From IMG/VR virus record IMGVR_UViG_3300013939_000002, positions 1-64,000 of that record: a stretch of 64,000 bases of DNA; one strand, given 5' to 3'. Made by a program: the position numbers and the translations under genes. The number at the start of each line of letters is the position of its first letter. Positions within the stretch are counted from its first letter, which is position 1. The notes beneath the pieces are model-generated. The model searched no databases, was not told where the DNA came from, and saw nothing but the letters and a program-made list of their open reading frames with translations. Of this stretch, positions 1-64,000 are shown piece after piece. This stretch comes from a virus.

Positions 1-39
1 TGTGGTTTCTATTCTAAAAGCAAACGAGGAAAGAAGTGA
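1..39 (+). CDS. 3' end of a gene starting upstream of the window (partial)
   Basis: Frame 1 open from nt 1 to TGA 37-39; unidentifiable. Confidence 0.3.
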   Translation, partial: CGFYSKSKRGKK

Positions 40-124
40 GTTATACGCAGTTACCTGACCAGTTAGGATACTATTATGCTATCTATAAAGGACAATTCGT
101 TTCACGATCAAAAAATCTTAAAAC

Positions 125-295
125 ATGGGAGAAAATCTAATGGATAAACAAGAACGTTTTGAACTATTAGAAAATCAGAATGAAAATATGAAAAATTTCT
201 TGATTTCTTTGGCTGATAGTTTATACTTAACAGGAAGAAATGATGAACAGTTTCGTCAAATTTGCAAATTCTTAGAGGAACTTGAAAATGATTAA
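125..295 (+). CDS. small hypothetical protein (56 aa)
   Basis: ATG 125 (alt ATG 140) to TAA 293-295; below track cutoff; stop overlaps next start. Confidence 0.4.
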   Translation: MGENLMDKQERFELLENQNENMKNFLISLADSLYLTGRNDEQFRQICKFLEELEND

Positions 296-506
296 AGGTT
301 GGATTATTATCGGAATGGTTTTTGCAGCAATTGTTGTTTCAACATTGAGCTTTTCTGCAAAAGCAGAAGCATATGACCATTATACATTGGTTGATAGTTG
401 GGAGACAAGTTCTCAGACTGTTTGCCTTTATGAAAATGTTCGTGGAGATCAAACAACTGTTTCGATCACAAAAGGTCGTTCTTGCCCACGTTATCATGAG
501 GAATAA
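288..506 (+). CDS. small secreted or membrane-anchored protein
   Basis: Track ORF 282..506, ATG at 288; N-terminal hydrophobic signal-like segment IIIGMVFAAIVVSTLSFSAKA. Confidence 0.6.
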   Translation: MIKGWIIIGMVFAAIVVSTLSFSAKAEAYDHYTLVDSWETSSQTVCLYENVRGDQTTVSITKGRSCPRYHEE

Positions 507-510
507 AAAT

Positions 511-840
511 ATGAAAGTTGATAAAGAATTAAACAAACTCTTTATGGAAGCATTAGACCAAATCTCAGAAGAAAATAAAAAGCAAATTGATGATTTTGTA
601 AAAAGTGTTCTAGGAAATGCAGATAAAATCCTTAAACCTGTCATAATCAAAGCATTCTGCCGTGTTTGTGGAACAGAACAGGAGCAAGATTTGAATTATC
701 ATGGCCCAAGTTGTGCAGGATTTAGTTTTATTCCTTGTGGGCATTCAGTTCATTATGAAAAAGGAACAGAAATCTGGAGTGAAAATGGTTTTGTTGTCCC
801 AGAATCAGATTTGTTTGTTGAACCAAAGGATAAAGAATAA
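511..840 (+). CDS. hypothetical Cys/His-rich protein
   Basis: In-frame ATG 511 after GAGGAA; track start 373 would overlap previous gene; CRVCG...CGHSVH suggests metal binding. Confidence 0.6.
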   Translation: MKVDKELNKLFMEALDQISEENKKQIDDFVKSVLGNADKILKPVIIKAFCRVCGTEQEQDLNYHGPSCAGFSFIPCGHSVHYEKGTEIWSENGFVVPESDLFVEPKDKE

Positions 841-974
841 TGGAATCAGTCTGGCTTTTAACACGAGAACATAATGACTATGCCCAACATGGTGAATATT
901 TCGTTGAAGTTTATAAAGAAAAACCAAATTTTGAACAATTAGCAAAGCTTTATAAAAACAAGGAGAAAGGATGA
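840..974 (+). CDS. small hypothetical protein (44 aa)
   Basis: ATG 840 overlaps previous TAA (TAATG); TGA 972-974 overlaps next ATG 971. Confidence 0.4.
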   Translation: MESVWLLTREHNDYAQHGEYFVEVYKEKPNFEQLAKLYKNKEKG

Positions 975-1483
975 AAACTCTAGAAGTCTTGCTTGAAACT
1001 CACGTTTTGCGTGAAGGCGATCATTTCCGCTGGCGTTATATTGCTGAATACAGTGTATACACAACCGATAAATATTGGTGCAAATCATGTATGTGTATCT
1101 GGAATGGAAAAGATTTTAAAGATTTGTTCTGGAGTATGGGAAATAGTTCAGAAAGTTATACGTTACCTATAGATAAAGTCTTACTTTCGTTTATGGGAAA
1201 CATTAACGACTATGAGAAATGCCAAGAACATAAGTTAAAGTATTACGATGATGCTGATATTTTAAACCGACAACATTCAAACAACAGTGCAAATTGGGGA
1301 AATTGTTTCTTCATTAAGAAAGGTGCTCAGCGTTCTCGTGAAAAGATGAAACATCACGTTCTTCTTAAACTCGAAGAAGCAGAGTATGAAATCCGTTCTG
1401 CAACCAACAAGAAAAATCAGGCATTAAAAGAAATTGACGACTTGAACAACCCTGATTATAATATTGACAACATTTATATTTAA
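971..1483 (+). CDS. hypothetical protein
   Basis: Track ORF; AGGAGAAAGG RBS directly upstream. Confidence 0.7.
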   Translation: MKTLEVLLETHVLREGDHFRWRYIAEYSVYTTDKYWCKSCMCIWNGKDFKDLFWSMGNSSESYTLPIDKVLLSFMGNINDYEKCQEHKLKYYDDADILNRQHSNNSANWGNCFFIKKGAQRSREKMKHHVLLKLEEAEYEIRSATNKKNQALKEIDDLNNPDYNIDNIYI

Positions 1484-1494
1484 GGAGAAACTAA

Positions 1495-1698
1495 ATGAAT
1501 AAACCTTTTGACACAGAATTTCGAACTGTTGTTTTCCAAGTTACAGATCCAACCAAGTTCAATCAAGTTTGGTCAGATTTCTGCAACCAAATGGCAACCA
1601 ATTCAGAAGTTAATGGTTGTCATGTAACCGGTCTTAGCTACGGAGATGTATTCCAAGAAGTTGAGAAACTAGAAGAAGAACTTGAGAGTAAATGGTAA
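1495..1698 (+). CDS. hypothetical protein
   Basis: Track ORF; AAGGAGAAA RBS upstream. Confidence 0.65.
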   Translation: MNKPFDTEFRTVVFQVTDPTKFNQVWSDFCNQMATNSEVNGCHVTGLSYGDVFQEVEKLEEELESKW

Positions 1699-1943
1699 TG
1701 AGTCCAAGCACACGCAGATACAAAGAAGCTGTTAAAAGAGGGCAACAGGATGCTTATAGCGGAAAATATAATCCACCAGAACATTTTGATGAACGACAGC
1801 TGAGGTTGTATGACAAACACTATAATGAAACTAAGAATAAGTGTGAACAGATTGAATTAGATGCTGAATTTATGGCTAATGCTTATGGTTTCACTTATGT
1901 CCGAGATATTAATGGAAAATTTAAGTTGGAGAAATTAGATTGA
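1692..1943 (+). CDS. hypothetical protein
   Basis: Track ORF; start overlaps previous stop, stop overlaps ligase TTG start. Confidence 0.65.
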   Translation: MVMSPSTRRYKEAVKRGQQDAYSGKYNPPEHFDERQLRLYDKHYNETKNKCEQIELDAEFMANAYGFTYVRDINGKFKLEKLD

Positions 1944-4087
1944 AACAAATTGGAAAGACACTATACGCAGCAAACAAAGATGGCTCTGCCCAGCAATGGT
2001 CTGTGTTTGTTGATGGAAGTACTATAACTGTTGAATACGGAAAACATAACGGAAAATTGCAAACAAAACAGACAATTTGTGAATCAAAAAATGTTGGGAA
2101 GGTCAACGAGACAACACCAGAACAACAAGCAACCTTAGAAGCTGAGTCTAAATATCGTGATCAAATTCGTAAAGGTTATGTAGAATCAATTGATGATGTT
2201 TCGTTCTCTACAGATAAGACGCGGGTAATGCTTGCACAGGATGCTTCCAAGAAGCCACACTTTGTTAAATATCCGTGCCATACACAACCGAAACTTGACG
2301 GATGCTTTACGTACGCAACTAAAGTGCTGACTAATATCGGCTTGGTTTGCATTGGAGATATTGTAGAAAATAAAATGAAATTGTTGGTGCTCAGCTATAA
2401 CGAAAAAACTGAAAAATTAGAATATAAAAAGATTACCAACTATTTTAATAACGGATTAAAACAAAAAGAAGAGTGGTTACGTTTTGATAACAACGCCATA
2501 ACAAAAAATCATAAAATATTGACAGATGCAGGGTGGAAGCCTTATGGTGAGTCAAATCACATGTTATCACCAAATCCAAAGTATCTAGGTATTGTTTGTG
2601 GCATGCTACTCGGAGATTCTATTGCCAACATAGAAAAAAGAAATCTTTCTATTAACACACCCACATCGTGGAGGTTGGATTACAATGTAGGAGGAGAGGA
2701 TTTTCAGTATGGTTTAGAGAAATCAAAATTATTAAAAGATATTAGTTATAGATGTAGGGATAGGCTTTCTGGATATAACAAACCTTGTCAACAATACGTA
2801 TCTACCGCAATGACTAACAACTCTTTTCCTTTGTCAATATTCTACACAACAGATAAAACAGACGATAATTTCGGAAGGAGGGTTACGATTATAGACAGAA
2901 AATTACTGGAAAGTGTATTTACAGATGAGTCACTAGCATTATGGTATTTTGACGATGGTTCTTTGCACTACAATAACGGGAATAAAGAAACCCCAAGGAT
3001 GTTCTTAAGTGTCGCAAGGTACTCCGACGAGACAATAGAAGGTTTTGTGGAGCTTTTTAAAAAGAAGTACAATGTTACTCCATCACTAGGTTATTATGGA
3101 AAAGATAAACGACTTTCTTTCAATACAAAAGATTCTACTTATCTTTTTTGGAAAATATCAAGAATTGCCGGTAATTTGTTGCCTAGAAAAATACCAGAAG
3201 GTTTTAGTTGTGGTAGTATTGAACCACAAGACCAATTAATTAACATTACAATTGAACATAAAAATGCTTCTTTAGGTGGTTTACCGCAATTTGCATTTGA
3301 TATAGAAGTTGAAGATAATCACAATTACTTTGCTAATAATAAGCTGGTACATAATTGCCGCTCTTTAATCACTTTTGACGACAATGGAGAACCTGTATTT
3401 AATAGTCGTGGTGCTAAAGTTTATCCAAAACATGAACATTTAGCTGAACAACTAAAACAGTTGCGTTTAGAAACAGGATTTGATAGTTTTGATGGTGAAC
3501 TGTATGTTCACGGACTTCCGTTGCAAAAGATTGTAAGTCTAGTAAAGAAAGTTCAACCTGATAGTTCAAAACTTGAATATCGAATTTATGATATTCCAAG
3601 TGAAAAGGTTTGGTCTGAACGAGAAAAAGATTTGACAGAGTTATCAAAGCATGTTAAATTGAATATCTCTACAGTTCCTGTAACAGTTTGCAATAATGAA
3701 CAAGAAGCCAAAGAATCTATTCATGAGTATATGGAGCAAGGCTACGAAGGAACGATTCTGCGCAATATGAATGGAAAATACGAGTTTGGGCAACGAAGTA
3801 ATGATTTGCTAAAATGGAAAGTGTTTGAAAGCGATGAAGCTTTAGTATACGATGCTGAAATTGATAAAAATGGAGAAGGTGTTCTGCTGTGCAAAATGCA
3901 GAATGGAACAGAGTTTCGTTGCAAAATGAAAGGAACACACGAAGAGCGCCTATATGAAGAACAGTTGAAACTTGTTGGAAAATATATTACCTTTACTTAT
4001 CAAACCTTAACGGTTGATGGTGTTCCACAGTTTCCGGTTGGAATTTCTGTGCGAGAATTAAATGAAAATTGGGAACCTTTAGAATGA
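1940..4087 (+). CDS. ATP-dependent DNA ligase, intein-containing precursor (715 aa; mature about 364 aa)
   Basis: Motif I KLDG (aa 118-121) followed by a Cys-initiated insert; after ...LVHN the extein resumes CRSLITF; downstream ligase motifs SFDGELY, EGTILR, LLKWK. Confidence 0.9.
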   Translation: MKQIGKTLYAANKDGSAQQWSVFVDGSTITVEYGKHNGKLQTKQTICESKNVGKVNETTPEQQATLEAESKYRDQIRKGYVESIDDVSFSTDKTRVMLAQDASKKPHFVKYPCHTQPKLDGCFTYATKVLTNIGLVCIGDIVENKMKLLVLSYNEKTEKLEYKKITNYFNNGLKQKEEWLRFDNNAITKNHKILTDAGWKPYGESNHMLSPNPKYLGIVCGMLLGDSIANIEKRNLSINTPTSWRLDYNVGGEDFQYGLEKSKLLKDISYRCRDRLSGYNKPCQQYVSTAMTNNSFPLSIFYTTDKTDDNFGRRVTIIDRKLLESVFTDESLALWYFDDGSLHYNNGNKETPRMFLSVARYSDETIEGFVELFKKKYNVTPSLGYYGKDKRLSFNTKDSTYLFWKISRIAGNLLPRKIPEGFSCGSIEPQDQLINITIEHKNASLGGLPQFAFDIEVEDNHNYFANNKLVHNCRSLITFDDNGEPVFNSRGAKVYPKHEHLAEQLKQLRLETGFDSFDGELYVHGLPLQKIVSLVKKVQPDSSKLEYRIYDIPSEKVWSEREKDLTELSKHVKLNISTVPVTVCNNEQEAKESIHEYMEQGYEGTILRNMNGKYEFGQRSNDLLKWKVFESDEALVYDAEIDKNGEGVLLCKMQNGTEFRCKMKGTHEERLYEEQLKLVGKYITFTYQTLTVDGVPQFPVGISVRELNENWEPLE
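2303..3355 (+). mobile_element. intein (351 aa) with LAGLIDADG homing-endonuclease domain, inserted in ligase motif I
   Basis: Starts CFTYATKVLT (block A), TKNHKILT (block B TxxH), LAGLIDADG-like LLGDSIANIEK and WYFDDGSL, ends DNHNYFANNKLVHN followed by +1 Cys. Confidence 0.9.
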
Positions 4088-4290
4088 AAGACTGCGTAGG
4101 TGCACAAATCAGAAAAGAACAAGAAATTGTAGCATGGTTTAATTGTTATGTGTCAGTTAACTACAAAGATCCGCATACTGAGTTTGCAAGTAAACTTGAC
4201 ATTCCCCGCAGTGTTGCTAAACAATTAGCATACCGGATTGCACATGAAGTGTCACGTTCTGTTTTATTGCAACAATATAAAGGAGAATGA
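4084..4290 (+). CDS. hypothetical protein
   Basis: ATG 4084 overlaps ligase TGA (ATGA); in frame with track ORF 4069..4290. Confidence 0.6.
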   Translation: MKDCVGAQIRKEQEIVAWFNCYVSVNYKDPHTEFASKLDIPRSVAKQLAYRIAHEVSRSVLLQQYKGE

Positions 4291-4652
4291 TTAAGATGAA
4301 AGATAAACAATTTATTAAAGATGCAATCCGTACAGAATCCCCTAATTTCTTTCAACCTAACGTTCGGATTCTCCATGCCGCTATTGGATGTGTAACAGAA
4401 TCAGGTGAATTGTTGGATGCACTAAAGAAACAAATGTTTTATGGTCGTGAGTTGGATGTTGTTAATGTTAAAGAAGAAGCCGGAGACATTCTTTGGTATC
4501 TTGCAATTCTGTTTGATGAACTTGGTACAGATTTTGAAACAGAAGCTAATCGTGTTATCAATAAACTAAAAACACGTTTTCCTGATAAATTTACAGAAGA
4601 AACTGTTTATAATCGTGACCTAAAGACTGAACGAAAAGTTCTTGAAGAGTGA
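4287..4652 (+). CDS. mazG: MazG-like nucleoside triphosphate pyrophosphohydrolase
   Basis: ESGELLDALKK ... EEAGDILWYLAIL matches the MazG EExxE/D helix pattern. Confidence 0.8.
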   Translation: MIKMKDKQFIKDAIRTESPNFFQPNVRILHAAIGCVTESGELLDALKKQMFYGRELDVVNVKEEAGDILWYLAILFDELGTDFETEANRVINKLKTRFPDKFTEETVYNRDLKTERKVLEE

Positions 4653-4659
4653 CCTTAAT

Positions 4660-4836
4660 ATGGAACGAACACAAAGATTTAAAAAGATTCTGATAGAAAA
4701 CCAAGATAATTTTGATGTTGATGAAAATGGTTGCATTCATACAAAAACATCTGTTATAATTGAAAAACTGAAATCTTTGAACAACGATTCCAAAGAAAAT
4801 TCAGAAACAGACAAGAAAACAGTTGATAAACTGTAG
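4660..4836 (+). CDS. hypothetical protein
   Basis: In-frame ATG 4660 within track ORF 4642..4836. Confidence 0.5.
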   Translation: MERTQRFKKILIENQDNFDVDENGCIHTKTSVIIEKLKSLNNDSKENSETDKKTVDKL

Positions 4837-4851
4837 AAACTTTGGTAGAAT
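4823..4851 (+). promoter_or_regulatory. sigma70-like promoter TTGATA-17-TAGAAT (TG-extended)
   Basis: TTGATA 4823-4828, 17-nt spacer, TGgTAGAAT ending 4851; upstream of gene 4909. Confidence 0.65.
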
Positions 4852-4908
4852 ATAAGAAACACAATATCAGTGTTTTGTGTTAAAACTTAAAATAAGAGGA
4901 GAAACAAG

Positions 4909-5190
4909 ATGGAAATTTTGAATATCAATGAAAATAACGACTATACTGTATCACTGTCACAAACTGAAATTAATTTGTTGAACGAGTTGCTGGCTTTTGT
5001 TAATCCATATAAAGGTGATTTTCCTTTGGTGAAAGAAACATTCCAGTCTTTATCAGAAGTTATCAATGAAGTTTCAACTTTTGAGTTTGAAGAAGTCTTT
5101 ACCTCTAATATCAATATCTCTAAACGTGGGAACACAATTATCCTAGAAGATTTTGAAATTGTTCCAACCAAAGATTTGTTTGAAATTTAA
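4909..5190 (+). CDS. hypothetical protein
   Basis: Track ORF; AGAGGAGAAA RBS. Confidence 0.65.
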   Translation: MEILNINENNDYTVSLSQTEINLLNELLAFVNPYKGDFPLVKETFQSLSEVINEVSTFEFEEVFTSNINISKRGNTIILEDFEIVPTKDLFEI

Positions 5191-5214
5191 TTAAAATAAA
5201 TAAGGAGAAATAAA

Positions 5215-5511
5215 ATGGCTAAAGTAGAACTGATTGATAACCTGCCGTCTGATATTAACGAGCGTAAGCGTCTGTCTAAAACAATTGATGAACTTGTAGA
5301 ACTGATGCTTAAACTTGAAGATACAAAAGAATATATTAAAGGTATTCTGGAAACAGAAAAAGAAACACACCACTACAAACCAAGCATGTTGAAATTTTAT
5401 GCTAAATTGGAGTTTGATAAGCAATACAAAGCAGAGAAAGAACGCAAAGCATTGGAAGAAAAAGTAGAGAAAATGGCAGAACTAGATATCCTGATGGGAC
5501 GTTCTGAATAA
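5215..5511 (+). CDS. hypothetical protein
   Basis: Track ORF; AAGGAGAAA RBS. Confidence 0.65.
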   Translation: MAKVELIDNLPSDINERKRLSKTIDELVELMLKLEDTKEYIKGILETEKETHHYKPSMLKFYAKLEFDKQYKAEKERKALEEKVEKMAELDILMGRSE

Positions 5512-5530
5512 CAAAAGAATAAACTTAACT

Positions 5531-5558
5531 GAGCCTCTAATTAAGAGGCTCTTTTATT
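5531..5558 (+). terminator. rho-independent terminator
   Basis: GAGCCTC-taattaa-GAGGCTC followed by TTTTATT. Confidence 0.8.
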
Positions 5559-5572
5559 AGAGAGGAGGAATA

Positions 5573-6676
5573 TTGAGCTATCCATATATTGACAATATTA
5601 AAGAATTAATTCGTCCTGAAACAGTTGTTGTGTTTGATGCTGACCAAACCTGTTTTACAAGTGCTGCTTCATCAGAGAAACGTGAAATTCGTGTAATCTC
5701 GAAAGCATACGGAATTGATATGCGTTTTAAAACACGAACTGAGTTTTATGGGCGAAAAAAGAAAGAGTTAGGTGGTTGGTTATATGACCAGAATATAATG
5801 CGTGAAGTTCAAAAGAAACCTTTATTTAAAAAAGAAGATTTTGAAATAGTTGATGTCCAGATTCCAGACGACGAGAGTCATTGTTATTATGCAATCAAAT
5901 TGAAAATCAATTCTGTCTTAGACAACTTAGGTTTAACCAAATATGTTTGCTTGTTAGGTGGAAAAGGAAATTTCAGGTTAGATACACCTTTACCTCAGCA
6001 ATACAAAAGCAACCGAGATGGTTTGTTGCGACCAGTCTTATTGGACAAAGCAAGAGAATATGTAGCAAAACACCATAACGCTAAGATTATAGATTCATTT
6101 GAAGCTGATGACGTTTGTCGTGCTTATGCTGAGACTGGCTATCAACACTATTTAAAATATGGCTGGTTTAACTATATCATAGTGAGTTTCGATAAAGATC
6201 AGCGCGGGTTCAGCGGGCTGATTATTGACCCTTTGAGTCGAGATGGTAAATTAGTTCACGAAAAACCTATGTTGATTGACGAAGGTGTTGGTGAAATCTG
6301 GTTAGAAAAATCCAATGTTAAAGGTTATGGTTTTAAGTGGTTGTGCCTACAGTGTGTTACAGGAGATTCAACTGACGGTATATTACCTTACCAACCTTTC
6401 GGAATTACATTTGGTGCAAGTAGTGCATACAAACTGTTAGGAACATGCACAACAAAAGCAGAATGTTTAGAGAAAGTAGCACAACAATATGTAGATTGGT
6501 TTCCAGATGGTGTTGAATTTACTGATTTTACAGGAAAAGAACAGAAATTCAGTGCAGGCCAATGGCTTGAAATTATTTTCAGTTTAGTTTACATGAAAAA
6601 ATCACGAGATGATAAAACAACATTCTTTTCTTTAATGAAAGAACACAATGCAAAACTTCCCAAGAAAAAGGAATAA
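5573..6676 (+). CDS. flap endonuclease / 5'-3' exonuclease (T5 D15 / RNase H-like)
   Basis: TTG start after GAGGAGGA; FEN motifs QQYKSNR, FEADDV, SFDKDQ, GDSTDGILPY. Confidence 0.85.
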   Translation: MSYPYIDNIKELIRPETVVVFDADQTCFTSAASSEKREIRVISKAYGIDMRFKTRTEFYGRKKKELGGWLYDQNIMREVQKKPLFKKEDFEIVDVQIPDDESHCYYAIKLKINSVLDNLGLTKYVCLLGGKGNFRLDTPLPQQYKSNRDGLLRPVLLDKAREYVAKHHNAKIIDSFEADDVCRAYAETGYQHYLKYGWFNYIIVSFDKDQRGFSGLIIDPLSRDGKLVHEKPMLIDEGVGEIWLEKSNVKGYGFKWLCLQCVTGDSTDGILPYQPFGITFGASSAYKLLGTCTTKAECLEKVAQQYVDWFPDGVEFTDFTGKEQKFSAGQWLEIIFSLVYMKKSRDDKTTFFSLMKEHNAKLPKKKE

Positions 6677-6677
6677 T

Positions 6678-6848
6678 ATGGCACATTTCTATTGCAATTC
6701 TGGATTCTTTGTGATACAGTTGTTTTGTTATAGGTTCTCCGTTATTAACAGAAACAAGAATCCTGATGTTTCAAATTATGTTGGAATGAACAACAAGCCT
6801 AAAACCTTCAAGTTTTATAAGTATGAATTTAAGTTGGAACGAGTTTAA
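6678..6848 (+). CDS. hypothetical protein (56 aa)
   Basis: ATG 6678 after AAAGGAATAAT; in frame with track ORF 6648..6848; N-terminal half is low complexity. Confidence 0.35.
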   Translation: MAHFYCNSGFFVIQLFCYRFSVINRNKNPDVSNYVGMNNKPKTFKFYKYEFKLERV

Positions 6849-6864
6849 ATAAGAGGAATAAATT

Positions 6865-7044
6865 ATGAATGAATCAAACATGACAGACTTGAACATTAAA
6901 GAAAAACTGGATATTCGTTTTGATTATAAGAAATTCAAAGCCAAACGTTTGAAGCGTTTTGATGGGCAACCTTTATCAGAAGAATTGCTGCAAGAGTTGC
7001 AAGACGTTCTTTCCAATGCTGTTGTTTATGGAATTAAGAAGTAA
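6865..7044 (+). CDS. small hypothetical protein (59 aa)
   Basis: ATG 6865 after AAGAGGAATAAATT; TAA 7042-7044 overlaps next ATG; just below track cutoff. Confidence 0.5.
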   Translation: MNESNMTDLNIKEKLDIRFDYKKFKAKRLKRFDGQPLSEELLQELQDVLSNAVVYGIKK

Positions 7045-7238
7045 TGAAACTAGAGATCAGAAAAGCTAAACAAGATAGTTTTTGTAGGTGCTGTGATGAA
7101 CCCTTGCGTAAAGGTGTTGATAATCTTGTTTATATGTTCAGTTATAGGAACCGAGGACAAAATATTTTATTGTGTTTTGACTGTATTGATTTAATCACTG
7201 AGAAAGTAAGTGAATACAAAGCAAACGAGGAAATTTGA
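7044..7238 (+). CDS. zinc-ribbon protein
   Basis: Track ORF; CRCC ... CFDC cysteine pairs. Confidence 0.6.
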   Translation: MKLEIRKAKQDSFCRCCDEPLRKGVDNLVYMFSYRNRGQNILLCFDCIDLITEKVSEYKANEEI

Positions 7239-7816
7239 ATAAAAATAATCAAGAGGTAATACGTGTAATTTCATGTGACCAGTCAACAAGTCATTGTGCA
7301 GTTGTATTTTGGGAAAACGGAAAGCCAATCAAAAAACAAATTATTAGGACTGGTTCAACACACTCTAAAACAAAATATAAAGGGGTTAATTATTTTCCTA
7401 TTATTACACAGCAGATTGATTTTGTTTGTGACACTCTATGCGAGTATGTTGAGGAGTTTCAACCCAACTATTTTGTTCTTGAAAGCCCTGCTATGAGCGC
7501 ATTCGGTGACGCTAAAGCAACACTATTGACATTGTTCCGCGCAATTAATGAAACTCTAGTTGAAAAAACATATTTGACAAAAGAACAGATCTCAAGTTAT
7601 ACTCCAACAAGTGTCAAAGCTTTTGCTCGTGAATATCTTCCTGAGGAAGAAAGATTTGTTAATAACAAGAAGAGGAAAATGGAAAAAGGGGACATGATTA
7701 GAGCCTGTAACTTAACAGAGACTGGTTTTCTTGATGGGTTAACATTAGCAGCAGGGAAGGCAGACTATGCAGATGCTTATTTTATAGGTCTTAAATTCAT
7801 CGCAGAAAATTGTTGA
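7235..7816 (+). CDS. RuvC-like Holliday junction resolvase
   Basis: VISCDQSTS (Asp), VLESPA (Glu), ADYADAYFIG acidic C-terminal motif; RNase H-fold pattern. Confidence 0.65.
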   Translation: MNKNNQEVIRVISCDQSTSHCAVVFWENGKPIKKQIIRTGSTHSKTKYKGVNYFPIITQQIDFVCDTLCEYVEEFQPNYFVLESPAMSAFGDAKATLLTLFRAINETLVEKTYLTKEQISSYTPTSVKAFAREYLPEEERFVNNKKRKMEKGDMIRACNLTETGFLDGLTLAAGKADYADAYFIGLKFIAENC

Positions 7817-7836
7817 ACGAATTATAGGTTAACGTT

Positions 7837-7986
7837 ATGATTTCTAAAATTCTAAACGTTTTAACGGGAATCAATATTCAAGAAACTGTAGATTTTATTG
7901 TTAAAGTTCACAAAGCAGGTGAGATTGAAAGACTGGAAGTTTCACCTAGAGGTGGACTTGTTTTAACTAGAAAGAAGGAGAAATAA
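7837..7986 (+). CDS. small hypothetical protein (49 aa)
   Basis: ATG 7837 to TAA 7984-7986; fills the gap between flanking genes. Confidence 0.4.
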   Translation: MISKILNVLTGINIQETVDFIVKVHKAGEIERLEVSPRGGLVLTRKKEK

Positions 7987-7987
7987 T

Positions 7988-8305
7988 ATGTACGATTCAT
8001 CTTATAATGCAAACCCGAATATTACACTGAATCCTTTTACCGATTCATTAGAAGCAGTTATTGTTTTTAAAGCAAACAAAGAATTTCTTGATTCATTGAC
8101 CAAAGCAGTTGTTGATTGTGGTGGAAATCCAGAAAATGTTGTTCGTCCAGATATTACATTAACAGAATTGATGAACAAACTCTCAATTAATGGTGTCCGG
8201 TTTGTATTTGATGTTAATGCAAAGAAAGGTGGAAGCACTGTTATTCCAGAAAATTCAGATGTTCCTACTACACCAGCACCAGAACCTACATTACCTTCTA
8301 TTTAA
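7988..8305 (+). CDS. hypothetical protein
   Basis: Track ORF; AAGGAGAAATAAT RBS. Confidence 0.6.
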   Translation: MYDSSYNANPNITLNPFTDSLEAVIVFKANKEFLDSLTKAVVDCGGNPENVVRPDITLTELMNKLSINGVRFVFDVNAKKGGSTVIPENSDVPTTPAPEPTLPSI

Positions 8306-8317
8306 TTGGAGACATTA

Positions 8318-8548
8318 ATGGTTATTTCAAAAATCGGAGATGAAGTTCTTGTAGAACACAGCTTGTTCACAATCATCAAGGTTGGTGATCTAATGAAGAT
8401 TGAATTTAAATCACGAGTTGAATCCATCCGAAAAGCAAAAGTTATTGCTAAAGAATTATCTAAAGTTTTAAAACAGATTGATAATAGTGAACAAGAACTA
8501 GCGTTAAAGGAATTAACTGATTTATCTCAAGAACTGAAACTTTATTAA
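8318..8548 (+). CDS. hypothetical protein
   Basis: ATG 8318 after GGAGACATTA; in frame with track ORF 8306..8548. Confidence 0.6.
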   Translation: MVISKIGDEVLVEHSLFTIIKVGDLMKIEFKSRVESIRKAKVIAKELSKVLKQIDNSEQELALKELTDLSQELKLY

Positions 8549-8569
8549 TATTACCAATTCGGAGAAATA

Positions 8570-9118
8570 TTGAGACGTAGATACCGAAAGAAAACAGTTT
8601 CAAAAACAACTAGCCGAAGAAAGACCTATAACTTCCAATACAATAAAGAATTATGGGTTCGAGGTTCAAGGGAAATCAAGAAGTTCAGGGATGAGCTTCT
8701 TCCTGATGCTCTTATCTTAGAAGGGCTTCTTTTTGGTGAATCGGGGATGGCACAACCTTGTTTAGATCATGACCACAAGACAGGGTATTGCCGTGGAGTC
8801 GCAAGAAGTGATGCTAACTTATTTTTAGGCCGCATTGAACTCTATCACCGAAAACTATTTGGAAAAACAGATGTTGATTTATTGACAGTTTTAAAGTATA
8901 TTATAAACTACCTTGAACAATCAGAACGTGTTCCAAAGAAGTTGCATTTTGGAATTGTTGAAGCTGAAGTTAAAAGAGTAAGCAGATGGAAGACAGAAAC
9001 AATTTATTCTAAATTAGTTGAGAAAAACCTTGACCTTTTAGATATAGATAGCTATAATAAACAAACTTTAATTGAGATGTATATAAACCAATTTATAAAG
9101 GAAAAAGAGAATGATTAA
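8570..9118 (+). CDS. endonuclease VII-family (His-Me finger/HNH) nuclease
   Basis: CLDHDHKTGYCRGVARSDANLFLG matches the Endo VII DHDHxTGxxRG core. Confidence 0.75.
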   Translation: MRRRYRKKTVSKTTSRRKTYNFQYNKELWVRGSREIKKFRDELLPDALILEGLLFGESGMAQPCLDHDHKTGYCRGVARSDANLFLGRIELYHRKLFGKTDVDLLTVLKYIINYLEQSERVPKKLHFGIVEAEVKRVSRWKTETIYSKLVEKNLDLLDIDSYNKQTLIEMYINQFIKEKEND

Positions 9119-9596
9119 CATGTTCATTGCATTTCATATTTATCTTGGTTCTATATTGCATGGGCCTCCTATCAAGGAGGATATCGTTTCACAACAAAAA
9201 CAGTTTGATTGTTTGATAGCAAATGTTTGGAATGAAAGTCGTGGTGAAACAGAGAAGGGAATGTTGTTTGTAGCAAAGACAACACTGAACCGTGCCCACA
9301 GTGAACGTTTCCCCCACGATATTTGCAAAGTTGTGTTCCAGAAATCACAATTTAGCTGGACAAATAATAAAAAGAACATCAAGATAAAACCAAAGAATGT
9401 TATTGAAGAGAAGACATTTAAGAAAATCGTGTTATTGTCTTCAGTTGCAGTTCTGTTGGATAAAGTAGGTTATGATTTTACAGGTAATAGCAAATACTAT
9501 CATACCTTAAAAGTTAAACCTGTTTGGAGAAAGAAATTAAAGAAAACTTATGTTGTTGGAAATCATGTATTTTATACAAAACAGGAGAAAGTATGA
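9111..9596 (+). CDS. SleB-like cell wall hydrolase
   Basis: NVWNESRGETEKGMLFVAKTTLNRA...FPHDICKVVFQKSQFSW matches the SleB hydrolase_2 signature. Confidence 0.85.
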   Translation: MINMFIAFHIYLGSILHGPPIKEDIVSQQKQFDCLIANVWNESRGETEKGMLFVAKTTLNRAHSERFPHDICKVVFQKSQFSWTNNKKNIKIKPKNVIEEKTFKKIVLLSSVAVLLDKVGYDFTGNSKYYHTLKVKPVWRKKLKKTYVVGNHVFYTKQEKV

Positions 9597-9825
9597 GAGG
9601 ATATTCTGAATGAATTTAAAGCAGCAATAGTTTGCATTGATAGAGATTATAGAGCTTATGTAGGAACAACTTATATCTTTGTGACTGATTGGAAAGAAGC
9701 TGAACAATACTGCAAAGAGAATAGTTGGGCAGGAGAAGATTATAGTGTAGAGTATCTAATCAACTTAGAAACAAAACAGATTTATTATAATCAAACAGAA
9801 TTTAACGATATGACAGGAGAATAAA
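9597..9825 (+). CDS. hypothetical protein; open frame without canonical start
   Basis: 76-codon protein-like frame directly after TGA 9594-9596; the RBS-served ATG 9593 is one nt out of frame. Confidence 0.4.
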
Positions 9826-9826
9826 T

Positions 9827-10372
9827 ATGAAGGATAAAGAGCTTTTGAATTGGATTAAAGAACGTCTAATTCGTGTTGAAGATATTAACGAAAACATTGA
9901 TTATATTCACAAACTTCAAACTATTATTGATAATACACATCCAGAACAAATTTCACAAACTGTAGAACAACAACCAAGCAGTTCTGAACTAACACCATAC
10001 TACAAACAAAGATTACATAGTGTTTTTGATAATCAAGCAGACAAACAGTTGAAACTAATGACTGAAATGATGTTGGCAGGACTCATGGATCAACTTAATG
10101 CCAAACAGTATATTGCAGTTAAAGATATTTTAGAGTCAGAAGTTAAGATTGAACCTATGCGAGATTTTATCGTGGAATTTATTACTTCTAACTATGAATT
10201 TACGGATCAAGATATTCTACGAATTAAGAATTATACTAACTCTTCAGTAGCGCAGAAGTTTATTGATGCACAACATAAAATTATCCATGCGATTCAAACC
10301 AACGAACAAGAATTGGTTAATGCAATCTTTGGTACAGCTTTTGAGAAAATTGAAGAGGTTTTAGACAAATGA
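9827..10372 (+). CDS. hypothetical protein
   Basis: Track ORF; CAGGAGAATAAAT RBS. Confidence 0.65.
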   Translation: MKDKELLNWIKERLIRVEDINENIDYIHKLQTIIDNTHPEQISQTVEQQPSSSELTPYYKQRLHSVFDNQADKQLKLMTEMMLAGLMDQLNAKQYIAVKDILESEVKIEPMRDFIVEFITSNYEFTDQDILRIKNYTNSSVAQKFIDAQHKIIHAIQTNEQELVNAIFGTAFEKIEEVLDK

Positions 10373-10569
10373 ATTTAGTTGATTGTGTTGTTACAAGAGT
10401 TATCAAAGAACCTTACCAATATAAAGGTGAGGGTTGTGAACAGCTTACAGAATGTTGGTTTGTTGATGTTGAATATGACAGTTGGGGAGTTACTTCGGTA
10501 ACTAGTCTGATGTTCATGTCACGAGAAAAAGCAGAAAGTATAACAGAAGGTTATAAGTTTACCGCCTAA
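10369..10569 (+). CDS. hypothetical protein
   Basis: Track ORF; ATGA overlap with previous gene. Confidence 0.6.
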   Translation: MNLVDCVVTRVIKEPYQYKGEGCEQLTECWFVDVEYDSWGVTSVTSLMFMSREKAESITEGYKFTA

Positions 10570-10573
10570 TATT

Positions 10574-11842
10574 ATGGAGAGCAATTTGAATAATAATTTT
10601 TATAATGGTGTTATTTCTAAGATTGTAGAAATGAAGAGCAAAGGTATTGGTAGTCGCGCCATTGCTAAAGAGTTAGGTATTGGTAAGTCAACTGTAAATC
10701 AGTATTATAATCATTGGTGCAATGAGCAACAAGAATGCAACGAGAAAGACCAAGTTAAAACACAAGACAGTTTTGAAGACAACCTTGACATCTTGTGCGA
10801 ACACCCTGACTTTTCTGTTTCAAATCTGGCAAAGCGCCTACGCTCTGCACACAGAACTAACACACAGTTACGAAAGATTCAACGGGAGATTACAGATACG
10901 GAGTATAATTTCAAGGAAATGCTGGAAGGTGTTAACAAAGCTGTATCTAAAGTTAAAGTAACGCAGTTTGATAAAAGTTTGTTTGAACGTCCCGACATTC
11001 CTAATACAACAAATAAACATGGAACCTTTGAGATTTTGTTTTCTGATTGGCAGATAGGAAAGATTGGACAACATTATAACACACCTGTTGCAATCAAAGC
11101 GTTAAAACAGTATGGTTGCGAATTGTTAGGTATTGTAAGTCGGAAGATATTGTTTACTGATAAAATTGTGTTTGCAAGTCTTGGTGATATCGTAGAAGAC
11201 CACATGAAGCACGGTATTCAATCTGCTACCGCTTGTGATTCAGGACTATCAGAACAAATCTCTAATGCAATTGTTAATATCTGGGAAAATGTTTTAGAAC
11301 CAATCTTGAAATTAGGTATTCCGACCGAATTTGTTGGTGTCGCAGGAAATCATGGATCTAGCCAACATAAAGGGATGGATATCTATAAAGCAGGTTTGTA
11401 TTCTTACGATTACATTATTTATACTGCACTCAAACAACTTGCAAAAACAGGCGGTTATACAAACGTTACTTTTAATATCCCAGAAGGTGTGTTTGCACAT
11501 ACTGAAATCTATGGAAACACTGTTATCTACGAACACGGATATTTCAACAGTGCAACTGAGAAAAGTATGCACGACCAGATGAAAAAACGGGGACAACAAA
11601 TCAAGAAACATGTAGAATATTTCCGTTGCGGCGACATGCATCACCAGTGTTCATATGATTCTCATAAGTTGGTTTTGAATGGTGCGTTCTTTGGTATTGA
11701 TAATTTGGGTGTAGAGTATTCTGGTGTGTTAGGGTTCAGTTCTGTTCCTGCTCAAGCAGTTATGTGGCACCAACCTGAATCAAATGTTGGAAAAAGTTCA
11801 GTCAAAGAGTTTCATACAATCCAACTTGCAATTGTTGAATAA
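10574..11842 (+). CDS. HTH domain fused to calcineurin-like metallophosphoesterase (Mre11/SbcD-like)
   Basis: N-terminal GSRAIAKELGIGKSTVNQY helix-turn-helix; phosphoesterase motifs FSDWQ, LGDIVED, VAGNHG, CGDMHH. Confidence 0.7.
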   Translation: MESNLNNNFYNGVISKIVEMKSKGIGSRAIAKELGIGKSTVNQYYNHWCNEQQECNEKDQVKTQDSFEDNLDILCEHPDFSVSNLAKRLRSAHRTNTQLRKIQREITDTEYNFKEMLEGVNKAVSKVKVTQFDKSLFERPDIPNTTNKHGTFEILFSDWQIGKIGQHYNTPVAIKALKQYGCELLGIVSRKILFTDKIVFASLGDIVEDHMKHGIQSATACDSGLSEQISNAIVNIWENVLEPILKLGIPTEFVGVAGNHGSSQHKGMDIYKAGLYSYDYIIYTALKQLAKTGGYTNVTFNIPEGVFAHTEIYGNTVIYEHGYFNSATEKSMHDQMKKRGQQIKKHVEYFRCGDMHHQCSYDSHKLVLNGAFFGIDNLGVEYSGVLGFSSVPAQAVMWHQPESNVGKSSVKEFHTIQLAIVE

Positions 11843-11861
11843 TCTGTTATTATAACTATAA

Positions 11862-11894
11862 AGCCGCTTGATGAAGAATCGGCGGCTGATTTTG
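11862..11894 (+). terminator. rho-independent terminator (moderate)
   Basis: AGCCGC ... GCGGCT stem followed by GATTTTG. Confidence 0.55.
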
Positions 11895-11911
11895 TATCTG
11901 AGGAGAAATAA

Positions 11912-12487
11912 ATGAAAATTGTTGTTTTTAATGCACCTCCACGTTGTGGAAAAGATACAGTTTGTGCTAAAATTAAAGATTCTTATCCTGCCGGAATGTA
12001 CGTTTACGTTTTGAGTTTTAAAACTCCTATTTTCCGAATTGCAGCAACAACATTAGGAATGAGTTATACAAATTTTCTCCATGCTTATAATGATTATGAA
12101 GGTTGGAAAGATTCACCACAACAATGTTTGAACGGGAAAACAATTAGAGATTTGATGAAACATATCTCTGAAAAGTATATCAAACCATTCTTTGGTGATA
12201 GTTATTTTGGTGATGAATTGGTTAAAACCATCAAAAATTATCCAGAAAATTCATTGTTCTTGATTCCAGATGGTGGTTTTCCATCAGAAATTTATCCATT
12301 GATTAACGAGTTTGGTTCTGATAAAGTTGAAATCGTTCAGATGAAACGAGAAGGTTTTGATAGCTTTGAAACTGATACACGAGATTGGTTAAATATTCCA
12401 GAAATCAAAACAGTTTATTTTGATACAACAAATGGAAACGATGAAGTTATTAAATATGTCAAGGAGAATATCAAGTGGAAAAGCTAA
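11912..12487 (+). CDS. deoxynucleoside monophosphate kinase-like P-loop protein
   Basis: N-terminal VVFNAPPRCGKDT P-loop; size and context (next to nucleotidase, ThyX) as in T5-type dNMP kinases. Confidence 0.55.
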   Translation: MKIVVFNAPPRCGKDTVCAKIKDSYPAGMYVYVLSFKTPIFRIAATTLGMSYTNFLHAYNDYEGWKDSPQQCLNGKTIRDLMKHISEKYIKPFFGDSYFGDELVKTIKNYPENSLFLIPDGGFPSEIYPLINEFGSDKVEIVQMKREGFDSFETDTRDWLNIPEIKTVYFDTTNGNDEVIKYVKENIKWKS

Positions 12488-13062
12488 CTATTGGAATCGA
12501 TGTTGATTTGACAATTGTTGATGCTGCTTTTCAACGTTGGGGTTGGGTTAATTATTTAAATAATGTTTCACACCACTATCACGATATTGAAGAATTTAAA
12601 AGCATGAGTTCTATTTGTTACAATCTCGGTTTTTATTATCCAGATTTAAATGAACAAGAAGTTATGGCTTTTTGGAAATCAGAGATTTATAATAATCTGG
12701 AACCTTATAAAGAAGCTGTTGAGGTTATAAATAGTTGGGCACAAGCGGGACATAATATTTGTTTTATTAGCATTTGCAAACAAGATCATTTTAGAAACAA
12801 AGTTGAATTTCTAAAGAAACATTTCAATATCCCAACAGAACAATTTGGTTTTATAGCAACAAAGCAAAAAGGTTTTGTAGATGTTGATGTTATGATTGAT
12901 GATCGACTTTCTAATCTAAAACAGTTTAACCACAAACCAGAAGTTGCTAAGATCTTGTTTGAGACACCATTTGACCAAGAACTCAATGAATCAGAAGTTA
13001 GCCTTGATTTAAAAACAAAAGATTGGTATAAAATTGGAAAATTTGTAGAAGGTTTGGTATGA
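12475..13062 (+). CDS. HAD-family 5'(3')-deoxyribonucleotidase-like phosphatase
   Basis: GTG start; IGIDVDLTIVD (DxDxT) and C-terminal IDDR motif. Confidence 0.65.
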   Translation: MEKLTIGIDVDLTIVDAAFQRWGWVNYLNNVSHHYHDIEEFKSMSSICYNLGFYYPDLNEQEVMAFWKSEIYNNLEPYKEAVEVINSWAQAGHNICFISICKQDHFRNKVEFLKKHFNIPTEQFGFIATKQKGFVDVDVMIDDRLSNLKQFNHKPEVAKILFETPFDQELNESEVSLDLKTKDWYKIGKFVEGLV

Positions 13063-13253
13063 GTTGTAAACAACCCTATTGCAAAGAAAACGTTTATGTT
13101 GTAGTCTTAGATAACTATGGAAACAGACTGTGTGAGTTTGTTAATCGACATAATATTTGTCGTGCAGCATTTTATTTGAAACTGAATAGACAATATGATA
13201 TTGATGTTCATGGAAACTTTCAATTATATTTTGATGGAAACCGGATTCGATAA
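13059..13253 (+). CDS. hypothetical protein
   Basis: Track ORF; ATGA overlap with previous gene. Confidence 0.55.
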   Translation: MSCKQPYCKENVYVVVLDNYGNRLCEFVNRHNICRAAFYLKLNRQYDIDVHGNFQLYFDGNRIR

Positions 13254-13262
13254 GGAGAAGTA

Positions 13263-14243
13263 ATGTATAGTGTAGTTGTAGAAGGTAAGGGTGGGATTGT
13301 AGCACGAATTGTTGCAGACAGTATCAATGAGCAAGGAAATCGAATCACTACTTTTGAACTTGAATATCATCGTTTTATTCACAGTGAGATTATGACTCAC
13401 CGCCTCTTCTCACGGAACGCAATGAGCAGTCGTGCTGTTCCTGTTAGTAAAATGATTGAACAAGTGCGAAATAATCCAGCAACTCCGATTCATTGGGGTA
13501 AAAACCAAGCAGGTATGCAAGCAAAAGAAGAGTTACAGGATTGGTCTGTAGAAAGCGCAATGCGTCAGTGGAAACAAGCCTCAGCGTATGCTACGGGACA
13601 GGCAGAGATCCTGAACACTATTGGTGCACATAAGCAGATTATTAATAGGTTGCTTGAACCATTTCAGATGATGAAAACAGTCCTGACAGCTACAGAGTTC
13701 GATAATTTCTTTTGGCTTCGTTGTGATCCAGATGCACAACCAGAAATCCAAGAACTAGCTTCCTGTATGTTTGAAGCAATGCAAAAAAGTAAACCAGAAC
13801 AACTAAAAGCAGGTCAATGGCACACACCTTACGTGGATCATTGGGTTGGTGTGGAAGAACATGAAGATGAATTTGGATATTTGATTTATGAAAATGACCA
13901 ACCTAAGATGGTAACGCTAGAAGAAGCTAAAGCAATCAGTGCTTCTTGCTGTGCTCAAGTTAGTTATCGGTCTTTGAACAACACTTACGAAAAAGCTATG
14001 GATATCTATAAGAAATTGGCAAGTGGTCGAAAGGTTCATGCTTCTCCTTTTGAACACGTAGCAACGCCTATGGAATATCCTATTCATTCACAGTTTCCTG
14101 ATTTAGCAATGGAATATTCAGCACTAGAAGATGGAACAACACATTGTGACACTAAGGGTAAAGCTTGGTCTGGGAACTTTAAAGGTTGGATTCAGTTGCG
14201 CCAGACTTTAGATAATCATGTTTGTTGGAACTATGAGGATTAA
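13263..14243 (+). CDS. thyX: flavin-dependent thymidylate synthase (ThyX-like)
   Basis: HSEIMTHRLFSRNAMSSRA resembles the ThyX RHRxxSxxxxSxR motif (first Arg replaced by Thr, one extra residue). Confidence 0.75.
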   Translation: MYSVVVEGKGGIVARIVADSINEQGNRITTFELEYHRFIHSEIMTHRLFSRNAMSSRAVPVSKMIEQVRNNPATPIHWGKNQAGMQAKEELQDWSVESAMRQWKQASAYATGQAEILNTIGAHKQIINRLLEPFQMMKTVLTATEFDNFFWLRCDPDAQPEIQELASCMFEAMQKSKPEQLKAGQWHTPYVDHWVGVEEHEDEFGYLIYENDQPKMVTLEEAKAISASCCAQVSYRSLNNTYEKAMDIYKKLASGRKVHASPFEHVATPMEYPIHSQFPDLAMEYSALEDGTTHCDTKGKAWSGNFKGWIQLRQTLDNHVCWNYED

Positions 14244-14245
14244 TT

Positions 14246-14563
14246 ATGACTGTGTACCGTGAACCTATAGGCGGAATTGGATTAGTTGTAGACGGAAAGA
14301 TTATCAAGAAACTTTTAAAACTTGACTTAATCAGTGACGTAGAAGATAATGAAGATATTCGGTATGCACTACTAGATTTGGATTTGAATGGTGCAGAAGA
14401 AGTTAAAGTTTGTGATGGAGCCGTTTATATCTTGATTGCAGGTAATAACCTAGACGAAATTATTACAAATTCAGCTAAATTCACCTTTGATGTTTATATC
14501 AAACTTGATATACAATACAACTTCCGAGATTTAAAACCAATTGCAGATATTTATACTTATTAA
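14246..14563 (+). CDS. hypothetical protein
   Basis: Track ORF, tightly packed. Confidence 0.6.
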   Translation: MTVYREPIGGIGLVVDGKIIKKLLKLDLISDVEDNEDIRYALLDLDLNGAEEVKVCDGAVYILIAGNNLDEIITNSAKFTFDVYIKLDIQYNFRDLKPIADIYTY

Positions 14564-14574
14564 AGCAAATTGGC

Positions 14575-14603
14575 TTGACAATTTAAAAGAAAATTGATAA
14601 TAT
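14575..14603 (+). promoter_or_regulatory. sigma70-like promoter TTGACA-17-TAATAT
   Basis: TTGACA 14575-14580, 17-nt spacer, TAATAT 14598-14603; followed by hairpin GCCTGC..GCAGGC. Confidence 0.75.
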
Positions 14604-14661
14604 AAGTGCCTGCTCAAATAAAGGCAGGCCATTACAGAGAAATATAAGAGGAATTATAAAT

Positions 14662-15234
14662 ATGTCTATGAGTGAGACACTAAATACCCAAACAACTTAT
14701 GTTAGTGTAACAATTGATTTTCTGAAAGCATTGAATCCAGATTGGGATATTGAAAATGATAATCGTCACTTGTTTGCTGCTTTGCGTGCTGTAGGCATCA
14801 ATCCAGAAAAGAAAATTGATGTATTGAAAGATAAGTTTGTTCGTTATGTTCATGCTCCATTGTATTCACGAGAAACAACAATCTATCAAGGCCAATTGAT
14901 TAAAGACTATCAGTTTGCTAATATGTATAACAATGTTGAAGTTCTGGATGTTAATATCAAAAATGATGTAAATATTGAAACTGTTGTTAAATTCCTGACA
15001 GAAATGGATAAGAAAAAGAAATTGGTTCAGGATTTTGATTTTGAAGATGAAAGCTGTTATATTGGTTCAGAAGGAAATCGTGATTTAAAAAATAACTATA
15101 TGACAAAACAAGACAAAAAGAAATACAAAGTTATTAATGTCAATGATGAAACATTAGATAAGATTCTTGAAAAGAAAGAAATTTATTCTAGCCCGTTTGA
15201 TTTGCCAGAAGAGGATAATGATTATGAAGTTTAA
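14662..15234 (+). CDS. hypothetical protein
   Basis: Track ORF; AGAGGAATTATAAAT RBS. Confidence 0.65.
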   Translation: MSMSETLNTQTTYVSVTIDFLKALNPDWDIENDNRHLFAALRAVGINPEKKIDVLKDKFVRYVHAPLYSRETTIYQGQLIKDYQFANMYNNVEVLDVNIKNDVNIETVVKFLTEMDKKKKLVQDFDFEDESCYIGSEGNRDLKNNYMTKQDKKKYKVINVNDETLDKILEKKEIYSSPFDLPEEDNDYEV

Positions 15235-15418
15235 GGTTTGGTTAGATAGTGGAGCAAATCACAGCAGTATGCGACGTGTAATAACTTCGCTTGAGGAGCT
15301 TGCAATTACAGTTGAAGAGTGGAATAGTTTATCTGAAGAAGAACAAGAAGAAATTATGAAAGAGGTCGCATTCGAGCAAGCAGAGTGGGGTTACGAGGAA
15401 GTAAAGGATGAGTCTTAA
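15224..15418 (+). CDS. hypothetical acidic protein
   Basis: ATG 15224 after GAGGATAATGATT; in frame with track ORF 15167..15418. Confidence 0.55.
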   Translation: MKFKVWLDSGANHSSMRRVITSLEELAITVEEWNSLSEEEQEEIMKEVAFEQAEWGYEEVKDES

Positions 15419-15644
15419 TATTCCAGAAACATATTATTTCGAGACAAATGAGCCTGTTTTCAATAATATAGAAACGATGGACGTTTTCTTAACTTATCAT
15501 TTAGATATTGATTCAGAAATTTTGTTAGAGGATGGAACATACATTGAAATCTTGCACAAGGGTGTTCGCTATGGAGTTCATGCTTCTGGGAACGGAGATT
15601 TCTGCAATCATAAAATTGAATTCGAGGAGTTAGAGAATGAATAA
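15408..15644 (+). CDS. hypothetical protein
   Basis: Track ORF, overlapping starts and stops. Confidence 0.6.
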   Translation: MSLNIPETYYFETNEPVFNNIETMDVFLTYHLDIDSEILLEDGTYIEILHKGVRYGVHASGNGDFCNHKIEFEELENE

Positions 15645-15849
15645 AAGAGATATTGAGATTTTAACACGATGTGTTGATAAAGAAGGTTTTGAGTATGCAA
15701 TGTTGCATTATTCGTCTTACGACCACACATCACCGGAATATAACCGAGTCGATGACGAGAAGTTCCATGAACTACGGAAGAATTTTATTAAAGCACATGA
15801 GGAACTGAATAGTTATCTTCGTGAACACATTGAAAGTGATCGACTGTGA
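15637..15849 (+). CDS. hypothetical protein
   Basis: Track ORF. Confidence 0.6.
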   Translation: MNKRDIEILTRCVDKEGFEYAMLHYSSYDHTSPEYNRVDDEKFHELRKNFIKAHEELNSYLREHIESDRL

Positions 15850-15986
15850 GTTATAACCTATAACTAATAAAATAGTCAACAGTGGTGTTATTACACTATA
15901 AATAATTAGATGATGATAACAGACAATGTAATAATTAAGAACACCACGAAAATACACTCAATAATTCTTGAAATGGAGTAACTGTT

Positions 15987-16538
15987 ATGGCTTCAGCCAA
16001 TACTAAGAGAGATAAAAGCAAAGATTATTCAGATTTATACTCAACGCCAGAAATTGCATTAGATAAATTATTTGAAATTATTGAGTTTGGTAAATGTAGA
16101 CAATATTTTGAACCTTGTGCGGGGATTGGCATTGTTAGTGAATATCTACGAAAGAAAGGGTTGTATGTTGTAACAAATGAACTATTTGATCATGGATATA
16201 AAACAGAATACAACGAAGATTTCCTGAATACAGATATCAAATTCAATTATGACATAATTATTTCAAACCCACCTTATAAATTGGCAAATGAGTTTGTAAA
16301 TAAAGGCTTCGAGTGCGCTGAAGAGCAATACCTACTATTACGCCTGCAATTCCTTGAAAGCAAGAAACGATATGAGCAACTATTCAGTAAAGGTCATTTG
16401 AAAAATGTCTATGTGTTTGTAAGTCGAATTAGTTGTACTGAGGGTGTTGAACAGAAAGATACTGCCAACAGTGTTACTTATTGTTGGTGTCATTTCGATA
16501 GGAATTATATTGGTCAACCGACACTTCACTGGATTTAA
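15987..16538 (+). CDS. DNA N6-adenine methyltransferase (orphan)
   Basis: Motif I FEPCAGIGIV and motif IV IISNPPY; no adjacent restriction gene. Confidence 0.75.
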   Translation: MASANTKRDKSKDYSDLYSTPEIALDKLFEIIEFGKCRQYFEPCAGIGIVSEYLRKKGLYVVTNELFDHGYKTEYNEDFLNTDIKFNYDIIISNPPYKLANEFVNKGFECAEEQYLLLRLQFLESKKRYEQLFSKGHLKNVYVFVSRISCTEGVEQKDTANSVTYCWCHFDRNYIGQPTLHWI

Positions 16539-16548
16539 AGAGGGACAA

Positions 16549-16707
16549 ATGAATAATAAAGATGAGCCTGTTTGGATTAAGAAAGGATTTCCGAGTTCAC
16601 AAGAATATCATGGTTGGTTGGATTTCAACAGCCTTGTGCATAGCAACTTTAGTTTAGAAGTTGCAGAACCTTATGAAGAAAAGACAAAACAAGAAGAAAA
16701 TATTTAA
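16549..16707 (+). CDS. small hypothetical protein (52 aa)
   Basis: ATG 16549 after AAGAGGGACAA; in frame with track ORF 16444..16707. Confidence 0.45.
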   Translation: MNNKDEPVWIKKGFPSSQEYHGWLDFNSLVHSNFSLEVAEPYEEKTKQEENI

Positions 16708-16717
16708 GGAGAAGGAA

Positions 16718-18964
16718 TTGATTAAAACTGTTATTAAACGTGATGGTTCTGCTGTTGAATTTGATCCAACCAAACTGAATCGCTGGGCTGAATGGGCAAC
16801 AAACAATCAAGTTTCTTGGTCAGATGTTGTTATGAATGCAGTTAAGAAACTCTCAGATAATTGCACAACAAAAGATATTCACCAAGCACTTATTGATACA
16901 TGTCTTGAAAAGAAAACCTATGAACACGCTGATGTTGCAGCACGATTAACAGTTGGTGAGATTTATAAAGAAGTCTTTGGTGGTTTTATTGAACCTCCTT
17001 CGTTAGCTGAATTTTATAATAAAATGGTATCTTCTGGTAAATGGGAAGATATGGGTTATACAGAAGATGAACTAGAAGAAATTGACAGTTTTGTAGTCCA
17101 CAATAAAGATTTAACTTATCAGTATTCTAGTTTGCGTCAGATTATTGATAAATATTGTATTAAAAACAAACATACCAACGAATTGTTTGAAACACCGCAG
17201 TTTATGTATGTTGGTATTGCTCTTGCTGCAATGCAAAATCAACCATCAGAACGAAAAGTTGAAGATGTTATTAAACTTTATACATATTTGTCTGATTTGA
17301 AAATTAATGTTCCAACACCAATTCTTTCTGGTCTGAGGACAAAGTTTAAAGGTTATGCAAGTTGCTGTTTGTTTACTACCGATGACACAGCAGATAGTAT
17401 TGAAGTAGGAACACACATTGCTTATAAGATGACATGTCAGTCAGCAGGGATTGGTGGTTATCTGCATACACGTAGCGTTAAAGATCCTGTACGCAATGGT
17501 GATATTGTTCATTATGGGAAAATCCCTTATTTGCGTTACTATGAGTCAGCAGTTAAGTCAACAAAACAAGCTGTTCGTGGGGGAAGTGCAACAATTCATG
17601 TTAATATTCTAGATCCAGAAATTGAAGATTTGATTCGACTGAAACATCCAACAACTCCAACACAAAAACAAATTCGTGGTTTAGATTATAGTGTTTCAAT
17701 GAACAAACTGTTTGTTTCCAAAGTTGCTAAGAATGAACAGTGGATGTTAATTTCAAACTATTATGCACCAGATTTGTATGAAAAGTTTTATAGTAATGAT
17801 TATGGAGGTTTTGTAGAACTTTATAATAAATATGATAATTCAAATGTTCCAAAGAAATATGTTAATGCTCGTGAGTTAGCTATTGATATTCAAAAGATGT
17901 GGCGGGAAACAGGACGAGTCTATAAAACATTTATCGATGAAATCAACACCCATACACCATTTAAAGAGTCGATTTATAGTTCCAATTTATGCCAAGAAAT
18001 AACCCTTCCAACCAAAGGGTATGAATCGGTAACAGATCTTTATAATAAAGATGGTGATGGTGAAGTAGCATTGTGTTTTATTGCAGCAATTGTAGCAGGA
18101 CGAGTTTCTGAAGAAGAATATGAAGATATTGCATATTACACACTACTATTGATTGACAACACAATGGATTTAATGGATTATCCGTTTGAACAAATGGAAA
18201 AGACTGCTAAAGCCCGACGCAGTGTAGGTATTGGTATTATTAACCTTGCCAATCATCTTGCAAAGAATGGAACAGGTTATTCTAGTCGTGTCGGCAAGCG
18301 CCTTGTTCACGAATTAGCAGAGATGCACAGTTATTATTTGCACAAAGGAAGTTTGCGTTTAGCAAAAGAAAAAGGAAATGCAGAGTGGATTGATAAAACT
18401 AAATATCCTGATGGTTGGTTGCCAATTGATACATACAACAAGAATGTAGATGATGTTGTTGAATCCAGTTTGAAATATGATTGGGAATCCTTGCGACAAA
18501 GCATTATTGAAAACAAAGGAATCCGGAATAGTGTCCTTGAAGCATTTATGCCAGGGGAATCTAGTTCTCTTGCAACAAGCACAACAAATGGTTTGTATCC
18601 GATTCGTTCAGAATTGATTATCAAGTCAAGTGATATTAACAAAATTCCTGTTTTTGTTCCTGATTATCAAGATTTGATGACAAGGTATACTTACGAGCGT
18701 TGTTGGGATGTCCCGTTCAAAGATTTGGTTGATGTTTATGCAATTGTTCAGAAGTTCTGTGGGCAAAGCATCAGCGCCGATTTCTACTTCGATGTTTCCA
18801 AATATCCTGAAGGTAAAATCGGAACAAAAGAGGACTTGACAAATCTTCTCTATATGTGCAAAATGGGCTTAAAGACTCATTACTATTGCAATACACGCTC
18901 TCAGGGAGAAGAACAAGAACAACCTCAAGCAGAAGGTTGTGCAGGTGGTGGTTGCACGCTATAA
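16718..18964 (+). CDS. nrdA: ribonucleotide reductase class Ia large subunit with ATP-cone
   Basis: TTG 16718 after AAGGAGAAGGAA (in frame with track 16661); ATP-cone VIKRDGSAVEFD, NLCQEITLP active-site motif, C-terminal CAGGGC. Confidence 0.95.
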   Translation: MIKTVIKRDGSAVEFDPTKLNRWAEWATNNQVSWSDVVMNAVKKLSDNCTTKDIHQALIDTCLEKKTYEHADVAARLTVGEIYKEVFGGFIEPPSLAEFYNKMVSSGKWEDMGYTEDELEEIDSFVVHNKDLTYQYSSLRQIIDKYCIKNKHTNELFETPQFMYVGIALAAMQNQPSERKVEDVIKLYTYLSDLKINVPTPILSGLRTKFKGYASCCLFTTDDTADSIEVGTHIAYKMTCQSAGIGGYLHTRSVKDPVRNGDIVHYGKIPYLRYYESAVKSTKQAVRGGSATIHVNILDPEIEDLIRLKHPTTPTQKQIRGLDYSVSMNKLFVSKVAKNEQWMLISNYYAPDLYEKFYSNDYGGFVELYNKYDNSNVPKKYVNARELAIDIQKMWRETGRVYKTFIDEINTHTPFKESIYSSNLCQEITLPTKGYESVTDLYNKDGDGEVALCFIAAIVAGRVSEEEYEDIAYYTLLLIDNTMDLMDYPFEQMEKTAKARRSVGIGIINLANHLAKNGTGYSSRVGKRLVHELAEMHSYYLHKGSLRLAKEKGNAEWIDKTKYPDGWLPIDTYNKNVDDVVESSLKYDWESLRQSIIENKGIRNSVLEAFMPGESSSLATSTTNGLYPIRSELIIKSSDINKIPVFVPDYQDLMTRYTYERCWDVPFKDLVDVYAIVQKFCGQSISADFYFDVSKYPEGKIGTKEDLTNLLYMCKMGLKTHYYCNTRSQGEEQEQPQAEGCAGGGCTL

Positions 18965-19011
18965 TAACAAAGGAGGGTTCTCTGAACCCTCAATTTTAGA
19001 GGAGAAAAGAA

Positions 19012-20100
19012 TTGGCAGTTTTTAATTATGAGAATACACAACGTCATGAAGGCTATTACCCGTTGTTTTTGGGACAAGAACCTTCTGTTCATGACAGCAT
19101 TAATGTTAGTTATCCACAAATTTTCCAACTGTACAAAAAACTAAAAAGTATTGATTGGGATGAGAACGAAGTTGATTTGCAACAATCACGTTTTGATTTT
19201 GAGAACTGTTCAAAAAACCAGTATGAAGTTATGATTCGGACTTTAAGTTATCAGTGGGAATTGGACAGTATCGCTTCTCGTTCTATTGCACCTTTGCTAG
19301 CACCTTTTATTTCTAACAGTGAATATTGGGCTGCAATTTCATATGTATCACAAAATGAAGTGTTGCATAGTCTGACGTACTCCGAAATTGGTCGTCAGTG
19401 CTTCAAAAACCCAGAAGTATTGTTTGCAGAAGTAGAGAAAAAAGAAGTAACAGAACGTGGTTATGATTTCGGAACAGTATTCAAAGATTTGGAACAACTT
19501 GGAGCTAAGTATAATTTAGGTCTAGTTGATAAAAATGACCCGATTGTAAAAGAAACTATTGCAAAAACATTGATTGCATTGTATGCTCTTGAGGGTATTA
19601 GTTTCATGTCTAGTTTTGCTTGTACTTTTGCTTTAGCACAACAAGATTTGTTCTTGGGTGTTGCAAAGTTGGTTCAGAAGATTATGATTGATGAAGCTGT
19701 GCATGTGCAGTTAGATAAGACAGTTATTGACATTTTGAAAAATGATCCAGAATGGCGTAACGTATTTGAGTCTCTGAAAGATTGGAGCAAAAGTTATATT
19801 GACAAGATTGTTCATCGTGAGTTAACATGGAATAAGTCACTATTTGATGAAGGTCGTAGTCTCATTGGTTTGAATTGCACTTTATTGGATGAATGGGTAT
19901 TGTGGTCAGCAAAACCATTATACCTTGATTTAGGAATCAAAAGTGATTATGATTTCCCTGCTGTAAACCCTCTGCCGTGGATGGATGATTGGATGAACAT
20001 TGACTCCTATCAAGTTGCTGCGCAGGAAACTACAGTTACTAATTATGTGTTGAATGCAACACGCGATGATTTGGGTGATGAAGAACTCGATTTTATTTAA
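19012..20100 (+). CDS. nrdB: ribonucleotide reductase class Ia small subunit
   Basis: TTG start after GAGGAGAAAAGAA; di-iron/tyrosyl pattern (EVLHSLTYSEI, LEGISFMSSF, DEAVHV). Confidence 0.95.
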   Translation: MAVFNYENTQRHEGYYPLFLGQEPSVHDSINVSYPQIFQLYKKLKSIDWDENEVDLQQSRFDFENCSKNQYEVMIRTLSYQWELDSIASRSIAPLLAPFISNSEYWAAISYVSQNEVLHSLTYSEIGRQCFKNPEVLFAEVEKKEVTERGYDFGTVFKDLEQLGAKYNLGLVDKNDPIVKETIAKTLIALYALEGISFMSSFACTFALAQQDLFLGVAKLVQKIMIDEAVHVQLDKTVIDILKNDPEWRNVFESLKDWSKSYIDKIVHRELTWNKSLFDEGRSLIGLNCTLLDEWVLWSAKPLYLDLGIKSDYDFPAVNPLPWMDDWMNIDSYQVAAQETTVTNYVLNATRDDLGDEELDFI

Positions 20101-20112
20101 AGGAGAAAAGAA

Positions 20113-20379
20113 TTGACAGATCTAGTTAAACCAATTGGAACTTATATTGTATATGGTTCAGACAACTGTCAGAATTGCAAAGTTGCTGTTAGCATTCTAA
20201 ATCAAAAGAACAAACCGTTTATTTATAAGAAGTTTGGTGAAGATTATCAAATTGAAGAACTTGAAGAGTTGTTGCCTGTTCCCAACCGAACAATCCCACA
20301 GATTTTCAATATCGGAGAAGGAAATGTTTTGGAATATGTAGGAATCTTGCCAGATTTGATTAAACGTTTGAAAGATTGA
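20113..20379 (+). CDS. glutaredoxin/NrdH-like redoxin
   Basis: TTG start after AAGGAGAAAAGAA; CQNC active site near N-terminus; adjacent to nrdAB. Confidence 0.8.
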   Translation: MTDLVKPIGTYIVYGSDNCQNCKVAVSILNQKNKPFIYKKFGEDYQIEELEELLPVPNRTIPQIFNIGEGNVLEYVGILPDLIKRLKD

Positions 20380-20407
20380 TTTCGATCAAGAGATAAAAGA
20401 GATTAAG

Positions 20408-20455
20408 TGATATAATATAAACTCCACAGAACAAGAGGCTCTGTTTTAGAGCCTC
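20408..20455 (+). promoter_or_regulatory. extended -10 promoter (TGaTATAAT) plus leader hairpin upstream of nrdD
   Basis: TG 20408-09, TATAAT 20411-16; hairpin GAGGCTC-tgtttta-GAGCCTC 20435-20455 with no U-tract. Confidence 0.5.
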
Positions 20456-20474
20456 ATAAAACAAAGGAGAAAAT

Positions 20475-22837
20475 GTGAGTATTAGTGTAATTAATAAACA
20501 CGGAAATATTAATGGTTGGAGTGACCAGAAAATTTATAATGCTGTAAATAAAGCAGCAGAACGAGTCAACAAGCGACTATCAGAAACAGAGTTACAAACT
20601 TTACGCGAATCAGTTAAATCTAAAGTTTCATCAGAGATTCATGTTTCTAATCTGCACAACATTGTTTCTCAGACATTAATTCAATTGGGATACAAAGATA
20701 TTGCTGAATCTTACATGGCTTATCGAAACTATAAAACTAATTTTGTTAAGTTGTTAGACGATTTATATCAGAAGGCACACACACAGCAATTACACACGGG
20801 GATAAAGAGAATGCTAATTTTGAGTCATCTCTTATCTCAACAAAACAAGCATTGATTCGGGGATATTTAACCAAAGAACTTTATAAACTTCACTATTTAA
20901 CAAAAGAAGAACGGGAAGCTATTGAAACTGGTTTCATATATTTTCACGATTTGCGCGACCTAATTTTTAACGGTTTTAACTGCTGCCTTTTGATATGGGT
21001 AATGTTTTGAATGGTGGTTTTGAGATGGCTAATCTCAAATATTCAGAACCCTCTAATGTTTTAAGTTGTTTGCAAGTTATTGGAGATGTAACTTTATCAG
21101 CTTCAGCACAATCTTTTGGTGGGTTCACAATCCCAGATATTGATAAAATTCTAGTTCCTTATATTAAGAAATCCATTGTTCGTTATGGGAAAGAAGCTGT
21201 TGATTTCGGAATTGATAATCCATATAAGTATGCGTTATACAAAACAAACAATGACCTAGAACAAGGCTTCCAAAGTCTTGAAATGAAGTTGAACAGTGTA
21301 ACAAGTAGTCGTGGCGACTATAGTTTTGTAACGTTAACTTTTGGTAATCTTGATGTCCCTGATGATCGTCAATATCAGGTCATGGCTTGTAAAGCAATCT
21401 TGAAAAATCGCAAACGTGATAACCCTGTTGTTTTTCCAAAACTGGTGCATTTGTTTAGTTGGGAACAATACGAAAATGTTCCAGAAGCAGCAGAATTATT
21501 TGATTTATGTATTGACTGTTCTTGTAAAGCATTGTATCCAGACTATTTAGCAATTGATACAGTAGGGAAAGTTGCAGAAGCATATAAAAAGAGCAAAAAA
21601 GTAATAAGTCCGATGGGCGAACTATAATACAAAGTCGCGTGATTACCCATCTAAAACCTATCTAAAACGGGAACCTCTCTGAAATGAGACAATCCGTTGC
21701 TAAATGGATAAAATCCTAAATGCCCAACGACTAACCGTGATGAGTGTAGCGGTGTAGGACAGAAGCTAATGCTGTTCCAAATGGTAGGCCATAACAATAA
21801 AAGTTATGGAAGATATAGTCTGATCTGCATGGTGACATGCAGCAGTTCATTAGAGAACGGGAGAGGCCTTGCGAACCTCTCTGAACAAAATGTGTCGCGC
21901 ATTCCTGTCTGAATTTTCAGATGAAAACGGAGAAATATTCTTTACAGGTAGAGCAAACATAGGCGCTGCTTCTTTGAATCTTCCTATGATTTATATGAAA
22001 GCCTTAGAAGAAAACCTTGATTTTTATGAAACATTGGATTATTATTTAAACCTGATTCGGGAGTTTTTGAAGAAACGTTATGTTGCGGTTGCAAACAACA
22101 AAGCCAGCACCAATCCTTTGTGTTTCACACAAGGTGGTCTTGCAGGTGGAAACCTAAAACCAGACGAAAAGATTGGTGATATTGTTAAAAGTTTTACAGC
22201 TTCTTTTGGTATCACTGCTTTAAACGAACTGAATTATCTGCACGAGCAGAAACAGTTGCACGAATCAGATAAACGTTTTGTTAATGAAGTTATTGATTTC
22301 ATTTCTGAACGTGTAGAGACTTTCAAGAAAGAAGATGGACATCTTTATGCATTGTATGGAGTTCCTGCTGAATCGCTTGCTGGAACACAGCGCGAACAGT
22401 TTGTAGCTAAGTATGGCATTATTAAAGGTGTTTCAGATAAAGCATACTTTAGCAACAGTTTTCACTGTCATGTAACAGCAGAGATTTCACCATTTGAGAA
22501 ACAAGACCAAGAATATGAATTGTTCCATAAAATTAACGGTGGGCATATTCAATATACACGAGTAGATACAACAAAACCAAATGTCGTTAAGGGAATTGTT
22601 CTTCGTGGCATGAGTATGGGATTCTATTCTGGAATCAATGCCAATAAATGTTTCTGTGAAGATTGTGGTTGGTCGCCAGAAAAGGATATTGAAGTTGATA
22701 AATGTGAAAACTGTGGTAGTCTAAATATTCTTGAAATTAACCGAGTTTCAGGCTATCTTGGTTATTCAAAACAAAAACAAAACACACGTTTCAATGATGC
22801 TAAAATGGCAGAATTGAAAGATCGTATTAGTATGTAA
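20475..22837 (+). pseudogene. nrdD: anaerobic ribonucleotide reductase NrdD: three frames in exon 1 (two apparent frameshifts) plus a group I intron
   Basis: ATP-cone (20475-), DKENAN...FIYFHDLRD...NCCL in a second frame, MGNVLNGGFE...ISPMG in a third (to 21618), exon 2 CRAFLSEF... to the C-terminal CxxC...CxxC and RVSGYLG glycyl-radical region. Confidence 0.85.
21619..21892 (+). ncRNA. group I (T4 td/nrdD-like, IA2-type) self-splicing intron, no internal ORF
   Basis: Splits ISPMG|CRAFL; contains CTATCTAAAACGGGAACCTCTCTGAAATGAGACAATCCGTTGCTAAAT and ATATAGTCTGA..ATGGTGACATGCAGC..CTGAACAAAATG, near-matches to the T4 td intron core; ends in G. Boundaries +/- a few nt. Confidence 0.85.
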
Positions 22838-22850
22838 GGAGCTTATATAG

Positions 22851-23126
22851 ATGTGTAAATGTAATTCAGAAATTAGATCTCCATTTTGTGAAAATTGTGC
22901 ACCCAAGACATCAGGACGAATTGAACAACAAATCTCAGGTTCAACAGGAGTTTATGTTTTCTACGCACCTTCCGAGTTGCTACAGTCTGAAAAAGGTATG
23001 GAAGTACTAGAAGATATGATTAAAGATGTAAAAGCTGTTGCAAATGGAAAGCAACAATACATGCTACTTCCTTCAGAAGTTTATCCTGAAGGTGCTCGTA
23101 AATTTGAACTGTGTAAAATTGCATAA
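22851..23126 (+). CDS. hypothetical protein with N-terminal Cys4 cluster
   Basis: Track ORF; CKC...CENC; not a radical-SAM CxxxCxxC, so not NrdG. Confidence 0.6.
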   Translation: MCKCNSEIRSPFCENCAPKTSGRIEQQISGSTGVYVFYAPSELLQSEKGMEVLEDMIKDVKAVANGKQQYMLLPSEVYPEGARKFELCKIA

Positions 23127-23139
23127 TAGGAGAAAATAG

Positions 23140-23286
23140 ATGTCTAAGAAAGCTAGCAAAAAACTGTATAATCGTGAACTGAGCAAAGCCCTGAAAGAAC
23201 GTTGCAAACCAACTCGTCAACGCAAACAGAAAAGCAAAGAACACGAATTGTTTGAAATGATTGATAATGGTCTTGACAATCTGTAA
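23140..23286 (+). CDS. small basic hypothetical protein (48 aa)
   Basis: ATG 23140 after TAGGAGAAAATAG; TAA 23284-86. Confidence 0.45.
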   Translation: MSKKASKKLYNRELSKALKERCKPTRQRKQKSKEHELFEMIDNGLDNL

Positions 23287-23308
23287 AAACAAAGTAGACT
23301 AAAATAAA

Positions 23309-23328
23309 GGGAGACATCTTTGTCTCCC
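23309..23328 (+). terminator. stem-loop, possible terminator
   Basis: GGGAGACA-tctt-TGTCTCCC; weak U-tract. Confidence 0.45.
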
Positions 23329-23348
23329 GTTAACCAAGAGGAACAATA

Positions 23349-23753
23349 ATGCCAGATAAACAGTGGATTCGTGATTTTGCAACTGAACGTTATGAACTGG
23401 TTTTGCGAAATTCTAAAATTGAATTAACAGAAACAGAACAAGTTGTTCAAGGTGTTTATGAAGGCCTTGAAACAAAACGAGGTCGCACACAAGAAACACC
23501 GGAATATAAAAACATGAAACAGTTTCTAAAGAACCTTAAAGACCAAGTAGAACTTCAAGAATCAGAAGATTTTAAGAATTTCTATATTGAACGTGTTGTG
23601 CAACATATGGAAGGTCTTTCTCCTTTTACACTTGAATATCTTTACAATATTCGCGTAGCTGATAAAGAGTTGGCTAAAGTAGAAGAAGATTTATTTGGAG
23701 ATGTTTCTGATTACTTGCAAGTTGCAACAGGTTCAGTTAAGTTTGATGCATAA
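23349..23753 (+). CDS. hypothetical protein
   Basis: Track ORF; AAGAGGAACAATA RBS. Confidence 0.65.
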   Translation: MPDKQWIRDFATERYELVLRNSKIELTETEQVVQGVYEGLETKRGRTQETPEYKNMKQFLKNLKDQVELQESEDFKNFYIERVVQHMEGLSPFTLEYLYNIRVADKELAKVEEDLFGDVSDYLQVATGSVKFDA

Positions 23754-23763
23754 GAGGTAAAAC

Positions 23764-24183
23764 ATGGGTTTTAAATTATCTAATCGCAGTTTGAGTCGCC
23801 TTGAAGGTGTCAACCAAGATTTAGTTAAGGTTGTTAAACGTGCTATTGAAATCTCAGAAGTAGATTTTATGGTTGTTGAAGGATTGCGCACCCTAGAACG
23901 ACAAAAACAGCTTTATGCGCAAGGTCGAACAACCGCAGGGAAGGTTGTAACATGGACAATGAAATCTAAACACATTGATGGTTTGGCTGTAGATATTGCA
24001 CCGTGCAATCCAGATGGTAGTATCGATTGGAACACACATAGCAAATTTGATAAAATGTCAAAAGCTATGTTTGAAGCAGCTAAAGAGCTTGGTGTCAAGA
24101 TCCGTTGGGGCAAAGATTGGAACATGAACGGAATTGCAGGTGAGAAAGGAGAAACAGATTCTCCGCATTTTGAACTTGCATAA
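23764..24183 (+). CDS. peptidase M15 (L-alanyl-D-glutamate endopeptidase-type) endolysin
   Basis: EGLRTLERQKQLYAQGRT, SKHIDGLAVDI and SPHFEL give the VanY/M15 zinc ligand pattern (H, D, H). Confidence 0.85.
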   Translation: MGFKLSNRSLSRLEGVNQDLVKVVKRAIEISEVDFMVVEGLRTLERQKQLYAQGRTTAGKVVTWTMKSKHIDGLAVDIAPCNPDGSIDWNTHSKFDKMSKAMFEAAKELGVKIRWGKDWNMNGIAGEKGETDSPHFELA

Positions 24184-24211
24184 AATTTAAGTTGTGCTAT
24201 ATTTAAATTAA

Positions 24212-24237
24212 AGGTGGTTGTTGGAACCACCTCTTTA
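24212..24237 (+). terminator. stem-loop terminator (moderate)
   Basis: AGGTGGTT-gttgg-AACCACCT then CTTTA. Confidence 0.5.
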
Positions 24238-24251
24238 GAGGAGAAACAAAG

Positions 24252-24359
24252 ATGAAAAATCATATTAATTATTTTGATCAACAAGATTTGAAAGAATATT
24301 TGCATCATATTCAGAATCAGATTTTTATGTCTGATTATTTAGAACTATTGGATAACTAA
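24252..24359 (+). CDS. small hypothetical protein (35 aa)
   Basis: ATG 24252 after AGAGGAGAAACAAAG. Confidence 0.35.
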   Translation: MKNHINYFDQQDLKEYLHHIQNQIFMSDYLELLDN

Positions 24360-24369
24360 GGATTCAATT

Positions 24370-24564
24370 ATGGCAGAACAAGAACATAAGCCTTGCATTA
24401 ATTGTGAATGTATTCTGCAAGTCAACGAAGAAGGCCTCTGCAACGAATGTGCTTATAAAGCAGAAGTTAAACAAGAAAACAAACGTTTCCTATTAATTGC
24501 TGTTATTGTTTTGTTCTTGTTTGCTGTTGTTAAAAGCCTAGAAATCTATTTTTCATTAGGATAA
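24370..24564 (+). CDS. tail-anchored membrane protein with N-terminal zinc ribbon (possible lysis accessory)
   Basis: CINC...CNEC then C-terminal TM FLLIAVIVLFLFAVV; near the endolysin. Confidence 0.55.
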   Translation: MAEQEHKPCINCECILQVNEEGLCNECAYKAEVKQENKRFLLIAVIVLFLFAVVKSLEIYFSLG

Positions 24565-24567
24565 CGT

Positions 24568-24900
24568 ATGGAGAAACAAAGAGAAAAGAGCATTCGTTTT
24601 GAATTAGAATTATTAAGCAACTTTGAAGGTTTATCTATCTCTGAAGAAGATATTGAAAGTATTGTTTCTGAAGTTGATAGTTTAAACTTGCCTTATGGTT
24701 TAGACATTTATTATAGTCTGTATGTTGCAGTTAATGGTTTCATGAATCCTGTTCTTAAATGGTTTAATAATTGTGACCATAACAAACCGATTGAAGATAA
24801 TTTAATTTATCTTTATACCAAAGATGCTTATAGTTTTAATTATGATGAACTTAATGCTTATATTCTGAAACGCAGTTTGATGTATTGTGTTCCATTTTAA
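24568..24900 (+). CDS. hypothetical protein
   Basis: Track ORF. Confidence 0.6.
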   Translation: MEKQREKSIRFELELLSNFEGLSISEEDIESIVSEVDSLNLPYGLDIYYSLYVAVNGFMNPVLKWFNNCDHNKPIEDNLIYLYTKDAYSFNYDELNAYILKRSLMYCVPF

Positions 24901-24924
24901 CCAGACACAAAGGAGATGTTAAAT

Positions 24925-25707
24925 ATGGCTGGACGTAATCGCCAATCGATCCAAGAACGCCGTCGTGAAAAGAAAGAAGGGAAGACACGGCAGGAAATTC
25001 AACCTGCCAAATATCAAGAGGAACGCAAAGCACGTATTATTCCACTAACAGCAAAGAATGAACATCAACGTGAAGCATTGCGAGCATTTGCAGATAAACA
25101 GTTTATTGTTTTATCAGGAAGTGCTGGTTCAGGAAAAACAACACTTGCAATCTGGCACGCCTGCAAACAATTCTTGGAAGGAAATGTAGATAATATTATC
25201 TTAACGCGAGGTGAAAAAGGATTAGGCGCTACACCTCCTGTTCCGGGAAATGATACAGAAAAGATGTTAACAATGTGCCTTCCGATGCTATTGAAAATGA
25301 AACAATATCTTGGTGTTGGGATTCTGAAAAACAATTTGAAAGTAGACCATGCAGATTTCTTGTTCAATGAAGTTAGTGGTTTTATGGTTGTCCCAATGGC
25401 AAAGATGGGCGGTATGAGTTTTGATGAACGCACTATTGTAATTGCTGATGAAACACAAGCCTCAGATATTCCTCAGATGAAAGCATTGTGCACACGCCCA
25501 GAAGGTGGTTGCCAAGTTATTGTTTGTGGTGATACAACTCAAACACCACATAAAAACAAAGAAAATGGTTTGCAGTATATTGAACGAAAACTAACAGAAC
25601 ATCCATATGAAGGTAGCGCAGTTATTAAGTTTACACCGGATGATAACTGCCGTGAGGGTTTCACAGAACATATTACACGAATCTTTGAAGAAGATGGTAT
25701 TTGGTAA
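24925..25707 (+). CDS. phoH: PhoH-like ATPase
   Basis: ATG 24925 nine nt after AAAGGAG; Walker A SGSAGSGKTTLA, Walker B IVIADETQ. Confidence 0.9.
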   Translation: MAGRNRQSIQERRREKKEGKTRQEIQPAKYQEERKARIIPLTAKNEHQREALRAFADKQFIVLSGSAGSGKTTLAIWHACKQFLEGNVDNIILTRGEKGLGATPPVPGNDTEKMLTMCLPMLLKMKQYLGVGILKNNLKVDHADFLFNEVSGFMVVPMAKMGGMSFDERTIVIADETQASDIPQMKALCTRPEGGCQVIVCGDTTQTPHKNKENGLQYIERKLTEHPYEGSAVIKFTPDDNCREGFTEHITRIFEEDGIW

Positions 25708-25726
25708 CATTAGAAACAATCGTTGA

Positions 25727-25751
25727 AGGTGGCCTTGTGCCACCTTTTATT
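25727..25751 (+). terminator. rho-independent terminator
   Basis: AGGTGGC-cttgt-GCCACCT followed by TTTATT. Confidence 0.8.
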
Positions 25752-25769
25752 GTATAAGAGGAAAGAAAT

Positions 25770-25973
25770 ATGTTGACAGCTTTTGTCATTACAGGTACAG
25801 TGTTGGTATTGGTGTTTTATGTTGTAGCTTTAGTTCTTGCTTATCGGGTAGGTTGGGAACATGCACACCTTACAGTTGCAAAAGAATGTGAGACGCGAGG
25901 CAAATTCTTTGTTAAAAATAAAATTTATCATGTTGAAAAGACAGAGGAGTTTTATAATGAAAGACCTTTATGA
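25770..25973 (+). CDS. small membrane protein
   Basis: Track ORF; N-terminal TM LTAFVITGTVLVLVFYVVALVLA. Confidence 0.6.
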   Translation: MLTAFVITGTVLVLVFYVVALVLAYRVGWEHAHLTVAKECETRGKFFVKNKIYHVEKTEEFYNERPL

Positions 25974-26193
25974 GAAAGTATTCCTTATTAAAGATTGGTT
26001 TATCTTGTTTGCATTATCTAAAGAATTGTGGTACAACACCTCAGAAGATGGTAGAAATACAAATATTATTAGTTTATCTTTTGTTAAACTCAACCGACCA
26101 AACCAAAAAGAATATGCCAGACTATTATCTTTTGTGTTATTGAATTTGAATATCAAGATTGGCAAGATTGAACCAACTGAGAAGCTACAGTAA
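25957..26193 (+). CDS. hypothetical protein
   Basis: ATG 25957 after AGAGGAGTTTTATA; in frame with track ORF 25861..26193. Confidence 0.5.
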   Translation: MKDLYEKVFLIKDWFILFALSKELWYNTSEDGRNTNIISLSFVKLNRPNQKEYARLLSFVLLNLNIKIGKIEPTEKLQ

Positions 26194-26212
26194 TACTAAT
26201 TAGGAGAAAAGT

Positions 26213-26527
26213 ATGAAAGGTGTTTCTAAATACAACCCAAATGCTTATGTCGTCAAGGTTGCAACACCACAAGGAACAAAGTTGGGTTATTTCAACAACT
26301 CAGATATTATTACAGGAACAGATGATTCTCCTTTGTGTGTTATGAAAGATTTTAGCAGCAAGTGTTCCTATTTCTCTGAAGTGTTAACCGATGTTGTCCG
26401 AAAAGAACGATTTGAAGTTGGGGATCAACTGTGCCACGAAGGCCTATGTTATTTTGTTTTAGAAGTTGATGAAAAAGATGTTGACGTAGAATCAGAAAAG
26501 GTTTATAGTTATATTGTTGGTCGGTAA
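26213..26527 (+). CDS. hypothetical protein
   Basis: Track ORF; TAGGAGAAAAGT RBS. Confidence 0.6.
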   Translation: MKGVSKYNPNAYVVKVATPQGTKLGYFNNSDIITGTDDSPLCVMKDFSSKCSYFSEVLTDVVRKERFEVGDQLCHEGLCYFVLEVDEKDVDVESEKVYSYIVGR

Positions 26528-26567
26528 TGACCCAAATTGATAATTATAAATAACAGAGGAGAAGTAT

Positions 26568-27032
26568 ATGTACAGTTCTTACGGAAACACCAGAGTAGAA
26601 GTTCTACAGATTATGTTTGATGAAGGTTATTTTGACAGTTGCAATCTGTTCAATATTCTTGAAAGTTTTAACAATCTGAACAAACAGTTGTGGATTGAAC
26701 ATCAAATCAAAAACAATATTTTCTGGAAATTGTCTCGCAATGCACAATCCACATTGAAATTGCAATATGAGAAAAGTTTTCCAGATTGGAAATGTTTTAA
26801 GCGAGAAGCATATAACACAAATATCAACATGCTTTCAGGGCAAGATAAGGCAGACTTTGAAACAGTTGATAAGTTGTTAGCAAGCATTATGGTTTGCAAA
26901 CGTGTTTGTGAATTGCATCAGTTTACTGGTGGGAACCCAGTTCAAATTAGTTTTGAAGATATGCGAGCAATCAAATATGTTCTGCATCACAAAGATGATT
27001 TGGCTTATTTCCAATTTGAATTTAAAATTTAA
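26568..27032 (+). CDS. hypothetical protein
   Basis: Track ORF; AGAGGAGAAGTAT RBS. Confidence 0.65.
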   Translation: MYSSYGNTRVEVLQIMFDEGYFDSCNLFNILESFNNLNKQLWIEHQIKNNIFWKLSRNAQSTLKLQYEKSFPDWKCFKREAYNTNINMLSGQDKADFETVDKLLASIMVCKRVCELHQFTGGNPVQISFEDMRAIKYVLHHKDDLAYFQFEFKI

Positions 27033-27046
27033 TAAGGAGGTTATAA

Positions 27047-27604
27047 GTGACTTGCATTATCGCAATCAAAGATGAAAACGGAGATGTTTGGTTAGGTGGC
27101 GACAAGATGGGTAGCAACGGCAATACCCATCGAATCTATAAAGACCCTAAAGTATTCCAAATTGGTAATTTTGCTTTTGGTTACACAAGCAGCTTCTACA
27201 TGGGACAATTGTTAAAATATCACTGGACTCAACCAGTTCGAACAATGCATCAAACAGATGACGATGAATATATTTTCAAAGATGTTATGTTTTCATTAAA
27301 GAATTTGTTTGTTAAAAATAAATTTGGTATTGAACAAGACCCTAATTACCATGAAGGTCAGTTTGGAAATTTCCTTATGGTTTACAAAGGGCGCATTTTT
27401 GAAGTTCAGGGAAACATGAGTATTCTTGAGGTTGACTCATTTAACTCTGTTGGTTGTGGTGAACAAGTAGCCAAGGGTGCAGTTTCAGCATTATTGCTAA
27501 ACACAAACTTAAATTGTCATGATATTATTAAAGAAAGTATGTTTATTGTAAGCCAACACTCTTGCGGTGTTTCCGCAGAATGCGATATTATTAAATGTAA
27601 ATAG
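27047..27604 (+). CDS. HslV/proteasome-beta-like Ntn hydrolase, paralog 1
   Basis: GTG start after AAGGAGG; M-TCIIAIKDENGDVWLGGDKMGSNG parallels the HslV N-terminus [19 protein letters not shown]. Confidence 0.7.
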   Translation: MTCIIAIKDENGDVWLGGDKMGSNGNTHRIYKDPKVFQIGNFAFGYTSSFYMGQLLKYHWTQPVRTMHQTDDDEYIFKDVMFSLKNLFVKNKFGIEQDPNYHEGQFGNFLMVYKGRIFEVQGNMSILEVDSFNSVGCGEQVAKGAVSALLLNTNLNCHDIIKESMFIVSQHSCGVSAECDIIKCK

Positions 27605-27615
27605 GAGAGATTAAA

Positions 27616-28488
27616 GTGACGACAATTTGTTATGCAAATGGTGTTATGTCTGGGGATGGGTTGATGACCTTAGGTGATATGATCATCAAGGAAGATACAC
27701 AAAAAGTTTTCTGGGTTAATAATCACCTTTGTGGTATTTGTGGACGTGCTCGTGCTATAAATACATTTGTTGAATGGCTTCAGAAACACACAGACTATTC
27801 TATTGTTAACCAACAAGTAGGCGACTTAGTTGATTTGATTCCACCGCAGTTGGAAGACGATGATGGTTATAGTGCCTTGGTTGTTACACCAGATAAACAA
27901 GTTTTGCTCTATGAAGGCAACACACCAATCATGATGGGAACAGATGTTCCAATGTCAATTGGCAGTGGAAGTTGTTTTGCGTTAGCTGCAATGAAAGCTG
28001 GAAGTTCTGCTGAAGAAGCTGTTAAAGTTGCTATGTCGCTGGATGTCTATTCAGGAGGAACAATCTCAACTGTTGCTCTTGAAGAAGAACCAGAAGAATT
28101 GACACGAGAAGCAGCAGAACAGATGGACAAAGAAACATTGTTGAAAGTGTTGTTTGGCGAAGAGGAAGAATCAGAAGAGACTCCGGAGGAAGTTTCTGAA
28201 CAAGACGATGCTCCGTATGAAATGCACTTTGGTGACTACTCCTTTAGCACTGTTGATGGTAAAACATTTATGTTGAACCATGATAGGAATTTGGTTTGGG
28301 AGCTTTATGATAGTAAGTTCAACATCCGAGATTTTGAAGATATTTCAGATTGGAAAAAACTTGCTGAGAGTCTGGGTGTCAAAGGTGATGTTCGTCACGC
28401 TAAAACAAAACAAGTTATTATTGAAAAGCTGAATGAGTATTTGGAGAATTTCAAGAAAGATGTTCGTGATAACATCCCAAACTTCTAA
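27616..28488 (+). CDS. HslV-like Ntn hydrolase, paralog 2, with acidic linker and C-terminal extension
   Basis: GTG start; M-TTICYANGVMSGDGLMTLGDMIIKEDTQKV matches the HslV Thr1 N-terminus; EEEPEELTREAAEQ acidic stretch plus ~110 extra aa. Confidence 0.75.
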   Translation: MTTICYANGVMSGDGLMTLGDMIIKEDTQKVFWVNNHLCGICGRARAINTFVEWLQKHTDYSIVNQQVGDLVDLIPPQLEDDDGYSALVVTPDKQVLLYEGNTPIMMGTDVPMSIGSGSCFALAAMKAGSSAEEAVKVAMSLDVYSGGTISTVALEEEPEELTREAAEQMDKETLLKVLFGEEEESEETPEEVSEQDDAPYEMHFGDYSFSTVDGKTFMLNHDRNLVWELYDSKFNIRDFEDISDWKKLAESLGVKGDVRHAKTKQVIIEKLNEYLENFKKDVRDNIPNF

Positions 28489-28507
28489 ATAAGTTATAAC
28501 AGTGCCT

Positions 28508-28596
28508 TAAATCCTTCGTAGAATCAATTCTGAGAAGATTTCTAATTAAACTTGATAAACCCTACAGGCTAGCTTACAGAATTGCTTGTAGGGCTT
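28508..28596 (+). terminator. tandem hairpin terminators (repeat copy R1)
   Basis: AATCcTTCgtAGAA-tcaa-TTCTgaGAAGATT then TCT; second hairpin CCCTACA..TGTAGGG followed by CTTTC. Confidence 0.65.
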
Positions 28597-28615
28597 TCTA
28601 GGAGCAAATAGCGAC

Positions 28616-28840
28616 ATGTCTAATTCTGAAACAAAAGTTCAATTTGTATTTGATTTCGAGAAAGTCAACAAAGTTAAATATAAAAACTATAAAGGTGAGA
28701 TTCGTGACCGATATATTACACCCCAACTAATCTGGTATGGAACAACTGAATATCATCCTGAGCCACAACTATTTTTGTTAGCTTTAGATGTTGAGAAAGG
28801 CACCACACGTGACTTTGCGCTTAACGATTTTATTTTCTAA
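28616..28840 (+). CDS. hypothetical protein
   Basis: Track ORF. Confidence 0.6.
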   Translation: MSNSETKVQFVFDFEKVNKVKYKNYKGEIRDRYITPQLIWYGTTEYHPEPQLFLLALDVEKGTTRDFALNDFIF

Positions 28841-28872
28841 ATAGCATAACACAAATATTCTCGCTTGACATC

Positions 28873-28901
28873 TTGAATTTTTAAGAAATCTGTGCTAAAA
28901 T
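28873..28901 (+). promoter_or_regulatory. sigma70-like promoter TTGAAT-17-TGcTAAAAT
   Basis: TTGAAT 28873-78, 17-nt spacer, extended -10 ending 28901. Confidence 0.6.
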
Positions 28902-28949
28902 GGAAATATATTTGAGCAAAGCGAAAATATTATATTAATAATATTATAA

Positions 28950-29004
28950 TTAGTATAGAGTAGTTAGTGTACTGATTGACTGATAAGTTAGTATAGTTAG
29001 TATA
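28950..29004. repeat. four direct copies of TTAGTRTA between promoters
   Basis: TTAGTATA 28950, TTAGTGTA 28964, TTAGTATA 28988, TTAGTATA 28997. Confidence 0.6.
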
Positions 29005-29050
29005 CCAATATACACATAATAACAAATACAGCAATATAGTAAAATAATAG

Positions 29051-29079
29051 TTGACAATAGAGAACAGTTAGTTTATAGT
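29051..29079 (+). promoter_or_regulatory. sigma70-like promoter TTGACA-17-TATAGT
   Basis: TTGACA 29051-56, 17-nt spacer, TATAGT 29074-79; leader hairpin 29081-29112. Confidence 0.8.
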
Positions 29080-29138
29080 TAAGGCACAGCTTGAGATTTC
29101 AGGTTGTGCTTTATTTGTATGTAAGATGGGAGAAATAG

Positions 29139-29330
29139 ATGGATAGTGAGTTATTTGATAAATTGAAAGAAAGTATGAAACAAATGAATAGGATGGTTGA
29201 AAGTGTAGAAGGACAAGGTTCACAAACAGTCTTAACCCTTTCTGGTTCGGAAGGGTTGACATTTGAACAAATTCAAACTAAAATTAAAGAAGCAGTTGAG
29301 AAATTAGACAAGGAGAGAACAGGTGAATAA
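29139..29330 (+). CDS. hypothetical protein
   Basis: Track ORF; GGGAGAAATAG RBS. Confidence 0.55.
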   Translation: MDSELFDKLKESMKQMNRMVESVEGQGSQTVLTLSGSEGLTFEQIQTKIKEAVEKLDKERTGE

Positions 29331-29586
29331 CACAAACAAATTTATGATGGTTTTATTGATTATCCCTTTTGTTAAATTTTATGATAAACACAAGACTAAA
29401 TTAGTTGCTGGTCTAATTAGTATCATTTATGGATTACTAATGGCTCTGCTGTTAAATCTGTTAATCACAACACACATGTTCTGGTTTGAAACAGTATTAG
29501 CAATGTTTGTTATTGTTGGTTTTAGTTACAGTCCATTTCTTCAACTCACAACATACTATTTCAACAAAACTGATAAGGAACAATAA
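29323..29586 (+). CDS. multi-pass small membrane protein
   Basis: Track ORF; three hydrophobic segments. Confidence 0.6.
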   Translation: MNNTNKFMMVLLIIPFVKFYDKHKTKLVAGLISIIYGLLMALLLNLLITTHMFWFETVLAMFVIVGFSYSPFLQLTTYYFNKTDKEQ

Positions 29587-30200
29587 TGGCATCACTTTAT
29601 TTTCATTATTCAACAATGAATGCTGGAAAATCTACACATGCATTAACCACAGCATTTAACTATAAAGAACGCAACATGCGAACATTATTGGTTAAACCCG
29701 CTGTTGATAGTCGAGAACAAGGTGTTATTGCTTCACGTATCGGTATCAGTGAAACATGTTGTCTTGTTGAACCACACGAAATGATTAGCCATCTGCTAAC
29801 ACCACAAACAAAATTATACGGTGTTCTTGAACAACACAAACATTTTGATTTTAAGATTGATTGTGTTATTGTTGATGAAGCACAATTCTTAACAGCAGAG
29901 CAGGTTTACGACTTAACCAAAATAACAGATCTTTACAACATTCCGGTTATGTGTTACGGCCTTAGAACCGACTTCCAAGGAAAAATGTTTGAAGGTTCTA
30001 AAGCATTATTTGAATTAGCAGACAAGTTGGTTGAAATCAAAACAATTTGTTGGTGTGGCAAGAAAGCCACGATGGTTGTTCGCACAGATTCAAACGGAGA
30101 CGTTATCCGAGATGGTGAACAAGTTGTTATTGGTGGAAATGAATGTTATATTAGTTTGTGTCGCAAACATTTTAAATCAGGGCAAACACATAATGAATAA
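29586..30200 (+). CDS. tdk: thymidine kinase
   Basis: LYFHYSTMNAGKSTHAL, VDEAQFL, CYGLRTDF, ICWCGKKA...CRKH closely parallel E. coli Tdk. Confidence 0.95.
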   Translation: MASLYFHYSTMNAGKSTHALTTAFNYKERNMRTLLVKPAVDSREQGVIASRIGISETCCLVEPHEMISHLLTPQTKLYGVLEQHKHFDFKIDCVIVDEAQFLTAEQVYDLTKITDLYNIPVMCYGLRTDFQGKMFEGSKALFELADKLVEIKTICWCGKKATMVVRTDSNGDVIRDGEQVVIGGNECYISLCRKHFKSGQTHNE

Positions 30201-30423
30201 CTTGAGCGCAATTGAAAAGAAAGAACGTGTTATGCAACGGTTACTTGACAACAATGTTTGTTTTCCTACATACTCTGAATTTAAGTGTCGTTCTGTTTTC
30301 TTAGAACCAGACTACACATTCTATGTTGATTATTTGAGCAAGGAAACTGTAGTCGTTAGTTTGGAAGATAGTATTGTTATTACACAAGATGAATATGATA
30401 AATTTAAAAATGAACAGACGTAG
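30193..30423 (+). CDS. hypothetical protein
   Basis: ATG 30193 overlapping the tdk stop; in frame with track ORF 30031..30423. Confidence 0.55.
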   Translation: MNNLSAIEKKERVMQRLLDNNVCFPTYSEFKCRSVFLEPDYTFYVDYLSKETVVVSLEDSIVITQDEYDKFKNEQT

Positions 30424-30436
30424 AGGAGAGTAATTT

Positions 30437-30877
30437 ATGGGTAAATCAAACTACCCTAACATAACAGTTGTTGAATTTCCACTAAACTTAAAATATACTC
30501 ATACTGTAAAATATGGTATCGTAGTTATGGATAAATGTACAGTAGATCCAGTAGATATTAAAGAGTCATTACGGAAGATGTACGAACAAATCCCAAACAC
30601 TTTTATTTTTCTTTATGATATTAGTCAAGATGTCAAAGACTGTTATGATTTTAGTTTATTAGGTTTAGATTATAATGTAGACCCATCTCTTTATGAATAT
30701 AAATTTTATACAGTTCAACCCGTATATCTTGGTAATATGTTTAACGAAGCAACAGAATTATTTGACAAACTGGAATTTATTAAAGATTATACATTAAAGA
30801 TTCTGAACACAAACAAAACTGATGACAATGAAACTATGGAATATGTTTTAGAGTTTTTACACTATAGTAATAAATGA
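30437..30877 (+). CDS. hypothetical protein
   Basis: Track ORF; GAGGAGAGTAATTT RBS. Confidence 0.65.
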   Translation: MGKSNYPNITVVEFPLNLKYTHTVKYGIVVMDKCTVDPVDIKESLRKMYEQIPNTFIFLYDISQDVKDCYDFSLLGLDYNVDPSLYEYKFYTVQPVYLGNMFNEATELFDKLEFIKDYTLKILNTNKTDDNETMEYVLEFLHYSNK

Positions 30878-30888
30878 GGGAGATTAGT

Positions 30889-31239
30889 ATGAACCTACAG
30901 TTACTTTACCAGCAAGTTAAGCGAGCTGTTGAAGCAGTAGAACACAACAATAAAAATCCAGAAGAGATTGAAGTTGTAATTCCAGTATTTCAAATGGGGC
31001 GCGTTGGCCCAACACCTAATGTTGAAGTTAACAATATTTCTTTAGGTTTTGATTGGGATACAAATAAACTGTTTGTTAATCCATCAGTTAAACTCCGTGA
31101 AACTGACATTGATGAAATTAAGAGTTTATCTAAAGAATATAACCAGCTGGCAACACAGTTAATGAAAGTTAAAGACCTAGAACGAAAAGTTCAACGGTTG
31201 ACACAAGAATTAAACAAATATAAAGGAGAGTCAAATTGA
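30889..31239 (+). CDS. hypothetical coiled-coil protein
   Basis: ATG 30889 after GGGAGATTAGT; in frame with track ORF 30874..31239. Confidence 0.6.
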   Translation: MNLQLLYQQVKRAVEAVEHNNKNPEEIEVVIPVFQMGRVGPTPNVEVNNISLGFDWDTNKLFVNPSVKLRETDIDEIKSLSKEYNQLATQLMKVKDLERKVQRLTQELNKYKGESN

Positions 31240-31499
31240 TTATTATTGTTATAACAACACTATTATTTCTGTACTGGTTTCATGATGAGTTGGGTGTAGT
31301 CTGGGGCATTGTTGGTGGAGTACTTTTTGGTTTTATATTATCTGAAATGGCCTGTGGTTTATTTTACACAGATAAATCCAATATTAACGTTCTCTCACAA
31401 AACAACACAAGTATTTATAGTTTGTCAGGAGTGAATGGTGTTTCAGGAAGTTTCACATTTGGAACAGGCACAGTCGAATCAAAACCTGTATATTATTAG
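31236..31499 (+). CDS. membrane protein
   Basis: Track ORF; two N-terminal TM segments. Confidence 0.6.
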   Translation: MIIIVITTLLFLYWFHDELGVVWGIVGGVLFGFILSEMACGLFYTDKSNINVLSQNNTSIYSLSGVNGVSGSFTFGTGTVESKPVYY

Positions 31500-31539
31500 T
31501 GTTCGCTAGCGAATTAACCGAAGGTTAACAACCAATAGG

Positions 31540-31800
31540 TTGCACCGCTTTGCATACAAAACTGGAGACAAAGAATACACAATAAATAAGTTAAGCGGAG
31601 AAGATATCCGATTCAAATTAGATAATCCACAACAACCTTATATTCAAAGAATTAATTACTTTGATGGTAGAAAGAACGTTAATAGTTTTGGTTATAAATA
31701 TGTTGTGACTGACCTAGTTAATTGGAACTTGAAAACAAGACACATTGTGCATCTCCCAGAGAATGCAATCCAACAAAGTTATTCAGCTATGCCACAATAA
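31540..31800 (+). CDS. hypothetical protein (start uncertain)
   Basis: Track ORF with TTG start and only a weak GAAGG 15 nt upstream; preceded by hairpin TTAACC-gaa-GGTTAA. Confidence 0.45.
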   Translation: MHRFAYKTGDKEYTINKLSGEDIRFKLDNPQQPYIQRINYFDGRKNVNSFGYKYVVTDLVNWNLKTRHIVHLPENAIQQSYSAMPQ

Positions 31801-31816
31801 CATACAACTAAATAAT

Positions 31817-31850
31817 ATCCCTGTGTTAACTCATAGGGATTTTGTCGTTT
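31817..31850 (+). terminator. stem-loop terminator (moderate)
   Basis: ATCCCT ... AGGGAT followed by TTTGTCGTTT. Confidence 0.55.
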
Positions 31851-31884
31851 ATAATTAACACATACAACAATAATGGAGGAGACT

Positions 31885-32142
31885 ATGAAAACACAAGTTT
31901 ATATTGTTGAGTCAACAGACTTAAACAGTGTTCTACAGCAGATACATACACACATAACCAACAACATATCCAAATCAGACTTAGTCGATAAAGGTTTTAT
32001 ATTGGACTTATCGAGAACACCACAACACATTTCTAACTTAGAACACATATTGGATCAACTAGCATTCATAAACAATCTAGATATCGTATTTTATACAACA
32101 GAGCAAAACCAACACGGTTTGTTTGATTATTATACAATTTGA
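31885..32142 (+). CDS. hypothetical protein
   Basis: ATG 31885 after GGAGGAGACT; in frame with track ORF 31873..32142. Confidence 0.6.
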   Translation: MKTQVYIVESTDLNSVLQQIHTHITNNISKSDLVDKGFILDLSRTPQHISNLEHILDQLAFINNLDIVFYTTEQNQHGLFDYYTI

Positions 32143-32180
32143 CACTGTTTGACCGTAAGGTTAACCTCACACAATAATTT

Positions 32181-32214
32181 AAGGACAGGTCTGATGGCTT
32201 GTCCTTTTATTTTA
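32181..32214 (+). terminator. rho-independent terminator closing the plus-strand block
   Basis: AAGGACAG-gtctgatgg-CTTGTCCTT followed by TTATTTTAT. Confidence 0.75.
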
Positions 32215-33521
32215 TCTGTAGAAACACAACACAAATTTACTTAAGACTAATCGAATAAATAACCTAACTGAATACATTATCCCACCTTAAATTTTATACT
32301 TCTTAACCCAACCCCACCCCAGCAGAATCTATTATATGCCCCTGCCTCTGATTATTCATCTTACTGAAAATATCATAACTGTTATGTTTAAACCTACTTA
32401 CCATCGTATCTATATTATAGTTATTATTCAGCTCGACATCTGAATCATCATATTAAACTTAGCCTTACGCAAGATTGATATCTTAGTTGTTAGCGGCCTT
32501 ATTCTATCATTAGCTATACATCATAGGTGCTAGGCACGTGAACCCAAGCCTGTATAAATATACAGTATAAATTGGCAATATCCTAAGAGGCTCCCAGACA
32601 GCCAACTAACCAGAACAACTCTGATTGCGTCCAATATGTCCTGCCTTACTTTCAGTTCCTTTCTGACAGTCCTTCAATACAAATATTATTATGCAGCCTA
32701 TTGGCTGTTAGCTGAAAGCTAAGTCGCAATGGCGACCATTAATCAAACATTAAAATAATTTTTATTTGTTTTATTATGCCTACATAAGAGTTCTTCTTAA
32801 TGTCAATACTGTATAAACATCCAATATTAAATAACCTAATAAAATCAAACAGTTAACTAAACAGATAGAAACTCTGAATTACATAGAGAACCTAGACAAT
32901 AACAGAATAAAAAACTTATACTCAATAATGCTCTATTTAACATAACTACAAGTTTTGCGCACTACACTATTTAATTCTGATTCGGACAATATTTCATGCT
33001 GTTTGAGAATTATTACTATTTAGGCTGCAAGAATAGTTTATATAATAACTTTATACAAAATAGAATAATTTATTATGTTAAATATAAGCAATACAAATAG
33101 AACCGATTTAGCCTAGAACTAACACGCAATCTGCAATTGTTACCAGTTCAGCTACTAAACAATAATGCGAATGATTATCGTTTAGATTAACATTCAATGT
33201 TTCTTAATGGGCAGTTTGAGGGATTCAGTAATACTGATTAAGCTTTAAATGTTGGCGCTGATACGTCAGCTTAAGCGTCGCTCCGCAGTAACGTCAGGAG
33301 AGAAAGAGAAGATTGTTAAACAAAACAAGTAAAAATCTGCACAGTTGATACAGAACATCAACCCTTAACAAATAGGATAAAACATTACGACAATATAAAT
33401 AAAATTAAATACTATAACAAACAGAGATTAGTAAATCTTCTCAGTGGTAAATACCGCTACTAGTATTCTGGATCAGAACTAAAGATCATAATGATGAAAG
33501 CAATCAGTTCTAATCTAAAAA

Positions 33522-33684
33522 CTATATAATAACAACAGCAAGTTGCTGATTTTCAAAGAAAATCTTGCAATCTTGTTTTGTTATTATATTCCATAAACAG
33601 CTTAACTTTTCAATGATTGATATAATAACAAAATAACAACTGCTATCGTAGATAGCTTGGTTGGTTACTGTTGTTATTATATAG
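33522..33684. repeat. nested inverted repeats sharing an ATATAATAACAA core, with two internal palindromes
   Basis: Outer perfect 17-bp IR CTATATAATAACAACAG 33522-38 / 33668-84; inner 15-bp IR 33575-89 / 33620-34 (14/15); palindromes 33539-76 and GCTATC-gta-GATAGC 33642-56. Confidence 0.85.
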
Positions 33685-34100
33685 TTTTGCTCGGCTTTGC
33701 CTCGCAAAACTCCTGCTATTATCTCTGAATTGTTCACTGTTGTTCATCCCTTTAAAGCACAGAAGCTCAAGAGCTGTTCTAAAGCTTCCAGAACATTTTT
33801 ATTCTTTCTATTATCTTTATTTTCTATCTGTTTTTCTTTCTTGTCTGTTTCTTTTCTGGTTATTAATACAGTCATTATTTATAGTTTATTATAACTTTTG
33901 TTTATATGTTCTGATTATGCCTGTGTTGAATTTTGAGAGGTTTAATTGTAGGGTTTAGTTGGTATATTCGGTAGGTATTTAGGGCTAATGCAGATGTTTC
34001 TGGACGTATTATATTTGATTTATTAGGTATGTTTGCGGTGGATTTATGGTTATGAGGTAGTGTGTAGTAAAGTATTACTGTTAGTACTTACTGTTTAAAT

Positions 34101-34133
34101 ACAAAAACAAAAAGGCCACCATAAAGGCAGCCT
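34101..34133 (-). terminator. rho-independent terminator closing the minus-strand block
   Basis: On minus RNA: AGGCUGCC-uuuau-GGUGGCCU (two G-U pairs, so strand-specific) followed by UUUUUGUUUUUG. Confidence 0.8.
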
Positions 34134-34161
34134 CTTATTATTTCATATTATATTGTGTTGT

Positions 34162-34308
34162 TTATTCTTGCTCTAATTCTTCCCATTCTGTTTTGCGTTG
34201 TGTATGTTTGGTTTTGTTCAACTTTCGGCCCTGTTGAGTTCGCTCAATCTCAGAAAATTTGAATTTGTTGGTTTTCTGGAATTTTTCAACATTGCTATTT
34301 GTTTGCAT
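34162..34308 (-). CDS. small basic hypothetical protein (48 aa)
   Basis: ATG 34308 after AAGGAAATAGTAA; below track cutoff. Confidence 0.45.
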   Translation of the reverse strand: MQTNSNVEKFQKTNKFKFSEIERTQQGRKLNKTKHTQRKTEWEELEQE

Positions 34309-34374
34309 TTACTATTTCCTTTATTGTTTGTTTGATAAATAGAGTGTTAAAACTGTTTTTGTTCGTTTGATAAC

Positions 34375-34743
34375 TTAATAAACTTTCTTTAAATTATCAA
34401 CTGGTGTTCCGTTGTTTTTATAAATCTGGCGTGTATCCATAATCACCTTTGCAATTCGTTCTGGGTTTGTATCTGAGACATTCACTAGGACTTTAAATCC
34501 ATTTTTCATGCACATTTCACAGATTGCATCATATTGTGTTTCGTTCAAAACATCAGAACCACTATCACGGATAATTCCTGATTCTTCATAACACACGTAA
34601 CCATAACGATAAGTCATTCTTTTATATCCTCTGTAAACCAATCTAAACAAAACGATTAATAATAACAGTATTCCAATTATGGGGCTGATTGCAATCAGAA
34701 CAATTCCAACAACAATTAAGCCTCCTAAAACATCATCTAACAT
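34375..34743 (-). CDS. membrane-anchored protein
   Basis: Track ORF; N-terminal TM GGLIVVGIVLIAISPIIGILLLLIVLF. Confidence 0.65.
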   Translation of the reverse strand: MLDDVLGGLIVVGIVLIAISPIIGILLLLIVLFRLVYRGYKRMTYRYGYVCYEESGIIRDSGSDVLNETQYDAICEMCMKNGFKVLVNVSDTNPERIAKVIMDTRQIYKNNGTPVDNLKKVY

Positions 34744-34772
34744 ATTGTGATTTCCTGATGTTTTGTTATTTA

Positions 34773-35174
34773 TTAGAATCGGAAACCGTATCCTTTTTCT
34801 TTTAATGTTAGTTTAGCAATTTCACAGCCTAAACGGTACCAATACTGTTCAACTTTCTGCTCTGCTTTATACTCTGTATCCGTTTCCTTAATAAAATTCC
34901 ACTGGCGTAATTTTTCTTCGATTGCATTGTTATAATACTCTACTTGTGTAGTTGTTGGTAAACCACGTAACCAATTTTCAGCAGCTTTCCGTAAGCCATA
35001 ATGTTTCACATCATAACCTTTTTCAGAAACAAAAGTATCTACCAACAATTTAACTTTCTCTGCTTCGGTTTCTGGAACATCGCCATTATAATCACAAACA
35101 CAAGATAACAGATACTCTTTGAACATTTTAGAAAAGTTTGGGCGAGTAACCTTGATGGTGTTTTGTGCGTTCAT
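34773..35174 (-). CDS. hypothetical protein
   Basis: Track ORF. Confidence 0.65.
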   Translation of the reverse strand: MNAQNTIKVTRPNFSKMFKEYLLSCVCDYNGDVPETEAEKVKLLVDTFVSEKGYDVKHYGLRKAAENWLRGLPTTTQVEYYNNAIEEKLRQWNFIKETDTEYKAEQKVEQYWYRLGCEIAKLTLKEKGYGFRF

Positions 35175-35231
35175 AATCTGTTTTCCTATTTTGTTTTAAC
35201 TGGCAAGCCCTGTTGCTTGTCTTATGTATTA

Positions 35232-35260
35232 AATATAAATTATTTGGTTTATTGTGTCAA
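35232..35260 (-). promoter_or_regulatory. sigma70-like promoter TTGACA-17-TATATT
   Basis: Minus strand: TTGACA (35260-55), 17-nt spacer, TATATT (35237-32). Confidence 0.7.
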
Positions 35261-35281
35261 GTTTTTATTTGTTATTTTTAA

Positions 35282-35557
35282 TCACTTTACATCAAAATCA
35301 AAAATACGGATTGTTTTGTTCTGACGGTCAGGAGATTTACTGATCAACTTATAAGTTTTGTAACCGTGTTGTGTATAAGTTTTCACGTGGTATTCTGAAC
35401 CACCCAGACGGCGGAAGAAAGGTGATGAATTAACACCGTTGTTATATTCCTCTTCAGAGATAACTTTCTCAGTTGTTTCGACAGTTTGATATACAGTTTT
35501 AGTGCCAGCTTTCAAAACTTGTTTGATGGTGGTCATAATTGCATATGCTTTAGTCAT
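35282..35557 (-). CDS. hypothetical protein
   Basis: Track ORF. Confidence 0.6.
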   Translation of the reverse strand: MTKAYAIMTTIKQVLKAGTKTVYQTVETTEKVISEEEYNNGVNSSPFFRRLGGSEYHVKTYTQHGYKTYKLISKSPDRQNKTIRIFDFDVK

Positions 35558-35611
35558 TTTCTCTATCTCTTTATTTGGTTTGGTTGAGAACCATTTCTCA
35601 ACCTTTGAAAG

Positions 35612-35640
35612 TATTCTAGTTTATCTTTACGTTTAACGCA
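35612..35640 (-). promoter_or_regulatory. sigma70-like promoter TTGCGT-17-TAGAAT
   Basis: Minus strand hexamers at 35640-35 and 35617-12; 9-bp leader hairpin GGTTGAGAA..TTCTCAACC downstream. Confidence 0.6.
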
Positions 35641-35665
35641 AGCTTTATTTTAAACTATTTTCTAT

Positions 35666-35962
35666 TTATTTGATGCTAACAGGAACCATTAACATCATTT
35701 CTAATTCTGCCAATAATGACAGTTTGCAACGATTAAACAAATCACGAACCATAGCAGGTTTTGAAGATTGGCAAACAGTCTTTATAGGTTGTCCATCGAC
35801 AACAACCGAGATCCCCAGTTTGTTTGATTCTTTCACAACAACTTTAAATGAAACATCATGTAAGCCTGAAACAATCTTGGATGCAAAATTGTGCAAATAT
35901 TGTTGCAATGCATCATGATTAAAGCTCGTTTGTTCTAAATTCAAGTTTGCAAAACGTTTCAT
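35666..35962 (-). CDS. hypothetical protein
   Basis: Track ORF. Confidence 0.6.
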   Translation of the reverse strand: MKRFANLNLEQTSFNHDALQQYLHNFASKIVSGLHDVSFKVVVKESNKLGISVVVDGQPIKTVCQSSKPAMVRDLFNRCKLSLLAELEMMLMVPVSIK

Positions 35963-36030
35963 AATCTGTTACCTACATCTGTTTAACTGTGGACAGCTTT
36001 TACATTTGCTGTCCCGTCCTGATGTAGATA

Positions 36031-36059
36031 ATATTATCAAAAGAGATTAAACAGTGCAA
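36031..36059 (-). promoter_or_regulatory. sigma70-like promoter TTGCAC-17-TAATAT
   Basis: Minus strand hexamers at 36059-54 and 36036-31; leader hairpin GGACAGC..GCTGTCC. Confidence 0.7.
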
Positions 36060-36066
36060 CTGTTAA

Positions 36067-36495
36067 TTATAGGTCTAATTGATAATGTGTGATTTCTGTC
36101 TCAAAATGTTTGGCCAGAAACGAATCAATCTGAGGCCCAACAGCTTTATCGCAACGGATTACTAACTGGTCTAAACTGTTGTACACTGTAATCACTCGGC
36201 CTTGCTCCACATAGCCAGAGCACACTATATCAAAACAATTAAGCTGATCTTTAATATTTTGGTATTCTAATTTATTATTGGCTTTTATTAATGTTTTAAC
36301 AACCTCAGACAAGCTTTTCTGTGACTTCAAAGCACGATATAAACAAGGATCAAATTCTCGAATACTGTCAATACTTTCTAATTCTTTGTGAAAAGCTTTT
36401 AGGTTTTTATAGTCTCCGTTGTTAATTTCACAAATTAAACTGCCTGTAATACCACATAGGACTGCTTGTTGTTTCTGTTTGTTTTGTGTGAACAT
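36067..36495 (-). CDS. hypothetical protein
   Basis: Track ORF. Confidence 0.65.
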   Translation of the reverse strand: MFTQNKQKQQAVLCGITGSLICEINNGDYKNLKAFHKELESIDSIREFDPCLYRALKSQKSLSEVVKTLIKANNKLEYQNIKDQLNCFDIVCSGYVEQGRVITVYNSLDQLVIRCDKAVGPQIDSFLAKHFETEITHYQLDL

Positions 36496-36530
36496 TGTTT
36501 GAATCTCTCTGTTAACTTATGATACAGATA

Positions 36531-36559
36531 ATACTATAGACTTAGTTCTAACAGGTCAA
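36531..36559 (-). promoter_or_regulatory. sigma70-like promoter TTGACC-17-TAGTAT (or 15-nt spacer to TATAGT)
   Basis: Minus strand hexamers at 36559-54 and 36536-31. Confidence 0.5.
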
Positions 36560-36570
36560 GAGCTATTTGC

Positions 36571-37074
36571 TCAATCCTGAAAGAATTGCATTAAGTTTTC
36601 TTGTTCTAAGCTGTCGTGTAACTCTTGTATTTTTCGTAAAACATAGTAGTAATGTGTTGTGAACTCTGAAGCTTTATGCATCAGCTCAAAACTACTTAAA
36701 TCTTTGTACTGTTGCAACGGATCATCTTTAACATAGAAAGACAGATAATCTTTAATATTGGGGATATCCCACAAGAACGCTGGATCTTCAGTCATCCCAA
36801 GATAAGTTTTCTCAGGTGTCATCAAATCTTGATAGTTACTAATTGTTTGTTTCAAGAAACAAAAGATTTCTTGATCTGTTCCTTCAGGTGCCCAAAATTC
36901 AACAGGTTCGTAACAAAAGTCTAACCATTCATCACCATCGAAGTATAAACACTGAATTTGAAATAACTTTAAATCTTCGCGTTTAGTAAAATTATAACGG
37001 TAACTGTATACAAGGTTACGTTTTTCTATTTTGACAGGACTGATTTTATAGGACAAATCACCATATTTAAACAT
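36571..37074 (-). CDS. hypothetical protein
   Basis: Track ORF. Confidence 0.65.
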   Translation of the reverse strand: MFKYGDLSYKISPVKIEKRNLVYSYRYNFTKREDLKLFQIQCLYFDGDEWLDFCYEPVEFWAPEGTDQEIFCFLKQTISNYQDLMTPEKTYLGMTEDPAFLWDIPNIKDYLSFYVKDDPLQQYKDLSSFELMHKASEFTTHYYYVLRKIQELHDSLEQENLMQFFQD

Positions 37075-37086
37075 TTTAAGAATCCC

Positions 37087-37437
37087 TTAGATATTAGCCA
37101 TCAAAGATTTAACAGAACGCTTGACTTGGACATTAACAGCATGTTTGCGTCCTTTGTTGTTCTGGTAAAGTTGGTTTGTGTTATGTTTGGGTTTAACCAA
37201 CTGCCTAAGATCGGAGAAGCTATTAACTTTGACTGTTGTTTTGCTTTTCTTTAGGCTTAATGTTTGTTGTTTCTTAATAACCGGTGTCTTAGCTTGAACA
37301 ACTTCTGAAACCTTTTCTGACAACTCTACAAACCAGCGCTGACCTTTAGGTGCTGTTGTTCCTGCATCGCACACTTTCAGGTTTTCAACTTTTGCGAAAT
37401 CACGAGCTTTCTGGCGAGATTCGAAAAACTTTTTCAT
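37087..37437 (-). CDS. hypothetical basic protein
   Basis: Track ORF. Confidence 0.6.
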   Translation of the reverse strand: MKKFFESRQKARDFAKVENLKVCDAGTTAPKGQRWFVELSEKVSEVVQAKTPVIKKQQTLSLKKSKTTVKVNSFSDLRQLVKPKHNTNQLYQNNKGRKHAVNVQVKRSVKSLMANI

Positions 37438-37534
37438 GCTGTTATCCTTTGTTTATCTGACTTGGTTGAACTTTGTTTTTCTTAAGAAGTGGCTCTATTG
37501 TATAAAGCCACAATTTAAAAATCAACAATTATTT

Positions 37535-37651
37535 TCAAACAATGTTTGTTGACATTAACAAACAGATACCGACAAAAATCAATAAAACTGAAAGATTAGT
37601 TAAACGATTATTGCGGCTAACAAAGTAACGTTTAATGTTTTTGATGTTCAT
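37535..37651 (-). CDS. very small membrane protein (38 aa)
   Basis: ATG 37651 after AGGATGCGTT; C-terminal hydrophobic LSVLLIFVGICLLM. Confidence 0.3.
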   Translation of the reverse strand: MNIKNIKRYFVSRNNRLTNLSVLLIFVGICLLMSTNIV

Positions 37652-37697
37652 AACGCATCCTGTTTTCTAGTTTGTCTGTGTTGTTTCGATGTAGATA

Positions 37698-37725
37698 ACT
37701 ATACTCTATCTAATTTTCTTTGCAA
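37698..37725 (-). promoter_or_regulatory. sigma70-like promoter TTGCAA-16-TATAGT
   Basis: Minus strand hexamers at 37725-20 and 37703-698. Confidence 0.7.
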
Positions 37726-37782
37726 GATATTTTTATATTTATTTTAAAATAATTCGATTATAGTTGTAAGTTGTTGAAAACA

Positions 37783-38718
37783 TTAACTTTTAATTTCAGA
37801 TAATAAATTATAAAAATCAACAGCGGCAAGGTTTTTGTTCTTTGCTTCTATCATAACATCAAAACGATCTAAAAATTGTGCTGTATACTTAACCAACTCT
37901 TTGTCTGTAATGGTATCAGAATGTGCCCAGATATCACGCTTGCTGCCCGTCAAGTCTCTAGCTTGTGACAAGTGTAATTTTGGTCTGGTGCCGTTCCATG
38001 TTTCAATAACTGAATCTAAACGAGAATCATTAACACCTAGATAATAGCCAGTATTACAAAAATAATGATGTAAATCTAAAACACAACGCACATTGTATTG
38101 CTGGCAAGCCTTCAGAACACGGTCTAGATTGCCTGTCTTCTCGTCATTTTCTAAACTTAGGTAACGTTTAAAGTCGGAGATTTCGTTAACGGGTAGTGTA
38201 TCTAGTCGTCCATTAAAATGAATATTAATAACACTGTCTGACGGTTTTCCTAATAATTCTAGGATTTCGTATTGGAAGTGTAATGTTCTGATAGAATTTG
38301 TGACTGTTTGATTAGATTCACTGTTCAAAACGGTATATTGGCTTGGATGCAAGCTAATTCGAATATTGTGTTGTTGAATTGTTTTTCCGATGTTGTCTAA
38401 ATTGTAGGCGATCAACTGCCACAGTTGTGCATCATAAAGCTGCCCAAGGTCTGGATGATCAACCAAAGGCAGTAAGTTAGAACTAATGCGAAACATCCGC
38501 AAATGTTGTGGAAGCCTAGAGACATAAGAGATCTGTAAACTTAATGCACGCAAATTCTGTTTAACTTTTGAAACAAGTTTATCGTACTGTGCACTATCAG
38601 ATAATTTACTGATACCTGAAACTGTAACTGTACCAATTGTGGTATCTGGCAATTGTTTAAAAGTGTCCTTAACAATAGATCCAACTTGACAAGCAAAACC
38701 GATTTTATAATTGTGCAT
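37783..38718 (-). CDS. UV damage endonuclease (UvdE/UvsE-like, TIM barrel)
   Basis: FRISSNLLPLVDHPD, RISLHPSQYTVLNS, SVINIHFNG, LSLENDEKT, LDLHHY, PKLHLSQA and DVMIEAKNKN parallel conserved UvsE blocks. Confidence 0.85.
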   Translation of the reverse strand: MHNYKIGFACQVGSIVKDTFKQLPDTTIGTVTVSGISKLSDSAQYDKLVSKVKQNLRALSLQISYVSRLPQHLRMFRISSNLLPLVDHPDLGQLYDAQLWQLIAYNLDNIGKTIQQHNIRISLHPSQYTVLNSESNQTVTNSIRTLHFQYEILELLGKPSDSVINIHFNGRLDTLPVNEISDFKRYLSLENDEKTGNLDRVLKACQQYNVRCVLDLHHYFCNTGYYLGVNDSRLDSVIETWNGTRPKLHLSQARDLTGSKRDIWAHSDTITDKELVKYTAQFLDRFDVMIEAKNKNLAAVDFYNLLSEIKS

Positions 38719-38741
38719 AAAATTACCAACAAAGATTTATA

Positions 38742-38771
38742 GAATAAAAGAGGCTATATTGTAACAGCCTC
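38742..38771 (-). terminator. rho-independent terminator
   Basis: Minus RNA: GAGGCU-guuacaauau-AGCCUC followed by UUUUAUUC. Confidence 0.7.
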
Positions 38772-38798
38772 AGAATATTATATCAAAATAATTTTTAA

Positions 38799-38966
38799 TT
38801 ACAAGTTTTCATTCTGAACAGAAACAGCTTGCATTTTGTCTGCATCACAAACCAGAACCATAATTTCTGCATCTGGGCCGTTAGCTTTGTAAAATTCATA
38901 CTCCCAAAACAGATCGATCTCTGAATAATCATAGACGCCTTGAACTTTTCCGATTGTCTTAAACAT
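38799..38966 (-). CDS. small hypothetical protein (55 aa)
   Basis: ATG 38966 after AGGAAAACACCTT; below track cutoff. Confidence 0.45.
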   Translation of the reverse strand: MFKTIGKVQGVYDYSEIDLFWEYEFYKANGPDAEIMVLVCDADKMQAVSVQNENL

Positions 38967-39087
38967 AAGGTGTTTTCCTGTTTGATCGAAGTTGTTTGCT
39001 GTTGATGTGTATAAGATTAAGCTTAATTCAATGTAGTGTCAACGGTTATCTATAAAATATTTCTACGATTTTCTTTTAAAATAAAGG

Positions 39088-39118
39088 TTGCACTTATAAT
39101 CTATTGTGATATTATAAT
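39088..39118 (+). promoter_or_regulatory. orphan plus-strand promoter-like element TTGCAC-19-TATAAT inside the minus-strand block
   Basis: TTGCAC 39088-93; TATAAT 39113-18; the 19-nt spacer is suboptimal. Confidence 0.5.
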
Positions 39119-39124
39119 AGACAT

Positions 39125-39588
39125 AAAGGACGGGAGGTGAAAGACTCCGAGACAAACATCAATACTGCCTGTTATTCGGTAAATGATAATAATTCCTATG
39201 CAGGCTATGCCTGTTGAGTCTCCGACTCAATCCACAAGTGGGCATTCTCATTCCACTCTGTAAACGCTTCTCATTCAGGCTAGTTTTAACATTTCATTAA
39301 CACTAAACAGAAATTTCAAGAAAATAGAATCTGAAATTTTAATTTCGTCTCTGGCATAAAGCAAAACCAATTTCCAAAGTTGAAAAAGTAATTTGTTGTA
39401 TGGATCTCAATCGCAGAAAATAAAATTTAGAATTTGAATTTTTAGTTTTTGCTTTGGTTCTTGTCTTTTTGAAAAATAGAAACTGATTTATTAAAAATGT
39501 CTTTTTGCTTTATAGTTTGTAATTATATAGGCAGGAAAAGTATTAGGATAGGCTCTAATTCTTCGTAGAAACGATTCTAAGAGGTTTT
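39125..39588 (+). ncRNA. candidate ~0.47-kb plus-strand noncoding transcript (unclassified)
   Basis: No ORF on either strand; bounded by the promoter-like element and a plus-strand-only intrinsic terminator (39561-39588); 5' part has several hairpins (TTGAGTC-tcc-GACTCAA; alternative GCCTG/CAGGC/GCCTG pairings). Confidence 0.45.
39561..39588 (+). terminator. plus-strand intrinsic terminator (repeat copy R2)
   Basis: CTTCGTAGAA-acga-TTCTAAGAGG followed by TTTT; on the minus strand no U-tract follows. Confidence 0.65.
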
Positions 39589-39677
39589 CTAGCATATAGG
39601 CAAGCAACCCTACAAGGTATGTTGTAAAGTTGCTCAGGATGTATTCTAGGGAGGATTATAATACTCTTTATTAAAGT

Positions 39678-39992
39678 CTAACGACATTTATGAATTTGCC
39701 ATTCAAACATGACTTCTTTTAATGCTTGCTTTGCAATTTCAAACTCTTCTGGGTCTGCAACAATTTGATGTACCTCCCATTCTTTGAGTTGTTCTGCATC
39801 CATTTCTTCTGGGCAGTGTTCTAACATAAGGGCATCAATCTTAGCTTGAAGGTGTTCTTCCTTAGATGAACTTAATACATCCATAATTGTAGATTCTAAA
39901 TAAGACCAAGCACCACGCAAAGCTAAGTCTTCTTTGTTATCTTCGAGAACATCTTTCATGTACTCAGAGACATGTTTCTGAATGTTATTCAT
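39678..39992 (-). CDS. hypothetical acidic protein
   Basis: Track ORF. Confidence 0.6.
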   Translation of the reverse strand: MNNIQKHVSEYMKDVLEDNKEDLALRGAWSYLESTIMDVLSSSKEEHLQAKIDALMLEHCPEEMDAEQLKEWEVHQIVADPEEFEIAKQALKEVMFEWQIHKCR

Positions 39993-40086
39993 ATTTTTAA
40001 AACCTCAAATTTTAATTTCTTGTTTAGTTCCTAGATTAGAACCTAGAATTTTAAAATGTTCTTTGTGTCTTGTAAAGAATTAAATA

Positions 40087-40461
40087 TTACCAAGCATACC
40101 ATTTGATTTCATATAAATTATCTTGCATCTCTTGAATCCAATCTTCCAACTCCTGTAGGTGCCACATGGGTTCAAAAACATAGGCTTGGTAATCATAATC
40201 TGAAGAATTCTCCCACAAATTATCCAACTCTTTTTCCATCTGTTCTTTTCTTGTTCCAAGGTATTTTCCAATAGAAGATAAATTATAATTACTGAAAAGA
40301 TACTTCTTATAACCTTCCAATTTATCTACACAAGCCATAATTTCATGAGTTTTGGTAGTTGAAGTTCGATATAAATCGAACTTCTCTGATTGAATCCCTA
40401 AACAAACACCATCTTTACTATAAATCTCCCGTTCTGCTTTTACATGCAAATTAGTACTCAC
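40087..40461 (-). CDS. hypothetical protein
   Basis: GTG 40461 after AAGGGGGCTTGCC; in frame with track ORF 40087..40488. Confidence 0.55.
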   Translation of the reverse strand: MSTNLHVKAEREIYSKDGVCLGIQSEKFDLYRTSTTKTHEIMACVDKLEGYKKYLFSNYNLSSIGKYLGTRKEQMEKELDNLWENSSDYDYQAYVFEPMWHLQELEDWIQEMQDNLYEIKWYAW

Positions 40462-40472
40462 GGCAAGCCCCC

Positions 40473-40565
40473 TTACAAACCAAGCCAAATTCGTTTACGA
40501 TCTGCGAAGTCACCATCTGCAATCAAATGTTGTTTGATATTGATTTCATATTTCCACTTGTTCAT
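40473..40565 (-). CDS. very small hypothetical protein (30 aa)
   Basis: ATG 40565 after strong AAGGAGATAAGAA. Confidence 0.35.
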   Translation of the reverse strand: MNKWKYEINIKQHLIADGDFADRKRIWLGL

Positions 40566-40585
40566 TTCTTATCTCCTTTATTCTT

Positions 40586-40954
40586 TTAAACAATAAGTTC
40601 AAGATATTCTGATGCAACAGACTCGAACGACTGTCCTTCAAAGACACTCAAATAAGAAGTCCAACGCATTTTAAACATTCCTGCTTCCTTGGCAGTATAG
40701 TACTGTTTCTTTGGTAAATCAACTGTATGAATGTTTGGATAATAACAATCTGTTAACAATATTTCATTGTAACTTGCAAATGGTTCTTGATTGAACCACA
40801 GACAGTATACCTTTTCTTCTTCAACATCGGAAGCATTTTCATCAATTTCTACTTTGGTCAAATATGCAATCATGCCTGACTCTACAAACTCATCTTCAAA
40901 GATAGTTTGTTTAAACTTAACTTTAATCGGGAAATCTTTATCGAACACACGCAT
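40586..40954 (-). CDS. hypothetical protein
   Basis: Track ORF. Confidence 0.65.
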   Translation of the reverse strand: MRVFDKDFPIKVKFKQTIFEDEFVESGMIAYLTKVEIDENASDVEEEKVYCLWFNQEPFASYNEILLTDCYYPNIHTVDLPKKQYYTAKEAGMFKMRWTSYLSVFEGQSFESVASEYLELIV

Positions 40955-40965
40955 TCTGCCTTTCC

Positions 40966-41124
40966 TTATCTAAACACTTCAAGTAAAATTCCAACAACTG
41001 GAATTGATACAACTAAGAAAATACAAATATAACCTAATAAATCAAAATCATTCTGTTCTTCTTGTTTAATTTCTCTTTGCGTTTTACATAAAGGATATCT
41101 TGTAAACTTACTATTGATACTCAT
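40966..41124 (-). CDS. small tail-anchored membrane protein (52 aa)
   Basis: ATG 41124 after AAGGAGAGTT; C-terminal TM ICIFLVVSIPVVGILL. Confidence 0.4.
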   Translation of the reverse strand: MSINSKFTRYPLCKTQREIKQEEQNDFDLLGYICIFLVVSIPVVGILLEVFR

Positions 41125-41132
41125 AACTCTCC

Positions 41133-41480
41133 TTAATTCAGAAAACCAAACCTATTGTTATATTTCTCTACCAAATCTTCTACTTCAACATCGTAATCCA
41201 ACATCTGTGGAAAGTCAAGCTGAGAGTGTCGATGTTTTGCAATTTCTGTTGTTAACTGTTCTGCTGTCTTGTTTTCTAGACAATCAGGGCAACAAACAAA
41301 ACCTGAACCATATAATGTTGGAAGTTTGTTATTAAACTTTTGAATATAATCCGACCACAATCCTTTCCCTGCATTAGCTACAAAATGCTCAATGCAACAC
41401 TCTGGATAACCATGATACCAGCCCCACAAGCGCCATTTTGTTTGTTGGTCTTGTCCTAGAAATGTTTTTACTAATAACAT
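41133..41480 (-). CDS. hypothetical Cys-rich protein
   Basis: Track ORF; GYPECCIEHF and FVCCPDC motifs. Confidence 0.6.
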   Translation of the reverse strand: MLLVKTFLGQDQQTKWRLWGWYHGYPECCIEHFVANAGKGLWSDYIQKFNNKLPTLYGSGFVCCPDCLENKTAEQLTTEIAKHRHSQLDFPQMLDYDVEVEDLVEKYNNRFGFLN

Positions 41481-41483
41481 AGA

Positions 41484-41696
41484 TTAATATCCCTCGTTTT
41501 TCAAAGTATCTTCCCATTCAGCTTTGACGCATTCCATCCCCTCTACAACACCTTCCCAATATGCACGTCGCATACATTCCATGATATTATCTACAAGTTC
41601 AGGGTTAATACGTTTACCTTGGTTATGGTTTAAATCTTGGAGTATATGTAGTTTTAACTGTAAAAACTTGTTAGATTCTTTTGGTGTATTTTTCAT
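41484..41696 (-). CDS. hypothetical protein
   Basis: ATG 41696 after AAGAGGAGAGAAAA; in frame with track ORF 41484..41720. Confidence 0.6.
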   Translation of the reverse strand: MKNTPKESNKFLQLKLHILQDLNHNQGKRINPELVDNIMECMRRAYWEGVVEGMECVKAEWEDTLKNEGY

Positions 41697-41724
41697 TTTT
41701 CTCTCCTCTTTAGTTGACAAACAA

Positions 41725-41753
41725 ACTATAACCTAGTTGATCTTTCTTTGCAA
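41725..41753 (-). promoter_or_regulatory. sigma70-like promoter TTGCAA-17-TATAGT
   Basis: Minus strand hexamers at 41753-48 and 41730-25. Confidence 0.8.
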
Positions 41754-41776
41754 GAATTCTTTTATATTTTCTCAGA

Positions 41777-41808
41777 TAAAATAAAGGCAAAGTCATTAAG
41801 ACTCTGTC
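41777..41808 (-). terminator. rho-independent terminator
   Basis: Minus RNA: GACAGAGUC-uuaau-GACUUUGCC (one mismatch, one G-U) then UUUAUUUUA. Confidence 0.6.
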
Positions 41809-41833
41809 AAACTATTGAAACACGCCTGTTTTA

Positions 41834-42154
41834 TTATTCCTTGGCTTCTAGCTGATCTCGAATATTTTCTAATTGGTCAATCATAGACTGGACACTTTTC
41901 GAGTTTGTAAAATTGAACATGATAACATAATCTTCTGGTTTGAATTGTTTGTTGCTAATATCTACGTTTGAGCCAATATTGTGTTGTTCATCTTTTGTAT
42001 AAGTAACCAATAATGCTGTTGTCTTATATTCGTCTTTTCCATATGTCATTGTTAAATCAACATCAACAAAACCTGTCTTTCCATCACCAACAGTCAACAT
42101 AACAACATCTGTTCCGTTAATCTCAATGGTTGAAATCCCATAATCAATATTCAT
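41834..42154 (-). CDS. hypothetical protein
   Basis: Track ORF. Confidence 0.65.
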   Translation of the reverse strand: MNIDYGISTIEINGTDVVMLTVGDGKTGFVDVDLTMTYGKDEYKTTALLVTYTKDEQHNIGSNVDISNKQFKPEDYVIMFNFTNSKSVQSMIDQLENIRDQLEAKE

Positions 42155-42167
42155 TTAAGTTTTCTCC

Positions 42168-42449
42168 TCAATCTTCTAATATAATTCGCGTTGTTTGCAT
42201 GATATCCCCATTCTGATATAGATTCAACACCAGATATTCTTGCAGTTTTCTATCAACAAACAATTCAAACAGCTTGTCTAAATCCAACTGTGTTTCTAAT
42301 GTTAAACACTCTAACAAACTAGCAAAACCAGTGACATATTCTATTGAATAAGGTTCTGTTTTGTTTTCAAAAGAGTATTCAACCCTGAACTTAGACTCTA
42401 TTGCAAAAATGTGTTGTTCCATTGAATATGTCTTGGATTGCTTTTGCAT
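42168..42449 (-). CDS. hypothetical protein
   Basis: Track ORF. Confidence 0.6.
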   Translation of the reverse strand: MQKQSKTYSMEQHIFAIESKFRVEYSFENKTEPYSIEYVTGFASLLECLTLETQLDLDKLFELFVDRKLQEYLVLNLYQNGDIMQTTRIILED

Positions 42450-42484
42450 CTATCTATCTTCCTGTATCCTGATTTGATAAGGAC

Positions 42485-42513
42485 AGAATAGCAACACTAC
42501 AAACAGATGTCAA
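42485..42513 (-). promoter_or_regulatory. sigma70-like promoter TTGACA-17-TATTCT
   Basis: Minus strand hexamers at 42513-08 and 42490-85. Confidence 0.5.
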
Positions 42514-42516
42514 GGG

Positions 42517-43569
42517 TTATTTATTCCAACATAAATCTTGAACTTCCATCAACACTTTAGCAGCTAGATTAACATCTACGCTTTTTGGCAGATGAGATTG
42601 TTTGTATAGAGTCTCACGGATTAATTTGTCCTTTTGTTCTGCAAAATCAAGGATGTCTTCATAAGACCATAGTCCGTTTCGGATATCCAGCAACTCCTGA
42701 GCATCAGGTCGTTTAACATTAACAACCCCATCTCGGAGGATTTCTTCTCCCATCCGGCACAAACGAACCACGTGCATTGCGTGTTTTGTATCAAACCCGT
42801 ACTTCTCTTCTAGTTCACTTCTTGTTTCGTTTCGGTTTGTTTTCCAAGTCCAATAGTTTTTGTGTGTTTCCTTGGCTACTTTATATTCTTCTTCACATAA
42901 CTTTACAATCATCAACGGATTTTGTTTCTTTTGGTCATCTGTGAAAGATTCATAATCAAACTTCTTAATTGAACCATCAGCATTGCAAGTATTACTTCCT
43001 TTGGAATAAATTAATCCAAAAATATCATTTCCATAAGGAATCAAAAGATAATCTTTGTTATAGTAACGTAAGTTAAAATCTTTTGCTCTGATATTCTCCG
43101 GCATAAAATTATACTGAAGCTTAACAAAATCAACACGAACAGGAGATTGCTCTGGTTGAGGATTATTGATCCACTTGTTGTGTCCTTTAATTCGCTTCAT
43201 TTGTTGCAAAGCATAGCCTGTAAAAGTAAAAGCTACTTTCTTTGATAACAATTTAGGTGCATAATAATGCAATGCTTTATAGGCTTCAGTTGTTTCTAAG
43301 ATGTCTTGATTGTCTACCCACAACAATTCTAAAATGTTAGGGTTCATATCACAATACAATTTCATAAAGTTTGTTAACTCATACATCTTACCGTCTTCTT
43401 GATCTTCCAGATTAACTTCTCGTACTGGAAAGAATGGTGTACGAATATTACGTTCTTCTGTACAGAAAATACCACGCACATCAACGTCACTCAAGGGCGT
43501 GTTTGTACCATAGGCATGAGATCCACCTAAACAAACAACAATCTTATTGTCAATATCTTTCATTTCCAT
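42517..43569 (-). CDS. Pol-beta-fold nucleotidyltransferase (RlaP / RNA-repair-associated type)
   Basis: CLGGSHAYGTNTPLSDVDVRGIF fits GSxxYG..SDxDxxG of the RlaP-type NTase family; start overlaps the stop of the CCA enzyme gene. Confidence 0.65.
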   Translation of the reverse strand: MEMKDIDNKIVVCLGGSHAYGTNTPLSDVDVRGIFCTEERNIRTPFFPVREVNLEDQEDGKMYELTNFMKLYCDMNPNILELLWVDNQDILETTEAYKALHYYAPKLLSKKVAFTFTGYALQQMKRIKGHNKWINNPQPEQSPVRVDFVKLQYNFMPENIRAKDFNLRYYNKDYLLIPYGNDIFGLIYSKGSNTCNADGSIKKFDYESFTDDQKKQNPLMIVKLCEEEYKVAKETHKNYWTWKTNRNETRSELEEKYGFDTKHAMHVVRLCRMGEEILRDGVVNVKRPDAQELLDIRNGLWSYEDILDFAEQKDKLIRETLYKQSHLPKSVDVNLAAKVLMEVQDLCWNK

Positions 43570-44777
43570 TTATTCTTTACTCCTCTGATTGCATCAATTT
43601 TGGCAACACGGATTGCTTCACCAATATCTTTTCCTGATTTTCCTTTAGCTAACATAGTAGCAGAAATAATCTTTGTGTCAACAGACTTAACAGCATCTAA
43701 GCACTCAATTAGAAACTGTTTTTGTGTATAAGGAATTTCTGAGAGATAATCACCACGCCCTTTTGCATCTGATTCACAAACATCTAAGAATTTGTAAAAT
43801 CTATCTGTTTTTGTTTCAGCTTTAACATTTTCAAATAATTTATAAATTGATTTTGGTTTCATGTTAAAAGCCATATGAACATGGGTATGGTACTTACAAC
43901 AAATCAAACCTAACTCTTTGAATTTATTTGGAATCTTGAAAGTCTTGCAGAAATCTTCTACAAACTTGACACCTTCTTCTTCGTGTCCGTGCAGATTTTT
44001 AAAATTATTGTAACAATATGCTTTCCCAAAATCATGAACTAAAGCACCAAAGACAACTCCAACATCCCTATAGGCATTTGCAGCATGGTCAACACACATC
44101 ATAATATGAGTCCAAACACAACCTTCTGGATGATGTTGGATTGGTTGTGGAATATTAAATTGGCTGTCTAATGTTTCAAAAATACCAAACTGTTTTAGAA
44201 ATTCAAAATAATTTGAAGGTTTGTTTTCAGATAATCCTTTTTCTGTTTCTAACCAGATCCTTTCTTTAGGTAGATATTGAATCTCATCTTTAACTTTGTG
44301 GCATAAATCTACCAATTCTTCGGATGCCTTGAAATCTGGATACCTAGCTAAAAATCTTGCTGCCCTTAACACACGCAAAGGGTCTTCACAAAAAGAATTT
44401 GTTGTAGGTCTTAGTGTTTTATTTTTAATATCATCGGCACCGTTAAAAGGATCAACAATTTCGTCTGTTTCTAAACACATGGCTATTGCATTGATTGTTA
44501 AATCTCTTCGTGCTAAATCTTCTTCTAATGTGACATCTTTCCCGAAATAACAATCGAAACCTTGGTATCCAACGCCACTTTTCTTTTCAGTCCTAGCCAA
44601 AGCATATTCTTCTTTTGATTCTGGATGCAAAAAGACTGGAAAACTGGAACCTACTTGTTTAAAACCAAGAGCAATCATATCTTGTGGTTCAGCACCTACA
44701 ACAACATAATCTCGGTCTTTTGGTTCTTTGTTCATCAGTTTATCTCGAACAGCACCACCTACTAAATAAACTTTCAA
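43560..44777 (-). CDS. cca: tRNA nucleotidyltransferase (CCA-adding enzyme) with HD domain
   Basis: MKVYLVGGAVRDKL..DRDYVVVG..FPVFLHP..EEYALARTEKKSG..RRDLTINA near-collinear with E. coli Cca; HD motif ALVHDFGK. Confidence 0.95.
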   Translation of the reverse strand: MKVYLVGGAVRDKLMNKEPKDRDYVVVGAEPQDMIALGFKQVGSSFPVFLHPESKEEYALARTEKKSGVGYQGFDCYFGKDVTLEEDLARRDLTINAIAMCLETDEIVDPFNGADDIKNKTLRPTTNSFCEDPLRVLRAARFLARYPDFKASEELVDLCHKVKDEIQYLPKERIWLETEKGLSENKPSNYFEFLKQFGIFETLDSQFNIPQPIQHHPEGCVWTHIMMCVDHAANAYRDVGVVFGALVHDFGKAYCYNNFKNLHGHEEEGVKFVEDFCKTFKIPNKFKELGLICCKYHTHVHMAFNMKPKSIYKLFENVKAETKTDRFYKFLDVCESDAKGRGDYLSEIPYTQKQFLIECLDAVKSVDTKIISATMLAKGKSGKDIGEAIRVAKIDAIRGVKNKWK

Positions 44778-44786
44778 AATATTCTC

Positions 44787-46052
44787 CTAATATTTAATAT
44801 CAACCTTGCAGTTCACATCAGTCCCTAACCGCTCTCTAAAGGCAAAGTGCATTGTTTGTTTCAATTCTTCTTGATAATCAACAGGAATAATAAAACTATC
44901 ATGAATGCTTATGCAGGCAACCGATCTTTGTGTAAAATAGTTCAGAACAGAATCAGCAATAGCACTATCGACTCCTTGCAAGCGCAAACCAACAACAGCT
45001 TCTGAAATAAAAGTTTCATACAGATACGGATTCTTGTCAATAATTGCATATAACAATTCATCAACTTCAATATAAATTTTAGGAATTTTGTTTTCTTGGT
45101 ACAACTGTTTAATATCTAAATTGTTTCCAATCCAGTGATTCATAGCAAGTTTGTATGAGGAATCACTATTGCAGTTTAGTCGAATCAACATTGCCATCTT
45201 AGCCAGTTTCCGAAGTGTCTTAGGTTCATACCCTTTCATTTCAATATCATAAGGATCAAAACCTTCTGGAAAAATATAACCTGCTTCAGTAGCTAGGATC
45301 GTTGGGTGCAATGCAACAAAATCTAACTCTGTGACCTTTGAACCATTGATTGTTAATTTGGATCGTTCTTCAGAAGATAATGACTGCACAACAGCCTTGT
45401 CGTTATAGAATCGACCACCTTTATCAAAGCTATCATTGAAGATTCGGCGAGCATTAACAAACAGTTTCTCACCTTTTTCATTTCGGATATCAAAATCAGC
45501 TAGTGTTTTATTGTACATTCGTAAACCCTTAAGCATTTGTTGTGTGGTAGCAGTTGATGTAAACGTCTTAGGTTTCTTGTTTTCATCACGCAAAATCAAA
45601 ACATTCTCGATTGTTGGAATCTCTGCATCTTGCAATAATGTGAATAGATTCTCATAAATATAATCAGATAACACCAGAACAGATTGTTTGAACTTTGTTT
45701 CACCATATTCATTATACCCACAAAATCCACCAACATCAACAATACATCCACATTCTTCCAGAACTTTTAGGAATAGTTTAAAACTCTGATAGTCAATTGG
45801 TGTTGATTTGGACTTCTGTCCATTAATAACAAAACGTTCACTGAATCTTGTTTTGTCAAGTATGATGGGTAGTTCACGGCAACCTAACAGTATTGGTTTT
45901 GTTAGATTATAAATCAGACAATTGCATACTTGTTTTATTTGTTTAATTTTTAAATCATTAAGTTTAGTTGTATTGTAAGTATTGAATAATTGTAATAACC
46001 ACTCTGCTGCTGGTTTACTATGTTTACTAATTGTTTTAGCTAATAAGAACAT
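44787..46052 (-). CDS. 421-aa protein with Pol I / T7-RNAP-type polymerase palm motifs (function unknown)
   Basis: DKGGRFY (aa 210-216), ELDFVALHPTILA (D244), RKLAK (281-285), ISIHDSF (382-388) in canonical T/DxxGR-A-B-C order. Confidence 0.5.
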   Translation of the reverse strand: MFLLAKTISKHSKPAAEWLLQLFNTYNTTKLNDLKIKQIKQVCNCLIYNLTKPILLGCRELPIILDKTRFSERFVINGQKSKSTPIDYQSFKLFLKVLEECGCIVDVGGFCGYNEYGETKFKQSVLVLSDYIYENLFTLLQDAEIPTIENVLILRDENKKPKTFTSTATTQQMLKGLRMYNKTLADFDIRNEKGEKLFVNARRIFNDSFDKGGRFYNDKAVVQSLSSEERSKLTINGSKVTELDFVALHPTILATEAGYIFPEGFDPYDIEMKGYEPKTLRKLAKMAMLIRLNCNSDSSYKLAMNHWIGNNLDIKQLYQENKIPKIYIEVDELLYAIIDKNPYLYETFISEAVVGLRLQGVDSAIADSVLNYFTQRSVACISIHDSFIIPVDYQEELKQTMHFAFRERLGTDVNCKVDIKY

Positions 46053-46240
46053 TGTACCTCATACTAAATAAATATTGTGTGTTACAGTAATACTAATATT
46101 AAATATAAATACTAAAAAAAAAACAAGATAAGAGACACTCTCCTACATGTTAAGGAGCATTTTGGTATGCTAACCCGCACGGCACTAGGCTTTGCGGCTG
46201 AAAAAGCGGCAATATTTTTGCTAAGTTTAACCAGTATACT

Positions 46241-46444
46241 TTACTCTGTTTCTTCTTGCTCCCATTTGCTCTTTTTCTGTGGTTTTAACTTTTTAAGTTC
46301 GTTCTCTACGGCCTCCCAAAACAGAAATCGGCCTTTGTTGTGTGCTGTGTTCTTTTGCACTTGTGCTTTCAAGATAGCTTTCTGGATTGTTTCATAACGT
46401 TCTACATAAGAAGCAACAGCCTCTTCTACAGAATAGTATGCCAT
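46241..46444 (-). CDS. hypothetical protein
   Basis: Track ORF; own promoter upstream. Confidence 0.55.
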   Translation of the reverse strand: MAYYSVEEAVASYVERYETIQKAILKAQVQKNTAHNKGRFLFWEAVENELKKLKPQKKSKWEQEETE

Positions 46445-46477
46445 TATCGATCTCCTAAATCATTACGTTATATGTAT

Positions 46478-46506
46478 ATTATATCATAAAACTAACAAAT
46501 ATTCAA
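46478..46506 (-). promoter_or_regulatory. sigma70-like promoter TTGAAT-17-TGaTATAAT
   Basis: Minus strand hexamers at 46506-01 and 46483-78. Confidence 0.75.
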
Positions 46507-46546
46507 TATAATTTTATATAAAATATTTATACGTTAAATAAAAACA

Positions 46547-47071
46547 TTAATCAATAAACCTTTCCAACATCTCTAACAGTCGAACCTCAATCTTCCTAAT
46601 AGCCTCTGCTGTTAGTCCTTCAGCACTAATCCCAAAGATTTTGATGTCTGTAAACATCTTCTGAGATAACTTCGGTTCATCCTCAACAACACTATCAGAC
46701 TTGTTACTTGTCAGCAAATCATTTCCGATGTTCAAAATGCAAAACTCAACAAGAACTCGTGGAGATTCCTGATTTATTGTCATTGTTTGTGTCAAAGATG
46801 CTTTGATAACAACCTGAGCGTCTTTAAATTTGGTGTTATTGTGTTCAACAGTGTAGCTGTTGCCAAGCAGAATATTATTGAACAACTGTTCAAGATTCTG
46901 CGTCAATGGTTTATTCAGACTTCCAAAAACAAAATGGATTCCGCAATTGGAACTATAATCTCGACTGTGAACAATATATCCACTCTCAACCAACAATCTT
47001 TGTGTTTGTTCAAACAACTCCGAACCTGTGCACAATCGCAGATTCTCTTGTGTTGGAAATAAAGTTTGCAT
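46547..47071 (-). CDS. hypothetical protein
   Basis: Track ORF. Confidence 0.65.
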   Translation of the reverse strand: MQTLFPTQENLRLCTGSELFEQTQRLLVESGYIVHSRDYSSNCGIHFVFGSLNKPLTQNLEQLFNNILLGNSYTVEHNNTKFKDAQVVIKASLTQTMTINQESPRVLVEFCILNIGNDLLTSNKSDSVVEDEPKLSQKMFTDIKIFGISAEGLTAEAIRKIEVRLLEMLERFID

Positions 47072-47082
47072 TATCGAATCTC

Positions 47083-47397
47083 CTAAACTGTATATCCCGC
47101 TTCTGTTAACAATTTATGCCAAGAGTCATCCATATAGTCTCGGCCACATACACAACTGTGAACACTTGAATTAATGTCCCTGATGATTTCTTCTAAGTCT
47201 TGGTTTAGATCAATGACATCAACATCACCATAACGCATATAAACTTTAACCTTGTCTGCCATAAAACGCAAGTAAGCATGAGATTTCATTCGTGTATTCA
47301 AATCATAAATGGTAAAACTCTCATTGTCTTTCTCCATCTTGCGCATTGTAATCTCAATGCCTTTATCCAAATAGTATTCTAAAATTTGGTCTTTCAT
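47083..47397 (-). CDS. hypothetical protein
   Basis: ATG 47397 after AAAGGAGAACAAA; the track start 47439 lies inside the structured repeat region. Confidence 0.6.
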   Translation of the reverse strand: MKDQILEYYLDKGIEITMRKMEKDNESFTIYDLNTRMKSHAYLRFMADKVKVYMRYGDVDVIDLNQDLEEIIRDINSSVHSCVCGRDYMDDSWHKLLTEAGYTV

Positions 47398-47444
47398 TTT
47401 GTTCTCCTTTTCTAAAACGCTCTGTAAGGCATCTACCATTGCAA

Positions 47445-47480
47445 CCTAACGGTTGTTAGCTTTCAGCTAACCGCATAGGC
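47445..47480 (-). other. long imperfect hairpin with GTTAGCT-gaa-AGCTAAC core
   Basis: Minus sense: CCTAtgCGG-GTTAGCT-gaa-AGCTAAC-aa-CCGtTAGG; the core also occurs at 32707-32722. Confidence 0.6.
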
Positions 47481-47503
47481 GGCACCACAATCAATTTTGA
47501 TAT

Positions 47504-47562
47504 ATAACCTGTAGGGTTGCTTGCCTCTATACTAGAAAACCTCTCAGAATTAGTTCTAGAGG
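47504..47562 (-). terminator. minus-strand intrinsic terminator plus conserved 3' module (repeat copy R3)
   Basis: Minus RNA: CCUCUAGAA-cuaa-UUCUgAGAGG then UUUU; the next ~30 nt are nearly identical to R2. Confidence 0.7.
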
Positions 47563-47575
47563 CTTCTGTGGACAT

Positions 47576-47890
47576 TTAATTATCTAGTTTGCAAAATACA
47601 GAGCGAATTGTACCAAGTTTGTTCTGTAAAGACCTGTTCTGCTTTTCAAGTTCGGATAACTCATAACCCACAGCGCAAACTAAACCTTTCTCATTTAATT
47701 CTTTTGTGTCAAGACCTTTACAGGCATTTACACAAGCTACAATCCTTTCTGCAACATTTTTATCAACAATACTGCCAATATGCCCGTACTCATCAACTGT
47801 CCCGATGATAACATCTCCTCGTGGTGTAACAATACAATAACCCTCAGTTCGCGCCGCGACAACAACCCATGAATCTAAACTTTTAATCAT
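47576..47890 (-). CDS. hypothetical protein
   Basis: Track ORF. Confidence 0.65.
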   Translation of the reverse strand: MIKSLDSWVVVAARTEGYCIVTPRGDVIIGTVDEYGHIGSIVDKNVAERIVACVNACKGLDTKELNEKGLVCAVGYELSELEKQNRSLQNKLGTIRSVFCKLDN

Positions 47891-47899
47891 AAATACCTC

Positions 47900-48124
47900 T
47901 TAGTATAAAATACTTTTCTTGGTTCGTGAATAACAACCTACCGGATTTTGCTTCCCTGATTCAATTTTCTCTAGATACTTAACAGCCTGTTGGTATTCAT
48001 AAAAGTCATCAGGACTGTGTTTTGTGCAAGATGAAAGATATGCAACCAAGTCACACAGACGTTTAATGATTTCTGTCTCTGGTTTGTTACGATTAACACC
48101 TAACAGTTCATCTTTGATGCTCAT
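47900..48124 (-). CDS. hypothetical protein
   Basis: Track ORF. Confidence 0.6.
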   Translation of the reverse strand: MSIKDELLGVNRNKPETEIIKRLCDLVAYLSSCTKHSPDDFYEYQQAVKYLEKIESGKQNPVGCYSRTKKSILY

Positions 48125-48135
48125 ACTCTACCTTC

Positions 48136-48375
48136 TTAAATTACTAATGTCAAATTAAAATCACCCATCCATTCAAGCCGTCCATAGTGAGCCAACAGAT
48201 TCAAATCTTCAAGACCTAACCAACAAGGATAATCTTTAATATCGTGATAGTACTCATGATATGCCTTTCGTTGACGGAAAAGTCGCTTTGGAAAATTAAG
48301 TTCATCAGTTAAGAACTCAACCAGACTGCTACTGATAATTCCATCGTCAATTGTTAAAACAAAATCGTGTTTCAT
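48136..48375 (-). CDS. hypothetical protein
   Basis: Track ORF. Confidence 0.6.
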   Translation of the reverse strand: MKHDFVLTIDDGIISSSLVEFLTDELNFPKRLFRQRKAYHEYYHDIKDYPCWLGLEDLNLLAHYGRLEWMGDFNLTLVI

Positions 48376-48384
48376 TCTTCTACC

Positions 48385-48645
48385 TCAATTTCCCCAATTG
48401 CACAGTTCAAAGATTGCTGGAGATCCCAAATAGCAATGTTGTCCAAAGATTTGCATCATGTCCCAACCTTGCAGACGAATATGATAATCGTTTTCAATAA
48501 TCTTTGCAATGTATTGCTCTACTCGCTCTGTGTTCGTCCCTGTGCGGTTAAACTGCATCTCATATCCCCTAAGCAAGTCTAGGCCATGTTCTGTTAGTTT
48601 AACAGTCACAAAGTTATTAATATTCCAATCAATTTTCTTTTTCAT
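48385..48645 (-). CDS. hypothetical protein
   Basis: Track ORF. Confidence 0.6.
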   Translation of the reverse strand: MKKKIDWNINNFVTVKLTEHGLDLLRGYEMQFNRTGTNTERVEQYIAKIIENDYHIRLQGWDMMQIFGQHCYLGSPAIFELCNWGN

Positions 48646-48829
48646 CAGTTTCTCCTTTCATATCTTCTTCCATTATTAAGATATAAGCATCAACCATGTC
48701 TTCTTTCATTTCCGAACTAAACATTCGAATAACCCATTCTCGTTTGTGCCCTTTGCTAATCTTTCGGAGATATTGTTTCTTTTCCCACAATCTATTATGT
48801 GCTTCAATTTCTTGTTTGTTCTTAGCCAT
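48629..48829 (-). CDS. hypothetical protein
   Basis: Track ORF; AGGAAGGATTTTGAT RBS. Confidence 0.6.
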   Translation of the reverse strand: MAKNKQEIEAHNRLWEKKQYLRKISKGHKREWVIRMFSSEMKEDMVDAYILIMEEDMKGETDEKEN

Positions 48830-48833
48830 ATCA

Positions 48834-48867
48834 AAATCCTTCCTACAATCAATTCTAAGAGGTTTTA
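48834..48867 (+). repeat. repeat copy R4 (degenerate hairpin module)
   Basis: 28 of 34 positions identical to R1 (28508-28541) by manual alignment. Confidence 0.6.
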
Positions 48868-48975
48868 ATCTTTAGTAATGCAATCCCTTGCCGATACCCT
48901 AGAAGTCTTGTCCTAGAGCTTCCTATGAAGTTTTATAGGTGTTAATGCAATAAGGAACTGTGACCTCACCAATAT

Positions 48976-49149
48976 TTAATAAGTGCACTCATAACAACTA
49001 AAATACTTTTCTGGCTCTGGAACAGTATGTTCCTTTTTGTTCTGGATGTCAACACCACACAACGTTTTGTTTGAGTGTGGGCAAGCTAAGTGCCAACGTT
49101 TATCTTTTCCTAGAACACGGATTGTAAATTGTTTCTGTTTATCTGACAT
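48976..49149 (-). CDS. small zinc-ribbon-like protein (57 aa)
   Basis: ATG 49149 to TAA (48978-76); C..H...C and CYEC; below track cutoff. Confidence 0.45.
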   Translation of the reverse strand: MSDKQKQFTIRVLGKDKRWHLACPHSNKTLCGVDIQNKKEHTVPEPEKYFSCYECTY

Positions 49150-49158
49150 AATGAAACC

Positions 49159-49422
49159 TTATTTCAAAAACACAATGCATAACCAAACAACTGAGACCAA
49201 CCAAGCAGAATCTAAGATTTTTCCTGTTGAGTTTTGTTTATAGTCTACATTAGAATTAAAAACTTTCCAGACTAAGTATACCCCATATTTTAACCAGTTT
49301 GTCAGACCTGATGCAATTCCATAAATCAAAACATATAGGCCCATCAGAATTGTTAGGACATTTTGCTGCATTACAAACATATAAATATCATTCAGGTTTT
49401 GTATACTCTTCTCTCCTATCAT
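49159..49422 (-). CDS. membrane protein
   Basis: Track ORF; two or three hydrophobic segments. Confidence 0.6.
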   Translation of the reverse strand: MIGEKSIQNLNDIYMFVMQQNVLTILMGLYVLIYGIASGLTNWLKYGVYLVWKVFNSNVDYKQNSTGKILDSAWLVSVVWLCIVFLK

Positions 49423-50279
49423 TTCATAAATTTAACAATTTGTTCAAAAACATTCTTTGTTTGTTCTGAAGAGAGTTTAGCATCTTGAACAAACTTGTCA
49501 AGTGATTGTCGAATATTCTTTGTCACAACTAGAACATTTTTATTCGTAATTGGTGCATCTTTATTTAAAACATAAAGGCTGCGCTGACTGTCTTCATCAA
49601 ACTGAATGCCTGTCAAACTGCAACATTTCTTTGACATCAGACGTTTATATTCTGAGAACGAAAGTTCGAAACTATAGCCTTTTTCACAGAAGATGTTAGC
49701 AATATTAGCATATTTCACTGCAAAATCAACATCATTGTGTTTTGTTTTAGGTTCTAGTTTTTCAATTTGTTCTACAGATTCTGTTAATATTTCTGTTTCA
49801 TTCTTTGCAATCATCTCAGTTTCTCCTGTTGATTCTATTATGTTACTTTCTGATAAATTATTCAAAACATATTCTTTTAATTTGTTTGCTTCTTCAATTG
49901 CTTCAGTGTTATCCAATAACACCTCTGCTGCAACCTTGAAGGTTTCCAGTTTATCTAACTCAATAGTTGTTGTCTTGCAAAGTTTATTTTCCAGTGTGCC
50001 TTTAATGTAATTAACAGTGGCTCCAACCCACACCACATTCCCTAAGACATAAGGTAAAGAACTGTCAATGCGCTCCAGTGTAGGGTACATATCTGACTTT
50101 GGGTCACTGAAATCAAACTCTTTTCCGGTGTAAGCACAACACGGTTTGTTTTTCATATAAGACATAATCAGTCTATATTGACTTTTTGTTATATCGCAAA
50201 CAATTCCTCTACGTTTAGCATTGGTTTTCTTGCGATCATACATTTTGTTAATATGATGCAGACTGAAATACTGTTCCAT
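49419..50279 (-). CDS. protein with two tandem degenerate HNH/His-Me-finger-like modules
   Basis: AKRRGIVCDITKSQYRLIMSY..CCAYTGKEF..LERIDSSLPYVLGNVVWV..VNYIKG repeated more weakly as FELSFSEYKRLMSKKCCSLTGIQF..VLNKDAPITNKNVLVV. Confidence 0.55.
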   Translation of the reverse strand: MEQYFSLHHINKMYDRKKTNAKRRGIVCDITKSQYRLIMSYMKNKPCCAYTGKEFDFSDPKSDMYPTLERIDSSLPYVLGNVVWVGATVNYIKGTLENKLCKTTTIELDKLETFKVAAEVLLDNTEAIEEANKLKEYVLNNLSESNIIESTGETEMIAKNETEILTESVEQIEKLEPKTKHNDVDFAVKYANIANIFCEKGYSFELSFSEYKRLMSKKCCSLTGIQFDEDSQRSLYVLNKDAPITNKNVLVVTKNIRQSLDKFVQDAKLSSEQTKNVFEQIVKFMK

Positions 50280-50309
50280 CTACGAAGTCCTGTCTGATTT
50301 GATATAAAG

Positions 50310-50338
50310 ATTATATGATGGGAAGATTTGAAATGCAA
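50310..50338 (-). promoter_or_regulatory. sigma70-like promoter TTGCAT-17-TATAAT
   Basis: Minus strand hexamers at 50338-33 and 50315-10. Confidence 0.8.
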
Positions 50339-50376
50339 GAGTAGTAGTGTGATCTATACGGGATTTTAACAGAAAG

Positions 50377-50406
50377 GATAAAAGAAAAGCAGCCAAAGAG
50401 GCTGCT
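50377..50406 (-). terminator. rho-independent terminator
   Basis: Minus RNA: AGCAGCC-ucuuu-GGCUGCU followed by UUUUCUUUUAU. Confidence 0.8.
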
Positions 50407-50450
50407 TCAAGAGGACAAACACTAATATTGTTTAACTGTTATTATTTTGT

Positions 50451-51038
50451 TTATTTATTTGTCTGTTTGCTTAACAGAAATTCTGCGAGATCTTTATGCG
50501 TAACACCAAGATCGCTTTTCATTCTTTGAAACACAGGTTTATACTGTGCAATAAAACGTTTAACTCTCTTTTCATGCTCTGATAAAGGAGGTAGTAGCCG
50601 ATCTTGTGCAATAATTATATACCCTAGCTCCCCTGCTACAACAGCACAGCGTTCATCTTCGTATGTAAAAGTTGCTAACACCATTACTTCCTTTCCACTA
50701 TAACGTTGGTCCTTGTAATCTGAACTAATAGTTGCACTACCACCAACCTCAACTTTAAAATCTTCTTTCACAACTGATTTCTCCTGTTTCTCTTCTTCAA
50801 ACAACTTGCTATTTGCTGGAATAAATTGTTTTGTTTTCTCATGATATTTATATTCAGGGATATCTCTTGTAATCACTGATGCCATAATATCAGAGAACGG
50901 CCCCGCAACTTCACGGTGAGTTCCTTCCTGATTTACCACCAATACACCTTCTTCCTCAGAGATAAAATTAGAGGCAAATACAGTACTTACCAATAAAGTG
51001 GCATTTTCCTGTGTCGCTTGAACCCAATAAGTAATCAC
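50451..51038 (-). CDS. hypothetical protein
   Basis: Track ORF. Confidence 0.65.
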   Translation of the reverse strand: MITYWVQATQENATLLVSTVFASNFISEEEGVLVVNQEGTHREVAGPFSDIMASVITRDIPEYKYHEKTKQFIPANSKLFEEEKQEKSVVKEDFKVEVGGSATISSDYKDQRYSGKEVMVLATFTYEDERCAVVAGELGYIIIAQDRLLPPLSEHEKRVKRFIAQYKPVFQRMKSDLGVTHKDLAEFLLSKQTNK

Positions 51039-51050
51039 TATATTTTCTCC

Positions 51051-51700
51051 TTAACTATCAAAACCTACAACCAAAACAACATCAGAACCATATTCTTGTT
51101 TTAGAGTTTTAACTTCTGACAAGAACCAATCATACATTTCACCAAGAGTCTGTTCAGATTTCCAACGACACTGAACATGTGTTGGAACAATACCATCTTT
51201 TCCTAAGTCCTCTTGTTTAACTACTAATACATCACTTCCACCGATTCCCCCGCACCATTTTTCAGGCTCCTTACCTACAGCTAAGGTTTCCTTGTAGTGT
51301 TCTAAACTTAGGACTCCACCTTGTTGCAAGTGATTACTCCAACCTTTCCAATCAAGATTTCATCGATATTCATATAAGTGAAAGAGTGATCACCTAGATA
51401 AACACCCATCTCTGGTTCATTGTCATACTTGCCATGCCACCTATTATAAAAATCAGTTGAATAATATTCTTCATCTTTTTCAATAAAATAAGGCAAACCG
51501 CGTCCTTCTGCAATCGGAACCAATGGTTCATGTCGATAACATCCAGCAAAACCAAACCCATTCCGAACTCCTGCCAGAATTGCAAACAGTGTATAATCTC
51601 TATCTCCAAACCAAGGTGTTTTAATTGGTTGTTTGTTAACTACTTTTCCTTCTAAGTTAGTTTCAACTTTAATAAAACCACCATGAATATCAGTTCCCAT
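51051..51700 (-). pseudogene. single gene (N-terminus MGTDIHGG...) split into two overlapping ORFs by an apparent 1-nt frameshift
   Basis: Track ORFs 51308..51700 and 51051..51329 overlap by 22 nt; the second frame is open upstream as NLDWKGWSNH and joins naturally after ...MNIDEIL. Confidence 0.6.
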
Positions 51701-51726
51701 AATCTTCTCCTCGTCTATATTTAAAA

Positions 51727-52440
51727 TTATTTCAAATCTTGTTGTGCTCGACTATAGAGCAAATTATAAATCTCAATGTTCTGTTTGTCAAGCATTTCAA
51801 GAACAATCAAATCTTCTCGTGAAAGATTCATTGGATTGTAGCCTTGTTGCTCTAGTTTTTCAACAACTTTAGTAACAGCTTTTCCCTTAAATTCAAGAGT
51901 TGCTTTTCTAATCTCAACATTTCCAGTCCATCTTCGACCATGCGTAATAATGAATGTGGTGTCTGGTTGTGATGGGGTAGTATATGCAAAGTCTATTGCA
52001 CTTCTCGCATATGACAAGTACAAAGTGGGATATTTAAATAACCAGGGGATAACTGGACTCAAGTGCTTTTCAAGATCTGCTGTACTGTAAATACTATGTG
52101 GAATTTGTTCATAAAGTTTTAAACTAAATTGTTCATATAAATCCTTTAAAACAGGATCGATTTCTACGACTGATAAGTTTAAATAGTGTTCAGCAGAACT
52201 TAAAGTCTGTTCAACTTGACTATCAAATTCTGAAACTAAACTACTAACATTCTCTGAAACATCTCTTAAATCTGTAAGATTGCTGAGACTACTTTCAATG
52301 TTCTTCATTGCATCATTAGCATCTTCATCTTCAAAACTATAACTAATCTCTCTTGATATATCTTTCTCAACGCCTGCAACGCTACTATAATCCACATCCA
52401 AACTATCTGGATCGATTCCATACAAAATTGCATAACTCAT
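51727..52440 (-). CDS. hypothetical protein
   Basis: Track ORF. Confidence 0.65.
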   Translation of the reverse strand: MSYAILYGIDPDSLDVDYSSVAGVEKDISREISYSFEDEDANDAMKNIESSLSNLTDLRDVSENVSSLVSEFDSQVEQTLSSAEHYLNLSVVEIDPVLKDLYEQFSLKLYEQIPHSIYSTADLEKHLSPVIPWLFKYPTLYLSYARSAIDFAYTTPSQPDTTFIITHGRRWTGNVEIRKATLEFKGKAVTKVVEKLEQQGYNPMNLSREDLIVLEMLDKQNIEIYNLLYSRAQQDLK

Positions 52441-52450
52441 TTATTGTTCC

Positions 52451-53539
52451 TTAGTAAGGGATATTATCTCCATCATTATCCTTTCCAAAACCTTCACTGC
52501 TCTTCAACATCTTGACCAAATCTTTGAGATGTGGATCATAGTTCTGAGGAAACAACATCATATGAAGAATAGCTAATGGGCCTTCCATCCTGTTAAAGCT
52601 TGAGAACAAATCATGTTGATTAAATTTCATATTACTTAAGATATTCAGCTTAGAATCAAATGTCAAGAGTCGAATATCCTGCATCTTATCTGCTGCTGAA
52701 GCTTTAGACTTGTCAAATTCAAATGTATAACTTTGTTGTTTAAACTCTTGAAACTTAACGTCATCTGGATCATCTTTCAAACAAGAAACAAGATATTCAT
52801 AAGGAACGCTTGTTGTCATTTCTAATTCTTGTCGCTTTGGAGCATCATCAAAATTCAAAACAGGATCTGTTTCCATTGCTTTAGAAACTAATTCTAATGC
52901 TTTATCAGAATCAAAAGCTTCGTTCTCAGGCCACAACATAATTTCTAACAATGCAGTTAATGAGTACATCCCACCAAGATGTTTGATAAATTCTTCCTTG
53001 GTGCTTAAATCTAACTTAGCAACTGTGAAACCAAGTTTTCGCATTTCACCTGTTGAAATTTTATAACCACGAGACAAATATTTATTGATACGCAACAAGC
53101 TCACCAAAGGAAATGCTGTCTTTGGATTAAAACTTAGTCGCTTTAGTGCCAAATCTTTAAAGAAGTCTTCACCAAAAACAAACTCTTCTGTCTCAAAGAC
53201 ATAACAACCTGTATTAATACTAAAATCAAAACTGTCAAAGATCTGTTGTGGATTATCAAAATAATCAAAATAAATGCACTGGATTGTTCGATAACTATAA
53301 CGACTCGTATTAATTGTCAGTGTAGCTGCTTTGTCCGTACAGCTTACAATAAACGGACTATTATCATCAATAAACTGTGCCAATGTTTTTGCTGAATCAA
53401 AATATAAATCTAAATCATTGATTGCTTGCCCAGAGAAAATAGATGTAATTGCTCCACCAGCAAGATAAACTCCTGATTTTGGCATCTCGATGTCATTAAA
53501 ACAATTCTTAATTGCTTGTTTGTAGTAATCTAAATTCAT
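52451..53539 (-). CDS. class II (CCA/poly(A) polymerase-type) nucleotidyltransferase head-domain protein, no HD domain
   Basis: ATG 53539 after CAAGGAAATAAA; LAGGAITSIFSGQAINDLDLYF (GG..DxD) and FDFSINTG (cf. RDxTIN of CCA enzymes). Confidence 0.55.
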   Translation of the reverse strand: MNLDYYKQAIKNCFNDIEMPKSGVYLAGGAITSIFSGQAINDLDLYFDSAKTLAQFIDDNSPFIVSCTDKAATLTINTSRYSYRTIQCIYFDYFDNPQQIFDSFDFSINTGCYVFETEEFVFGEDFFKDLALKRLSFNPKTAFPLVSLLRINKYLSRGYKISTGEMRKLGFTVAKLDLSTKEEFIKHLGGMYSLTALLEIMLWPENEAFDSDKALELVSKAMETDPVLNFDDAPKRQELEMTTSVPYEYLVSCLKDDPDDVKFQEFKQQSYTFEFDKSKASAADKMQDIRLLTFDSKLNILSNMKFNQHDLFSSFNRMEGPLAILHMMLFPQNYDPHLKDLVKMLKSSEGFGKDNDGDNIPY

Positions 53540-53555
53540 TTTATTTCCTTGTGTT

Positions 53556-53966
53556 TTAAAAGTTAGGTTTATTATCAACCATCAAGTACAATCTGTCAAG
53601 CAACTCTTCTTCAGAAATTTTAGAATCAAGACAATCTTTCATCAAATAATAAATTGTCCATACAAAATCTGGAACCTGTGAGTTTAACATCTTTAGTAGA
53701 GTTTTATCTTCTATTGATAAATCTTTAGGATTCAAGACATTATCTGAATCAATTTTTATATTACGTTCAATTATACCACAATGATCAAAATCATAGCAAC
53801 TTCTCAAATGTGAAGCCTCTATACAGCCTTCCACACCAACACCATAACAATCTAGCTTATAAGATAAAGTTAGAATTTCGGTTCCGGATTGACAAAACTT
53901 TGTGATTAAAGCAAAAGTAATATCACGGTGCTCAAATGGATTAATAGTATCTAAGATCGATGCCAC
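53556..53966 (-). CDS. hypothetical protein
   Basis: Track ORF. Confidence 0.6.
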   Translation of the reverse strand: MASILDTINPFEHRDITFALITKFCQSGTEILTLSYKLDCYGVGVEGCIEASHLRSCYDFDHCGIIERNIKIDSDNVLNPKDLSIEDKTLLKMLNSQVPDFVWTIYYLMKDCLDSKISEEELLDRLYLMVDNKPNF

Positions 53967-54328
53967 TTCTTTCTATCCTCTTTGCCATAAGCATAAATCT
54001 TATTGCATAACTGTTTCTTATAAGTCTTAAACAAACTGTCAATTTCAGAATCAGAGAATCCATAGACCATTTGCAAGTATGCGCGATCTTCATCACAGAC
54101 ACCTTTAATGTTGAAACGTGTCAAACTGTTCTTTAGTGTATCCACCCTGTGCTGATATTCTTCCCTAATCTCAGTGGCATCTAACCACCACACACCTCTG
54201 TATTCGGGAAGTCTTATCGGTAATCCACACTTAATAACAAAAGCCTCTCCCACTAAAATGTCATACCCTTCCTTTCTATATTCATCTGACATAGAAGATT
54301 CCTTATTCTGCATATCGATCATATTCAA
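53951..54328 (-). CDS. hypothetical protein
   Basis: Track ORF. Confidence 0.6.
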   Translation of the reverse strand: MNMIDMQNKESSMSDEYRKEGYDILVGEAFVIKCGLPIRLPEYRGVWWLDATEIREEYQHRVDTLKNSLTRFNIKGVCDEDRAYLQMVYGFSDSEIDSLFKTYKKQLCNKIYAYGKEDRKKWHRS

Positions 54329-55784
54329 TATATTTAAAACTTAAATCACCAAAAACATGTTCCATATTTCTTTCTGTTGAGACAATAATAACTTGTTTTT
54401 CAAATTGTTTCCATTGTTCTTTATTCAAATTAAAATAACAGTCTGTAAAGATAACAATACGATCTGACTTCTTTAACTTCTGTGATTTCAGGAAAGGCAA
54501 CAAACAATCTGGTGCTGTGCCACCACCCCCAACGAACTCATAATCCGATGATTCACGTTTGTTTTTCTTTGTATAAACTCGCAAACTATCCTGATAGAAT
54601 TGTGTATCCCAACAGCCTACTGTTAATTCAAAAGATTTATACATATCCATAATGCCTAACGTTTCAGATAACATCATGGTTCGTTCTCGGTTTCCAATGC
54701 TTCCAGACATATCATAAAACACAAATGCACGTGCCATAGGTTCAGGTTTCTTTCCTGCTTTATACAAGCCAAGACGACTATCTAACATATTATTCTGGTG
54801 CATAAAGTTTGTTAATCCATGAATATTTCGGCACAGTTTCTTTGGATCTTTCTCTGATTTAACCAACCCTGTTAACGTTTTGCGCAAGATTCGTTTCCAA
54901 TTAATAACTGGTTTTTGTGCCTTGAGTTTTTCTAACAACGAACCACCACAACCTTTTCCGATTTCTTTTGCTGTCTTAACAAAAGCATCACGAAGTCGGC
55001 TGTTGTTTAATTCTACACTGCTATCAGGATTAGAACCATTAGCACTATCTTTTGACTCTTCTGAACCTTCCATTGGTTTATCTGGCAAACCAAGAACATC
55101 ACGAATATAACGTTCTAAATCAGAAGGTTTGTTTGAACCTCCCATATTTCCATCAGAACCGTACATATGGTCATCTAATGGTTGCCCTTCTTTGCCTTTA
55201 TTCTGTTGCTGTTGTTGCAACAAATCTTCATAGATTTTCTCTGAGAACCAACTTTCAGGGACATACTTTTCATCAAAACATAATAGTTTAAAAACAGGTT
55301 CGGCTTTCATAGCTGCTGCATAACTTCCATAAATTAATTTGGCTGCATCAGCATTGATTCGATAATCTGCTGCTTGGTTGAATAGTTGTTTATCTCGTGT
55401 TCCAACACGAACAAAATGATCATGCAAACAATGCCCAATCTCATGCACAAAGCCAAACTGCAAGAAAGATTGTGATTTCTTGCTATACATTAACTTAAAC
55501 TTATCTTCTGATTCTTGATTCCAGAAAGGGCTTTGACGCGACTCAAGAACCAACTTATCTAATTGCTTTTGTTCTAAACCCAAGACAAACAACGGATTAA
55601 AATACAGATAAGAGCCATCTGTTGCAAAGGTTGGAAGATAATCTACGGCTTTGAGTTGCAAGTTTGTAGAAACAATCCCATAAAGTTTAATATCTTCTTT
55701 CTTGTGATTAACCATTCCCAAACGTGTTCCACGCAACAAGACCGTTGCATCATCAATCTGTTTTTCTGTGATTTCAATTTTCAT
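54303..55784 (-). CDS. metallopeptidase-like domain fused to a VWA domain (DUF2201-type MoxR partner)
   Basis: HEIGHCLHDH zinc motif in the N-terminal half; MIDAS-like VFYDMSGSIG in the C-terminal half. Confidence 0.8.
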   Translation of the reverse strand: MKIEITEKQIDDATVLLRGTRLGMVNHKKEDIKLYGIVSTNLQLKAVDYLPTFATDGSYLYFNPLFVLGLEQKQLDKLVLESRQSPFWNQESEDKFKLMYSKKSQSFLQFGFVHEIGHCLHDHFVRVGTRDKQLFNQAADYRINADAAKLIYGSYAAAMKAEPVFKLLCFDEKYVPESWFSEKIYEDLLQQQQQNKGKEGQPLDDHMYGSDGNMGGSNKPSDLERYIRDVLGLPDKPMEGSEESKDSANGSNPDSSVELNNSRLRDAFVKTAKEIGKGCGGSLLEKLKAQKPVINWKRILRKTLTGLVKSEKDPKKLCRNIHGLTNFMHQNNMLDSRLGLYKAGKKPEPMARAFVFYDMSGSIGNRERTMMLSETLGIMDMYKSFELTVGCWDTQFYQDSLRVYTKKNKRESSDYEFVGGGGTAPDCLLPFLKSQKLKKSDRIVIFTDCYFNLNKEQWKQFEKQVIIVSTERNMEHVFGDLSFKYIEYDRYAE

Positions 55785-56164
55785 AACAAATCCTCAATAT
55801 TCTCTAAAACTAACTGCTCTAATTCTGATGTAGCAATTTGATTTGTATGTAGTTTATACAATCCTATAATAAATTTCAAGTATTTCTGAGGAATATTATT
55901 GACCATGAAAGTAAGTTCCCATTCTTGGTCTTGTATTACATTCTTGTCAACAAACATCACTTTCGGAAATATTAAACTAATACTGTGATCCTGCCCACCA
56001 TCATATTCAGAAAAACACCAAAACCATACCTTTGCTATGTCATTTGTAAGTCTAATTTCTATAAAATTTTCTATCTGGCAGTACTCCACGTCTCTTATTT
56101 TTATACAAGCTTTACCAGATGAGTAATTAATGGTATTAACAATATATCTTCCATTGCTTTTCAT
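55781..56164 (-). CDS. hypothetical protein (paralog of the next gene?)
   Basis: ATG 56164 after TTGGAGAATAAA; C-terminus resembles that of 56166..56564. Confidence 0.6.
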   Translation of the reverse strand: MKSNGRYIVNTINYSSGKACIKIRDVEYCQIENFIEIRLTNDIAKVWFWCFSEYDGGQDHSISLIFPKVMFVDKNVIQDQEWELTFMVNNIPQKYLKFIIGLYKLHTNQIATSELEQLVLENIEDLL

Positions 56165-56165
56165 T

Positions 56166-56564
56166 TTATTCTCCAAGAATCTTATCGACAATCTTAAACA
56201 ATTCTTCTTTTGTTATAACACCTTTACAACTTAGATACAAATTATAATAAATCTCTAGGTCTCGCATAGAACAATTCCAGTTTTCTGTCATGTGACAACA
56301 TACGAGATCTTGAAAAGTGATTACTGCTTCTGTAGATCGGGTACTTACGGAGTAGTTACCTGAATGAAAAACATAATCCTCGGAAAAACCTCTTGAACAG
56401 AATTTCAAAGGTTCCTCTAACACGCTACCTCCATCTACCAACTCAAACTCTATACCTTCATTATCTGCATTATTATATTTTATTTCTATCCTATAAATTC
56501 CCATTCCAGAATCGCAGCCGTACTCTTCCGGCTCATACTTATAAACCTTATAACTTCTGCTCAT
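56166..56564 (-). CDS. hypothetical protein
   Basis: ATG 56564 after TTGGAGAACAAG; in frame with the track ORF. Confidence 0.6.
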   Translation of the reverse strand: MSRSYKVYKYEPEEYGCDSGMGIYRIEIKYNNADNEGIEFELVDGGSVLEEPLKFCSRGFSEDYVFHSGNYSVSTRSTEAVITFQDLVCCHMTENWNCSMRDLEIYYNLYLSCKGVITKEELFKIVDKILGE

Positions 56565-56652
56565 CTTGTTCTCCAAATAATAAAAGGCTACCATTCCTGA
56601 TAGCCTTAAGTTTAGTATCTCTTTAATTGAGTGTCAACAGCTATTTTGTAGT

Positions 56653-57825
56653 TTATGCTGCTTGTTTCATCAAATCTTCAAACTGTTTGTTGAACTGTGT
56701 ATACTTAACCAAAATATTTGTGAAAGTTGGGCAACCTTGGCGGATTTGCATCAAGAAACTATCATTGTTTGTTTCTTTGCCCAGATTGGAAAGTTTTCCA
56801 ACCATACTAACCATAATCTCTTGTTCTTCAATCAAATTGTTTGACAAGAAATTAACAAAGTTGACACCTTGTTTAACTGCTTTATCTTTATCAGATGTCA
56901 ATGTTTGTCGCAAATGATACAGACAACTATTGAGAACACTATAAATCCCTGCTAAACCAACAGTTTTAACATCAATCTTTCCGTTAAACATTCCTTCCAG
57001 AATCACATCAGCTCGTGGAAGTTTAATACTGCTTTCATATTTAGGCCAAACTTTCAAGAACTTGTTATCACCAATAACACCGTTAATCCCCACTTCCATA
57101 ATTTTTTGTGAGATATGCCCTGCTTGATAAGCATAACAAATATCGCTGGCTTTCTTCATAGAACGACCTGATGCAAAACTTGGGCAATCTGTTTTAGAAC
57201 CATACTCATAAAGTTCATCAGGAAAATCGTAAACATATTCATAAATAGCTGGATGAATATTAACAAGACTTGCATAATCTTCCCGCCAATGATCTGCTAA
57301 TGGTTCCAATTCACAAATAATCAGACGGTTTGCTAATGGCCCTAGAAGTTCTGTTGATTCTCCTGCATCATGAATCCGGTTTCCTGCAAGAACAACTTGC
57401 ATTTTAGGAGGCAAAGCGTAATTGCCCACTTTGTGTTCATGCGTAATCTGATATAACAAGTGTTGCATATCCGTATCAACAATGTTAGTAACTTCATCCA
57501 AGAACAAGATGCCTTCCCACTTTGGATCAAGAGGAATCAATGTAGGTCGGGAATGTCGCATAACAACATCATCACCAACCAATGTTGGGACACCTTGACC
57601 AACCAAATCTGTTACAGAATAGTGGCTTAGGATAAGTGTACAAATATTCCCGTTATATTCTTTTTGAGCAAATTGGTTTGTAATTTCTGTCTTGCCACAA
57701 CCCGCTGGACTAAGAATACATACAGTACTTTTAATCTCTTTCCCCATTTTCAACACATCAAACATATCTCGTGTATTGATTCGAGTTTCAAACAACCAGT
57801 TTGTCTTTTTAGAATTGTTGCTCAT
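56653..57825 (-). CDS. MoxR/CbbQ-type AAA+ ATPase
   Basis: Walker A SPAGCGKTE, Walker B ILFLDEV, sensor region LAGNRIHD. Confidence 0.85.
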   Translation of the reverse strand: MSNNSKKTNWLFETRINTRDMFDVLKMGKEIKSTVCILSPAGCGKTEITNQFAQKEYNGNICTLILSHYSVTDLVGQGVPTLVGDDVVMRHSRPTLIPLDPKWEGILFLDEVTNIVDTDMQHLLYQITHEHKVGNYALPPKMQVVLAGNRIHDAGESTELLGPLANRLIICELEPLADHWREDYASLVNIHPAIYEYVYDFPDELYEYGSKTDCPSFASGRSMKKASDICYAYQAGHISQKIMEVGINGVIGDNKFLKVWPKYESSIKLPRADVILEGMFNGKIDVKTVGLAGIYSVLNSCLYHLRQTLTSDKDKAVKQGVNFVNFLSNNLIEEQEIMVSMVGKLSNLGKETNNDSFLMQIRQGCPTFTNILVKYTQFNKQFEDLMKQAA

Positions 57826-57878
57826 CTATTTTCTCCTGTTAAACCAATATTTAAAATATAAAGTTAGTAACTATAATA

Positions 57879-58136
57879 CTAAAGTTTTTCTGACTTTTCA
57901 AGCAATCCTATATTACCATAAAAGATAAGTGTTAGTGTTAAATTCCAAATAGAATTAAACCAGTAATCAGGAGGTAATGTTGCCTCGGGATGGATTGCGG
58001 TGTAACCCAATGTAGCTCCTGCCATAATAACCCCACCACCATAGCCCACACTCGTTATACCAAAAATCATAACTAGTGTAGCCATAAAAGTTAAGGCACA
58101 TATAACCAGATTCAGAAGCTTGACCTTTTTCTTCAT
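57879..58136 (-). CDS. membrane protein
   Basis: Track ORF; three hydrophobic segments. Confidence 0.6.
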   Translation of the reverse strand: MKKKVKLLNLVICALTFMATLVMIFGITSVGYGGGVIMAGATLGYTAIHPEATLPPDYWFNSIWNLTLTLIFYGNIGLLEKSEKL

Positions 58137-58169
58137 AATAAAGACTCACAGTTCGTTTTCAATAAGGTT

Positions 58170-58198
58170 ACTATAATCATTCTGTTTTGCTTTTGCAA
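58170..58198 (-). promoter_or_regulatory. sigma70-like promoter TTGCAA-17-TATAGT
   Basis: Minus strand hexamers at 58198-93 and 58175-70. Confidence 0.8.
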
Positions 58199-58217
58199 GA
58201 ACTATTTTCAAATTTTC

Positions 58218-59006
58218 TTAAATTTTATATTCTAGGTTATAAAACAACGGTTTATGTCCATGCACCATTTCATAAAGAGCAACGTCTTCTTCTGTTAACT
58301 TTCGTCCATTTAGTTTTCCAAAGAATCTGTCCAATTCAGGATAATCAAACATGTTATTGAAATCCATAATAAAACCTACTCGGGAGTTTCCGTCCTGTTT
58401 ATGTCTAACAATAATGTCACCTCTTGAGCAGTCAAGAAGAAATTGTGAGGTACTAAAAGAATGTCGGTCGATAACCCATGCATTATCTATGTTATCTATA
58501 AATTGTTCAGCAATATGTTCAATTAGACGGTAGCGAAAGCTCTTATAGTTTCCTCTACACAGAAATGAACACAAAGAAGTAAACAGCCGTTTAGAATCTA
58601 CTGAACTCAATGTTCTAGCACTAAGTGTTACAGTTCCATTTCCAACAAAAAGTTGATGATACTGACCAATACTTTGAAGAGATTCCTTGTAACGCGTATC
58701 TGACCACAGCTCTTGCCGTTTTACAATTTCGTAGTTGCTGTATTCTTGTAAGTCAGTTAGAATCCTTAGACCTAAATCCACCCTAAAGTTTGAACCGTAG
58801 TAATGAGGTTCAAACGGATCGGTCAACCTGTAACTAGGAGCTATCTCTTCATGCTCCAATATTGTTTTGTAAATGTACTCCCATTCTTTAACTGTTTCAA
58901 ACCACCATCTTAATGTTTCTTCTTGGCGTGCCCGTTCCATAATTGCATGTCCTTCATAAAAACTTCTGGCATCTTGGGACATATCCCAAGGATTCGTAGT
59001 TGCCAC
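58218..59006 (-). CDS. hypothetical protein (first gene of the minus-strand block)
   Basis: Track ORF. Confidence 0.65.
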   Translation of the reverse strand: MATTNPWDMSQDARSFYEGHAIMERARQEETLRWWFETVKEWEYIYKTILEHEEIAPSYRLTDPFEPHYYGSNFRVDLGLRILTDLQEYSNYEIVKRQELWSDTRYKESLQSIGQYHQLFVGNGTVTLSARTLSSVDSKRLFTSLCSFLCRGNYKSFRYRLIEHIAEQFIDNIDNAWVIDRHSFSTSQFLLDCSRGDIIVRHKQDGNSRVGFIMDFNNMFDYPELDRFFGKLNGRKLTEEDVALYEMVHGHKPLFYNLEYKI

Positions 59007-59042
59007 TGTTGTTCTCCTATAACTGTTTTCAAAGTTACGAAC

Positions 59043-59071
59043 AGTTTAGTCTCCCTCTAGTATGTTGTCAA
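59043..59071 (-). promoter_or_regulatory. sigma70-like promoter TTGACA-17-TAAACT
   Basis: Minus strand hexamers at 59071-66 and 59048-43; part of the divergent control region. Confidence 0.65.
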
Positions 59072-59107
59072 CAACTTTCTTCGTACAAACAAAATATCAG
59101 AAAACGC

Positions 59108-59135
59108 TTGATTTTCTAAGCATAAACTGTACAAT
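59108..59135 (+). promoter_or_regulatory. sigma70-like promoter TTGATT-16-TACAAT
   Basis: TTGATT 59108-13, 16-nt spacer, TACAAT 59130-35. Confidence 0.65.
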
Positions 59136-59275
59136 AGGTTAAATGTTGTTGAGAATCCATACCTATAGTCCGAGGAGGAAATCATGTAGAATATAGTCAA
59201 AACACAAACTGGTAATAAGAGGTTAGTCCCAAATGTTATAAACAATATAGTTTTAATATCTTTTAAGAGGAACAA

Positions 59276-59644
59276 ATGGAAACAAACAAAAATACAAACA
59301 ATGCTGTTGACGAGTTCATTGGAATGTGTATGATGAGCATCACTTATATTCACAGCGCACATTTTGCAACCAACAGTTATGCGCAACACAAGGCATTAGG
59401 TGAATTTTATACAGAAATGGAAGATTTGATTGATACCTTTGTTGAAGTTAACATTGGCATTACAGGAACTTATACACCTACATTACAAACTGAAACATCA
59501 ATTGAACCTGTTTCTTATATTAAAAGCATTGCAGATATGGGAACAGACATATATGATAGTGTGAATACATCGTTGCAAAGCATCATTGATGAAATCAAAG
59601 TTCTTTGCTATCAAACAATTTATAAGTTGACAAAGCTTCACTGA
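59276..59644 (+). CDS. four-helix-bundle protein, possibly Dps/ferritin-like (tentative)
   Basis: HSAHFATNSYAQHKALGEFYTEMEDLIDTFVE loosely resembles the Dps helix pair; weak call. Confidence 0.35.
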   Translation: METNKNTNNAVDEFIGMCMMSITYIHSAHFATNSYAQHKALGEFYTEMEDLIDTFVEVNIGITGTYTPTLQTETSIEPVSYIKSIADMGTDIYDSVNTSLQSIIDEIKVLCYQTIYKLTKLH

Positions 59645-59710
59645 TAGTTTAAAGTCTAACATAACAAGTCGAGGCTCCTTGTGAGCCTCTTTTAAAGGAG
59701 GAGAAAAGAT

Positions 59711-59911
59711 ATGACTTATATGGTTAAAGTTTATAAAGATTATGAACACATGCAGAATGCGCAGTTCAGCCCATGTCTAGGTATGGTCTTTGGGAATGTA
59801 GTTGATGGCCCAAAAGAATCCGCAGTTGGTGGCTGGCGCATCCAAACAGAAGATAAAAAGAAATTCTTGTTTCCGAAAGATGTTTACTTGGTGGTTGAAG
59901 AGAAGGAATAA
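59711..59911 (+). CDS. hypothetical protein
   Basis: Track ORF; AAGGAGGAGAAAAGAT RBS. Confidence 0.6.
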   Translation: MTYMVKVYKDYEHMQNAQFSPCLGMVFGNVVDGPKESAVGGWRIQTEDKKKFLFPKDVYLVVEEKE

Positions 59912-59913
59912 CA

Positions 59914-60117
59914 ATGAACAATTATGAAATCACTATTCGCTTAGTAATTCACGAAGTCTTTGATGTTGTCGAGGAAATAGTAGCTGTCAACACCTTTAAA
60001 TCAACATCATATGATGTAGCATGTGCATATGCTAACTCCCTAGCTGAGAGTATGGGGCAACATTACCAGTTTGATTCACGTATGGATTTCTTCTCCGCCT
60101 CAGTAAAAGAAATTTGA
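59914..60117 (+). CDS. hypothetical protein
   Basis: Track ORF. Confidence 0.6.
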   Translation: MNNYEITIRLVIHEVFDVVEEIVAVNTFKSTSYDVACAYANSLAESMGQHYQFDSRMDFFSASVKEI

Positions 60118-60126
60118 TTAGGAGTT

Positions 60127-60390
60127 ATGACAATGAAGTTATTATACGAAAATTCAGAGTTTAAAGTTTATGATTTTAACAATCGATCTATTACTTTAAC
60201 TAAATTATTTGATGACCAACACAGTTTCAACATGTATATTAAAACTGAGGATAATTGTATTTTACCAGCAGAGTTGGAATTAGATTATGGTTGTAAGTTG
60301 CCAACATATCTTTTCCGTGTTAATGTTTGTGGGACAGATGTTTATATTTCACCCAGTGAAGTTGTTGAGATTTGGGAGAAGAAACAATGA
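60127..60390 (+). CDS. hypothetical protein
   Basis: Track ORF. Confidence 0.6.
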   Translation: MTMKLLYENSEFKVYDFNNRSITLTKLFDDQHSFNMYIKTEDNCILPAELELDYGCKLPTYLFRVNVCGTDVYISPSEVVEIWEKKQ

Positions 60391-60602
60391 AACTTTCACA
60401 AACAGAATTAGACAACTATATTAACATTGCTGTTCAACAAGTTGCAGCTAATCCGTACTATCGTTTTGGACAAGCACTGTGGAATATTCTTCCTAATGAA
60501 GTTACAGACAAGCTTCATGGAAAGAAAGAGCTTGACTTCTTTTACTGGACAGATGATGATGCAGTTATGGAAGTTGTTGTGGAATATCTCTTGGAGAAAT
60601 AA
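60387..60602 (+). CDS. hypothetical protein
   Basis: ATG 60387 (ATGA overlap) after GGGAGAAGAAACA; in frame with track ORF 60372..60602. Confidence 0.6.
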   Translation: MKLSQTELDNYINIAVQQVAANPYYRFGQALWNILPNEVTDKLHGKKELDFFYWTDDDAVMEVVVEYLLEK

Positions 60603-60604
60603 TT

Positions 60605-60823
60605 GTGGACAATACCAAATTAAACTATTATACTCATCTAGCATCTTATGATTTATCAACACAATTAGAAAATTTAAGTGTTGACAAGATTCGAAAAATG
60701 ATTAGCATAACTGTTGATCGAATTGTTGACATCAACAATGAACTTCAAGATTTGCATTTTCATCTTGATAGTTTGAATCGCATTGTAGAAACTAAACAGG
60801 AAACAGCAAATGAAGTCGATTAA
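60605..60823 (+). CDS. hypothetical protein
   Basis: Track ORF with GTG start. Confidence 0.55.
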   Translation: MDNTKLNYYTHLASYDLSTQLENLSVDKIRKMISITVDRIVDINNELQDLHFHLDSLNRIVETKQETANEVD

Positions 60824-61085
60824 AACAGTTGCTATTGGATTAAGCATCATGTTATTATCTAGTTGTGGTCAGACAGCAGATAATTTAGAAATAAAAGCTG
60901 GAGAGGCGTATTGTAAGAGTCAGAATAGTTCTCTACAGAAAATAGATAAAACCTTTGACGGGAAAACATTTGTAAAATGCACCAATGGGAAATTTGATTA
61001 TCTAACTGAACATTTGATTCAGTACAAGAACAAACTTATTGCCAACACGGACAAAGAAGGTCAGGATGAGATTAAAAATCACTAG
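60810..61085 (+). CDS. lipoprotein, paralog A
   Basis: Signal peptide plus lipobox IMLLSSC; Cys pattern shared with the next gene. Confidence 0.7.
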   Translation: MKSIKTVAIGLSIMLLSSCGQTADNLEIKAGEAYCKSQNSSLQKIDKTFDGKTFVKCTNGKFDYLTEHLIQYKNKLIANTDKEGQDEIKNH

Positions 61086-61293
61086 ATTATTGATTGTGCC
61101 CATGTTGCTCTCACTTTCTGGTTGTTTCTGGCAAAAGATTGATAATGTAGAGATTGAGAAAGCGCAATCATTGTGTAGTCTCTATGACAGCAAGCTTTAT
61201 TATATGACAGAAAGTATGATCGGAAAGACTGTTGCAAAGTGCGAAAATGGTGCACGAATCAATTTAGATTTTAATATGAACAAAGGAGAATAA
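61066..61293 (+). CDS. lipoprotein, paralog B
   Basis: ATG 61066 after AAGGTCAGG; MRLKITRLLIVPMLLSLSGC lipobox; in frame with track ORF 61039..61293. Confidence 0.7.
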   Translation: MRLKITRLLIVPMLLSLSGCFWQKIDNVEIEKAQSLCSLYDSKLYYMTESMIGKTVAKCENGARINLDFNMNKGE

Positions 61294-61297
61294 AATT

Positions 61298-61648
61298 ATG
61301 GCTACAATTCAACAACATCGTGAAGCATTGCAAGATCTGTTGGTTTCGGGTGTCCTGACCTCAGTTCAAGTTCAGATTATTAGCCTTGTTTATTTTGCAA
61401 ATAAGAAGGGTTATAAGCCCATTGACGGAGATATTCGAAAAGGTTTTAAAGTATATTTCAAGGAATTTGGGGACGAAGAAGATTTTATTGGTTTACAAGG
61501 TATGCAGTTCTGGTATAACTGTGGATATAAACGCCCGTATGATTTCGATCAAGATTGTATGATTGTAAAAGAAGTAGGGTTAGTTTATCATAAACGCACA
61601 ACACGAGAAATTTCTTCTCAAAAAGAATATTTGAAATTTAATTTTTAA
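61298..61648 (+). CDS. hypothetical protein
   Basis: Track ORF; AAAGGAGAATAAAATT RBS. Confidence 0.6.
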   Translation: MATIQQHREALQDLLVSGVLTSVQVQIISLVYFANKKGYKPIDGDIRKGFKVYFKEFGDEEDFIGLQGMQFWYNCGYKRPYDFDQDCMIVKEVGLVYHKRTTREISSQKEYLKFNF

Positions 61649-61669
61649 TAATTGTAATAAGGTAGATTT

Positions 61670-61984
61670 ATGTTTGTTGATTTTAGTTTTCATTCCCGAC
61701 ATCTAGAAGAAATTGTTTGTGTTGAAGCAGAGATTGATTATAAGACACCAGAACCAAACAACGATGCCAGTGATCATGACAATTATGGTGGCTTTATTAT
61801 CAATACTATTGAACTTTACAACCAAGGATCTAATCCACAGCGAATTTATGCAACATCTGAAAAACAACGAGAACTATTGGATCTTGAAGTTCGTGCACAA
61901 TTGAACAAACATGTTCGAAGTTTAGATGTTGAAACTTGTCTGTATGATATGGATGTTCCTTTCTTGTTTGGAGAAGATGAATAG
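61670..61984 (+). CDS. hypothetical protein
   Basis: Track ORF. Confidence 0.6.
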   Translation: MFVDFSFHSRHLEEIVCVEAEIDYKTPEPNNDASDHDNYGGFIINTIELYNQGSNPQRIYATSEKQRELLDLEVRAQLNKHVRSLDVETCLYDMDVPFLFGEDE

Positions 61985-63258
61985 TGGAATCTAACAAACC
62001 ACAAGATCCTTTTAGTTTGATGGGAACAGGGCAGAATTGTTTGATTGTAGGAAGCGGTGGTTGTGGAAAAAGCACACTAATTAAGACGCATATGGATTTC
62101 TTTGGTGATAATACATTGCTTTCTGCTCCTACTGGAATTGCAGCATTTAATGTTAATGGTTCTACAAACCACAAATCATTTGGTTTAGGTTTTGATGTTT
62201 TCAAACAAGATTCTGTTTTGTCACTTAAAAAGAAGAAACACATCAAAGAGGTTCTATCATCTAGAGCATTAATGACATGGATCGGTGATGAAGTCGGAAT
62301 GTTAAGAGCAGACAAACTTTCTGAGATTGACAGAATTCTTAAACATTACCGGAATAACAATGAACCTTTTGGTGGAATCCAAGTCTGTTTGTTTGGAGAT
62401 CCTTTGCAACTAACACCTATCTTGAAAGATAATGAGAAACGAGATTTCTATGATAATTATAGATCTCCTTATTTCTTTGACAGCCCTGCTTTCATTGAAG
62501 CAAACTTTCAAGTTCTTAAGTTGCAAACTGTTTATCGACAATCTGACCCAGAACAAATAAAAGCTCTTAATAATCTGAGGCTTGGAGAAAACTTAAAAGA
62601 AACACTAGAATTTTTTAATGATGTCTGTTATAATAACAAATCTCGCAATCCAGAGGCATTAACATTGGCTGCACGGAATGCAGAAGTCGATGCTATTAAC
62701 GGTTATGAGCTATCAAAGATTAATTCTCCACCGCAAAGCTACTATGCTAAGCGCCTTGGAGATTTCAAAGAAACACCTGTTCCAGAACAGTTAGCATTAA
62801 AAGTTGGTTGTCGTGTTATGATTTGTGTTAACAGCATTGATTCTAGTGAACCTTATTTCAATGGCTCTTTGGGAACAGTCAAGAAAATCAACAGAGATTC
62901 TGTTATTGTAACCTTAGATGATTCTGGAAAGGATGTTTATATTGATAGTTATACTTGGTACAATGTTGAGAAACGTCATAGCAAGCGTCACAACAAGCTT
63001 GTAGACCATAGAGTAGGTGAGTATCAACAGTTGCCTTTGCGCCTCGCATATGCGATTACAGCTCATAAATCACAAGGATTAAGCTTACCTTCTGGTTTTG
63101 TTGATTTAGGCAACAAACCTTTGTTTGCAACAGGACAAAGTTATGTTATATTGAGTCGGTTTACAGATTTGGAGAATGTTTGTTTTAGCCGACCATTAAC
63201 AAAACTGGATGTTAAATTAGACAGATACCTTATTGATTGGTATAACAGTATCGGGTAA
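61984..63258 (+). CDS. SF1 DNA helicase (Dda/RecD/Pif1-like)
   Basis: GTG start; Walker A GSGGCGKST, LFGDPLQLTPI, YAITAHKSQGLS. Confidence 0.9.
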   Translation: MESNKPQDPFSLMGTGQNCLIVGSGGCGKSTLIKTHMDFFGDNTLLSAPTGIAAFNVNGSTNHKSFGLGFDVFKQDSVLSLKKKKHIKEVLSSRALMTWIGDEVGMLRADKLSEIDRILKHYRNNNEPFGGIQVCLFGDPLQLTPILKDNEKRDFYDNYRSPYFFDSPAFIEANFQVLKLQTVYRQSDPEQIKALNNLRLGENLKETLEFFNDVCYNNKSRNPEALTLAARNAEVDAINGYELSKINSPPQSYYAKRLGDFKETPVPEQLALKVGCRVMICVNSIDSSEPYFNGSLGTVKKINRDSVIVTLDDSGKDVYIDSYTWYNVEKRHSKRHNKLVDHRVGEYQQLPLRLAYAITAHKSQGLSLPSGFVDLGNKPLFATGQSYVILSRFTDLENVCFSRPLTKLDVKLDRYLIDWYNSIG

Positions 63259-63289
63259 TATTTATAACAAAAGAACATAAGAGGATTAA

Positions 63290-64000
63290 ATGAGTAAAGA
63301 TTCAGGATCGATGATTGGTCACTATCATTGTATTGCAAATGAGGTTGAAGGAAAACGAGGGTGTGCAAGCGGAGACGCTTTAGCTGTATATGAGCATATT
63401 ACTGATTCAGGAGTTGAATATGACGGATACTGTTATTCATGCTGTCAGCACTTTACAGTATCACAAGTTCATAATTCATCAGTTGCTGTTAATTTGGGTA
63501 TCAAAGATGGAGTTGTTGTAGACAAGAAAAACTTCATTCGTAAACCAAAAGCCGAACCAATTACACTTGAAGAAGCAAAGAACTTTATTAAAAAAATTGG
63601 TTATTTTTCCAACGGTTATCGTGGAATTAAGGATGAATACAATAAGTTCTTTGGTCATTTGACTAAAGTCGATTCTAATGGTGTAGTGATCGCACAATAT
63701 TATCCAGAAACACAAGACGGAAAGATCGTAGGTTACAAATGTCGTAATCATCCCAAAGATTTCCGTTATGGTAAACTCGGTCAAACAGGCATAATGTCAG
63801 ATTTAAGTGGTGAAGTTAAATTTAAATCTGGCGGTAAATACGTTTTAATTGTTGGTGGTGAATGTTATTCCGAAGACACCGAAGTTTTAACAGTAAATGG
63901 TTGGAAGTTTTTCAAAGACTTATCATCAGATGACCTTGTTATGCAGGTGAATAACGGAATTGGTCAGATGGTGAAACCTTTAAGTTATATTAAAAAAGAA
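63290..64000 (+). CDS. T7 gp4-like DNA primase(-helicase), 5' part, interrupted by an intein; runs off the window
   Basis: ATG 63290 after AAGAGGATTAA; frame open to the window end (not in track); Zn finger HYHC..C....CYSCC, YRGIKDEY, Toprim YVLIVGGE. Confidence 0.8.
   Translation, partial: MSKDSGSMIGHYHCIANEVEGKRGCASGDALAVYEHITDSGVEYDGYCYSCCQHFTVSQVHNSSVAVNLGIKDGVVVDKKNFIRKPKAEPITLEEAKNFIKKIGYFSNGYRGIKDEYNKFFGHLTKVDSNGVVIAQYYPETQDGKIVGYKCRNHPKDFRYGKLGQTGIMSDLSGEVKFKSGGKYVLIVGGECYSEDTEVLTVNGWKFFKDLSSDDLVMQVNNGIGQMVKPLSYIKKE
63863..64000 (+). mobile_element. intein N-terminus inserted after the primase Toprim glutamate (partial)
   Basis: LIVGGE|CYSEDTEVLTVNGWKFFKDL matches the intein block A pattern C-x-x-x-D/T-x-V-L-T..G. 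Confidence 0.7.

Follow-up and report, generated by a model that had tools for sequence, protein, structure and literature searches.

What does a phage keep in two kilobases of DNA that no gene covers? The question is raised by the junction of two converging gene blocks in MyoC35, an eel-mucus myovirus and relative of Vibrio phage ICP1 (it carries nrdAB and a gp18 homologue, and its describers clustered it with ICP1), which is the source of the 64,000-nt stretch of DNA analyzed here (hereafter, the window). To the left of the junction lies a plus-strand nucleotide-metabolism block (nrdAB, PhoH, thymidine kinase, ligase), and to the right a minus-strand early block (gp18 homologue, UvdE). The original prediction, made from the letters of the window, named as candidates for the zone between them large structured ncRNAs, a replication origin or terminus, a packaging boundary, or decayed genes. 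The packaging boundary and the replication origin or terminus proved best supported, though indirectly, by a positional counterpart in ICP1 and by the maximum of cumulative GC skew, whereas the large ncRNA and the decayed genes were not supported. We regard the zone, with slightly better than even confidence, as a DNA region with cis-acting control functions that corresponds in MyoC35 to the ORF-less gp1-gp2 region of ICP1; a role in packaging and replication is suggested by analogy with that phage.

An ORF-free zone shared by relatives

When every block-strand ORF of 45 aa or more is treated as a gene, the zone spans 32143-34161 (2,019 nt) and is the longest uncovered stretch in the window. 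It stands out in a packed genome, as had been noted: the next longest uncovered stretches measure 742 and 711 nt, and the zone makes up 26% of the total intergenic DNA of the window. There are no ORFs of at least 100 aa between 31239 and 34375, and the largest inside the zone encode 95 aa (TTG, 33671-33958, plus strand) and 71 aa (GTG, 33522-33737, minus strand). One public gene caller reports a 43-aa ORF at 33744-33875 (minus strand), whose counterpart in L008, the closest diverged relative, has a frameshift and no longer an ATG. MyoC35 is represented by two public contigs, which provide no sequence variation because the zone is 100% identical in both.

An ORF-free gap of >1 kb was found at the same gene-block junction in six relatives (the ICP1-like contigs L008: 1.77 kb, L010: 1.58 kb, and L011: 1.38 kb, the PWH3a-P1-like contig L132: 1.47 kb, Aeromonas phiA009: 1.4 kb, ICP1: 1.3 kb). 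Intact genes at this place in relatives would have pointed to simple gene decay in MyoC35, and all relatives examined are ORF-free here. Across the lineages examined, gap length ranges from 1.3-2.0 kb in otherwise tightly packed genomes. A search for a motif common to all lineages recovered only short k-mers. Using blastn, the zone had no match among 50,697 phage records, megablast of 24 kb around it returned just an intron/nrdD fragment, and protein-seeded scans of viral contigs found no close relatives. When viral contigs were scanned for the DNA pattern of the 12-mer pair from the composite palindrome described below, the one match was in an unrelated giant virus, and a metagenome scan for the palindrome arm gave 113 single random matches and no homologous ones.

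Base composition, terminators and rut-like stretches

The predicted strand asymmetry was reproduced along the zone. At 32220-33500, the plus strand contains 13.2% G and 18.8% C, the reverse of the adjacent plus-strand block (G: 19.9%, C: 14.5%); 33700-33900 is T/C-rich (T: 47%, C: 19%), and 33955-34080 is G/T-rich (G: 28.6%, T: 42.9%, C: 5.6%). Nowhere in the 64 kb is purine content lower than in the 150-nt segment at 33785. Cumulative GC skew, which had been proposed as a check on the locus, reaches its maximum at the zone, where the gene blocks converge (terminus-like), and its divergent, origin-like turning point lies at ~59 kb.

Both edges of the zone bear the strand-specific terminators that had been proposed there, each a stem with a T-run that folds well on its own strand only (Table 1). 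The left terminator has a folding energy of -16.2 kcal/mol on the plus strand vs -7.9 on the minus strand, where it is weaker because of G-U pairs. The right terminator folds at -15.6 kcal/mol (minus) vs -7.1 (plus), and L008 keeps it despite two extra genes inserted before it.

Downstream of each terminator, the transcribed strand becomes C-rich, G-poor and unstructured. On the left, the 78-nt segment 32246-32323 contains 25 C and 3 G (top 0.08% of all such segments on both strands), and the MFE of 32225-32374 is just -4.4 kcal/mol; the same C-rich composition follows the plus-strand block in L010, L011, L132, and ICP1, without sequence conservation. On the right, the minus strand of 34006-34083 contains 21 C and 2 G in 78 nt (top 0.06%), the MFE of the stretch ranges from -2.6 to -7.1 kcal/mol, and GGnTTTA repeats occur at 33939, 33951, 33974, and 34040; in the part where L008 diverges in sequence, the same bias persists (20 C to 4 G). 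The rut sites of Rho-dependent terminators are unstructured stretches of ~80 nt with more C than G, and the strongest two co-directional C>G segments of the 64 kb lie in the zone, 30-40 nt past the terminators. Judged by this likeness, both stretches may be Rho-loading (rut-like) sites, although their C-richness could also have been left by antisense coding DNA that once lay here.

Table 1 Sequence features of the ORF-free zone and its borders (positions in the window)
Feature	Position	Strand	Remarks
Intrinsic terminator, end of rightward nucleotide-metabolism block	32181-32206	+	11-pair stem then T-run; predicted
C-rich, G-poor, unstructured stretch downstream of plus-strand terminator; putative rut-like backstop	32222-32400	+	Composition, MFE
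Conserved island: GC hairpin and CTGTATA-aa-TATACAG palindrome	32529-32565	.	84% identity to L008 over 63 nt
CTGTATA-aa-TATACAG palindrome	32550-32565
Triple-hairpin cassette, ~45 nt, including the TTAGCT and GTCGC palindromes	32694-32736	-	Dispersed family
TTAGCT-gaa-AGCTAA palindrome	32708-32722
GTCGC-aatg-GCGAC palindrome	32723-32736
Block B, weakly conserved, non-coding	32770-33014	.	79-82% identity to L008
Two tandem hairpin + TTAAGC units in GC-richer island	33225-33276	+	Candidate cleavage sites
ACGTCAG direct repeat	33263 and 33291
Purine tract and GATTGTTAAAC motif, homologous to the AAGTTGTTAAGCA site of L008	33297-33326	+	Local matches
Block A, conserved non-coding core	33516-34030	.	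89.1% identity to L008 (514 nt)
Composite palindrome, 171 bp, four-way junction	33518-33688	.	Four exact ATATAATAACAA copies, alternating orientation
Conserved 29-nt hairpin, AGTTTTGC..GGC-loop-GCC..GCAAAACT	33683-33711	.	One loop base differs in L008
64-nt polypyrimidine/polypurine tract, repeated A-tract units	33796-33859	.	Within lowest-purine segment of the 64 kb
C-rich, G-poor, unstructured stretch downstream of minus-strand terminator; putative rut-like	33896-34100	-	Composition, MFE
Intrinsic terminator, end of leftward gene block	34110-34136	-	11-pair stem then T-run; predicted

Dense hairpins and the variable left part

All palindromes named in the original prediction, as well as the ACGTCAG repeat, are present (Table 1). 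Perfect hairpins (stem of at least 5, loop of 3-4, at least 2 GC pairs) are ~6-fold enriched in the zone, with 12 observed vs 1.9 +/- 1.4 expected (300 shuffles, maximum 6), and their density of 5.9/kb exceeds that of the remaining intergenic DNA (2.1/kb) and of coding DNA (1.3/kb). Observed counts also exceed expectation in L008 (10 vs 1.5), L010 (17 vs 1.8), L011 (16 vs 1.1), ICP1 (15 vs 1.5), and L132 (10 vs 1.3). In the phiA009 gap, hairpins are not enriched and C>G bubbles are absent; therefore, the architecture is not universal.

Most of 32215-33500 (~1.3 kb) could not be aligned between the window and L008, and indels are present. The conserved island around the CTGTATA palindrome lies in DNA that is otherwise unalignable with L008, and block B shows no 3-periodicity (mismatches by phase: 22/15/14) and diverges at a rate close to neutral or synonymous. 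The triple-hairpin cassette has four copies in the window (31502-31542, 32694-32736, 39201-39241, and 47442-47482), in which 10 of 15 pairs covary. A covariance model of the cassette found just these four and one in the zone of L008, located elsewhere in that zone and in the opposite orientation. Further right, the tandem units consist of TCAGT-aat-ACTGA and GCTGA-tacg-TCAGC, each followed directly by TTAAGC, and the nearby purine-tract motif matches L008 at two places (80% over 30 nt, 95% over 19 nt).

Relationship to the pac region of ICP1

The layout of ICP1 runs from a plus-strand nucleotide-metabolism block through a 1.3-kb ORF-less gap to a minus-strand early block. In this gp1-gp2 gap, PhageTerm places the termini (pac site) at 431 and 891 (Barth 2019, PMC7145576), and the presumed rolling-circle origin lies in or beside it (PMC7145576). 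The gap also contains packaging-dependent cut sites, and the PLE satellite imitates part of it, with 14 bp common to PLE and the ICP1 pac site (Boyd 2024, PMC11417361).

We found that both published termini fall inside a rare 8-mer, TGTTAAGC, whose two copies there span ICP1 426-433 and 888-895, with the plus-strand end of ICP1 DNA at 431 and the minus-strand end at 891. In the loci of relatives, 9 of 11 copies of TGTTAAGC lie in the zones, which comprise 8.7% of the DNA (P about 1e-8). The 13-mer AAGTTGTTAAGCA of L008 is identical to ICP1 884-896, which spans PhageTerm position 891, and the cores of ICP1 and L010 share 87% identity over 885 nt, spanning both termini between unrelated flanks. 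The zone of the window contains no exact TGTTAAGC, and a sensitive BLAST of this zone against that of ICP1 gave no alignable similarity, with only short motifs in common. It does contain, at 33313, TTGTTAAAC, a diverged copy homologous to the exact AAGTTGTTAAGCA of L008, with the hairpin-TTAAGC units nearby; taken alone, TTGTTAAAC is statistically unremarkable. The tandem units at 33225-33276 resemble the hairpin-flanked TGTTAAGC sites of ICP1, where the virion termini map.

A conserved non-coding core

Block A, ~200 nt from the motif cluster (33225-33326), is more conserved than the neighboring CDSs (81-87% identity to L008). Its mismatches by phase (18/26/12 vs 30/6/13 and similar in CDSs) show no codon periodicity, and no ORF in block A is common to the window and L008; the evidence for conservation and compensatory change in this block comes from one diverged relative, L008. 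The composite palindrome is built from copies of the 12-mer ATATAATAACAA at 33524 (+), 33578 (-), 33620 (+), and 33671 (-), and there are no further exact copies in the 64-kb window. Its folding z-scores are -8.9 (plus strand) and -9.7 (minus strand). Compared to L008, all 65 of 65 pairs are kept, two of them changed on both sides, and substitutions affect 5 of 130 paired vs 8 of 41 unpaired columns (P=0.003). The polypyrimidine/polypurine tract contains period-16 and period-11 arrays (TRF) and is nearly invariant in L008. A role of ATATAATAACAA as a general phage promoter was rejected: near-matches elsewhere have neither a common context nor a -35 box, and the promoter scan was at chance level.

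Alternative explanations

The zone might encode one or several small to medium ncRNAs from internal promoters (e.g., the 171-nt four-way junction and the triple-hairpin cassette), with conservation reflecting RNA structure. The strong folding z-scores of the palindrome and its structure-preserving substitutions are consistent with this idea, as is the covariation within the cassette family, whose three intra-block copies keep one orientation relative to transcription. The palindrome might also act as RNA, since transcripts of both strands would fold equally well, but this two-strand folding and its full Watson-Crick symmetry are what is expected of a DNA element. The large ornate ncRNA first proposed is not borne out: the suggested Rfam/covariance search (Rfam 15, gathering and E-value thresholds; window and five relatives) returned nothing relevant, a tRNA scan found none, and sliding 150-nt folding z-scores on both strands stay at background except at 33425-33724 and, weakly, 32600-32824, so that folding beyond the palindrome and the cassette is no better than in shuffles. 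A sigma-70 promoter with a -35 box is lacking upstream of the core, and the 18 promoter-like matches equal the chance expectation of 18.1. ICP1 has abundant ncRNAs from other ORF-less gaps, but its transcriptome paper places non-coding transcripts at gp139-140 and gp135-136 and none between gp1 and gp2 (PMC7567579). On this evidence, we consider an RNA-coding zone unlikely.

It is improbable that the zone is mostly a non-functional spacer or buffer where transcription blocks and replication forks meet, in which only the terminators (possibly also the rut sites) matter and rearrangements and small mobile palindromes gather. The unalignable ~1.3 kb between two close relatives, with its indels and relocated, inverted cassette, is what such a buffer would show; so are the near-synonymous rate of block B and the presence or absence of the cassette at syntenic sites, as for a mobile element. 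A mere spacer, however, does not account for a block A that is conserved above the neighboring genes and whose substitutions avoid breaking pairs, for a gap length kept in every lineage examined, for the concentration of rare TGTTAAGC in the zones, or for the implication of the homologous ICP1 gap in packaging.

Very improbable, in our estimate, is that the conserved core is the primary (theta) origin, with the four 12-mers as initiator iterons beside an AT-rich, easily unwound tract. The four exact 12-mers have no other copy in the window, an AT-rich polypurine tract and short direct repeats lie beside them, and the zone is at a GC-skew turning point, all of which recall an origin. However, the 12-mers form inverted pairs and not direct repeats, the skew maximum is terminus-like, with the origin-like turning point at ~59 kb, the theta origin of ICP1 is located around 60 kb, a long way from its gp1-gp2 gap, and no initiator gene is evident among the neighbors. 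Decayed genes are not supported, since tblastn of 26 flanking proteins of relatives found no remnants (0 matches) in the zone and its best-conserved part has neither codon periodicity nor a common ORF.

A proposed layered packaging and replication control region

As a control region, the zone would be organized in three layers. Each converging gene block would end at a strand-specific intrinsic terminator; the C-rich, unstructured read-through strand could then load Rho, a backstop that would keep transcription out of the center; and the protected center would hold signals for late genome processing. These signals may include the hairpin-flanked TTAAGC and TTGTTAAAC motifs, related to the TGTTAAGC of ICP1 DNA ends, and the 0.5-kb core with its four-way palindrome, polypurine/A-tract segment, and short direct repeats. 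A candidate small terminase and/or late (rolling-circle) replication initiator might bind and bend the core, with DNA cutting at the motifs near it.

A bolder joint reading, doubtful on present evidence, is that ICP1-family phages including MyoC35 cut concatemers at hairpin-flanked TGTTAAGC-type motifs in a transcription-insulated non-coding zone and do not rely on simple headful pac packaging. The two TGTTAAGC copies of ICP1, 462 bp from one another, would then mark the limits of an exact short terminal repeat, the palindromic core might be the loading site for a candidate small terminase or late-origin nickase, and the hairpin arrays could be single-stranded DNA structures in rolling-circle replication.

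ICP1 serves as a major model of conflict between phages and satellites, and both it and its Vibrio-type relatives carry a transcription-insulated, hairpin-dense, ORF-free zone at this same junction (in Aeromonas phiA009, the gap alone). Together with a rare 8-mer that lies at both ICP1 termini and recurs in the zones of relatives, this zone offers specific sites to mutate in studies of packaging and replication. Annotators of ICP1-like metagenomic phages would do better to mark such gaps as probable packaging/replication control regions than to fill them with spurious small ORFs. For MyoC35, this is a sensible assignment, not a proof, and it introduces no new kind of element.

Comparison with known systems

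GOLLD/ROOL RNAs and the ~800-nt lncRNA of ICP1 (gp139-gp140) occupy large ORF-free phage gaps comparable to this one. The zone differs from GOLLD/ROOL in having no covariance-model match, tRNA neighborhood, or extended thermodynamic structure, and the ICP1 lncRNA belongs to another locus (the lysis cluster) than the counterpart of the zone.

Classical pac sites (e.g., the P1 pac hexamer arrays and SPP1 pacL/pacC/pacR) combine repeated recognition boxes with bent DNA in 100-300 bp, usually in or beside the small-terminase gene. Like them, the zone has a few hundred base pairs of DNA that is non-coding or dispensable, in which repeated short boxes lie on either side of a candidate cleavage region and A-tract/bent segments occur, but it is far larger overall and the terminase genes are not adjacent.

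The closest comparison is with the gp1-gp2 gap of ICP1, the one for which physical DNA termini are known. In ICP1, small genes (gp1, gp2-6) diverge from the gap, whereas in MyoC35 the blocks abut it directly; ICP1 has two exact TGTTAAGC 462 bp apart, whereas the window has TTGTTAAAC and two TTAAGC within 90 nt; and ICP1 has nothing like the 171-bp palindrome with its four 12-mers. Nevertheless, both gaps occupy the same position, between the end of the plus-strand nucleotide-metabolism block and the minus-strand early block, and both are ORF-free (1.3 vs 1.9 kb). They also share a conserved non-coding core with variable flanks, dense short perfect hairpins, a C-rich stretch after the last plus-strand gene, and a TTAAGC-type motif adjoining hairpins.

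Genome identity and gene content

The window encodes genes including nrdA/B, ligase, tRNA nucleotidyltransferase, and a Dda-like helicase. Its nrdAB DNA shows ~75% identity to Aeromonas Plateaulakevirus phages, and one small leftward gene matches gp18 of the phage ICP1. Identical DNA is present in two Logan contigs (SRR1578065 and SRR1578068), both eel skin-mucus metagenomes from which the 116.8-kb myovirus MyoC35, clustered with ICP1, was described without mention of the non-coding zone (PMC4310352). A group I intron (21601-21842, +; Rfam RF00028, 70.6 bits) lies between the ORFs 20995-21627 and 21869-22837. Its flanking DNA matches nrdD (anaerobic ribonucleotide reductase) from other phages, so the intron probably splits an nrdD gene. 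Within the 715-aa DNA-ligase ORF (1940-4087, +), residues 328-403 resemble a LAGLIDADG homing endonuclease and a further segment resembles a helicase, suggestive of an intein or a domain insertion.

An ORF-free zone between converging gene blocks

The original prediction described a ~1.9-kb zone that lacks ORFs at the junction of the rightward (+) and leftward (-) gene blocks, bounded by a terminator on each strand. This zone is real: ORFs of at least 100 aa are absent between 31239 and 34375, and the longest within the zone are 95 aa (TTG) and 71 aa (GTG). With a 45-aa minimum for block-strand ORFs to be counted as genes, the largest uncovered segment in the 64 kb is 32143-34161 (2,019 nt; the next are 742 and 711 nt), which contains about a quarter of the window's intergenic DNA. 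A scan recovered both predicted terminators, which are strand-specific due to G-U pairs in each stem (plus terminator: -16.2 kcal/mol on its own strand vs. -7.9 on the opposite strand; minus terminator: -15.6 vs. -7.1 kcal/mol).

A 43-aa ORF placed by one public gene caller inside the polypurine tract (33744-33875, -) is probably spurious, because its counterpart in the closest diverged relative, L008, has lost the ATG and is frameshifted. The last gene of the leftward block (34162-34308, -; 48 aa) directly adjoins the zone and scores 23.2 bits (cut-off 21) against Pfam PF08200, the gene 1.1 protein of phage T7. The primary replication origin of T7 is located just upstream of gene 1.1. In L008, two additional genes (143 and 80 aa; 10970-11674) separate this T7-1.1-like gene from the minus-strand terminator, which is conserved; the zone boundary is therefore a site of gene gain and loss.

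Composition, hairpins, and RNA structure

The sharp strand asymmetry of the zone held when base counts were recomputed, and every palindrome named in the original prediction was found in its place. Short perfect hairpins (stem of at least 5, loop of 3-4, at least 2 GC pairs) number 12 in the zone vs. 1.9 ± 1.4 in shuffles. Their density of 5.9/kb exceeds that of the remaining intergenic DNA (2.1/kb) and of coding DNA (1.3/kb). The two most extreme co-directional 78-nt windows in which C exceeds G each lie just past one terminator, and the G-poor strands of the zone are almost structure-free (MFE -2.6 to -7 kcal/mol). This composition after block ends is common to several relatives, even without sequence conservation. 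Rho-loading sites are known for RNA that is C-rich, G-poor, and unstructured; putative Rho-dependent fail-safe termination past each terminator would insulate the zone center. A G-quadruplex could form on the minus strand at 32300-32325 from the G-runs GGGGTGGGGTTGGG and, 19 nt upstream of it, GGGG; long G/C runs are likewise present near the left edge of L008.

The proposal of a large structured ncRNA was not borne out: Rfam has no match in the zone or its relatives, and sliding 150-nt folding z-scores are at background except at the composite palindrome described below and, weakly, at 32600-32824. A tRNA scan found no tRNAs. The TTAGCT and GTCGC palindromes are parts of a ~45-nt three-hairpin module (hereafter, triple-hairpin cassette) that is absent from Rfam and shows covariation in 10 of 15 pairs. 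Matches to its covariance model are limited to four window copies and one in the zone of L008; all are intergenic, and the three intra-block copies share the same orientation relative to transcription. Since the L008 copy (12358-12404) is inverted and displaced relative to the window copy, and the remaining copies are missing from syntenic L008 sites, the module appears to come and go as a small structured element that is mobile or prone to indels. Small ncRNAs are an unlikely explanation of the zone; the non-coding transcripts listed for the ICP1 transcriptome are located at gp139-140 and gp135-136, with none in the gp1-gp2 gap (PMC7567579).

Features of the junction in the window and its relatives
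Feature	Genome	Position (strand)	Property
Triple-hairpin cassette (n = 4)	Window	31502-31542; 32694-32736; 39201-39241; 47442-47482	
C > G window	Window	32246-32323 (+)	25 C, 3 G; top 0.1% of all windows
C > G window	Window	34006-34083 (-)	21 C, 2 G; top 0.1% of all windows
Conserved hairpin	Window	Adjoining 171-bp palindrome	29 nt
Polypyrimidine/polypurine tract	Window	Adjoining 171-bp palindrome	64 nt; nearly invariant in L008; window's purine minimum
GGnTTTA direct repeats	Window	Adjoining 171-bp palindrome	
ORF-free gap	L008 (gp18 82% identical)	Equivalent junction	1.77 kb; C:G after block end 20:4 (past -), just 12:4 (past +)
ORF-free gap	L010 (ICP1-like)	Equivalent junction	1.58 kb; C:G 18:1
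ORF-free gap	L011	Equivalent junction	1.38 kb; C:G 23:2
ORF-free gap	L132 (PWH3a-P1-like)	Equivalent junction	1.47 kb; C:G 18:0
ORF-free gap	Aeromonas phage phiA009	Equivalent junction	1.4 kb
C:G after block end	ICP1		29:2

Conservation of the zone

Compared to L008, the zone is a mosaic of conserved and unalignable DNA. Block A (33516-34030) is 89.1% identical (neighboring genes: 81-87%), and block B (32770-33014) is about 80% identical and evolves near the synonymous rate. The CTGTATA palindrome lies within a 63-nt island of 84% identity; the remainder of the zone cannot be aligned. Mismatches in block A show no codon-phase bias (18/26/12), and those in genes are biased as expected (e.g., 30/6/13). 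No ORF in block A is common to the window and L008, and a 100-codon open frame is broken into three frames in L008.

The 12-mer ATATAATAACAA occurs as four exact copies in alternating orientation at 33518-33688 and is otherwise absent as an exact copy from the window. Jointly, these copies comprise a 171-bp composite palindrome with a four-way junction fold on either strand (z-scores -8.9 and -9.7). All 65 pairs are retained in L008, including two altered on both sides and one with a one-sided change to G-U, and substitutions are rarer in paired columns (5 of 130) than in unpaired columns (8 of 41; P = 0.003). A largely functionless spacer carrying mobile palindromes would accommodate the unalignable DNA and the cassette behavior; set beside the identity of block A and the maintained pairing, it is improbable.

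As a general promoter, ATATAATAACAA was rejected because near-matches elsewhere lack a common context. A 12-mer copy with one mismatch, along with one triple-hairpin cassette, is found in the second-largest internal ORF-free gap of the window (38967-39677; 711 nt). On the right side of this gap, 39305-39677 matches L008 at 91.6% identity, above most genes, and the gap may be a regulatory element or ncRNA.

Comparison with the ICP1 packaging region

In ICP1, a rightward nucleotide-metabolism block runs to the record end and is followed by a 1.3-kb ORF-less gp1-gp2 gap and a leftward early block. The equivalent junction is ORF-free in L008, L010, L011, L132, and phiA009, thus none of these relatives has intact genes at this site, a possibility raised in the original prediction. 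Decayed genes, also proposed, are not supported: tblastn using 26 flanking proteins from relatives found no remnants in the zone. The ICP1 packaging terminus was mapped to this gap (PhageTerm, virion DNA: 431, +; 891, -), and late-infection coverage suggested a rolling-circle origin beside it (PMC7145576). The gap also contains packaging-dependent cut sites and a 14-bp stretch that is mimicked by the PLE satellite and required for its transduction (PMC11417361).

In ICP1_2006_E, the strain behind the PhageTerm positions, the rare 8-mer TGTTAAGC has one copy at 426-433 and another at 888-895, each containing a published terminus and abutting a GC hairpin. If 431 is a left end and 891 a right end, an exact terminal repeat of 461 bp would be a better fit than pure headful packaging. 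Both copies are retained in L010 (463 bp apart), L132 has one copy in 20 kb (inside its zone, beside a hairpin), three GTTAAGC-n3-GCTTAAC palindromes occur in L011, and L008 carries AAGTTGTTAAGCA, 13 nt identical to ICP1. Among the relatives, the zones account for 8.7% of the DNA and contain 9 of 11 motif copies (P ~1e-8), a count in which ICP1 and L010 are homologous and the L011 zone is extended over a doubtful 57-aa ORF. The window's zone has no exact TGTTAAGC; GATTGTTAAAC (33310-33320) aligns with the L008 motif sites, and at 40-90 nt upstream, the GC-richer island noted in the original prediction contains two hairpin-plus-TTAAGC units. As possible counterparts of the ICP1 terminus motif, these sites are a lead, not proof.

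A primary theta origin in the zone is very unlikely; that of ICP1 lies at ~60 kb (PMC7145576).

Based on its position, lack of ORFs, predicted strand-specific terminators, maintained palindrome, enriched hairpins, conserved non-coding core, and the distribution of the motif, we modestly favor the zone as a cis-acting DNA region that is insulated from transcription and serves the start of packaging, late rolling-circle replication, or both, similar to that of ICP1. Terminase or initiator would bind within the zone, and candidate cleavage sites would lie there. Position and architecture support membership in the ICP1-type region; sequence homology to that region was not found. The motif and hairpins provide testable handles for packaging in the ICP1 family. 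Several zone hairpins of ICP1 and L010 have identical stems and reverse-complemented loops (gta/tac, cta/tag), which is the loop-flipping signature of DNA palindromes. ICP1 and L010 share an 885-nt core over both termini (87% identical) with unrelated flanks; the ICP1 lineage therein resembles the window and L008, in which a conserved core is also combined with variable flanks.

Follow-up and report, generated by a model that had tools for sequence, protein, structure and literature searches.

Three consecutive minus-strand genes in a virus record from IMG/VR (IMGVR_UViG_3300013939_000002), at positions 42,517 to 46,052 of the 64,000-nucleotide stretch analyzed here (hereafter, the window), encode a polymerase-like protein, a CCA-adding enzyme (Cca) and a nucleotidyltransferase (NTase). 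These genes are so tightly linked that they were originally predicted to constitute a single module for the repair of tRNA or RNA 3' ends, and the question raised by this locus is whether such packing reflects a common pathway. The evidence described below points to a different composition of the repair unit: we estimate at about 55 % the probability that the locus combines a two-gene, ligase-independent tRNA 3'-end repair cassette, consisting of Cca and the NTase, with a co-transcribed but unrelated polymerase of the divPolA2 family.

Organization of the locus

The open reading frame calls place ORF3, which encodes the polymerase-like protein, at 44787-46052, cca at 43560-44777 and the NTase gene at 42517-43569, and the tight linkage reported originally, with a 9-nt gap (44778-44786) between the first two genes and a 10-nt overlap (43560-43569) between the last two, was confirmed. 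The ORF3-cca junction (44778-44790, minus strand) reads ...AAATAT-TAG-GAGAATATT-TTG, such that the TAG stop codon of ORF3 is embedded in an AGGAG Shine-Dalgarno (SD) sequence followed, after a 6-nt spacer, by the TTG start codon of cca. This start is correct because the protein begins with MKVYLVGGAVRD and its alignment to the NF008137 model starts at position 1 of the model. At the second junction (AATAAATGGAAATGAAAG), the NTase ATG at 43569 lies within the end of cca, with ATGGAAATGA as the shared minus-strand sequence and a GAGGAG 10 nt 5' of this first ATG; if Met3 of the NTase is the true start, the overlap is the 4-nt ATGA instead. Both junctions are unchanged in L003, a 91-94 % identical relative. 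Given the gene packing, translational coupling and co-transcription of ORF3, cca and the NTase gene are likely, and the SD sequence inside the ORF3 stop, which is kept in L003, implies that, at least here, the three genes are expressed together. All three are real genes under strong purifying selection (pN/pS against L003 of 0.043 for ORF3, 0.098 for cca and 0.031 for the NTase gene).

The likely start of the transcription unit is a conserved leader 5' of ORF3 (46053-46240, minus strand) that contains a hairpin, CTCCTTAACATGTAGGAG (46157-46140), a T-run, an AT-rich stretch, the SD sequence of ORF3 and its ATG, in this order. The hairpin and the T-run together resemble a terminator for the upstream gene. 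The 3' ~130 nt of the leader, between the hairpin (46157) and the ATG, contain about 6 differences from L003, in contrast to a synonymous divergence of 0.23-0.38, and the remainder of the leader 5' of the hairpin is more diverged. At the other end of the locus, a sigma-70-like promoter, TTGACA-17-TATTCT with a TG (42485-42513, minus strand; 10 of 12 matches in the promoter scan), begins 4 nt past the NTase stop codon, and its -35 and -10 elements are kept in L003 within diverged flanks. This promoter might mark the start of the next unit but, taken on its own, is weak evidence because the scan overall showed no enrichment over shuffled sequences (49 promoters found vs 39.8 +/- 7.9). The presence of Gad2-like, Srd-like and UvdE genes near the trio suggests an early, host-interaction setting for the locus.

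Cca and an RlaP-type nucleotidyltransferase

The cca product (405 aa; 43560-44777, minus strand) consists of the PolyA_pol head domain (PF01743, 77 bits), the PolyA_pol_RNAbd domain (PF12627, 28 bits) and a C-terminal HD domain (PF01966, 29.9 bits vs a cutoff of 22), in agreement with the full-length, HD-containing Cca expected from the first reading of the sequence. The signature motifs of the head domain (GGAVRD, residues 7-12; DRD, 21-23; RRD, 90-92; EDPLR, 131-135) and of the HD domain (HHPEG, 215-219; VHDFGK, 247-252) are all present. The protein is collinear over its full length with the E. coli-type family NF008137 (residues 1-402 against 1-405 of 409), with a score of 439.3 bits that falls just under the equivalog cutoff of 451; the second-best NCBIfam model, PcnB poly(A) polymerase, scored 89.8 bits. 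Matches to phrog_2244 and to CCA-adding enzymes in the PDB were detected as well. Judged by these sequence features, the gene encodes a class-II Cca of the E. coli 'multifunctional CCA addition/repair' type that is predicted to catalyze CCA addition. Apart from its slightly lower score, it differs from the E. coli-type enzymes in being phage-encoded, and no tRNA genes were detected in the window together with 10 kb on either side (about 84 kb).

The NTase (350 aa; 42517-43569, minus strand) is a Pol-beta-type enzyme of the RlaP family (PF10127, 57 bits vs a cutoff of 23) and falls in the same viral subfamily as T4 NrdC.11. The family assignment, which had been proposed from the motif, is thus supported by both the profile match and the active site: the protein carries GGSHAYG...SDVD, with the catalytic motif G16-S17...D28-x-D30 intact and these four residues invariant in 24 homologues. 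The search for homologues yielded 2,195 matches, with PF10127 present in all 120 among the matches listed. The match to phrog_388 extends over the full length of the protein; the RlaP Pfam match spans the N-terminal half only (residues 12-127), and the ~220 C-terminal residues are unique to the viral subfamily. The AlphaFold (AF2) model (pLDDT 89.3) produced only weak matches to the Pol-beta NTase fold, namely to generic Pol-beta NTases including ANT(4') and Hailong HalB.

The name RlaP derives from the association of this family with RNA ligases. In the present case, the partner of the NTase is Cca, and no RNA ligase was found in the regions screened. A Pfam scan of the 55 ORFs in the 33.6-63.8 kb part of the window detected no RNA ligase, RtcB or polynucleotide kinase (PNK), so that the reported absence of an RNA ligase or PNK nearby holds, nor does any appear in the precomputed Pfam annotation of the genes called in the 10-kb flank on either side. 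In the 1-32 kb part, screened through the top 25 of 44 PHROG families and with Pfam on eight larger ORFs, the only ligase seen is an intein-containing, ATP-dependent DNA ligase (1940-4087).

The RlaP of Pseudomonas adds one or two NMPs, with any base, to RNA 3'-OH ends, acts on neither 3'-P ends nor DNA, and prefers damaged tRNA mimics (PMC12776372). Because this activity is directed at the 3'-OH of damaged tRNA, RNA/tRNA 3'-end repair is the most economical reading of the Cca-NTase pair. Moreover, RlaP and CCA-adding enzymes have already been interpreted as phage RNA-end restoration enzymes (PMC7824862).

Linkage of Cca and RlaP across phages

Conservation of the gene neighborhood across related phages had been named as a check of the three-gene module, and its outcome differs between the components, being positive for the Cca-RlaP pair and negative for the polymerase (see below). 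The two genes share a strand, with Cca preceding RlaP, in 18 of the 55 viral Cca loci from IMG/VR and in 14 of the 80 viral NTase loci (E <= 1e-5; 15 at 1e-4); outside one T4-like lineage, the latter fraction becomes 14 of 21. In an even sample of 60 phage records, about 9 showed the same arrangement. Cca and RlaP overlap directly, as in the window, in KLEP7 and Vibrio phage 1.084.O, and are also linked in Vibrio phage 496E54-1, in Barba19A (Cca-hydrolase-RlaP, gp063-gp061) and in Vequintavirinae such as PVP-SE1 (gp159 to gp166). Thus, Cca and the RlaP-type NTase are a co-conserved pair across several phage lineages, although part of this linkage, within Vequintavirinae, is shared ancestry rather than a series of independent events. 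Joint transfer of the two genes is likely; KLEP7 provides the best phage match for both proteins.

The block 'Cca ... hydrolase ... nucleotidyltransferase' of Vequintavirinae (rV5-like phages) and Barba19A contains the same two enzymes with the strand and gene order of the window, and with 47-56 % identity of the PVP-SE1 and Barba19A proteins to the Cca and NTase described here. In the window, by contrast, cca and the NTase gene overlap directly, and neither the Pth2-like hydrolase nor the small membrane-protein genes are present. The 'hydrolases' encoded between the two genes in Barba19A and PVP-SE1 are homologous to each other and weakly PTH2-like; such a Pth2-like gene often resides between Cca and RlaP, and in KLEP7 a Pth2-domain gene is located upstream of the pair. 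In PhAER-3, the closest relative, ORF3 and UvdE are kept and everything between them is replaced, with prs and NAMPT-like (NAD-salvage) genes following the ORF3 orthologue in the place of Cca-RlaP.

A candidate ligase-independent pathway of tRNA 3'-end repair

Collectively, these observations suggest that the Cca-RlaP pair probably mends tRNA 3' ends. Under the proposed scheme, the locus would combine two units with separate functions within a single early transcription unit, with Cca and RlaP forming a mobile two-gene cassette that maintains host tRNA 3' ends during infection. Host tRNAs as the target would fit the lack of tRNA genes in the window and its 10-kb flanks. The HD domain of Cca would first strip the 2',3'-cyclic or 3'-phosphates left by a nuclease; RlaP would then add one or two untemplated nucleotides to the 3'-OH of a tRNA trimmed past the CCA, such as at the discriminator; and the head domain of Cca would finally rebuild the CCA, making the tRNA chargeable again. 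Such a pathway would require no ligase, given that the damage lies at the 3' terminus rather than in the anticodon loop. The Pth2-like hydrolase that accompanies the pair in other phages would remove acyl or peptidyl groups from this tRNA end. We infer the substrates, the order of the steps and the purpose against host tRNA-targeting defense; a counter-defense role of the pair appears plausible. Points against the scheme include the lack, in the regions screened, of the RNA ligase after which RlaP was named, and the low base specificity of RlaP, which would make the restoration of a specific discriminator base inefficient.

The logic of this scheme, healing of broken tRNA after nuclease attack, is that of T4 Pnk/Rnl1, bacterial Pnkp/Hen1 and RtcAB. 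Those systems, however, reseal breaks in the anticodon loop and require a ligase and a kinase-phosphatase, whereas the phage pair comes without a ligase or PNK and is predicted to act only at the 3' terminus. If the pair truly repairs acceptor ends, it would represent a ligase-independent branch of phage RNA repair and would provide the viral RlaP/NrdC.11 proteins with a concrete partner and substrate; hosts would then be predicted to deploy nucleases or modifying toxins against tRNA 3' ends.

An alternative that we consider unlikely is that no defense is countered at all, with Cca boosting tRNA 3'-end turnover or maturation, perhaps in compensation for host shut-off or exonuclease nibbling, and the NTase tailing or marking other RNAs. 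Repair in the course of ordinary CCA-end turnover is a normal function of the E. coli-type Cca, and no defense target has been identified here. Furthermore, many large phages encode Cca, often alongside sets of phage tRNAs (PMC7824862). The virus analyzed here, however, shows no tRNA genes within the surveyed region, and the pair occupies a variable early region beside genes of the anti-defense type, such as the Gad2-like gene, where NAD-salvage genes fill the same slot in relatives. The repeated linkage to a Pth2-like hydrolase also argues for a dedicated acceptor-end toolkit.

The NTase could also have a function unrelated to Cca, contributing to recombination or replication of DNA or serving as a nucleotide-based anti-defense enzyme, in which case the adjacency of the two genes would reflect inherited synteny and compaction; we regard this as improbable. 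Of the 80 viral NTase loci, 59 have the gene immediately downstream of UvsX/RecA-like and gp32-like recombination genes and contain no cca, so the RlaP family does not need Cca. Such a function would also be compatible with the confinement of the RlaP Pfam match to the N-terminal half of the protein, with the generic fold matches, and with the anti-defense activity of other phage NTase-like proteins, e.g., Gad2. However, the 59 UvsX-linked loci look like a single lineage, and the characterized RlaP enzymes do not use DNA (PMC12776372). The link to Cca recurs with varied spacing and intervening genes, for both the window-type and the Barba-type NTase, and given this variety of arrangements, synteny alone is an unlikely cause. 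Repair of tRNA 3' ends by the pair remains the reading that we favor.

ORF3 is a divPolA2-family polymerase

ORF3 (421 aa; 44787-46052, minus strand) matched phrog_4756 only among the PHROGs, and had no match in Pfam (including its N-terminal ~195 residues), NCBIfam or PDB sequences. ORF3 is 26 % identical to Barba19A gp041, a divPolA2 protein, over 411 aa (E = 6e-35), produced tblastn matches in 115 Rheinheimera phage records and matched a Barba31A protein in BFVD (E = 3.5e-29). ORF3 is a member of the uncharacterized divPolA2 family of stand-alone polymerases described by the Koonin group ('DNA polymerase swapping in Caudoviricetes bacteriophages', Virol J 2024; PMC11348598), with which it shares a full alignment that includes the N-terminal domain, the size class, palm and fingers, motifs A to C and the lack of an exonuclease domain.

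In the AF2 model of ORF3 (pLDDT 87.8), an N-terminal globular domain is followed by palm and fingers; no exonuclease domain is predicted, and 421 aa leave no room for a 3'-5' exonuclease. A Foldseek search with this model matched structures of family-A DNA polymerases (PolA) with a probability of 1.00. We delineated motif A (E242-L-D244-F-V-A-L-H249-P), motif B (R281-x3-K285-x7-N293), motif C (H384-D385-S386) and a segment, L358-Q-G-V-D362-S, that we take to correspond to helix Q of Pol I, the motifs being mapped by analogy with Klenow and T7. Across 38 family members, residues D244, R281, K285 and D385 do not vary, and by the model, ORF3 is a compact family-A-fold enzyme with intact catalytic residues. 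The likeness to family A is at the level of fold and motifs only. Membership in Pfam DNA_pol_A or among T7-like RNA polymerases (RNAP) was rejected at the sequence level, given that a profile search against PDB sequences, like Pfam and NCBIfam, returned nothing, and hhalign against T7 DNAP and T7 RNAP produced no more than local alignments of motif A or motif C (E = 0.24 and 0.1). A T7-like single-subunit RNAP was rejected also on the grounds that motif B lacks the tyrosine (Y639) that reads the ribose 2'-OH; the presumably equivalent position holds an invariant asparagine, N293. Furthermore, the N-terminal domain of divPolA2 is reported to be unrelated to the promoter-binding N-terminal domain of T7-like RNAP (PMC11348598). 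The Glu steric gate of DNA Pol I is replaced by His249 in ORF3, and hence the use of rNTPs appears possible.

The flank encodes a conventional primase-helicase and a split PolB, the latter called from a motif reading and a faint Pfam match. ORF3 is a backbone gene of this phage lineage that, as in other divPolA2 phages, is additional to a conventional, here split, family-B replicase. A variable gene neighborhood is a hallmark of divPolA2 (PMC11348598) and, accordingly, none of the neighbor families is common to more than 6 of the 50 divPolA2 loci analyzed. The translational coupling to cca distinguishes ORF3 from other divPolA2 genes and was seen in no other record. All three genes in one place were found in none of the 675 phage records, and the polymerase was linked to the pair at none of the 80 NTase, 55 Cca and 50 divPolA2 loci. 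The three-gene module of the original prediction is not upheld by these counts; ORF3 lies beside the pair by an accident of genome layout.

A genuine three-enzyme pathway, in which divPolA2 would fill in a truncated acceptor stem on the 5' strand as template before RlaP adds the discriminator and Cca the CCA, is consequently very improbable: the tight coupling preserved in L003, the fit of the LQGxDS segment and motifs A, B and C to primer-template-dependent synthesis, the possible use of rNTPs and the chemical complementarity of the three activities stand against zero co-conservation, the NAD-salvage genes downstream of the PhAER-3 orthologue, the lack of cca in most divPolA2 phages (such as about 110 barbaviruses), the Cca-RlaP phages that manage without divPolA2, and bacterial homologues that adjoin integrases rather than RNA-repair genes. 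Were it true, it would amount to ligase-free acceptor-end rebuilding by three polymerases and to the first assigned function of divPolA2. Most likely, the role of ORF3 is independent of its neighbors, either RNA polymerase/primase-like or that of a specialized repair polymerase, and the locus carries the caution that tight operon packing need not mean a common pathway.

Finally, the divPolA2 family turned out to be far larger than described, with 10,506 clusters at 50 % identity. In bacterial chromosomes, divPolA2 genes adjoin integrases in 40 of 79 loci; the published survey covered phages only, and these integrase-linked members are absent from it (PMC11348598). This by-product of the analysis may outweigh the main result: the very large divPolA2 family is also a marker of integrase-bearing islands in marine bacteria, suggesting an involvement in the replication or expression of mobile elements.

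Organization of the locus

The original prediction, in which three minus-strand genes formed a counter-defence operon for the repair of tRNA or RNA 3' ends, is supported in part: the pair of genes for a CCA-adding enzyme (Cca) and an RlaP-type nucleotidyltransferase (NTase) stands, whereas membership of the polymerase gene that precedes them (ORF3) does not. All three open reading frames were confirmed at the predicted positions, ORF3 at 44787-46052 (421 aa), Cca at 43560-44777 (405 aa, TTG start) and the NTase at 42517-43569 (350 aa), and reading of the sequence verified both the gap and the overlap that had been described between them. The TAG stop codon of ORF3 lies within the AGGAG Shine-Dalgarno sequence of cca, the TTG start of which follows 6 bases on, leaving a gap of 9 nt. 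At the Cca/NTase junction (ATGGAAATGA), GAGGAG is found upstream of the NTase start and the genes overlap by 10 nt, or by the 4-nt ATGA if Met3 is the start. In a metagenomic relative (L003) that is 91-94% identical across the three genes, the three frames are kept and neither junction differs, and the low, if crude, pN/pS values obtained with this relative (0.04 for ORF3, 0.10 for Cca and 0.03 for the NTase) indicate that these are expressed, constrained genes rather than chance open reading frames.

The same comparison showed conservation well above the synonymous rate for some 130 nt at the 3' end of the 188-nt leader 5' of ORF3 (46053-46240), including a hairpin, a T-run and an AT-rich stretch, and for a TTGACA-17-TATTnT element starting 4 nt past the NTase stop. 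The genes are thus bracketed in a manner that fits a single transcription unit. Because the promoter scan showed no enrichment over shuffled sequences, promoter and terminator scans were treated as weak evidence by themselves, and individual promoter sites were used only where conserved in the relative. Neither megablast of the locus against phages nor an Rfam search of it returned any matches.

A recurrent Cca-RlaP gene pair

Judged by its sequence, the Cca protein is predicted to be an E. coli-type class II CCA-adding enzyme: it contains the PolyA_pol head, RNA-binding and HD domains recognized by Pfam, carries the full set of signature motifs and aligns over its full length with NF008137, 'multifunctional CCA addition/repair protein', at a score of 439 bits, just under the cutoff of 451. 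The RlaP-type assignment of the third gene likewise holds, with a match to PF10127/RlaP (57 bits, cutoff 23), a further match to phrog_388 and an intact catalytic G-S...D-x-D site. The search for NTase homologues yielded 2,195 matches, and PF10127 was found in all 120 listed. The NTase produced no sequence matches in the PDB, and its predicted fold gave weak matches to generic Pol-beta nucleotidyltransferases only, the structure set searched containing no RlaP. The homologue of the NTase in phage KLEP7 is noted as nrdC.11 in the genome record, and NrdC.11 of T4 is a PF10127/RlaP member (PMC12776372); from this annotation and family membership, we read the NTase as a putative NrdC.11-like viral RlaP.

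Gene-neighbourhood conservation, proposed originally as a check on the operon, favours the pair and not the polymerase. Phage genomes were searched with ORF3, Cca and the NTase fused into one query. Pattern scans of viral contigs with NTase or Cca alone were empty; the ORF3 alignment was too diverse to yield patterns, and closer alignments were used instead. None of the 675 phage records had all three genes in one place, and Cca and the NTase were joined, on the same strand and in the same order, in about 9 of 60 evenly sampled records. An RlaP-type NTase lies 0.4-2.6 kb 3' of cca in 18 of 55 IMG/VR Cca loci, and cca is upstream of the NTase in 14 of 80 IMG/VR NTase loci. One T4-like lineage, in which the NTase gene comes after UvsX-like and gp32-like genes, accounts for 59 of these 80; outside it, cca is upstream in 14 of 21 loci, and four of the other seven are too short upstream to judge. 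The polymerase is linked to the pair in no case (0/80 NTase, 0/55 Cca and 0/50 divPolA2 loci, the last being those of the polymerase family discussed below). We conclude that the true unit is the Cca-RlaP pair, a fresh instance of a recurring phage arrangement of known RNA-repair enzymes, which the polymerase adjoins by layout. KLEP7 is the best phage match for both Cca and the NTase, suggesting that the two arrived together.

The spacing of the pair varies: the genes directly overlap in KLEP7 and Vibrio phage 1.084.O, Barba19A has the order Cca-hydrolase-RlaP, and Cca and RlaP of Vequintavirinae are separated by six small genes, that hydrolase among them. The hydrolases of Barba19A and PVP-SE1 are homologous and weakly similar to peptidyl-tRNA hydrolase 2 (PTH2), and a Pth2-domain gene is located just upstream of cca in KLEP7. 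These small genes, between or beside cca and the RlaP NTase, occupy positions 15862-16281 of the Barba19A locus (L012), 5697-6185 of the Vequintavirinae locus (L004) and 7002-7283 of the KLEP7 locus (L002). The window contains no homologue of the Pth2-like hydrolase or of the KLEP7 metallophosphoesterase. The cca gene of KLEP7 (L002, 8001-9245) is annotated as two CDS but gives one continuous tblastn match to the window Cca; the gene may carry an in-frame interruption, or the split may be an artefact of annotation or sequencing. In the 59 T4-like loci (within L014-L093), the NTase gene immediately follows those for a RecA/UvsX-like ATPase and a gp32-like SSB, often with an intein-containing helicase downstream, a conserved block in an apparently single environmental lineage.

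ORF3 belongs to the divPolA2 family

ORF3 had no sequence match in Pfam, NCBIfam, PADLOC or the PDB, and hhalign comparisons with T7 DNAP and T7 RNAP were not significant, with local alignment only at motif A (DNAP) and motif C (RNAP). The polymerase motifs reported earlier are nevertheless borne out by structure: the AlphaFold model (pLDDT 87.8, pTM 0.81) matches family A DNA polymerases (Bst, Klenow, Taq and apicoplast Pol) with a Foldseek probability of 1.00, and the invariant residues of the ORF3 family fall on motif A (D244), motif B spacing (R281-x3-K285-x7-N293) and motif C (H384-D385-S386). Moreover, ORF3 aligns with barbavirus gp041 across 411 residues (E = 6e-35). It was on the barbavirus proteins that divPolA2, an orphan family described in 2024, was founded (PMC11348598). 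According to that description, the proteins combine an active PolA-like palm with an uncharacterized N-terminal globular domain and lack an exonuclease domain; a genome has two or three paralogues, in neighbourhoods that vary, and encodes a regular PolB at another site. The proposed function is that of a repair DNAP or an RNAP. These traits hold for ORF3, a member of this already known family. We found no mention of divPolA2 in the literature after that paper; all source names of ORF3-family members are 'hypothetical', and Pfam detected no domains in ten longer members with N-terminal extensions. Just past the window end, source-contig sequence extending beyond 64000 (L200, 11307-17375) encodes a Toprim+DnaB primase-helicase followed by a family B polymerase apparently split by a GIY-YIG homing endonuclease into a 376-aa exonuclease piece and a 328-aa piece that carries the motifs KLALNGTYG and NTDG.

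Possible functions of the pair and the polymerase

E. coli-type Cca rebuilds the CCA end, and its HD domain acts as a 2',3'-cyclic phosphodiesterase/phosphatase. Characterized RlaP extends RNA 3'-OH ends by one or two NMPs, irrespective of base, is inactive on 3'-phosphate ends and on DNA, and prefers damaged-tRNA mimics (PMC12776372). As had been noted originally, no RNA ligase or PNK is nearby: Pfam detected no RNA ligase, RtcB, PNK or phosphoesterase among the 55 ORFs at 33.6-63.8 kb. The simplest model for Cca-RlaP would be the repair, without a ligase, of tRNA 3' termini, possibly damaged by host defence, in which, in the order that we infer, the HD domain of Cca would heal the 3' end, RlaP would put back nucleotides lost beyond CCA and Cca would then add CCA; where present, the Pth2-like hydrolase might first clear acyl groups. 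The window, its two 10-kb flanks and the related loci retrieved contain no tRNA genes.

Since the ORF3 stop forms the cca ribosome-binding site, the polymerase is co-expressed with the pair in the window phage, and a pathway in which polymerase, RlaP and Cca act together thus keeps a slim chance. The distribution of divPolA2 in bacteria, which is absent from the phage-only searches of PMC11348598, provides a further argument against a dedicated tRNA-repair function. A profile search put the family at about 10,500 clusters at 50% identity; its members in GTDB genomes come mostly from marine Alphaproteobacteria, and of 79 loci (L203-L281) 40 have a tyrosine integrase no more than 5 kb away, and 10 a serine resolvase. 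From this distribution, divPolA2 may serve to replicate or express mobile elements. The most probable reading is that the polymerase works apart from the Cca-RlaP pair. Individual islands (L008, L009, L010) carry Lamassu-like or methyltransferase/helicase (MTase+ResIII) cargo. The main value of the analysis lies in the idea of ligase-independent repair and in the wider distribution of divPolA2.

Genomic context

The closest orthologue of ORF3 (58% identity) is found in Aeromonas phage PhAER-3, where the genes for an ATPase, a DUF2201 protein, ORF3 and UvdE are collinear with those of the window. The interval between ORF3 and UvdE is wholly different, with Cca-RlaP in the window versus prs and a gene for a protein of ~487 aa, read as NAMPT-like from its size and position, in PhAER-3. 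The region 3' of divPolA2 may be a preferred site for auxiliary or counter-defence genes. Genes for divPolA2 lie upstream of Prs/NAMPT-type NAD-salvage genes in PhAER-3 (L001, 9277-11907) and in Barba19A (L012, 1-2567 and 4271-5578), the latter with an additional macro domain gene. The DUF2201_N metallopeptidase-like protein (493 aa) and the ATPase (390 aa, phrog_1297), a pair kept in PhAER-3, are encoded at 54303-57825 on the minus strand of the window.

A 715-aa 'ligase' was rejected as an RNA ligase; it is an ATP-dependent DNA ligase (1940-4087, plus strand; PF01068 and PF14743) split by an intein that bears a LAGLIDADG endonuclease domain, and the sole ligase seen in the window. Three separate ORFs have PHROG matches to the anaerobic ribonucleotide reductase NrdD, and a group I intron (21601-21842, plus strand; RF00028, 70.6 bits) is located between the NrdD pieces at 20995-21627 and 21869-22837.

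The minus-strand block around the locus, with its many small ORFs, Gad2-like protein, Srd-like/HNH protein and UvdE, resembles an early region for interaction with the host. For the Gad2-like protein (52451-53578, minus strand, 375 aa), a second Pfam search was empty and the sole PHROG match, to a nucleotidyltransferase, was weak; a near-identical source-contig product (362 aa, with a shorter start) carries a precomputed Pfam 'Gad2' (anti-Gabija) assignment. The 286-aa Srd-like/HNH protein (49419-50279, minus strand) matches PHROGs for HNH endonuclease, 'decoy of host sigma70' and Srd anti-sigma.

Follow-up and report, generated by a model that had tools for sequence, protein, structure and literature searches.

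The minus-strand gene at positions 44787-46052 of the window (the whole 64,000-nucleotide stretch of viral DNA analysed here, positions 1 to 64,000 of IMG/VR record IMGVR_UViG_3300013939_000002) probably encodes an active, stand-alone, minimal family A polymerase of the TV-Pol (transposon-virus polymerase) type. From this analysis, its likely role would be that of a primase-polymerase of low processivity, able to initiate or restart DNA synthesis de novo. The family to which the gene belongs is best matched by the TV-Pols described by Iyer, Abhiman and Aravind in 2008 (PMC2579912). It is real and under-studied, is not a new kind of enzyme, and presents neither a new fold nor a new principle.

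The ORF list gives a 421-aa reading frame with an ATG start on the minus strand, preceded by a GAGG ribosome-binding site; read on the plus strand, 44787-46052 has many stops. Upstream lies a 67-aa ORF, which possibly shares a transcript with the polymerase gene, and a match to a sigma-70-like promoter precedes both. The window contains no second copy of the polymerase.

44787..46052, minus strand: CDS, predicted stand-alone minimal family A-like (TV-Pol-type) polymerase (ORF list, PHROGs, AF2, Foldseek)
46241..46444, minus strand: 67-aa ORF upstream of the polymerase gene (ORF list)
46478..46506, minus strand: sigma-70-like promoter, TTGAAT-17-TATAAT with TG (consensus scan, 10/12 matches, pattern match only)

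The initial annotation had recognised four motifs of Pol I/T7 RNAP-type polymerases, in order, within this ORF. This was borne out by a survey of homologs, which showed the key residues of the motifs to be all but invariant across an alignment of 246 family members (380-703 aa, median 501); the conservation counts below refer to this alignment. When the residues of the protein were shuffled 20,000 times, a loose pattern of the four ordered motifs never arose (0 matches). The elements of the predicted active site are as follows.

45405..45425, minus strand: DKGGRFY, aa 210-216, beta-hairpin (DSSP, conservation, hhalign register)
45291..45329, minus strand: motif A, ELDFVALHPTILA, aa 242-254 (conservation, hhalign register with DYSQIELR)
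45249..45257, minus strand: DPY, aa 266-268, conserved fingers aspartate (conservation)
45174..45212, minus strand: motif B or O-helix equivalent, aa 281-293, R281-x3-K285-x3-L289-x3-N293 (conservation, DSSP)
44964..44969, minus strand: D362-S363 of a conserved LQxxDS element, in the helix before motif C (conservation)
44892..44912, minus strand: motif C, ISIHDSF, aa 381-387, beta-turn-beta 381-383/386-390 (conservation, DSSP, second hhalign segment)

DSSP analysis of the model places DKGGRFY in a hairpin of strands 201-206 and 213-217. Its arginine, R214, is kept in 245/246 homologs and corresponds in the hhalign register to Klenow R668 of the TGR motif. D244 of motif A, at the end of strand 238-245, is present in all 246 sequences and aligns with Klenow D705, while H249 (233/246) sits at the steric-gate position of Klenow E710. 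R281 (243/246) and K285 (245/246) lie on helix 277-291. Relative to the RxxxKxxxFxxxYG form of motif B, the Phe and Tyr-Gly positions are occupied by Leu289 (217/246) and Asn293 (243/246), and by spacing N293 would stand at the place of Klenow Y766 and T7 RNAP Y639. In motif C, D385 is found in 243/243 non-gap homologs and S386 in 240/246, and H384-D385-S386 corresponds to Klenow H881-D882-E883 in a second hhalign segment; here ISIHDSF and D385 had been correctly identified, but the numbering of the motif as aa 382-388 was off by one. Further positions that the alignment marks as invariant are R230, Q223 (Klenow Q677 in the hhalign register), E242 (242/246), an acidic residue specific to the family, D266-P-Y268 (D266 in 234/246, Y268 in 242/246), N293, and D362-S363 (235/246 and 203/246), whose LQxxDS element is likewise family-specific. 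The DPY aspartate agrees with the 'conserved aspartate' of the TV-Pol fingers module (PMC2579912).

We next consider the fold. The AlphaFold (AF2) model of the protein (pLDDT 87.8, pTM 0.81) gave 101 Foldseek matches in the PDB at E<=0.001. All 50 of the matches listed are family A DNA polymerases, at E ~1e-6 and probability 1.0, and include apicoplast apPol, Bst, KlenTaq and Klenow; the TM score is just ~0.3 because the N-terminal part differs. When the BFVD was searched with Foldseek, family members were returned at TM ~0.8, followed by phage PolA proteins. The model therein supports a palm-and-fingers core and conserved active site shared with family A of the Pol I/T7 RNAP superfamily. The proposal that this is a very small member of that superfamily is upheld by Foldseek, by motif conservation and by an in-register profile alignment to Klenow.

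The N-terminal residues had been described as forming no recognisable domain. Contrary to this, some 200 residues fold into a domain conserved throughout the family, with G109 invariant, which stands where Pol I has its thumb and exonuclease region.

45453..46052, minus strand: N-terminal domain, aa 1-200, alpha/beta (secondary structure, conservation)

Folded alone and compared with the PDB, this domain gave no significant match (best E 0.33) and just weak winged-helix-like ones. It possibly binds nucleic acid.

Sequence searches assigned the protein to phrog_4756 (E 5e-84), which PHROGs lists as 'unknown function'. Pfam returned zero families at E<=10, PF00476 included, for the protein and 10 long homologs, and NCBIfam and PDB sequence searches with the protein and profiles found nothing, as did a viral scan with the single protein as query. 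PADLOC-DB gave no match for the protein or for four of five homologs, the fifth having one marginal, irrelevant match. When the family profile was aligned with a Klenow/T7/TS9 PolA alignment using hhalign, two local segments were found in register (E 0.012 and 0.052, probabilities <5%); comparisons with the single sequences of T7 RNAP (probability 0.1%) and T7 DNAP were uninformative. The profile search proposed for this protein thus recovers the Pol I register, but the match is statistically weak and is not accompanied by a Pfam match, and the weakness of these sequence-level links may be counted against the tie to Pol I.

Compared with Pol I (Klenow, Bst, Taq, T7 gp5; PF00476), the protein has the palm-and-fingers fold in common, with motif 2 and motif A in register (TGR...LQ...R...DYSxxE/H), motif C also (VHDE/IHDS), and the R-x3-K of the O-helix present. 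In contrast to Pol I, the mini-polymerase is without exonuclease domains and has a far smaller thumb; the steric-gate Glu is replaced by His, Klenow Y766 by Asn and E883 by Ser, and there is an additional acidic residue, E242, two positions ahead of the motif A Asp. The protein therefore differs from Pol I at sugar-choice and metal-binding positions (steric-gate His, O-helix Asn for Tyr, and ExD...HDS versus D...HDE).

These comparisons allow us to propose a mechanism. The enzyme would consist of the ~200-aa family-specific N-terminal domain, the R214 beta-hairpin, a small palm and short helical fingers, without exonuclease domains or a long thumb. By homology with Pol I, D244 and D385 would carry out two-metal nucleotidyl transfer, and E242 may supply a third carboxylate in place of Pol I E883 (Ser386 here). 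R281 and K285 of the O-helix equivalent would hold the phosphates of the incoming nucleotide, and R214, Q223 and R230 may contact the primer-template.

It had been suggested that enzymes of this size class had yet to be described. TV-Pols, however, were reported in 2008 as proteins of 400-600 aa, encoded by viruses and mobile elements, that represent the 'minimal functional core' of a family A polymerase; their hallmarks are a beta-hairpin whose Arg is absolutely conserved, a pair of Asp residues in the palm and, in the fingers, a conserved Asp together with RxxxK. They lack nuclease domains, are linked to a resolvase, lambda-type integrase, transposase or D5-like helicase, and were predicted to act as primase-polymerases (PMC2579912). 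The family has been proposed to represent a minimal, ancestral-like core of both Pol I and the T7-type RNA polymerases. At 421 aa the present protein falls in this size class, has no nuclease or other Pfam domains, and carries the hairpin Arg (R214), the palm Asp pair (D244, D385), D266 and R281/K285. Like TV-Pols, it is encoded by viruses and by mobile elements linked to an integrase or resolvase, among them elements of marine alphaproteobacteria, and, as in many TV-Pols, there is an additional N-terminal domain, although the published TV-PolN is described as all-helical whereas the domain here is alpha/beta. The family profile aligned with the Ma-LMM01 MAP_030 family at a probability of 62% (hhalign; E 7e-5, 248 columns, motifs in register), a moderate link. 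MAP_030 is a 506-aa protein adjoining IS605-type transposases and, from these neighbours, would be a published TV-Pol member. An HMM-to-sequence search of the Ma-LMM01 ORFs in the first 50 kb gave no significant match to the family.

The family comprises 10,506 clusters at 50% identity (E<=1e-3), a branch of >10,000 sequence clusters without a Pfam, NCBIfam or PADLOC model. Members were found in 282 phage records, and those inspected label them 'hypothetical'. Among the 38 bacterial loci at least 15 kb long, 30 have a tyrosine recombinase within 8 kb of the polymerase gene. Bacterial homologs lie beside a tyrosine integrase or a resolvase in islands whose cargo is defence-like, for example integrase, resolvase, polymerase and R-M, or integrase, HNH, polymerase and Lamassu. 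This island context fits the TV-Pol family, and the host taxa overlap those listed in PMC2579912 (Loktanella, Roseovarius, Sulfitobacter, Paracoccus). A D5-like helicase, one of the published TV-Pol linkages, was not seen near the gene in the loci sampled. Only 4/72,556 plasmid records carry a copy, and the gene is therefore not a plasmid replication gene. The primases of PICMI and other marine satellites were considered as relatives and belong to different families.

The sole TV-Pol-type enzyme, and the only branch, that has been tested biochemically is CcPol, a DNA primase that, together with its partner MP, generates DNA primers de novo (PMC7581432). The present protein resembles CcPol-MP of SCCmec and the PolA-SSB primases (PMC7581432; 10.1101/2022.12.02.518924) in being a small A-family domain on a mobile element, repurposed. 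CcPol, in contrast, comes from Firmicutes, needs a small OB-fold MP encoded next to it and lies in a helicase operon; the present family is mainly proteobacterial and phage-borne, and the gene in the window has no conserved downstream partner and no adjacent helicase, being followed by a CCA-adding enzyme gene. Candidate MP-like partners downstream, ~140-aa ORFs in PAc, Barba31A, ICP1 and the bacterial loci, proved mutually unrelated. With neither a D5-like helicase nor a conserved small SSB-like partner adjoining, the CcPol-MP mechanism is not simply transferable.

To place the gene in its genome we compared it with relatives. In Aeromonas phage TS9 a T7 gp4-like primase-helicase and a T7 gp5-like PolA directly follow a PIF1 helicase. 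This PIF1 gene recurs in the window, where the beginning of the primase-helicase gene is seen at 63305-63862. Synteny with relatives points to a ~110-kb virulent phage with a T7-type primase-helicase and a T7-type DNA polymerase. The mini-polymerase is an extra polymerase in this context, and the phage's possession of a primase counts against a primase-polymerase role. The phage gene and the copies in integrase-linked bacterial islands would be relatives of one another. The literature yielded no mention of a TV-Pol as an accessory gene in large virulent phages with a T7-type replisome. Here such phages, among them the cholera phage ICP1, which is genetically tractable, are seen to carry an additional polymerase on top of the T7-type replisome that they already own; the 18-year-old prediction of primase-polymerase activity for TV-Pols is now directly testable, and the protein could serve as a very small polymerase scaffold.

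Neighbours were compared in TS9, three IMG/VR relatives at 57% identity, ICP1, Barba31A, Vibrio phage 1.187.O and PAc. The 67-aa ORF is the sole neighbour in the window that also lies beside the gene in TS9 (53% identity to TS9 L001 694-876). Every ICP1 isolate inspected carries a family member, as one of two widely divergent alleles (434 aa and 553 aa) in a swapped cassette at a single locus, which lies at about 57.7-59 kb in a CRISPR-bearing 2017 isolate.

This swapping would suit a selfish or conflict-related passenger, namely the replication gene of a small cassette hopping with homing endonucleases, or a counter-defence or satellite-conflict factor. Bacterial copies accompany defence cargo, there is no conserved phage neighbour, and homing endonuclease genes lie directly downstream of the polymerase in TS9 (T5orf172) and Vibrio phage 1.187.O (GIY-YIG), with an HNH_3 gene upstream in one bacterial island. 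Homing endonucleases typically adjoin important genes, however, and so their presence is no evidence of a selfish role. PADLOC provides no match, and the strict conservation of the catalytic residues indicates that enzymatic function is under selection. We regard this explanation as unlikely; a selfish origin and priming activity are in any case mutually compatible.

A minimal single-subunit DNA-dependent RNA polymerase, transcribing a subset of phage genes or making origin-opening or priming RNA as T7 RNAP does, is decidedly unlikely. The initial annotation leaned towards T7 RNAP on the basis of GRxY and HDS only. T7-like RNAPs (PF00940) do share GR[FV]Y after the hairpin Arg and the IHDSF form of motif C (DKGGRFY against DWRGRVY; IHDSF is also the consensus of the family), His249 stands where DNA polymerases have the steric-gate Glu, and for ICP1, a carrier of the family, 'no obvious RNA polymerase' has been reported (10.1101/639039). 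Against this, motif A (DYSxLH) resembles that of Pol I, Asn293 takes the Tyr639 position, there is no Pfam RNA_pol match and no hhalign match to T7 RNAP, and the structures listed among the Foldseek matches in the PDB are DNA polymerases. At 421 aa compared with 883 aa, the protein has no space for the specificity loop or N-terminal promoter-binding domain of T7 RNAP. A sigma-70-like promoter lies upstream, and a private RNA polymerase would be without obvious use in the integrase islands that house the bacterial homologs.

It is improbable, in our assessment, that the protein is instead a repair or gap-filling (translesion or restart) DNA polymerase working with repair genes of the same leftward block and not in replication initiation. 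A UvdE UV-damage endonuclease is encoded 6 kb downstream on the same strand, but this linkage was seen only in the present phage lineage, and the bacterial homologs go with integrases rather than repair genes. Lack of proofreading and a reduced thumb would make synthesis short-patch, in favour of such a role. An intein-bearing DNA ligase gene is present elsewhere in the window.

The genes that immediately follow the polymerase, in the same orientation, encode a CCA-adding enzyme (PolyA_pol + HD) and RlaP, a nucleotidyltransferase of the 'RNA repair pathway', and would suggest a role in RNA-end repair or tailing of damaged tRNAs, an idea also raised earlier. Such a role is highly improbable, as neither gene lies within 6 kb of the polymerase in any other phage locus examined, the fold is that of a templated polymerase and the window has no tRNA genes. 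Functional linkage to the CCA-adding enzyme, RlaP and UvdE was rejected because the linkage is not conserved.

A more specific form of the primase-polymerase reading, possible but on balance unlikely, is that in ICP1-like and Plateaulakevirus-like virulent phages the mini-polymerase is the missing origin-firing enzyme, laying down, under the guidance of its N-terminal domain, a first DNA or RNA primer for theta replication. T7 RNAP does this job in T7. The swapping of the 434-aa and 553-aa alleles would then reflect conflict with PLE satellites that hijack ICP1 replication. Were this so, it would be the first demonstrated biological role of a TV-Pol outside SCCmec and a new route of phage replication initiation. 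An early ICP1 replication peak has been reported 'near the 60 kb position', in the coordinates of that study's own isolate. In the window, no origin-like repeats or skew inflection were found at the polymerase gene; GC skew tracks the direction of transcription, with turning points near 33 kb and 59-60 kb.

The polymerase gene is an ATG-started ORF of 421 aa on the minus strand (window 44787-46052), with a ribosome-binding site, GAGG, 5' of the ATG; the plus-strand reading of the same interval contains many stops. The initial annotation had described four ordered polymerase motifs in this ORF, and all four were found, each of them once. For motif C the catalytic residue, D385, had been placed correctly, but the range of 382-388 was shifted by one residue from the true 381-387. 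Under a loose pattern, the four motifs in order were recovered in 0/20,000 shuffles of the protein's own sequence.

Motifs of the 421-aa protein, each occurring once
aa 210-216, minus strand: DKGGRFY
aa 242-254, minus strand: motif A, ELDFVALHPTILA
aa 281-285, minus strand: RKLAK
aa 381-387, minus strand: ISIHDSF

The homology of this protein to others is beyond chance. Using tblastn, homologs were located in 282 phage records, spanning phages of Vibrio (including ICP1), Rheinheimera (the Barba phages), Aeromonas, Pseudoalteromonas and Shewanella, and 'hypothetical protein' was the annotation in all 40 of the 40 records listed. The nearest of these homologs, at 58% identity, belongs to Aeromonas phage vB_AdhM_TS9 (TS9; genus Plateaulakevirus), and a 98% identical protein is found on metagenomic contigs of 110-117 kb. 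An exhaustive profile search put the family at 10,506 cluster representatives (50% identity) with E<=1e-3, of which 4,779 reached E<=1e-30. Sequence or profile searches of Pfam, NCBIfam, PADLOC and the PDB gave no matches, and the PHROGs match, phrog_4756, is of 'unknown function'. A survey of homologs, as the initial annotation had proposed, found the motif residues near-invariant in an alignment of 246 family sequences. Both catalytic Asp are fully conserved (D244, 246/246; D385, 243/243 non-gap), accompanied by R214 (245/246), R230 (246/246), R281 (243/246), K285 (245/246), N293 (243/246), H249 (233/246), H384 (235/246) and S386 (240/246); Q223, E242, D266-P-Y268 and D362-S363 are also near-invariant.

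The proposed structural comparison likewise pointed to a polymerase. An AlphaFold2 model built with the homolog alignment (pLDDT 87.8, pTM 0.81) gave 101 Foldseek matches in the PDB at E<=0.001, and among the matches listed 50/50 were family A DNA polymerases (E ~1e-6, probability 1.0), including apicoplast apPol, Bst, M. smegmatis Pol1, KlenTaq and Klenow. TM-scores were low (~0.3), the model having just its C-terminal half in common with these enzymes. In BFVD, the top matches (TM ~0.8) were family members, one of which (from phage Barba31A) is named 'DNA polymerase' by UniProt, followed by ordinary phage PolA proteins. In the model, R214 lies within a beta-hairpin (201-206/213-217), D244 closes strand 238-245, R281 and K285 are borne on helix 277-291, and H384-D385-S386 sit inside a beta-turn-beta, a predicted arrangement that is the canonical palm topology. 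Profile-profile alignment of the family with Klenow, T7 gp5 and TS9 PolA gave E values of 0.012 and 0.052, which are statistically weak. The alignment is collinear, and its register matches the classical residues. The Pol I relationship therefore rests mainly on structure and motif register. The conserved N-terminal 200 residues had no significant structural match, the best being weakly winged-helix-like (E 0.33).

Profile-profile register of the 421-aa protein with Klenow
R214: R668 (TGR)
Q223: Q677 (NLQNIP)
D244: D705
H249: E710 (steric gate)
H384-D385-S386: H881-D882-E883

TV-Pols (transposon-virus polymerases), which occur in viruses and mobile elements and measure 400-600 aa, amount to the minimal core of family A polymerases, with an invariant Arg in a beta-hairpin, two palm Asp, and a fingers Asp plus RxxxK (Iyer, Abhiman and Aravind 2008, PMC2579912). 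They are without nuclease domains and often have an additional N-terminal domain. Their genes are found in association with those for D5-like helicases, or with resolvase, integrase or transposase genes, and the proteins were predicted to act as primase-polymerases (PMC2579912). By model and conservation, the 421-aa protein shows every structural feature of this definition. An HMM search did not connect the family to MAP_030 of cyanophage Ma-LMM01 (506 aa, adjoining IS605-type transposases), which we take to be that phage's TV-Pol. Profile-profile comparison with MAP_030 homologs gave a probability of 62% (E 7e-5, 248 columns); the elements in register were the hairpin, motif A, O-helix K...N and motif C. 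Given this register, the feature match and the bacterial context, the protein is likely a TV-Pol-type enzyme, which would make it a new and so far unannotated addition to a known, barely studied kind. The only TV-Pol studied biochemically is CcPol of SCCmec, which, together with a small partner, MP, produces DNA primers de novo; the authors of that work noted no further characterised TV-Pol (PMC7581432). The polymerase reading was right, as fold and conserved motifs attest; the claim that no enzyme of this size class had been described was wrong (PMC2579912, PMC7581432).

The surroundings of the bacterial homologs fit the TV-Pol context. A GTDB genome scan found 373 relatives, chiefly in Rhodobacterales, SAR116, Loktanella, Roseovarius and Sulfitobacter, the taxa listed in the TV-Pol paper (PMC2579912). 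Among loci of at least 15 kb, 30/38 had a tyrosine recombinase within 8 kb of the polymerase gene, with variable cargo between the two, such as a KAP NTPase or methylase+SNF2+NOV_C; no D5-like helicase was seen in the bacterial loci. One homolog locus (P0013) reads integrase, 215-aa ORF, HNH_3, polymerase, Lamassu-like cargo; another (P0016) reads integrase, resolvase, polymerase, methylase/ResIII. In genome and metagenome loci of marine alphaproteobacteria (L003, L004/L005, L012, L018, L033), the polymerase gene sits at one extremity of integrative islands; a tyrosine integrase, in some cases together with a resolvase, is found at the opposite end or alongside, and the cargo is variable and defence-like (Lamassu, methylase+SNF2+NOV_C, KAP NTPase, R-M). 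Together they may make up a large class, so far unrecognised, of self-priming islands or of phage satellites.

The 421-aa protein is not the phage replicase. In TS9, the genes that come after a PIF1-like helicase encode a T7 gp4-like primase-helicase (E 3e-45 to T7 gp4) and then a 760-aa T7 gp5-like polymerase. The window carries the PIF1-like SF1B helicase (61984-63258, plus strand) and the first ~186 residues of the primase-helicase (63305-63862, plus strand), which continues past the window end; by synteny, the replicative polymerase should lie just beyond. For ICP1, a Pol I-type polymerase and a T7-like helicase-primase are likewise reported, along with 'no obvious RNA polymerase' (10.1101/639039). 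No repeats or skew inflection were found at the polymerase gene; GC skew and gene orientation both change at ~59-60 kb of the window and again near 33 kb.

None of the gene's neighbours is kept across phages. The upstream 67-aa ORF is the only common one, shared with TS9 only. It is separated from the polymerase gene by a 188-nt spacer (46053-46240, minus strand) with a small hairpin (46140-46157) and then a ten-T run, which, just 5' of the ribosome-binding site, might serve as an internal terminator or attenuator. Homing endonuclease genes adjoin the polymerase gene in TS9 and Vibrio phage 1.187.O. In the ICP1 isolates inspected, a single locus holds the family member in either of two highly divergent forms, within a cassette swapped between GP97-type and GP103 genes: 434 aa (locus L002, 8806-10110) or 553 aa (locus L097, 1517-3178; hhalign probability 99.8). 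The 434-aa form has R214K, H249E, N293Y, GGR->NGK and HDS->YDE, with both Asp retained. It lies at 57.7-59.0 kb in a CRISPR-bearing 2017 isolate. For ICP1, the early peak of theta replication was reported to lie 'near the 60 kb position', in the coordinates of another isolate, the one used in that study; we take this as a lead only. The adjacent homing endonucleases, the allele swap and the defence-cargo islands all favour a rival reading, that of a selfish or conflict-related passenger, which is compatible with priming activity.

A role in RNA or tRNA tailing is suggested by the adjoining genes (42517-44777, minus strand), a CCA-adding enzyme (PolyA_pol head, RNA-binding and HD domains; 405 aa, TTG start) overlapping a 350-aa RlaP-family 'RNA repair' nucleotidyltransferase, probably a tRNA/RNA-repair pair. 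This linkage is not conserved: the pair adjoins the polymerase gene in this phage lineage alone, and neither gene was found next to it in TS9, three relatives from IMG/VR, ICP1, Barba31A, 1.187.O or PAc. ARAGORN found no tRNA genes in the 64-kb window. Also within this leftward gene block is a UvdE-type UV-damage endonuclease (37783-38718, minus strand; Pfam E 6e-41), an unusual cargo for a phage, whose proximity would suit a repair polymerase, but this linkage too is not conserved. GRxY and HDS would favour a mini RNA polymerase, but the fold matches, motif A, size and bacterial context speak against one.

An accessory primase-polymerase is tentatively the most likely function, and we hold with moderate confidence the combined reading of an active TV-Pol-type polymerase that probably primes. 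By analogy with family A enzymology, D244 and D385 would hold two catalytic metals, R281 and K285 would bind the triphosphate, and R214, Q223 and R230 would contact primer-template. The family is set apart by His at the steric gate, Asn in place of Klenow Y766 and T7 Y639, Ser in place of Klenow E883, and an invariant Glu placed two positions ahead of the motif A Asp; being on the same strand face, this Glu may be a relocated third carboxylate. Short, low-processivity products are expected, as the protein is without an exonuclease and has a reduced thumb. We speculate that the N-terminal 200 residues could play the template-delivering part that MP plays for CcPol.

Elsewhere in the window, nrdD (anaerobic ribonucleotide reductase) is split by a group I intron (21601-21842, plus strand; Rfam RF00028, 70.6 bits, E 7e-16) into ORFs 20995-21627 and 21869-22837, covering Pfam NRDD profile positions 65-263 and 263-560. 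An intein carrying a LAGLIDADG homing endonuclease splits a 715-aa ATP-dependent DNA ligase (1940-4087, plus strand; Pfam Intein_splicing, LAGLIDADG_2, DNA_ligase_A_M, DNA_ligase_OB_2). Among nucleotide-metabolism genes, a 422-aa ORF (10574-11842, plus strand) with weak N-terminal HTH_7/IS1-type HTH matches only may encode a DNA-binding protein resembling a transposase or homing endonuclease. In the early region, a 493-aa DUF2201 putative metallopeptidase with a VWA-like domain (54303-55784, minus strand) and a nearby 390-aa dynein-related AAA_5 ATPase (56653-57825, minus strand; weak match) resemble a MoxR/VWA-type pair.
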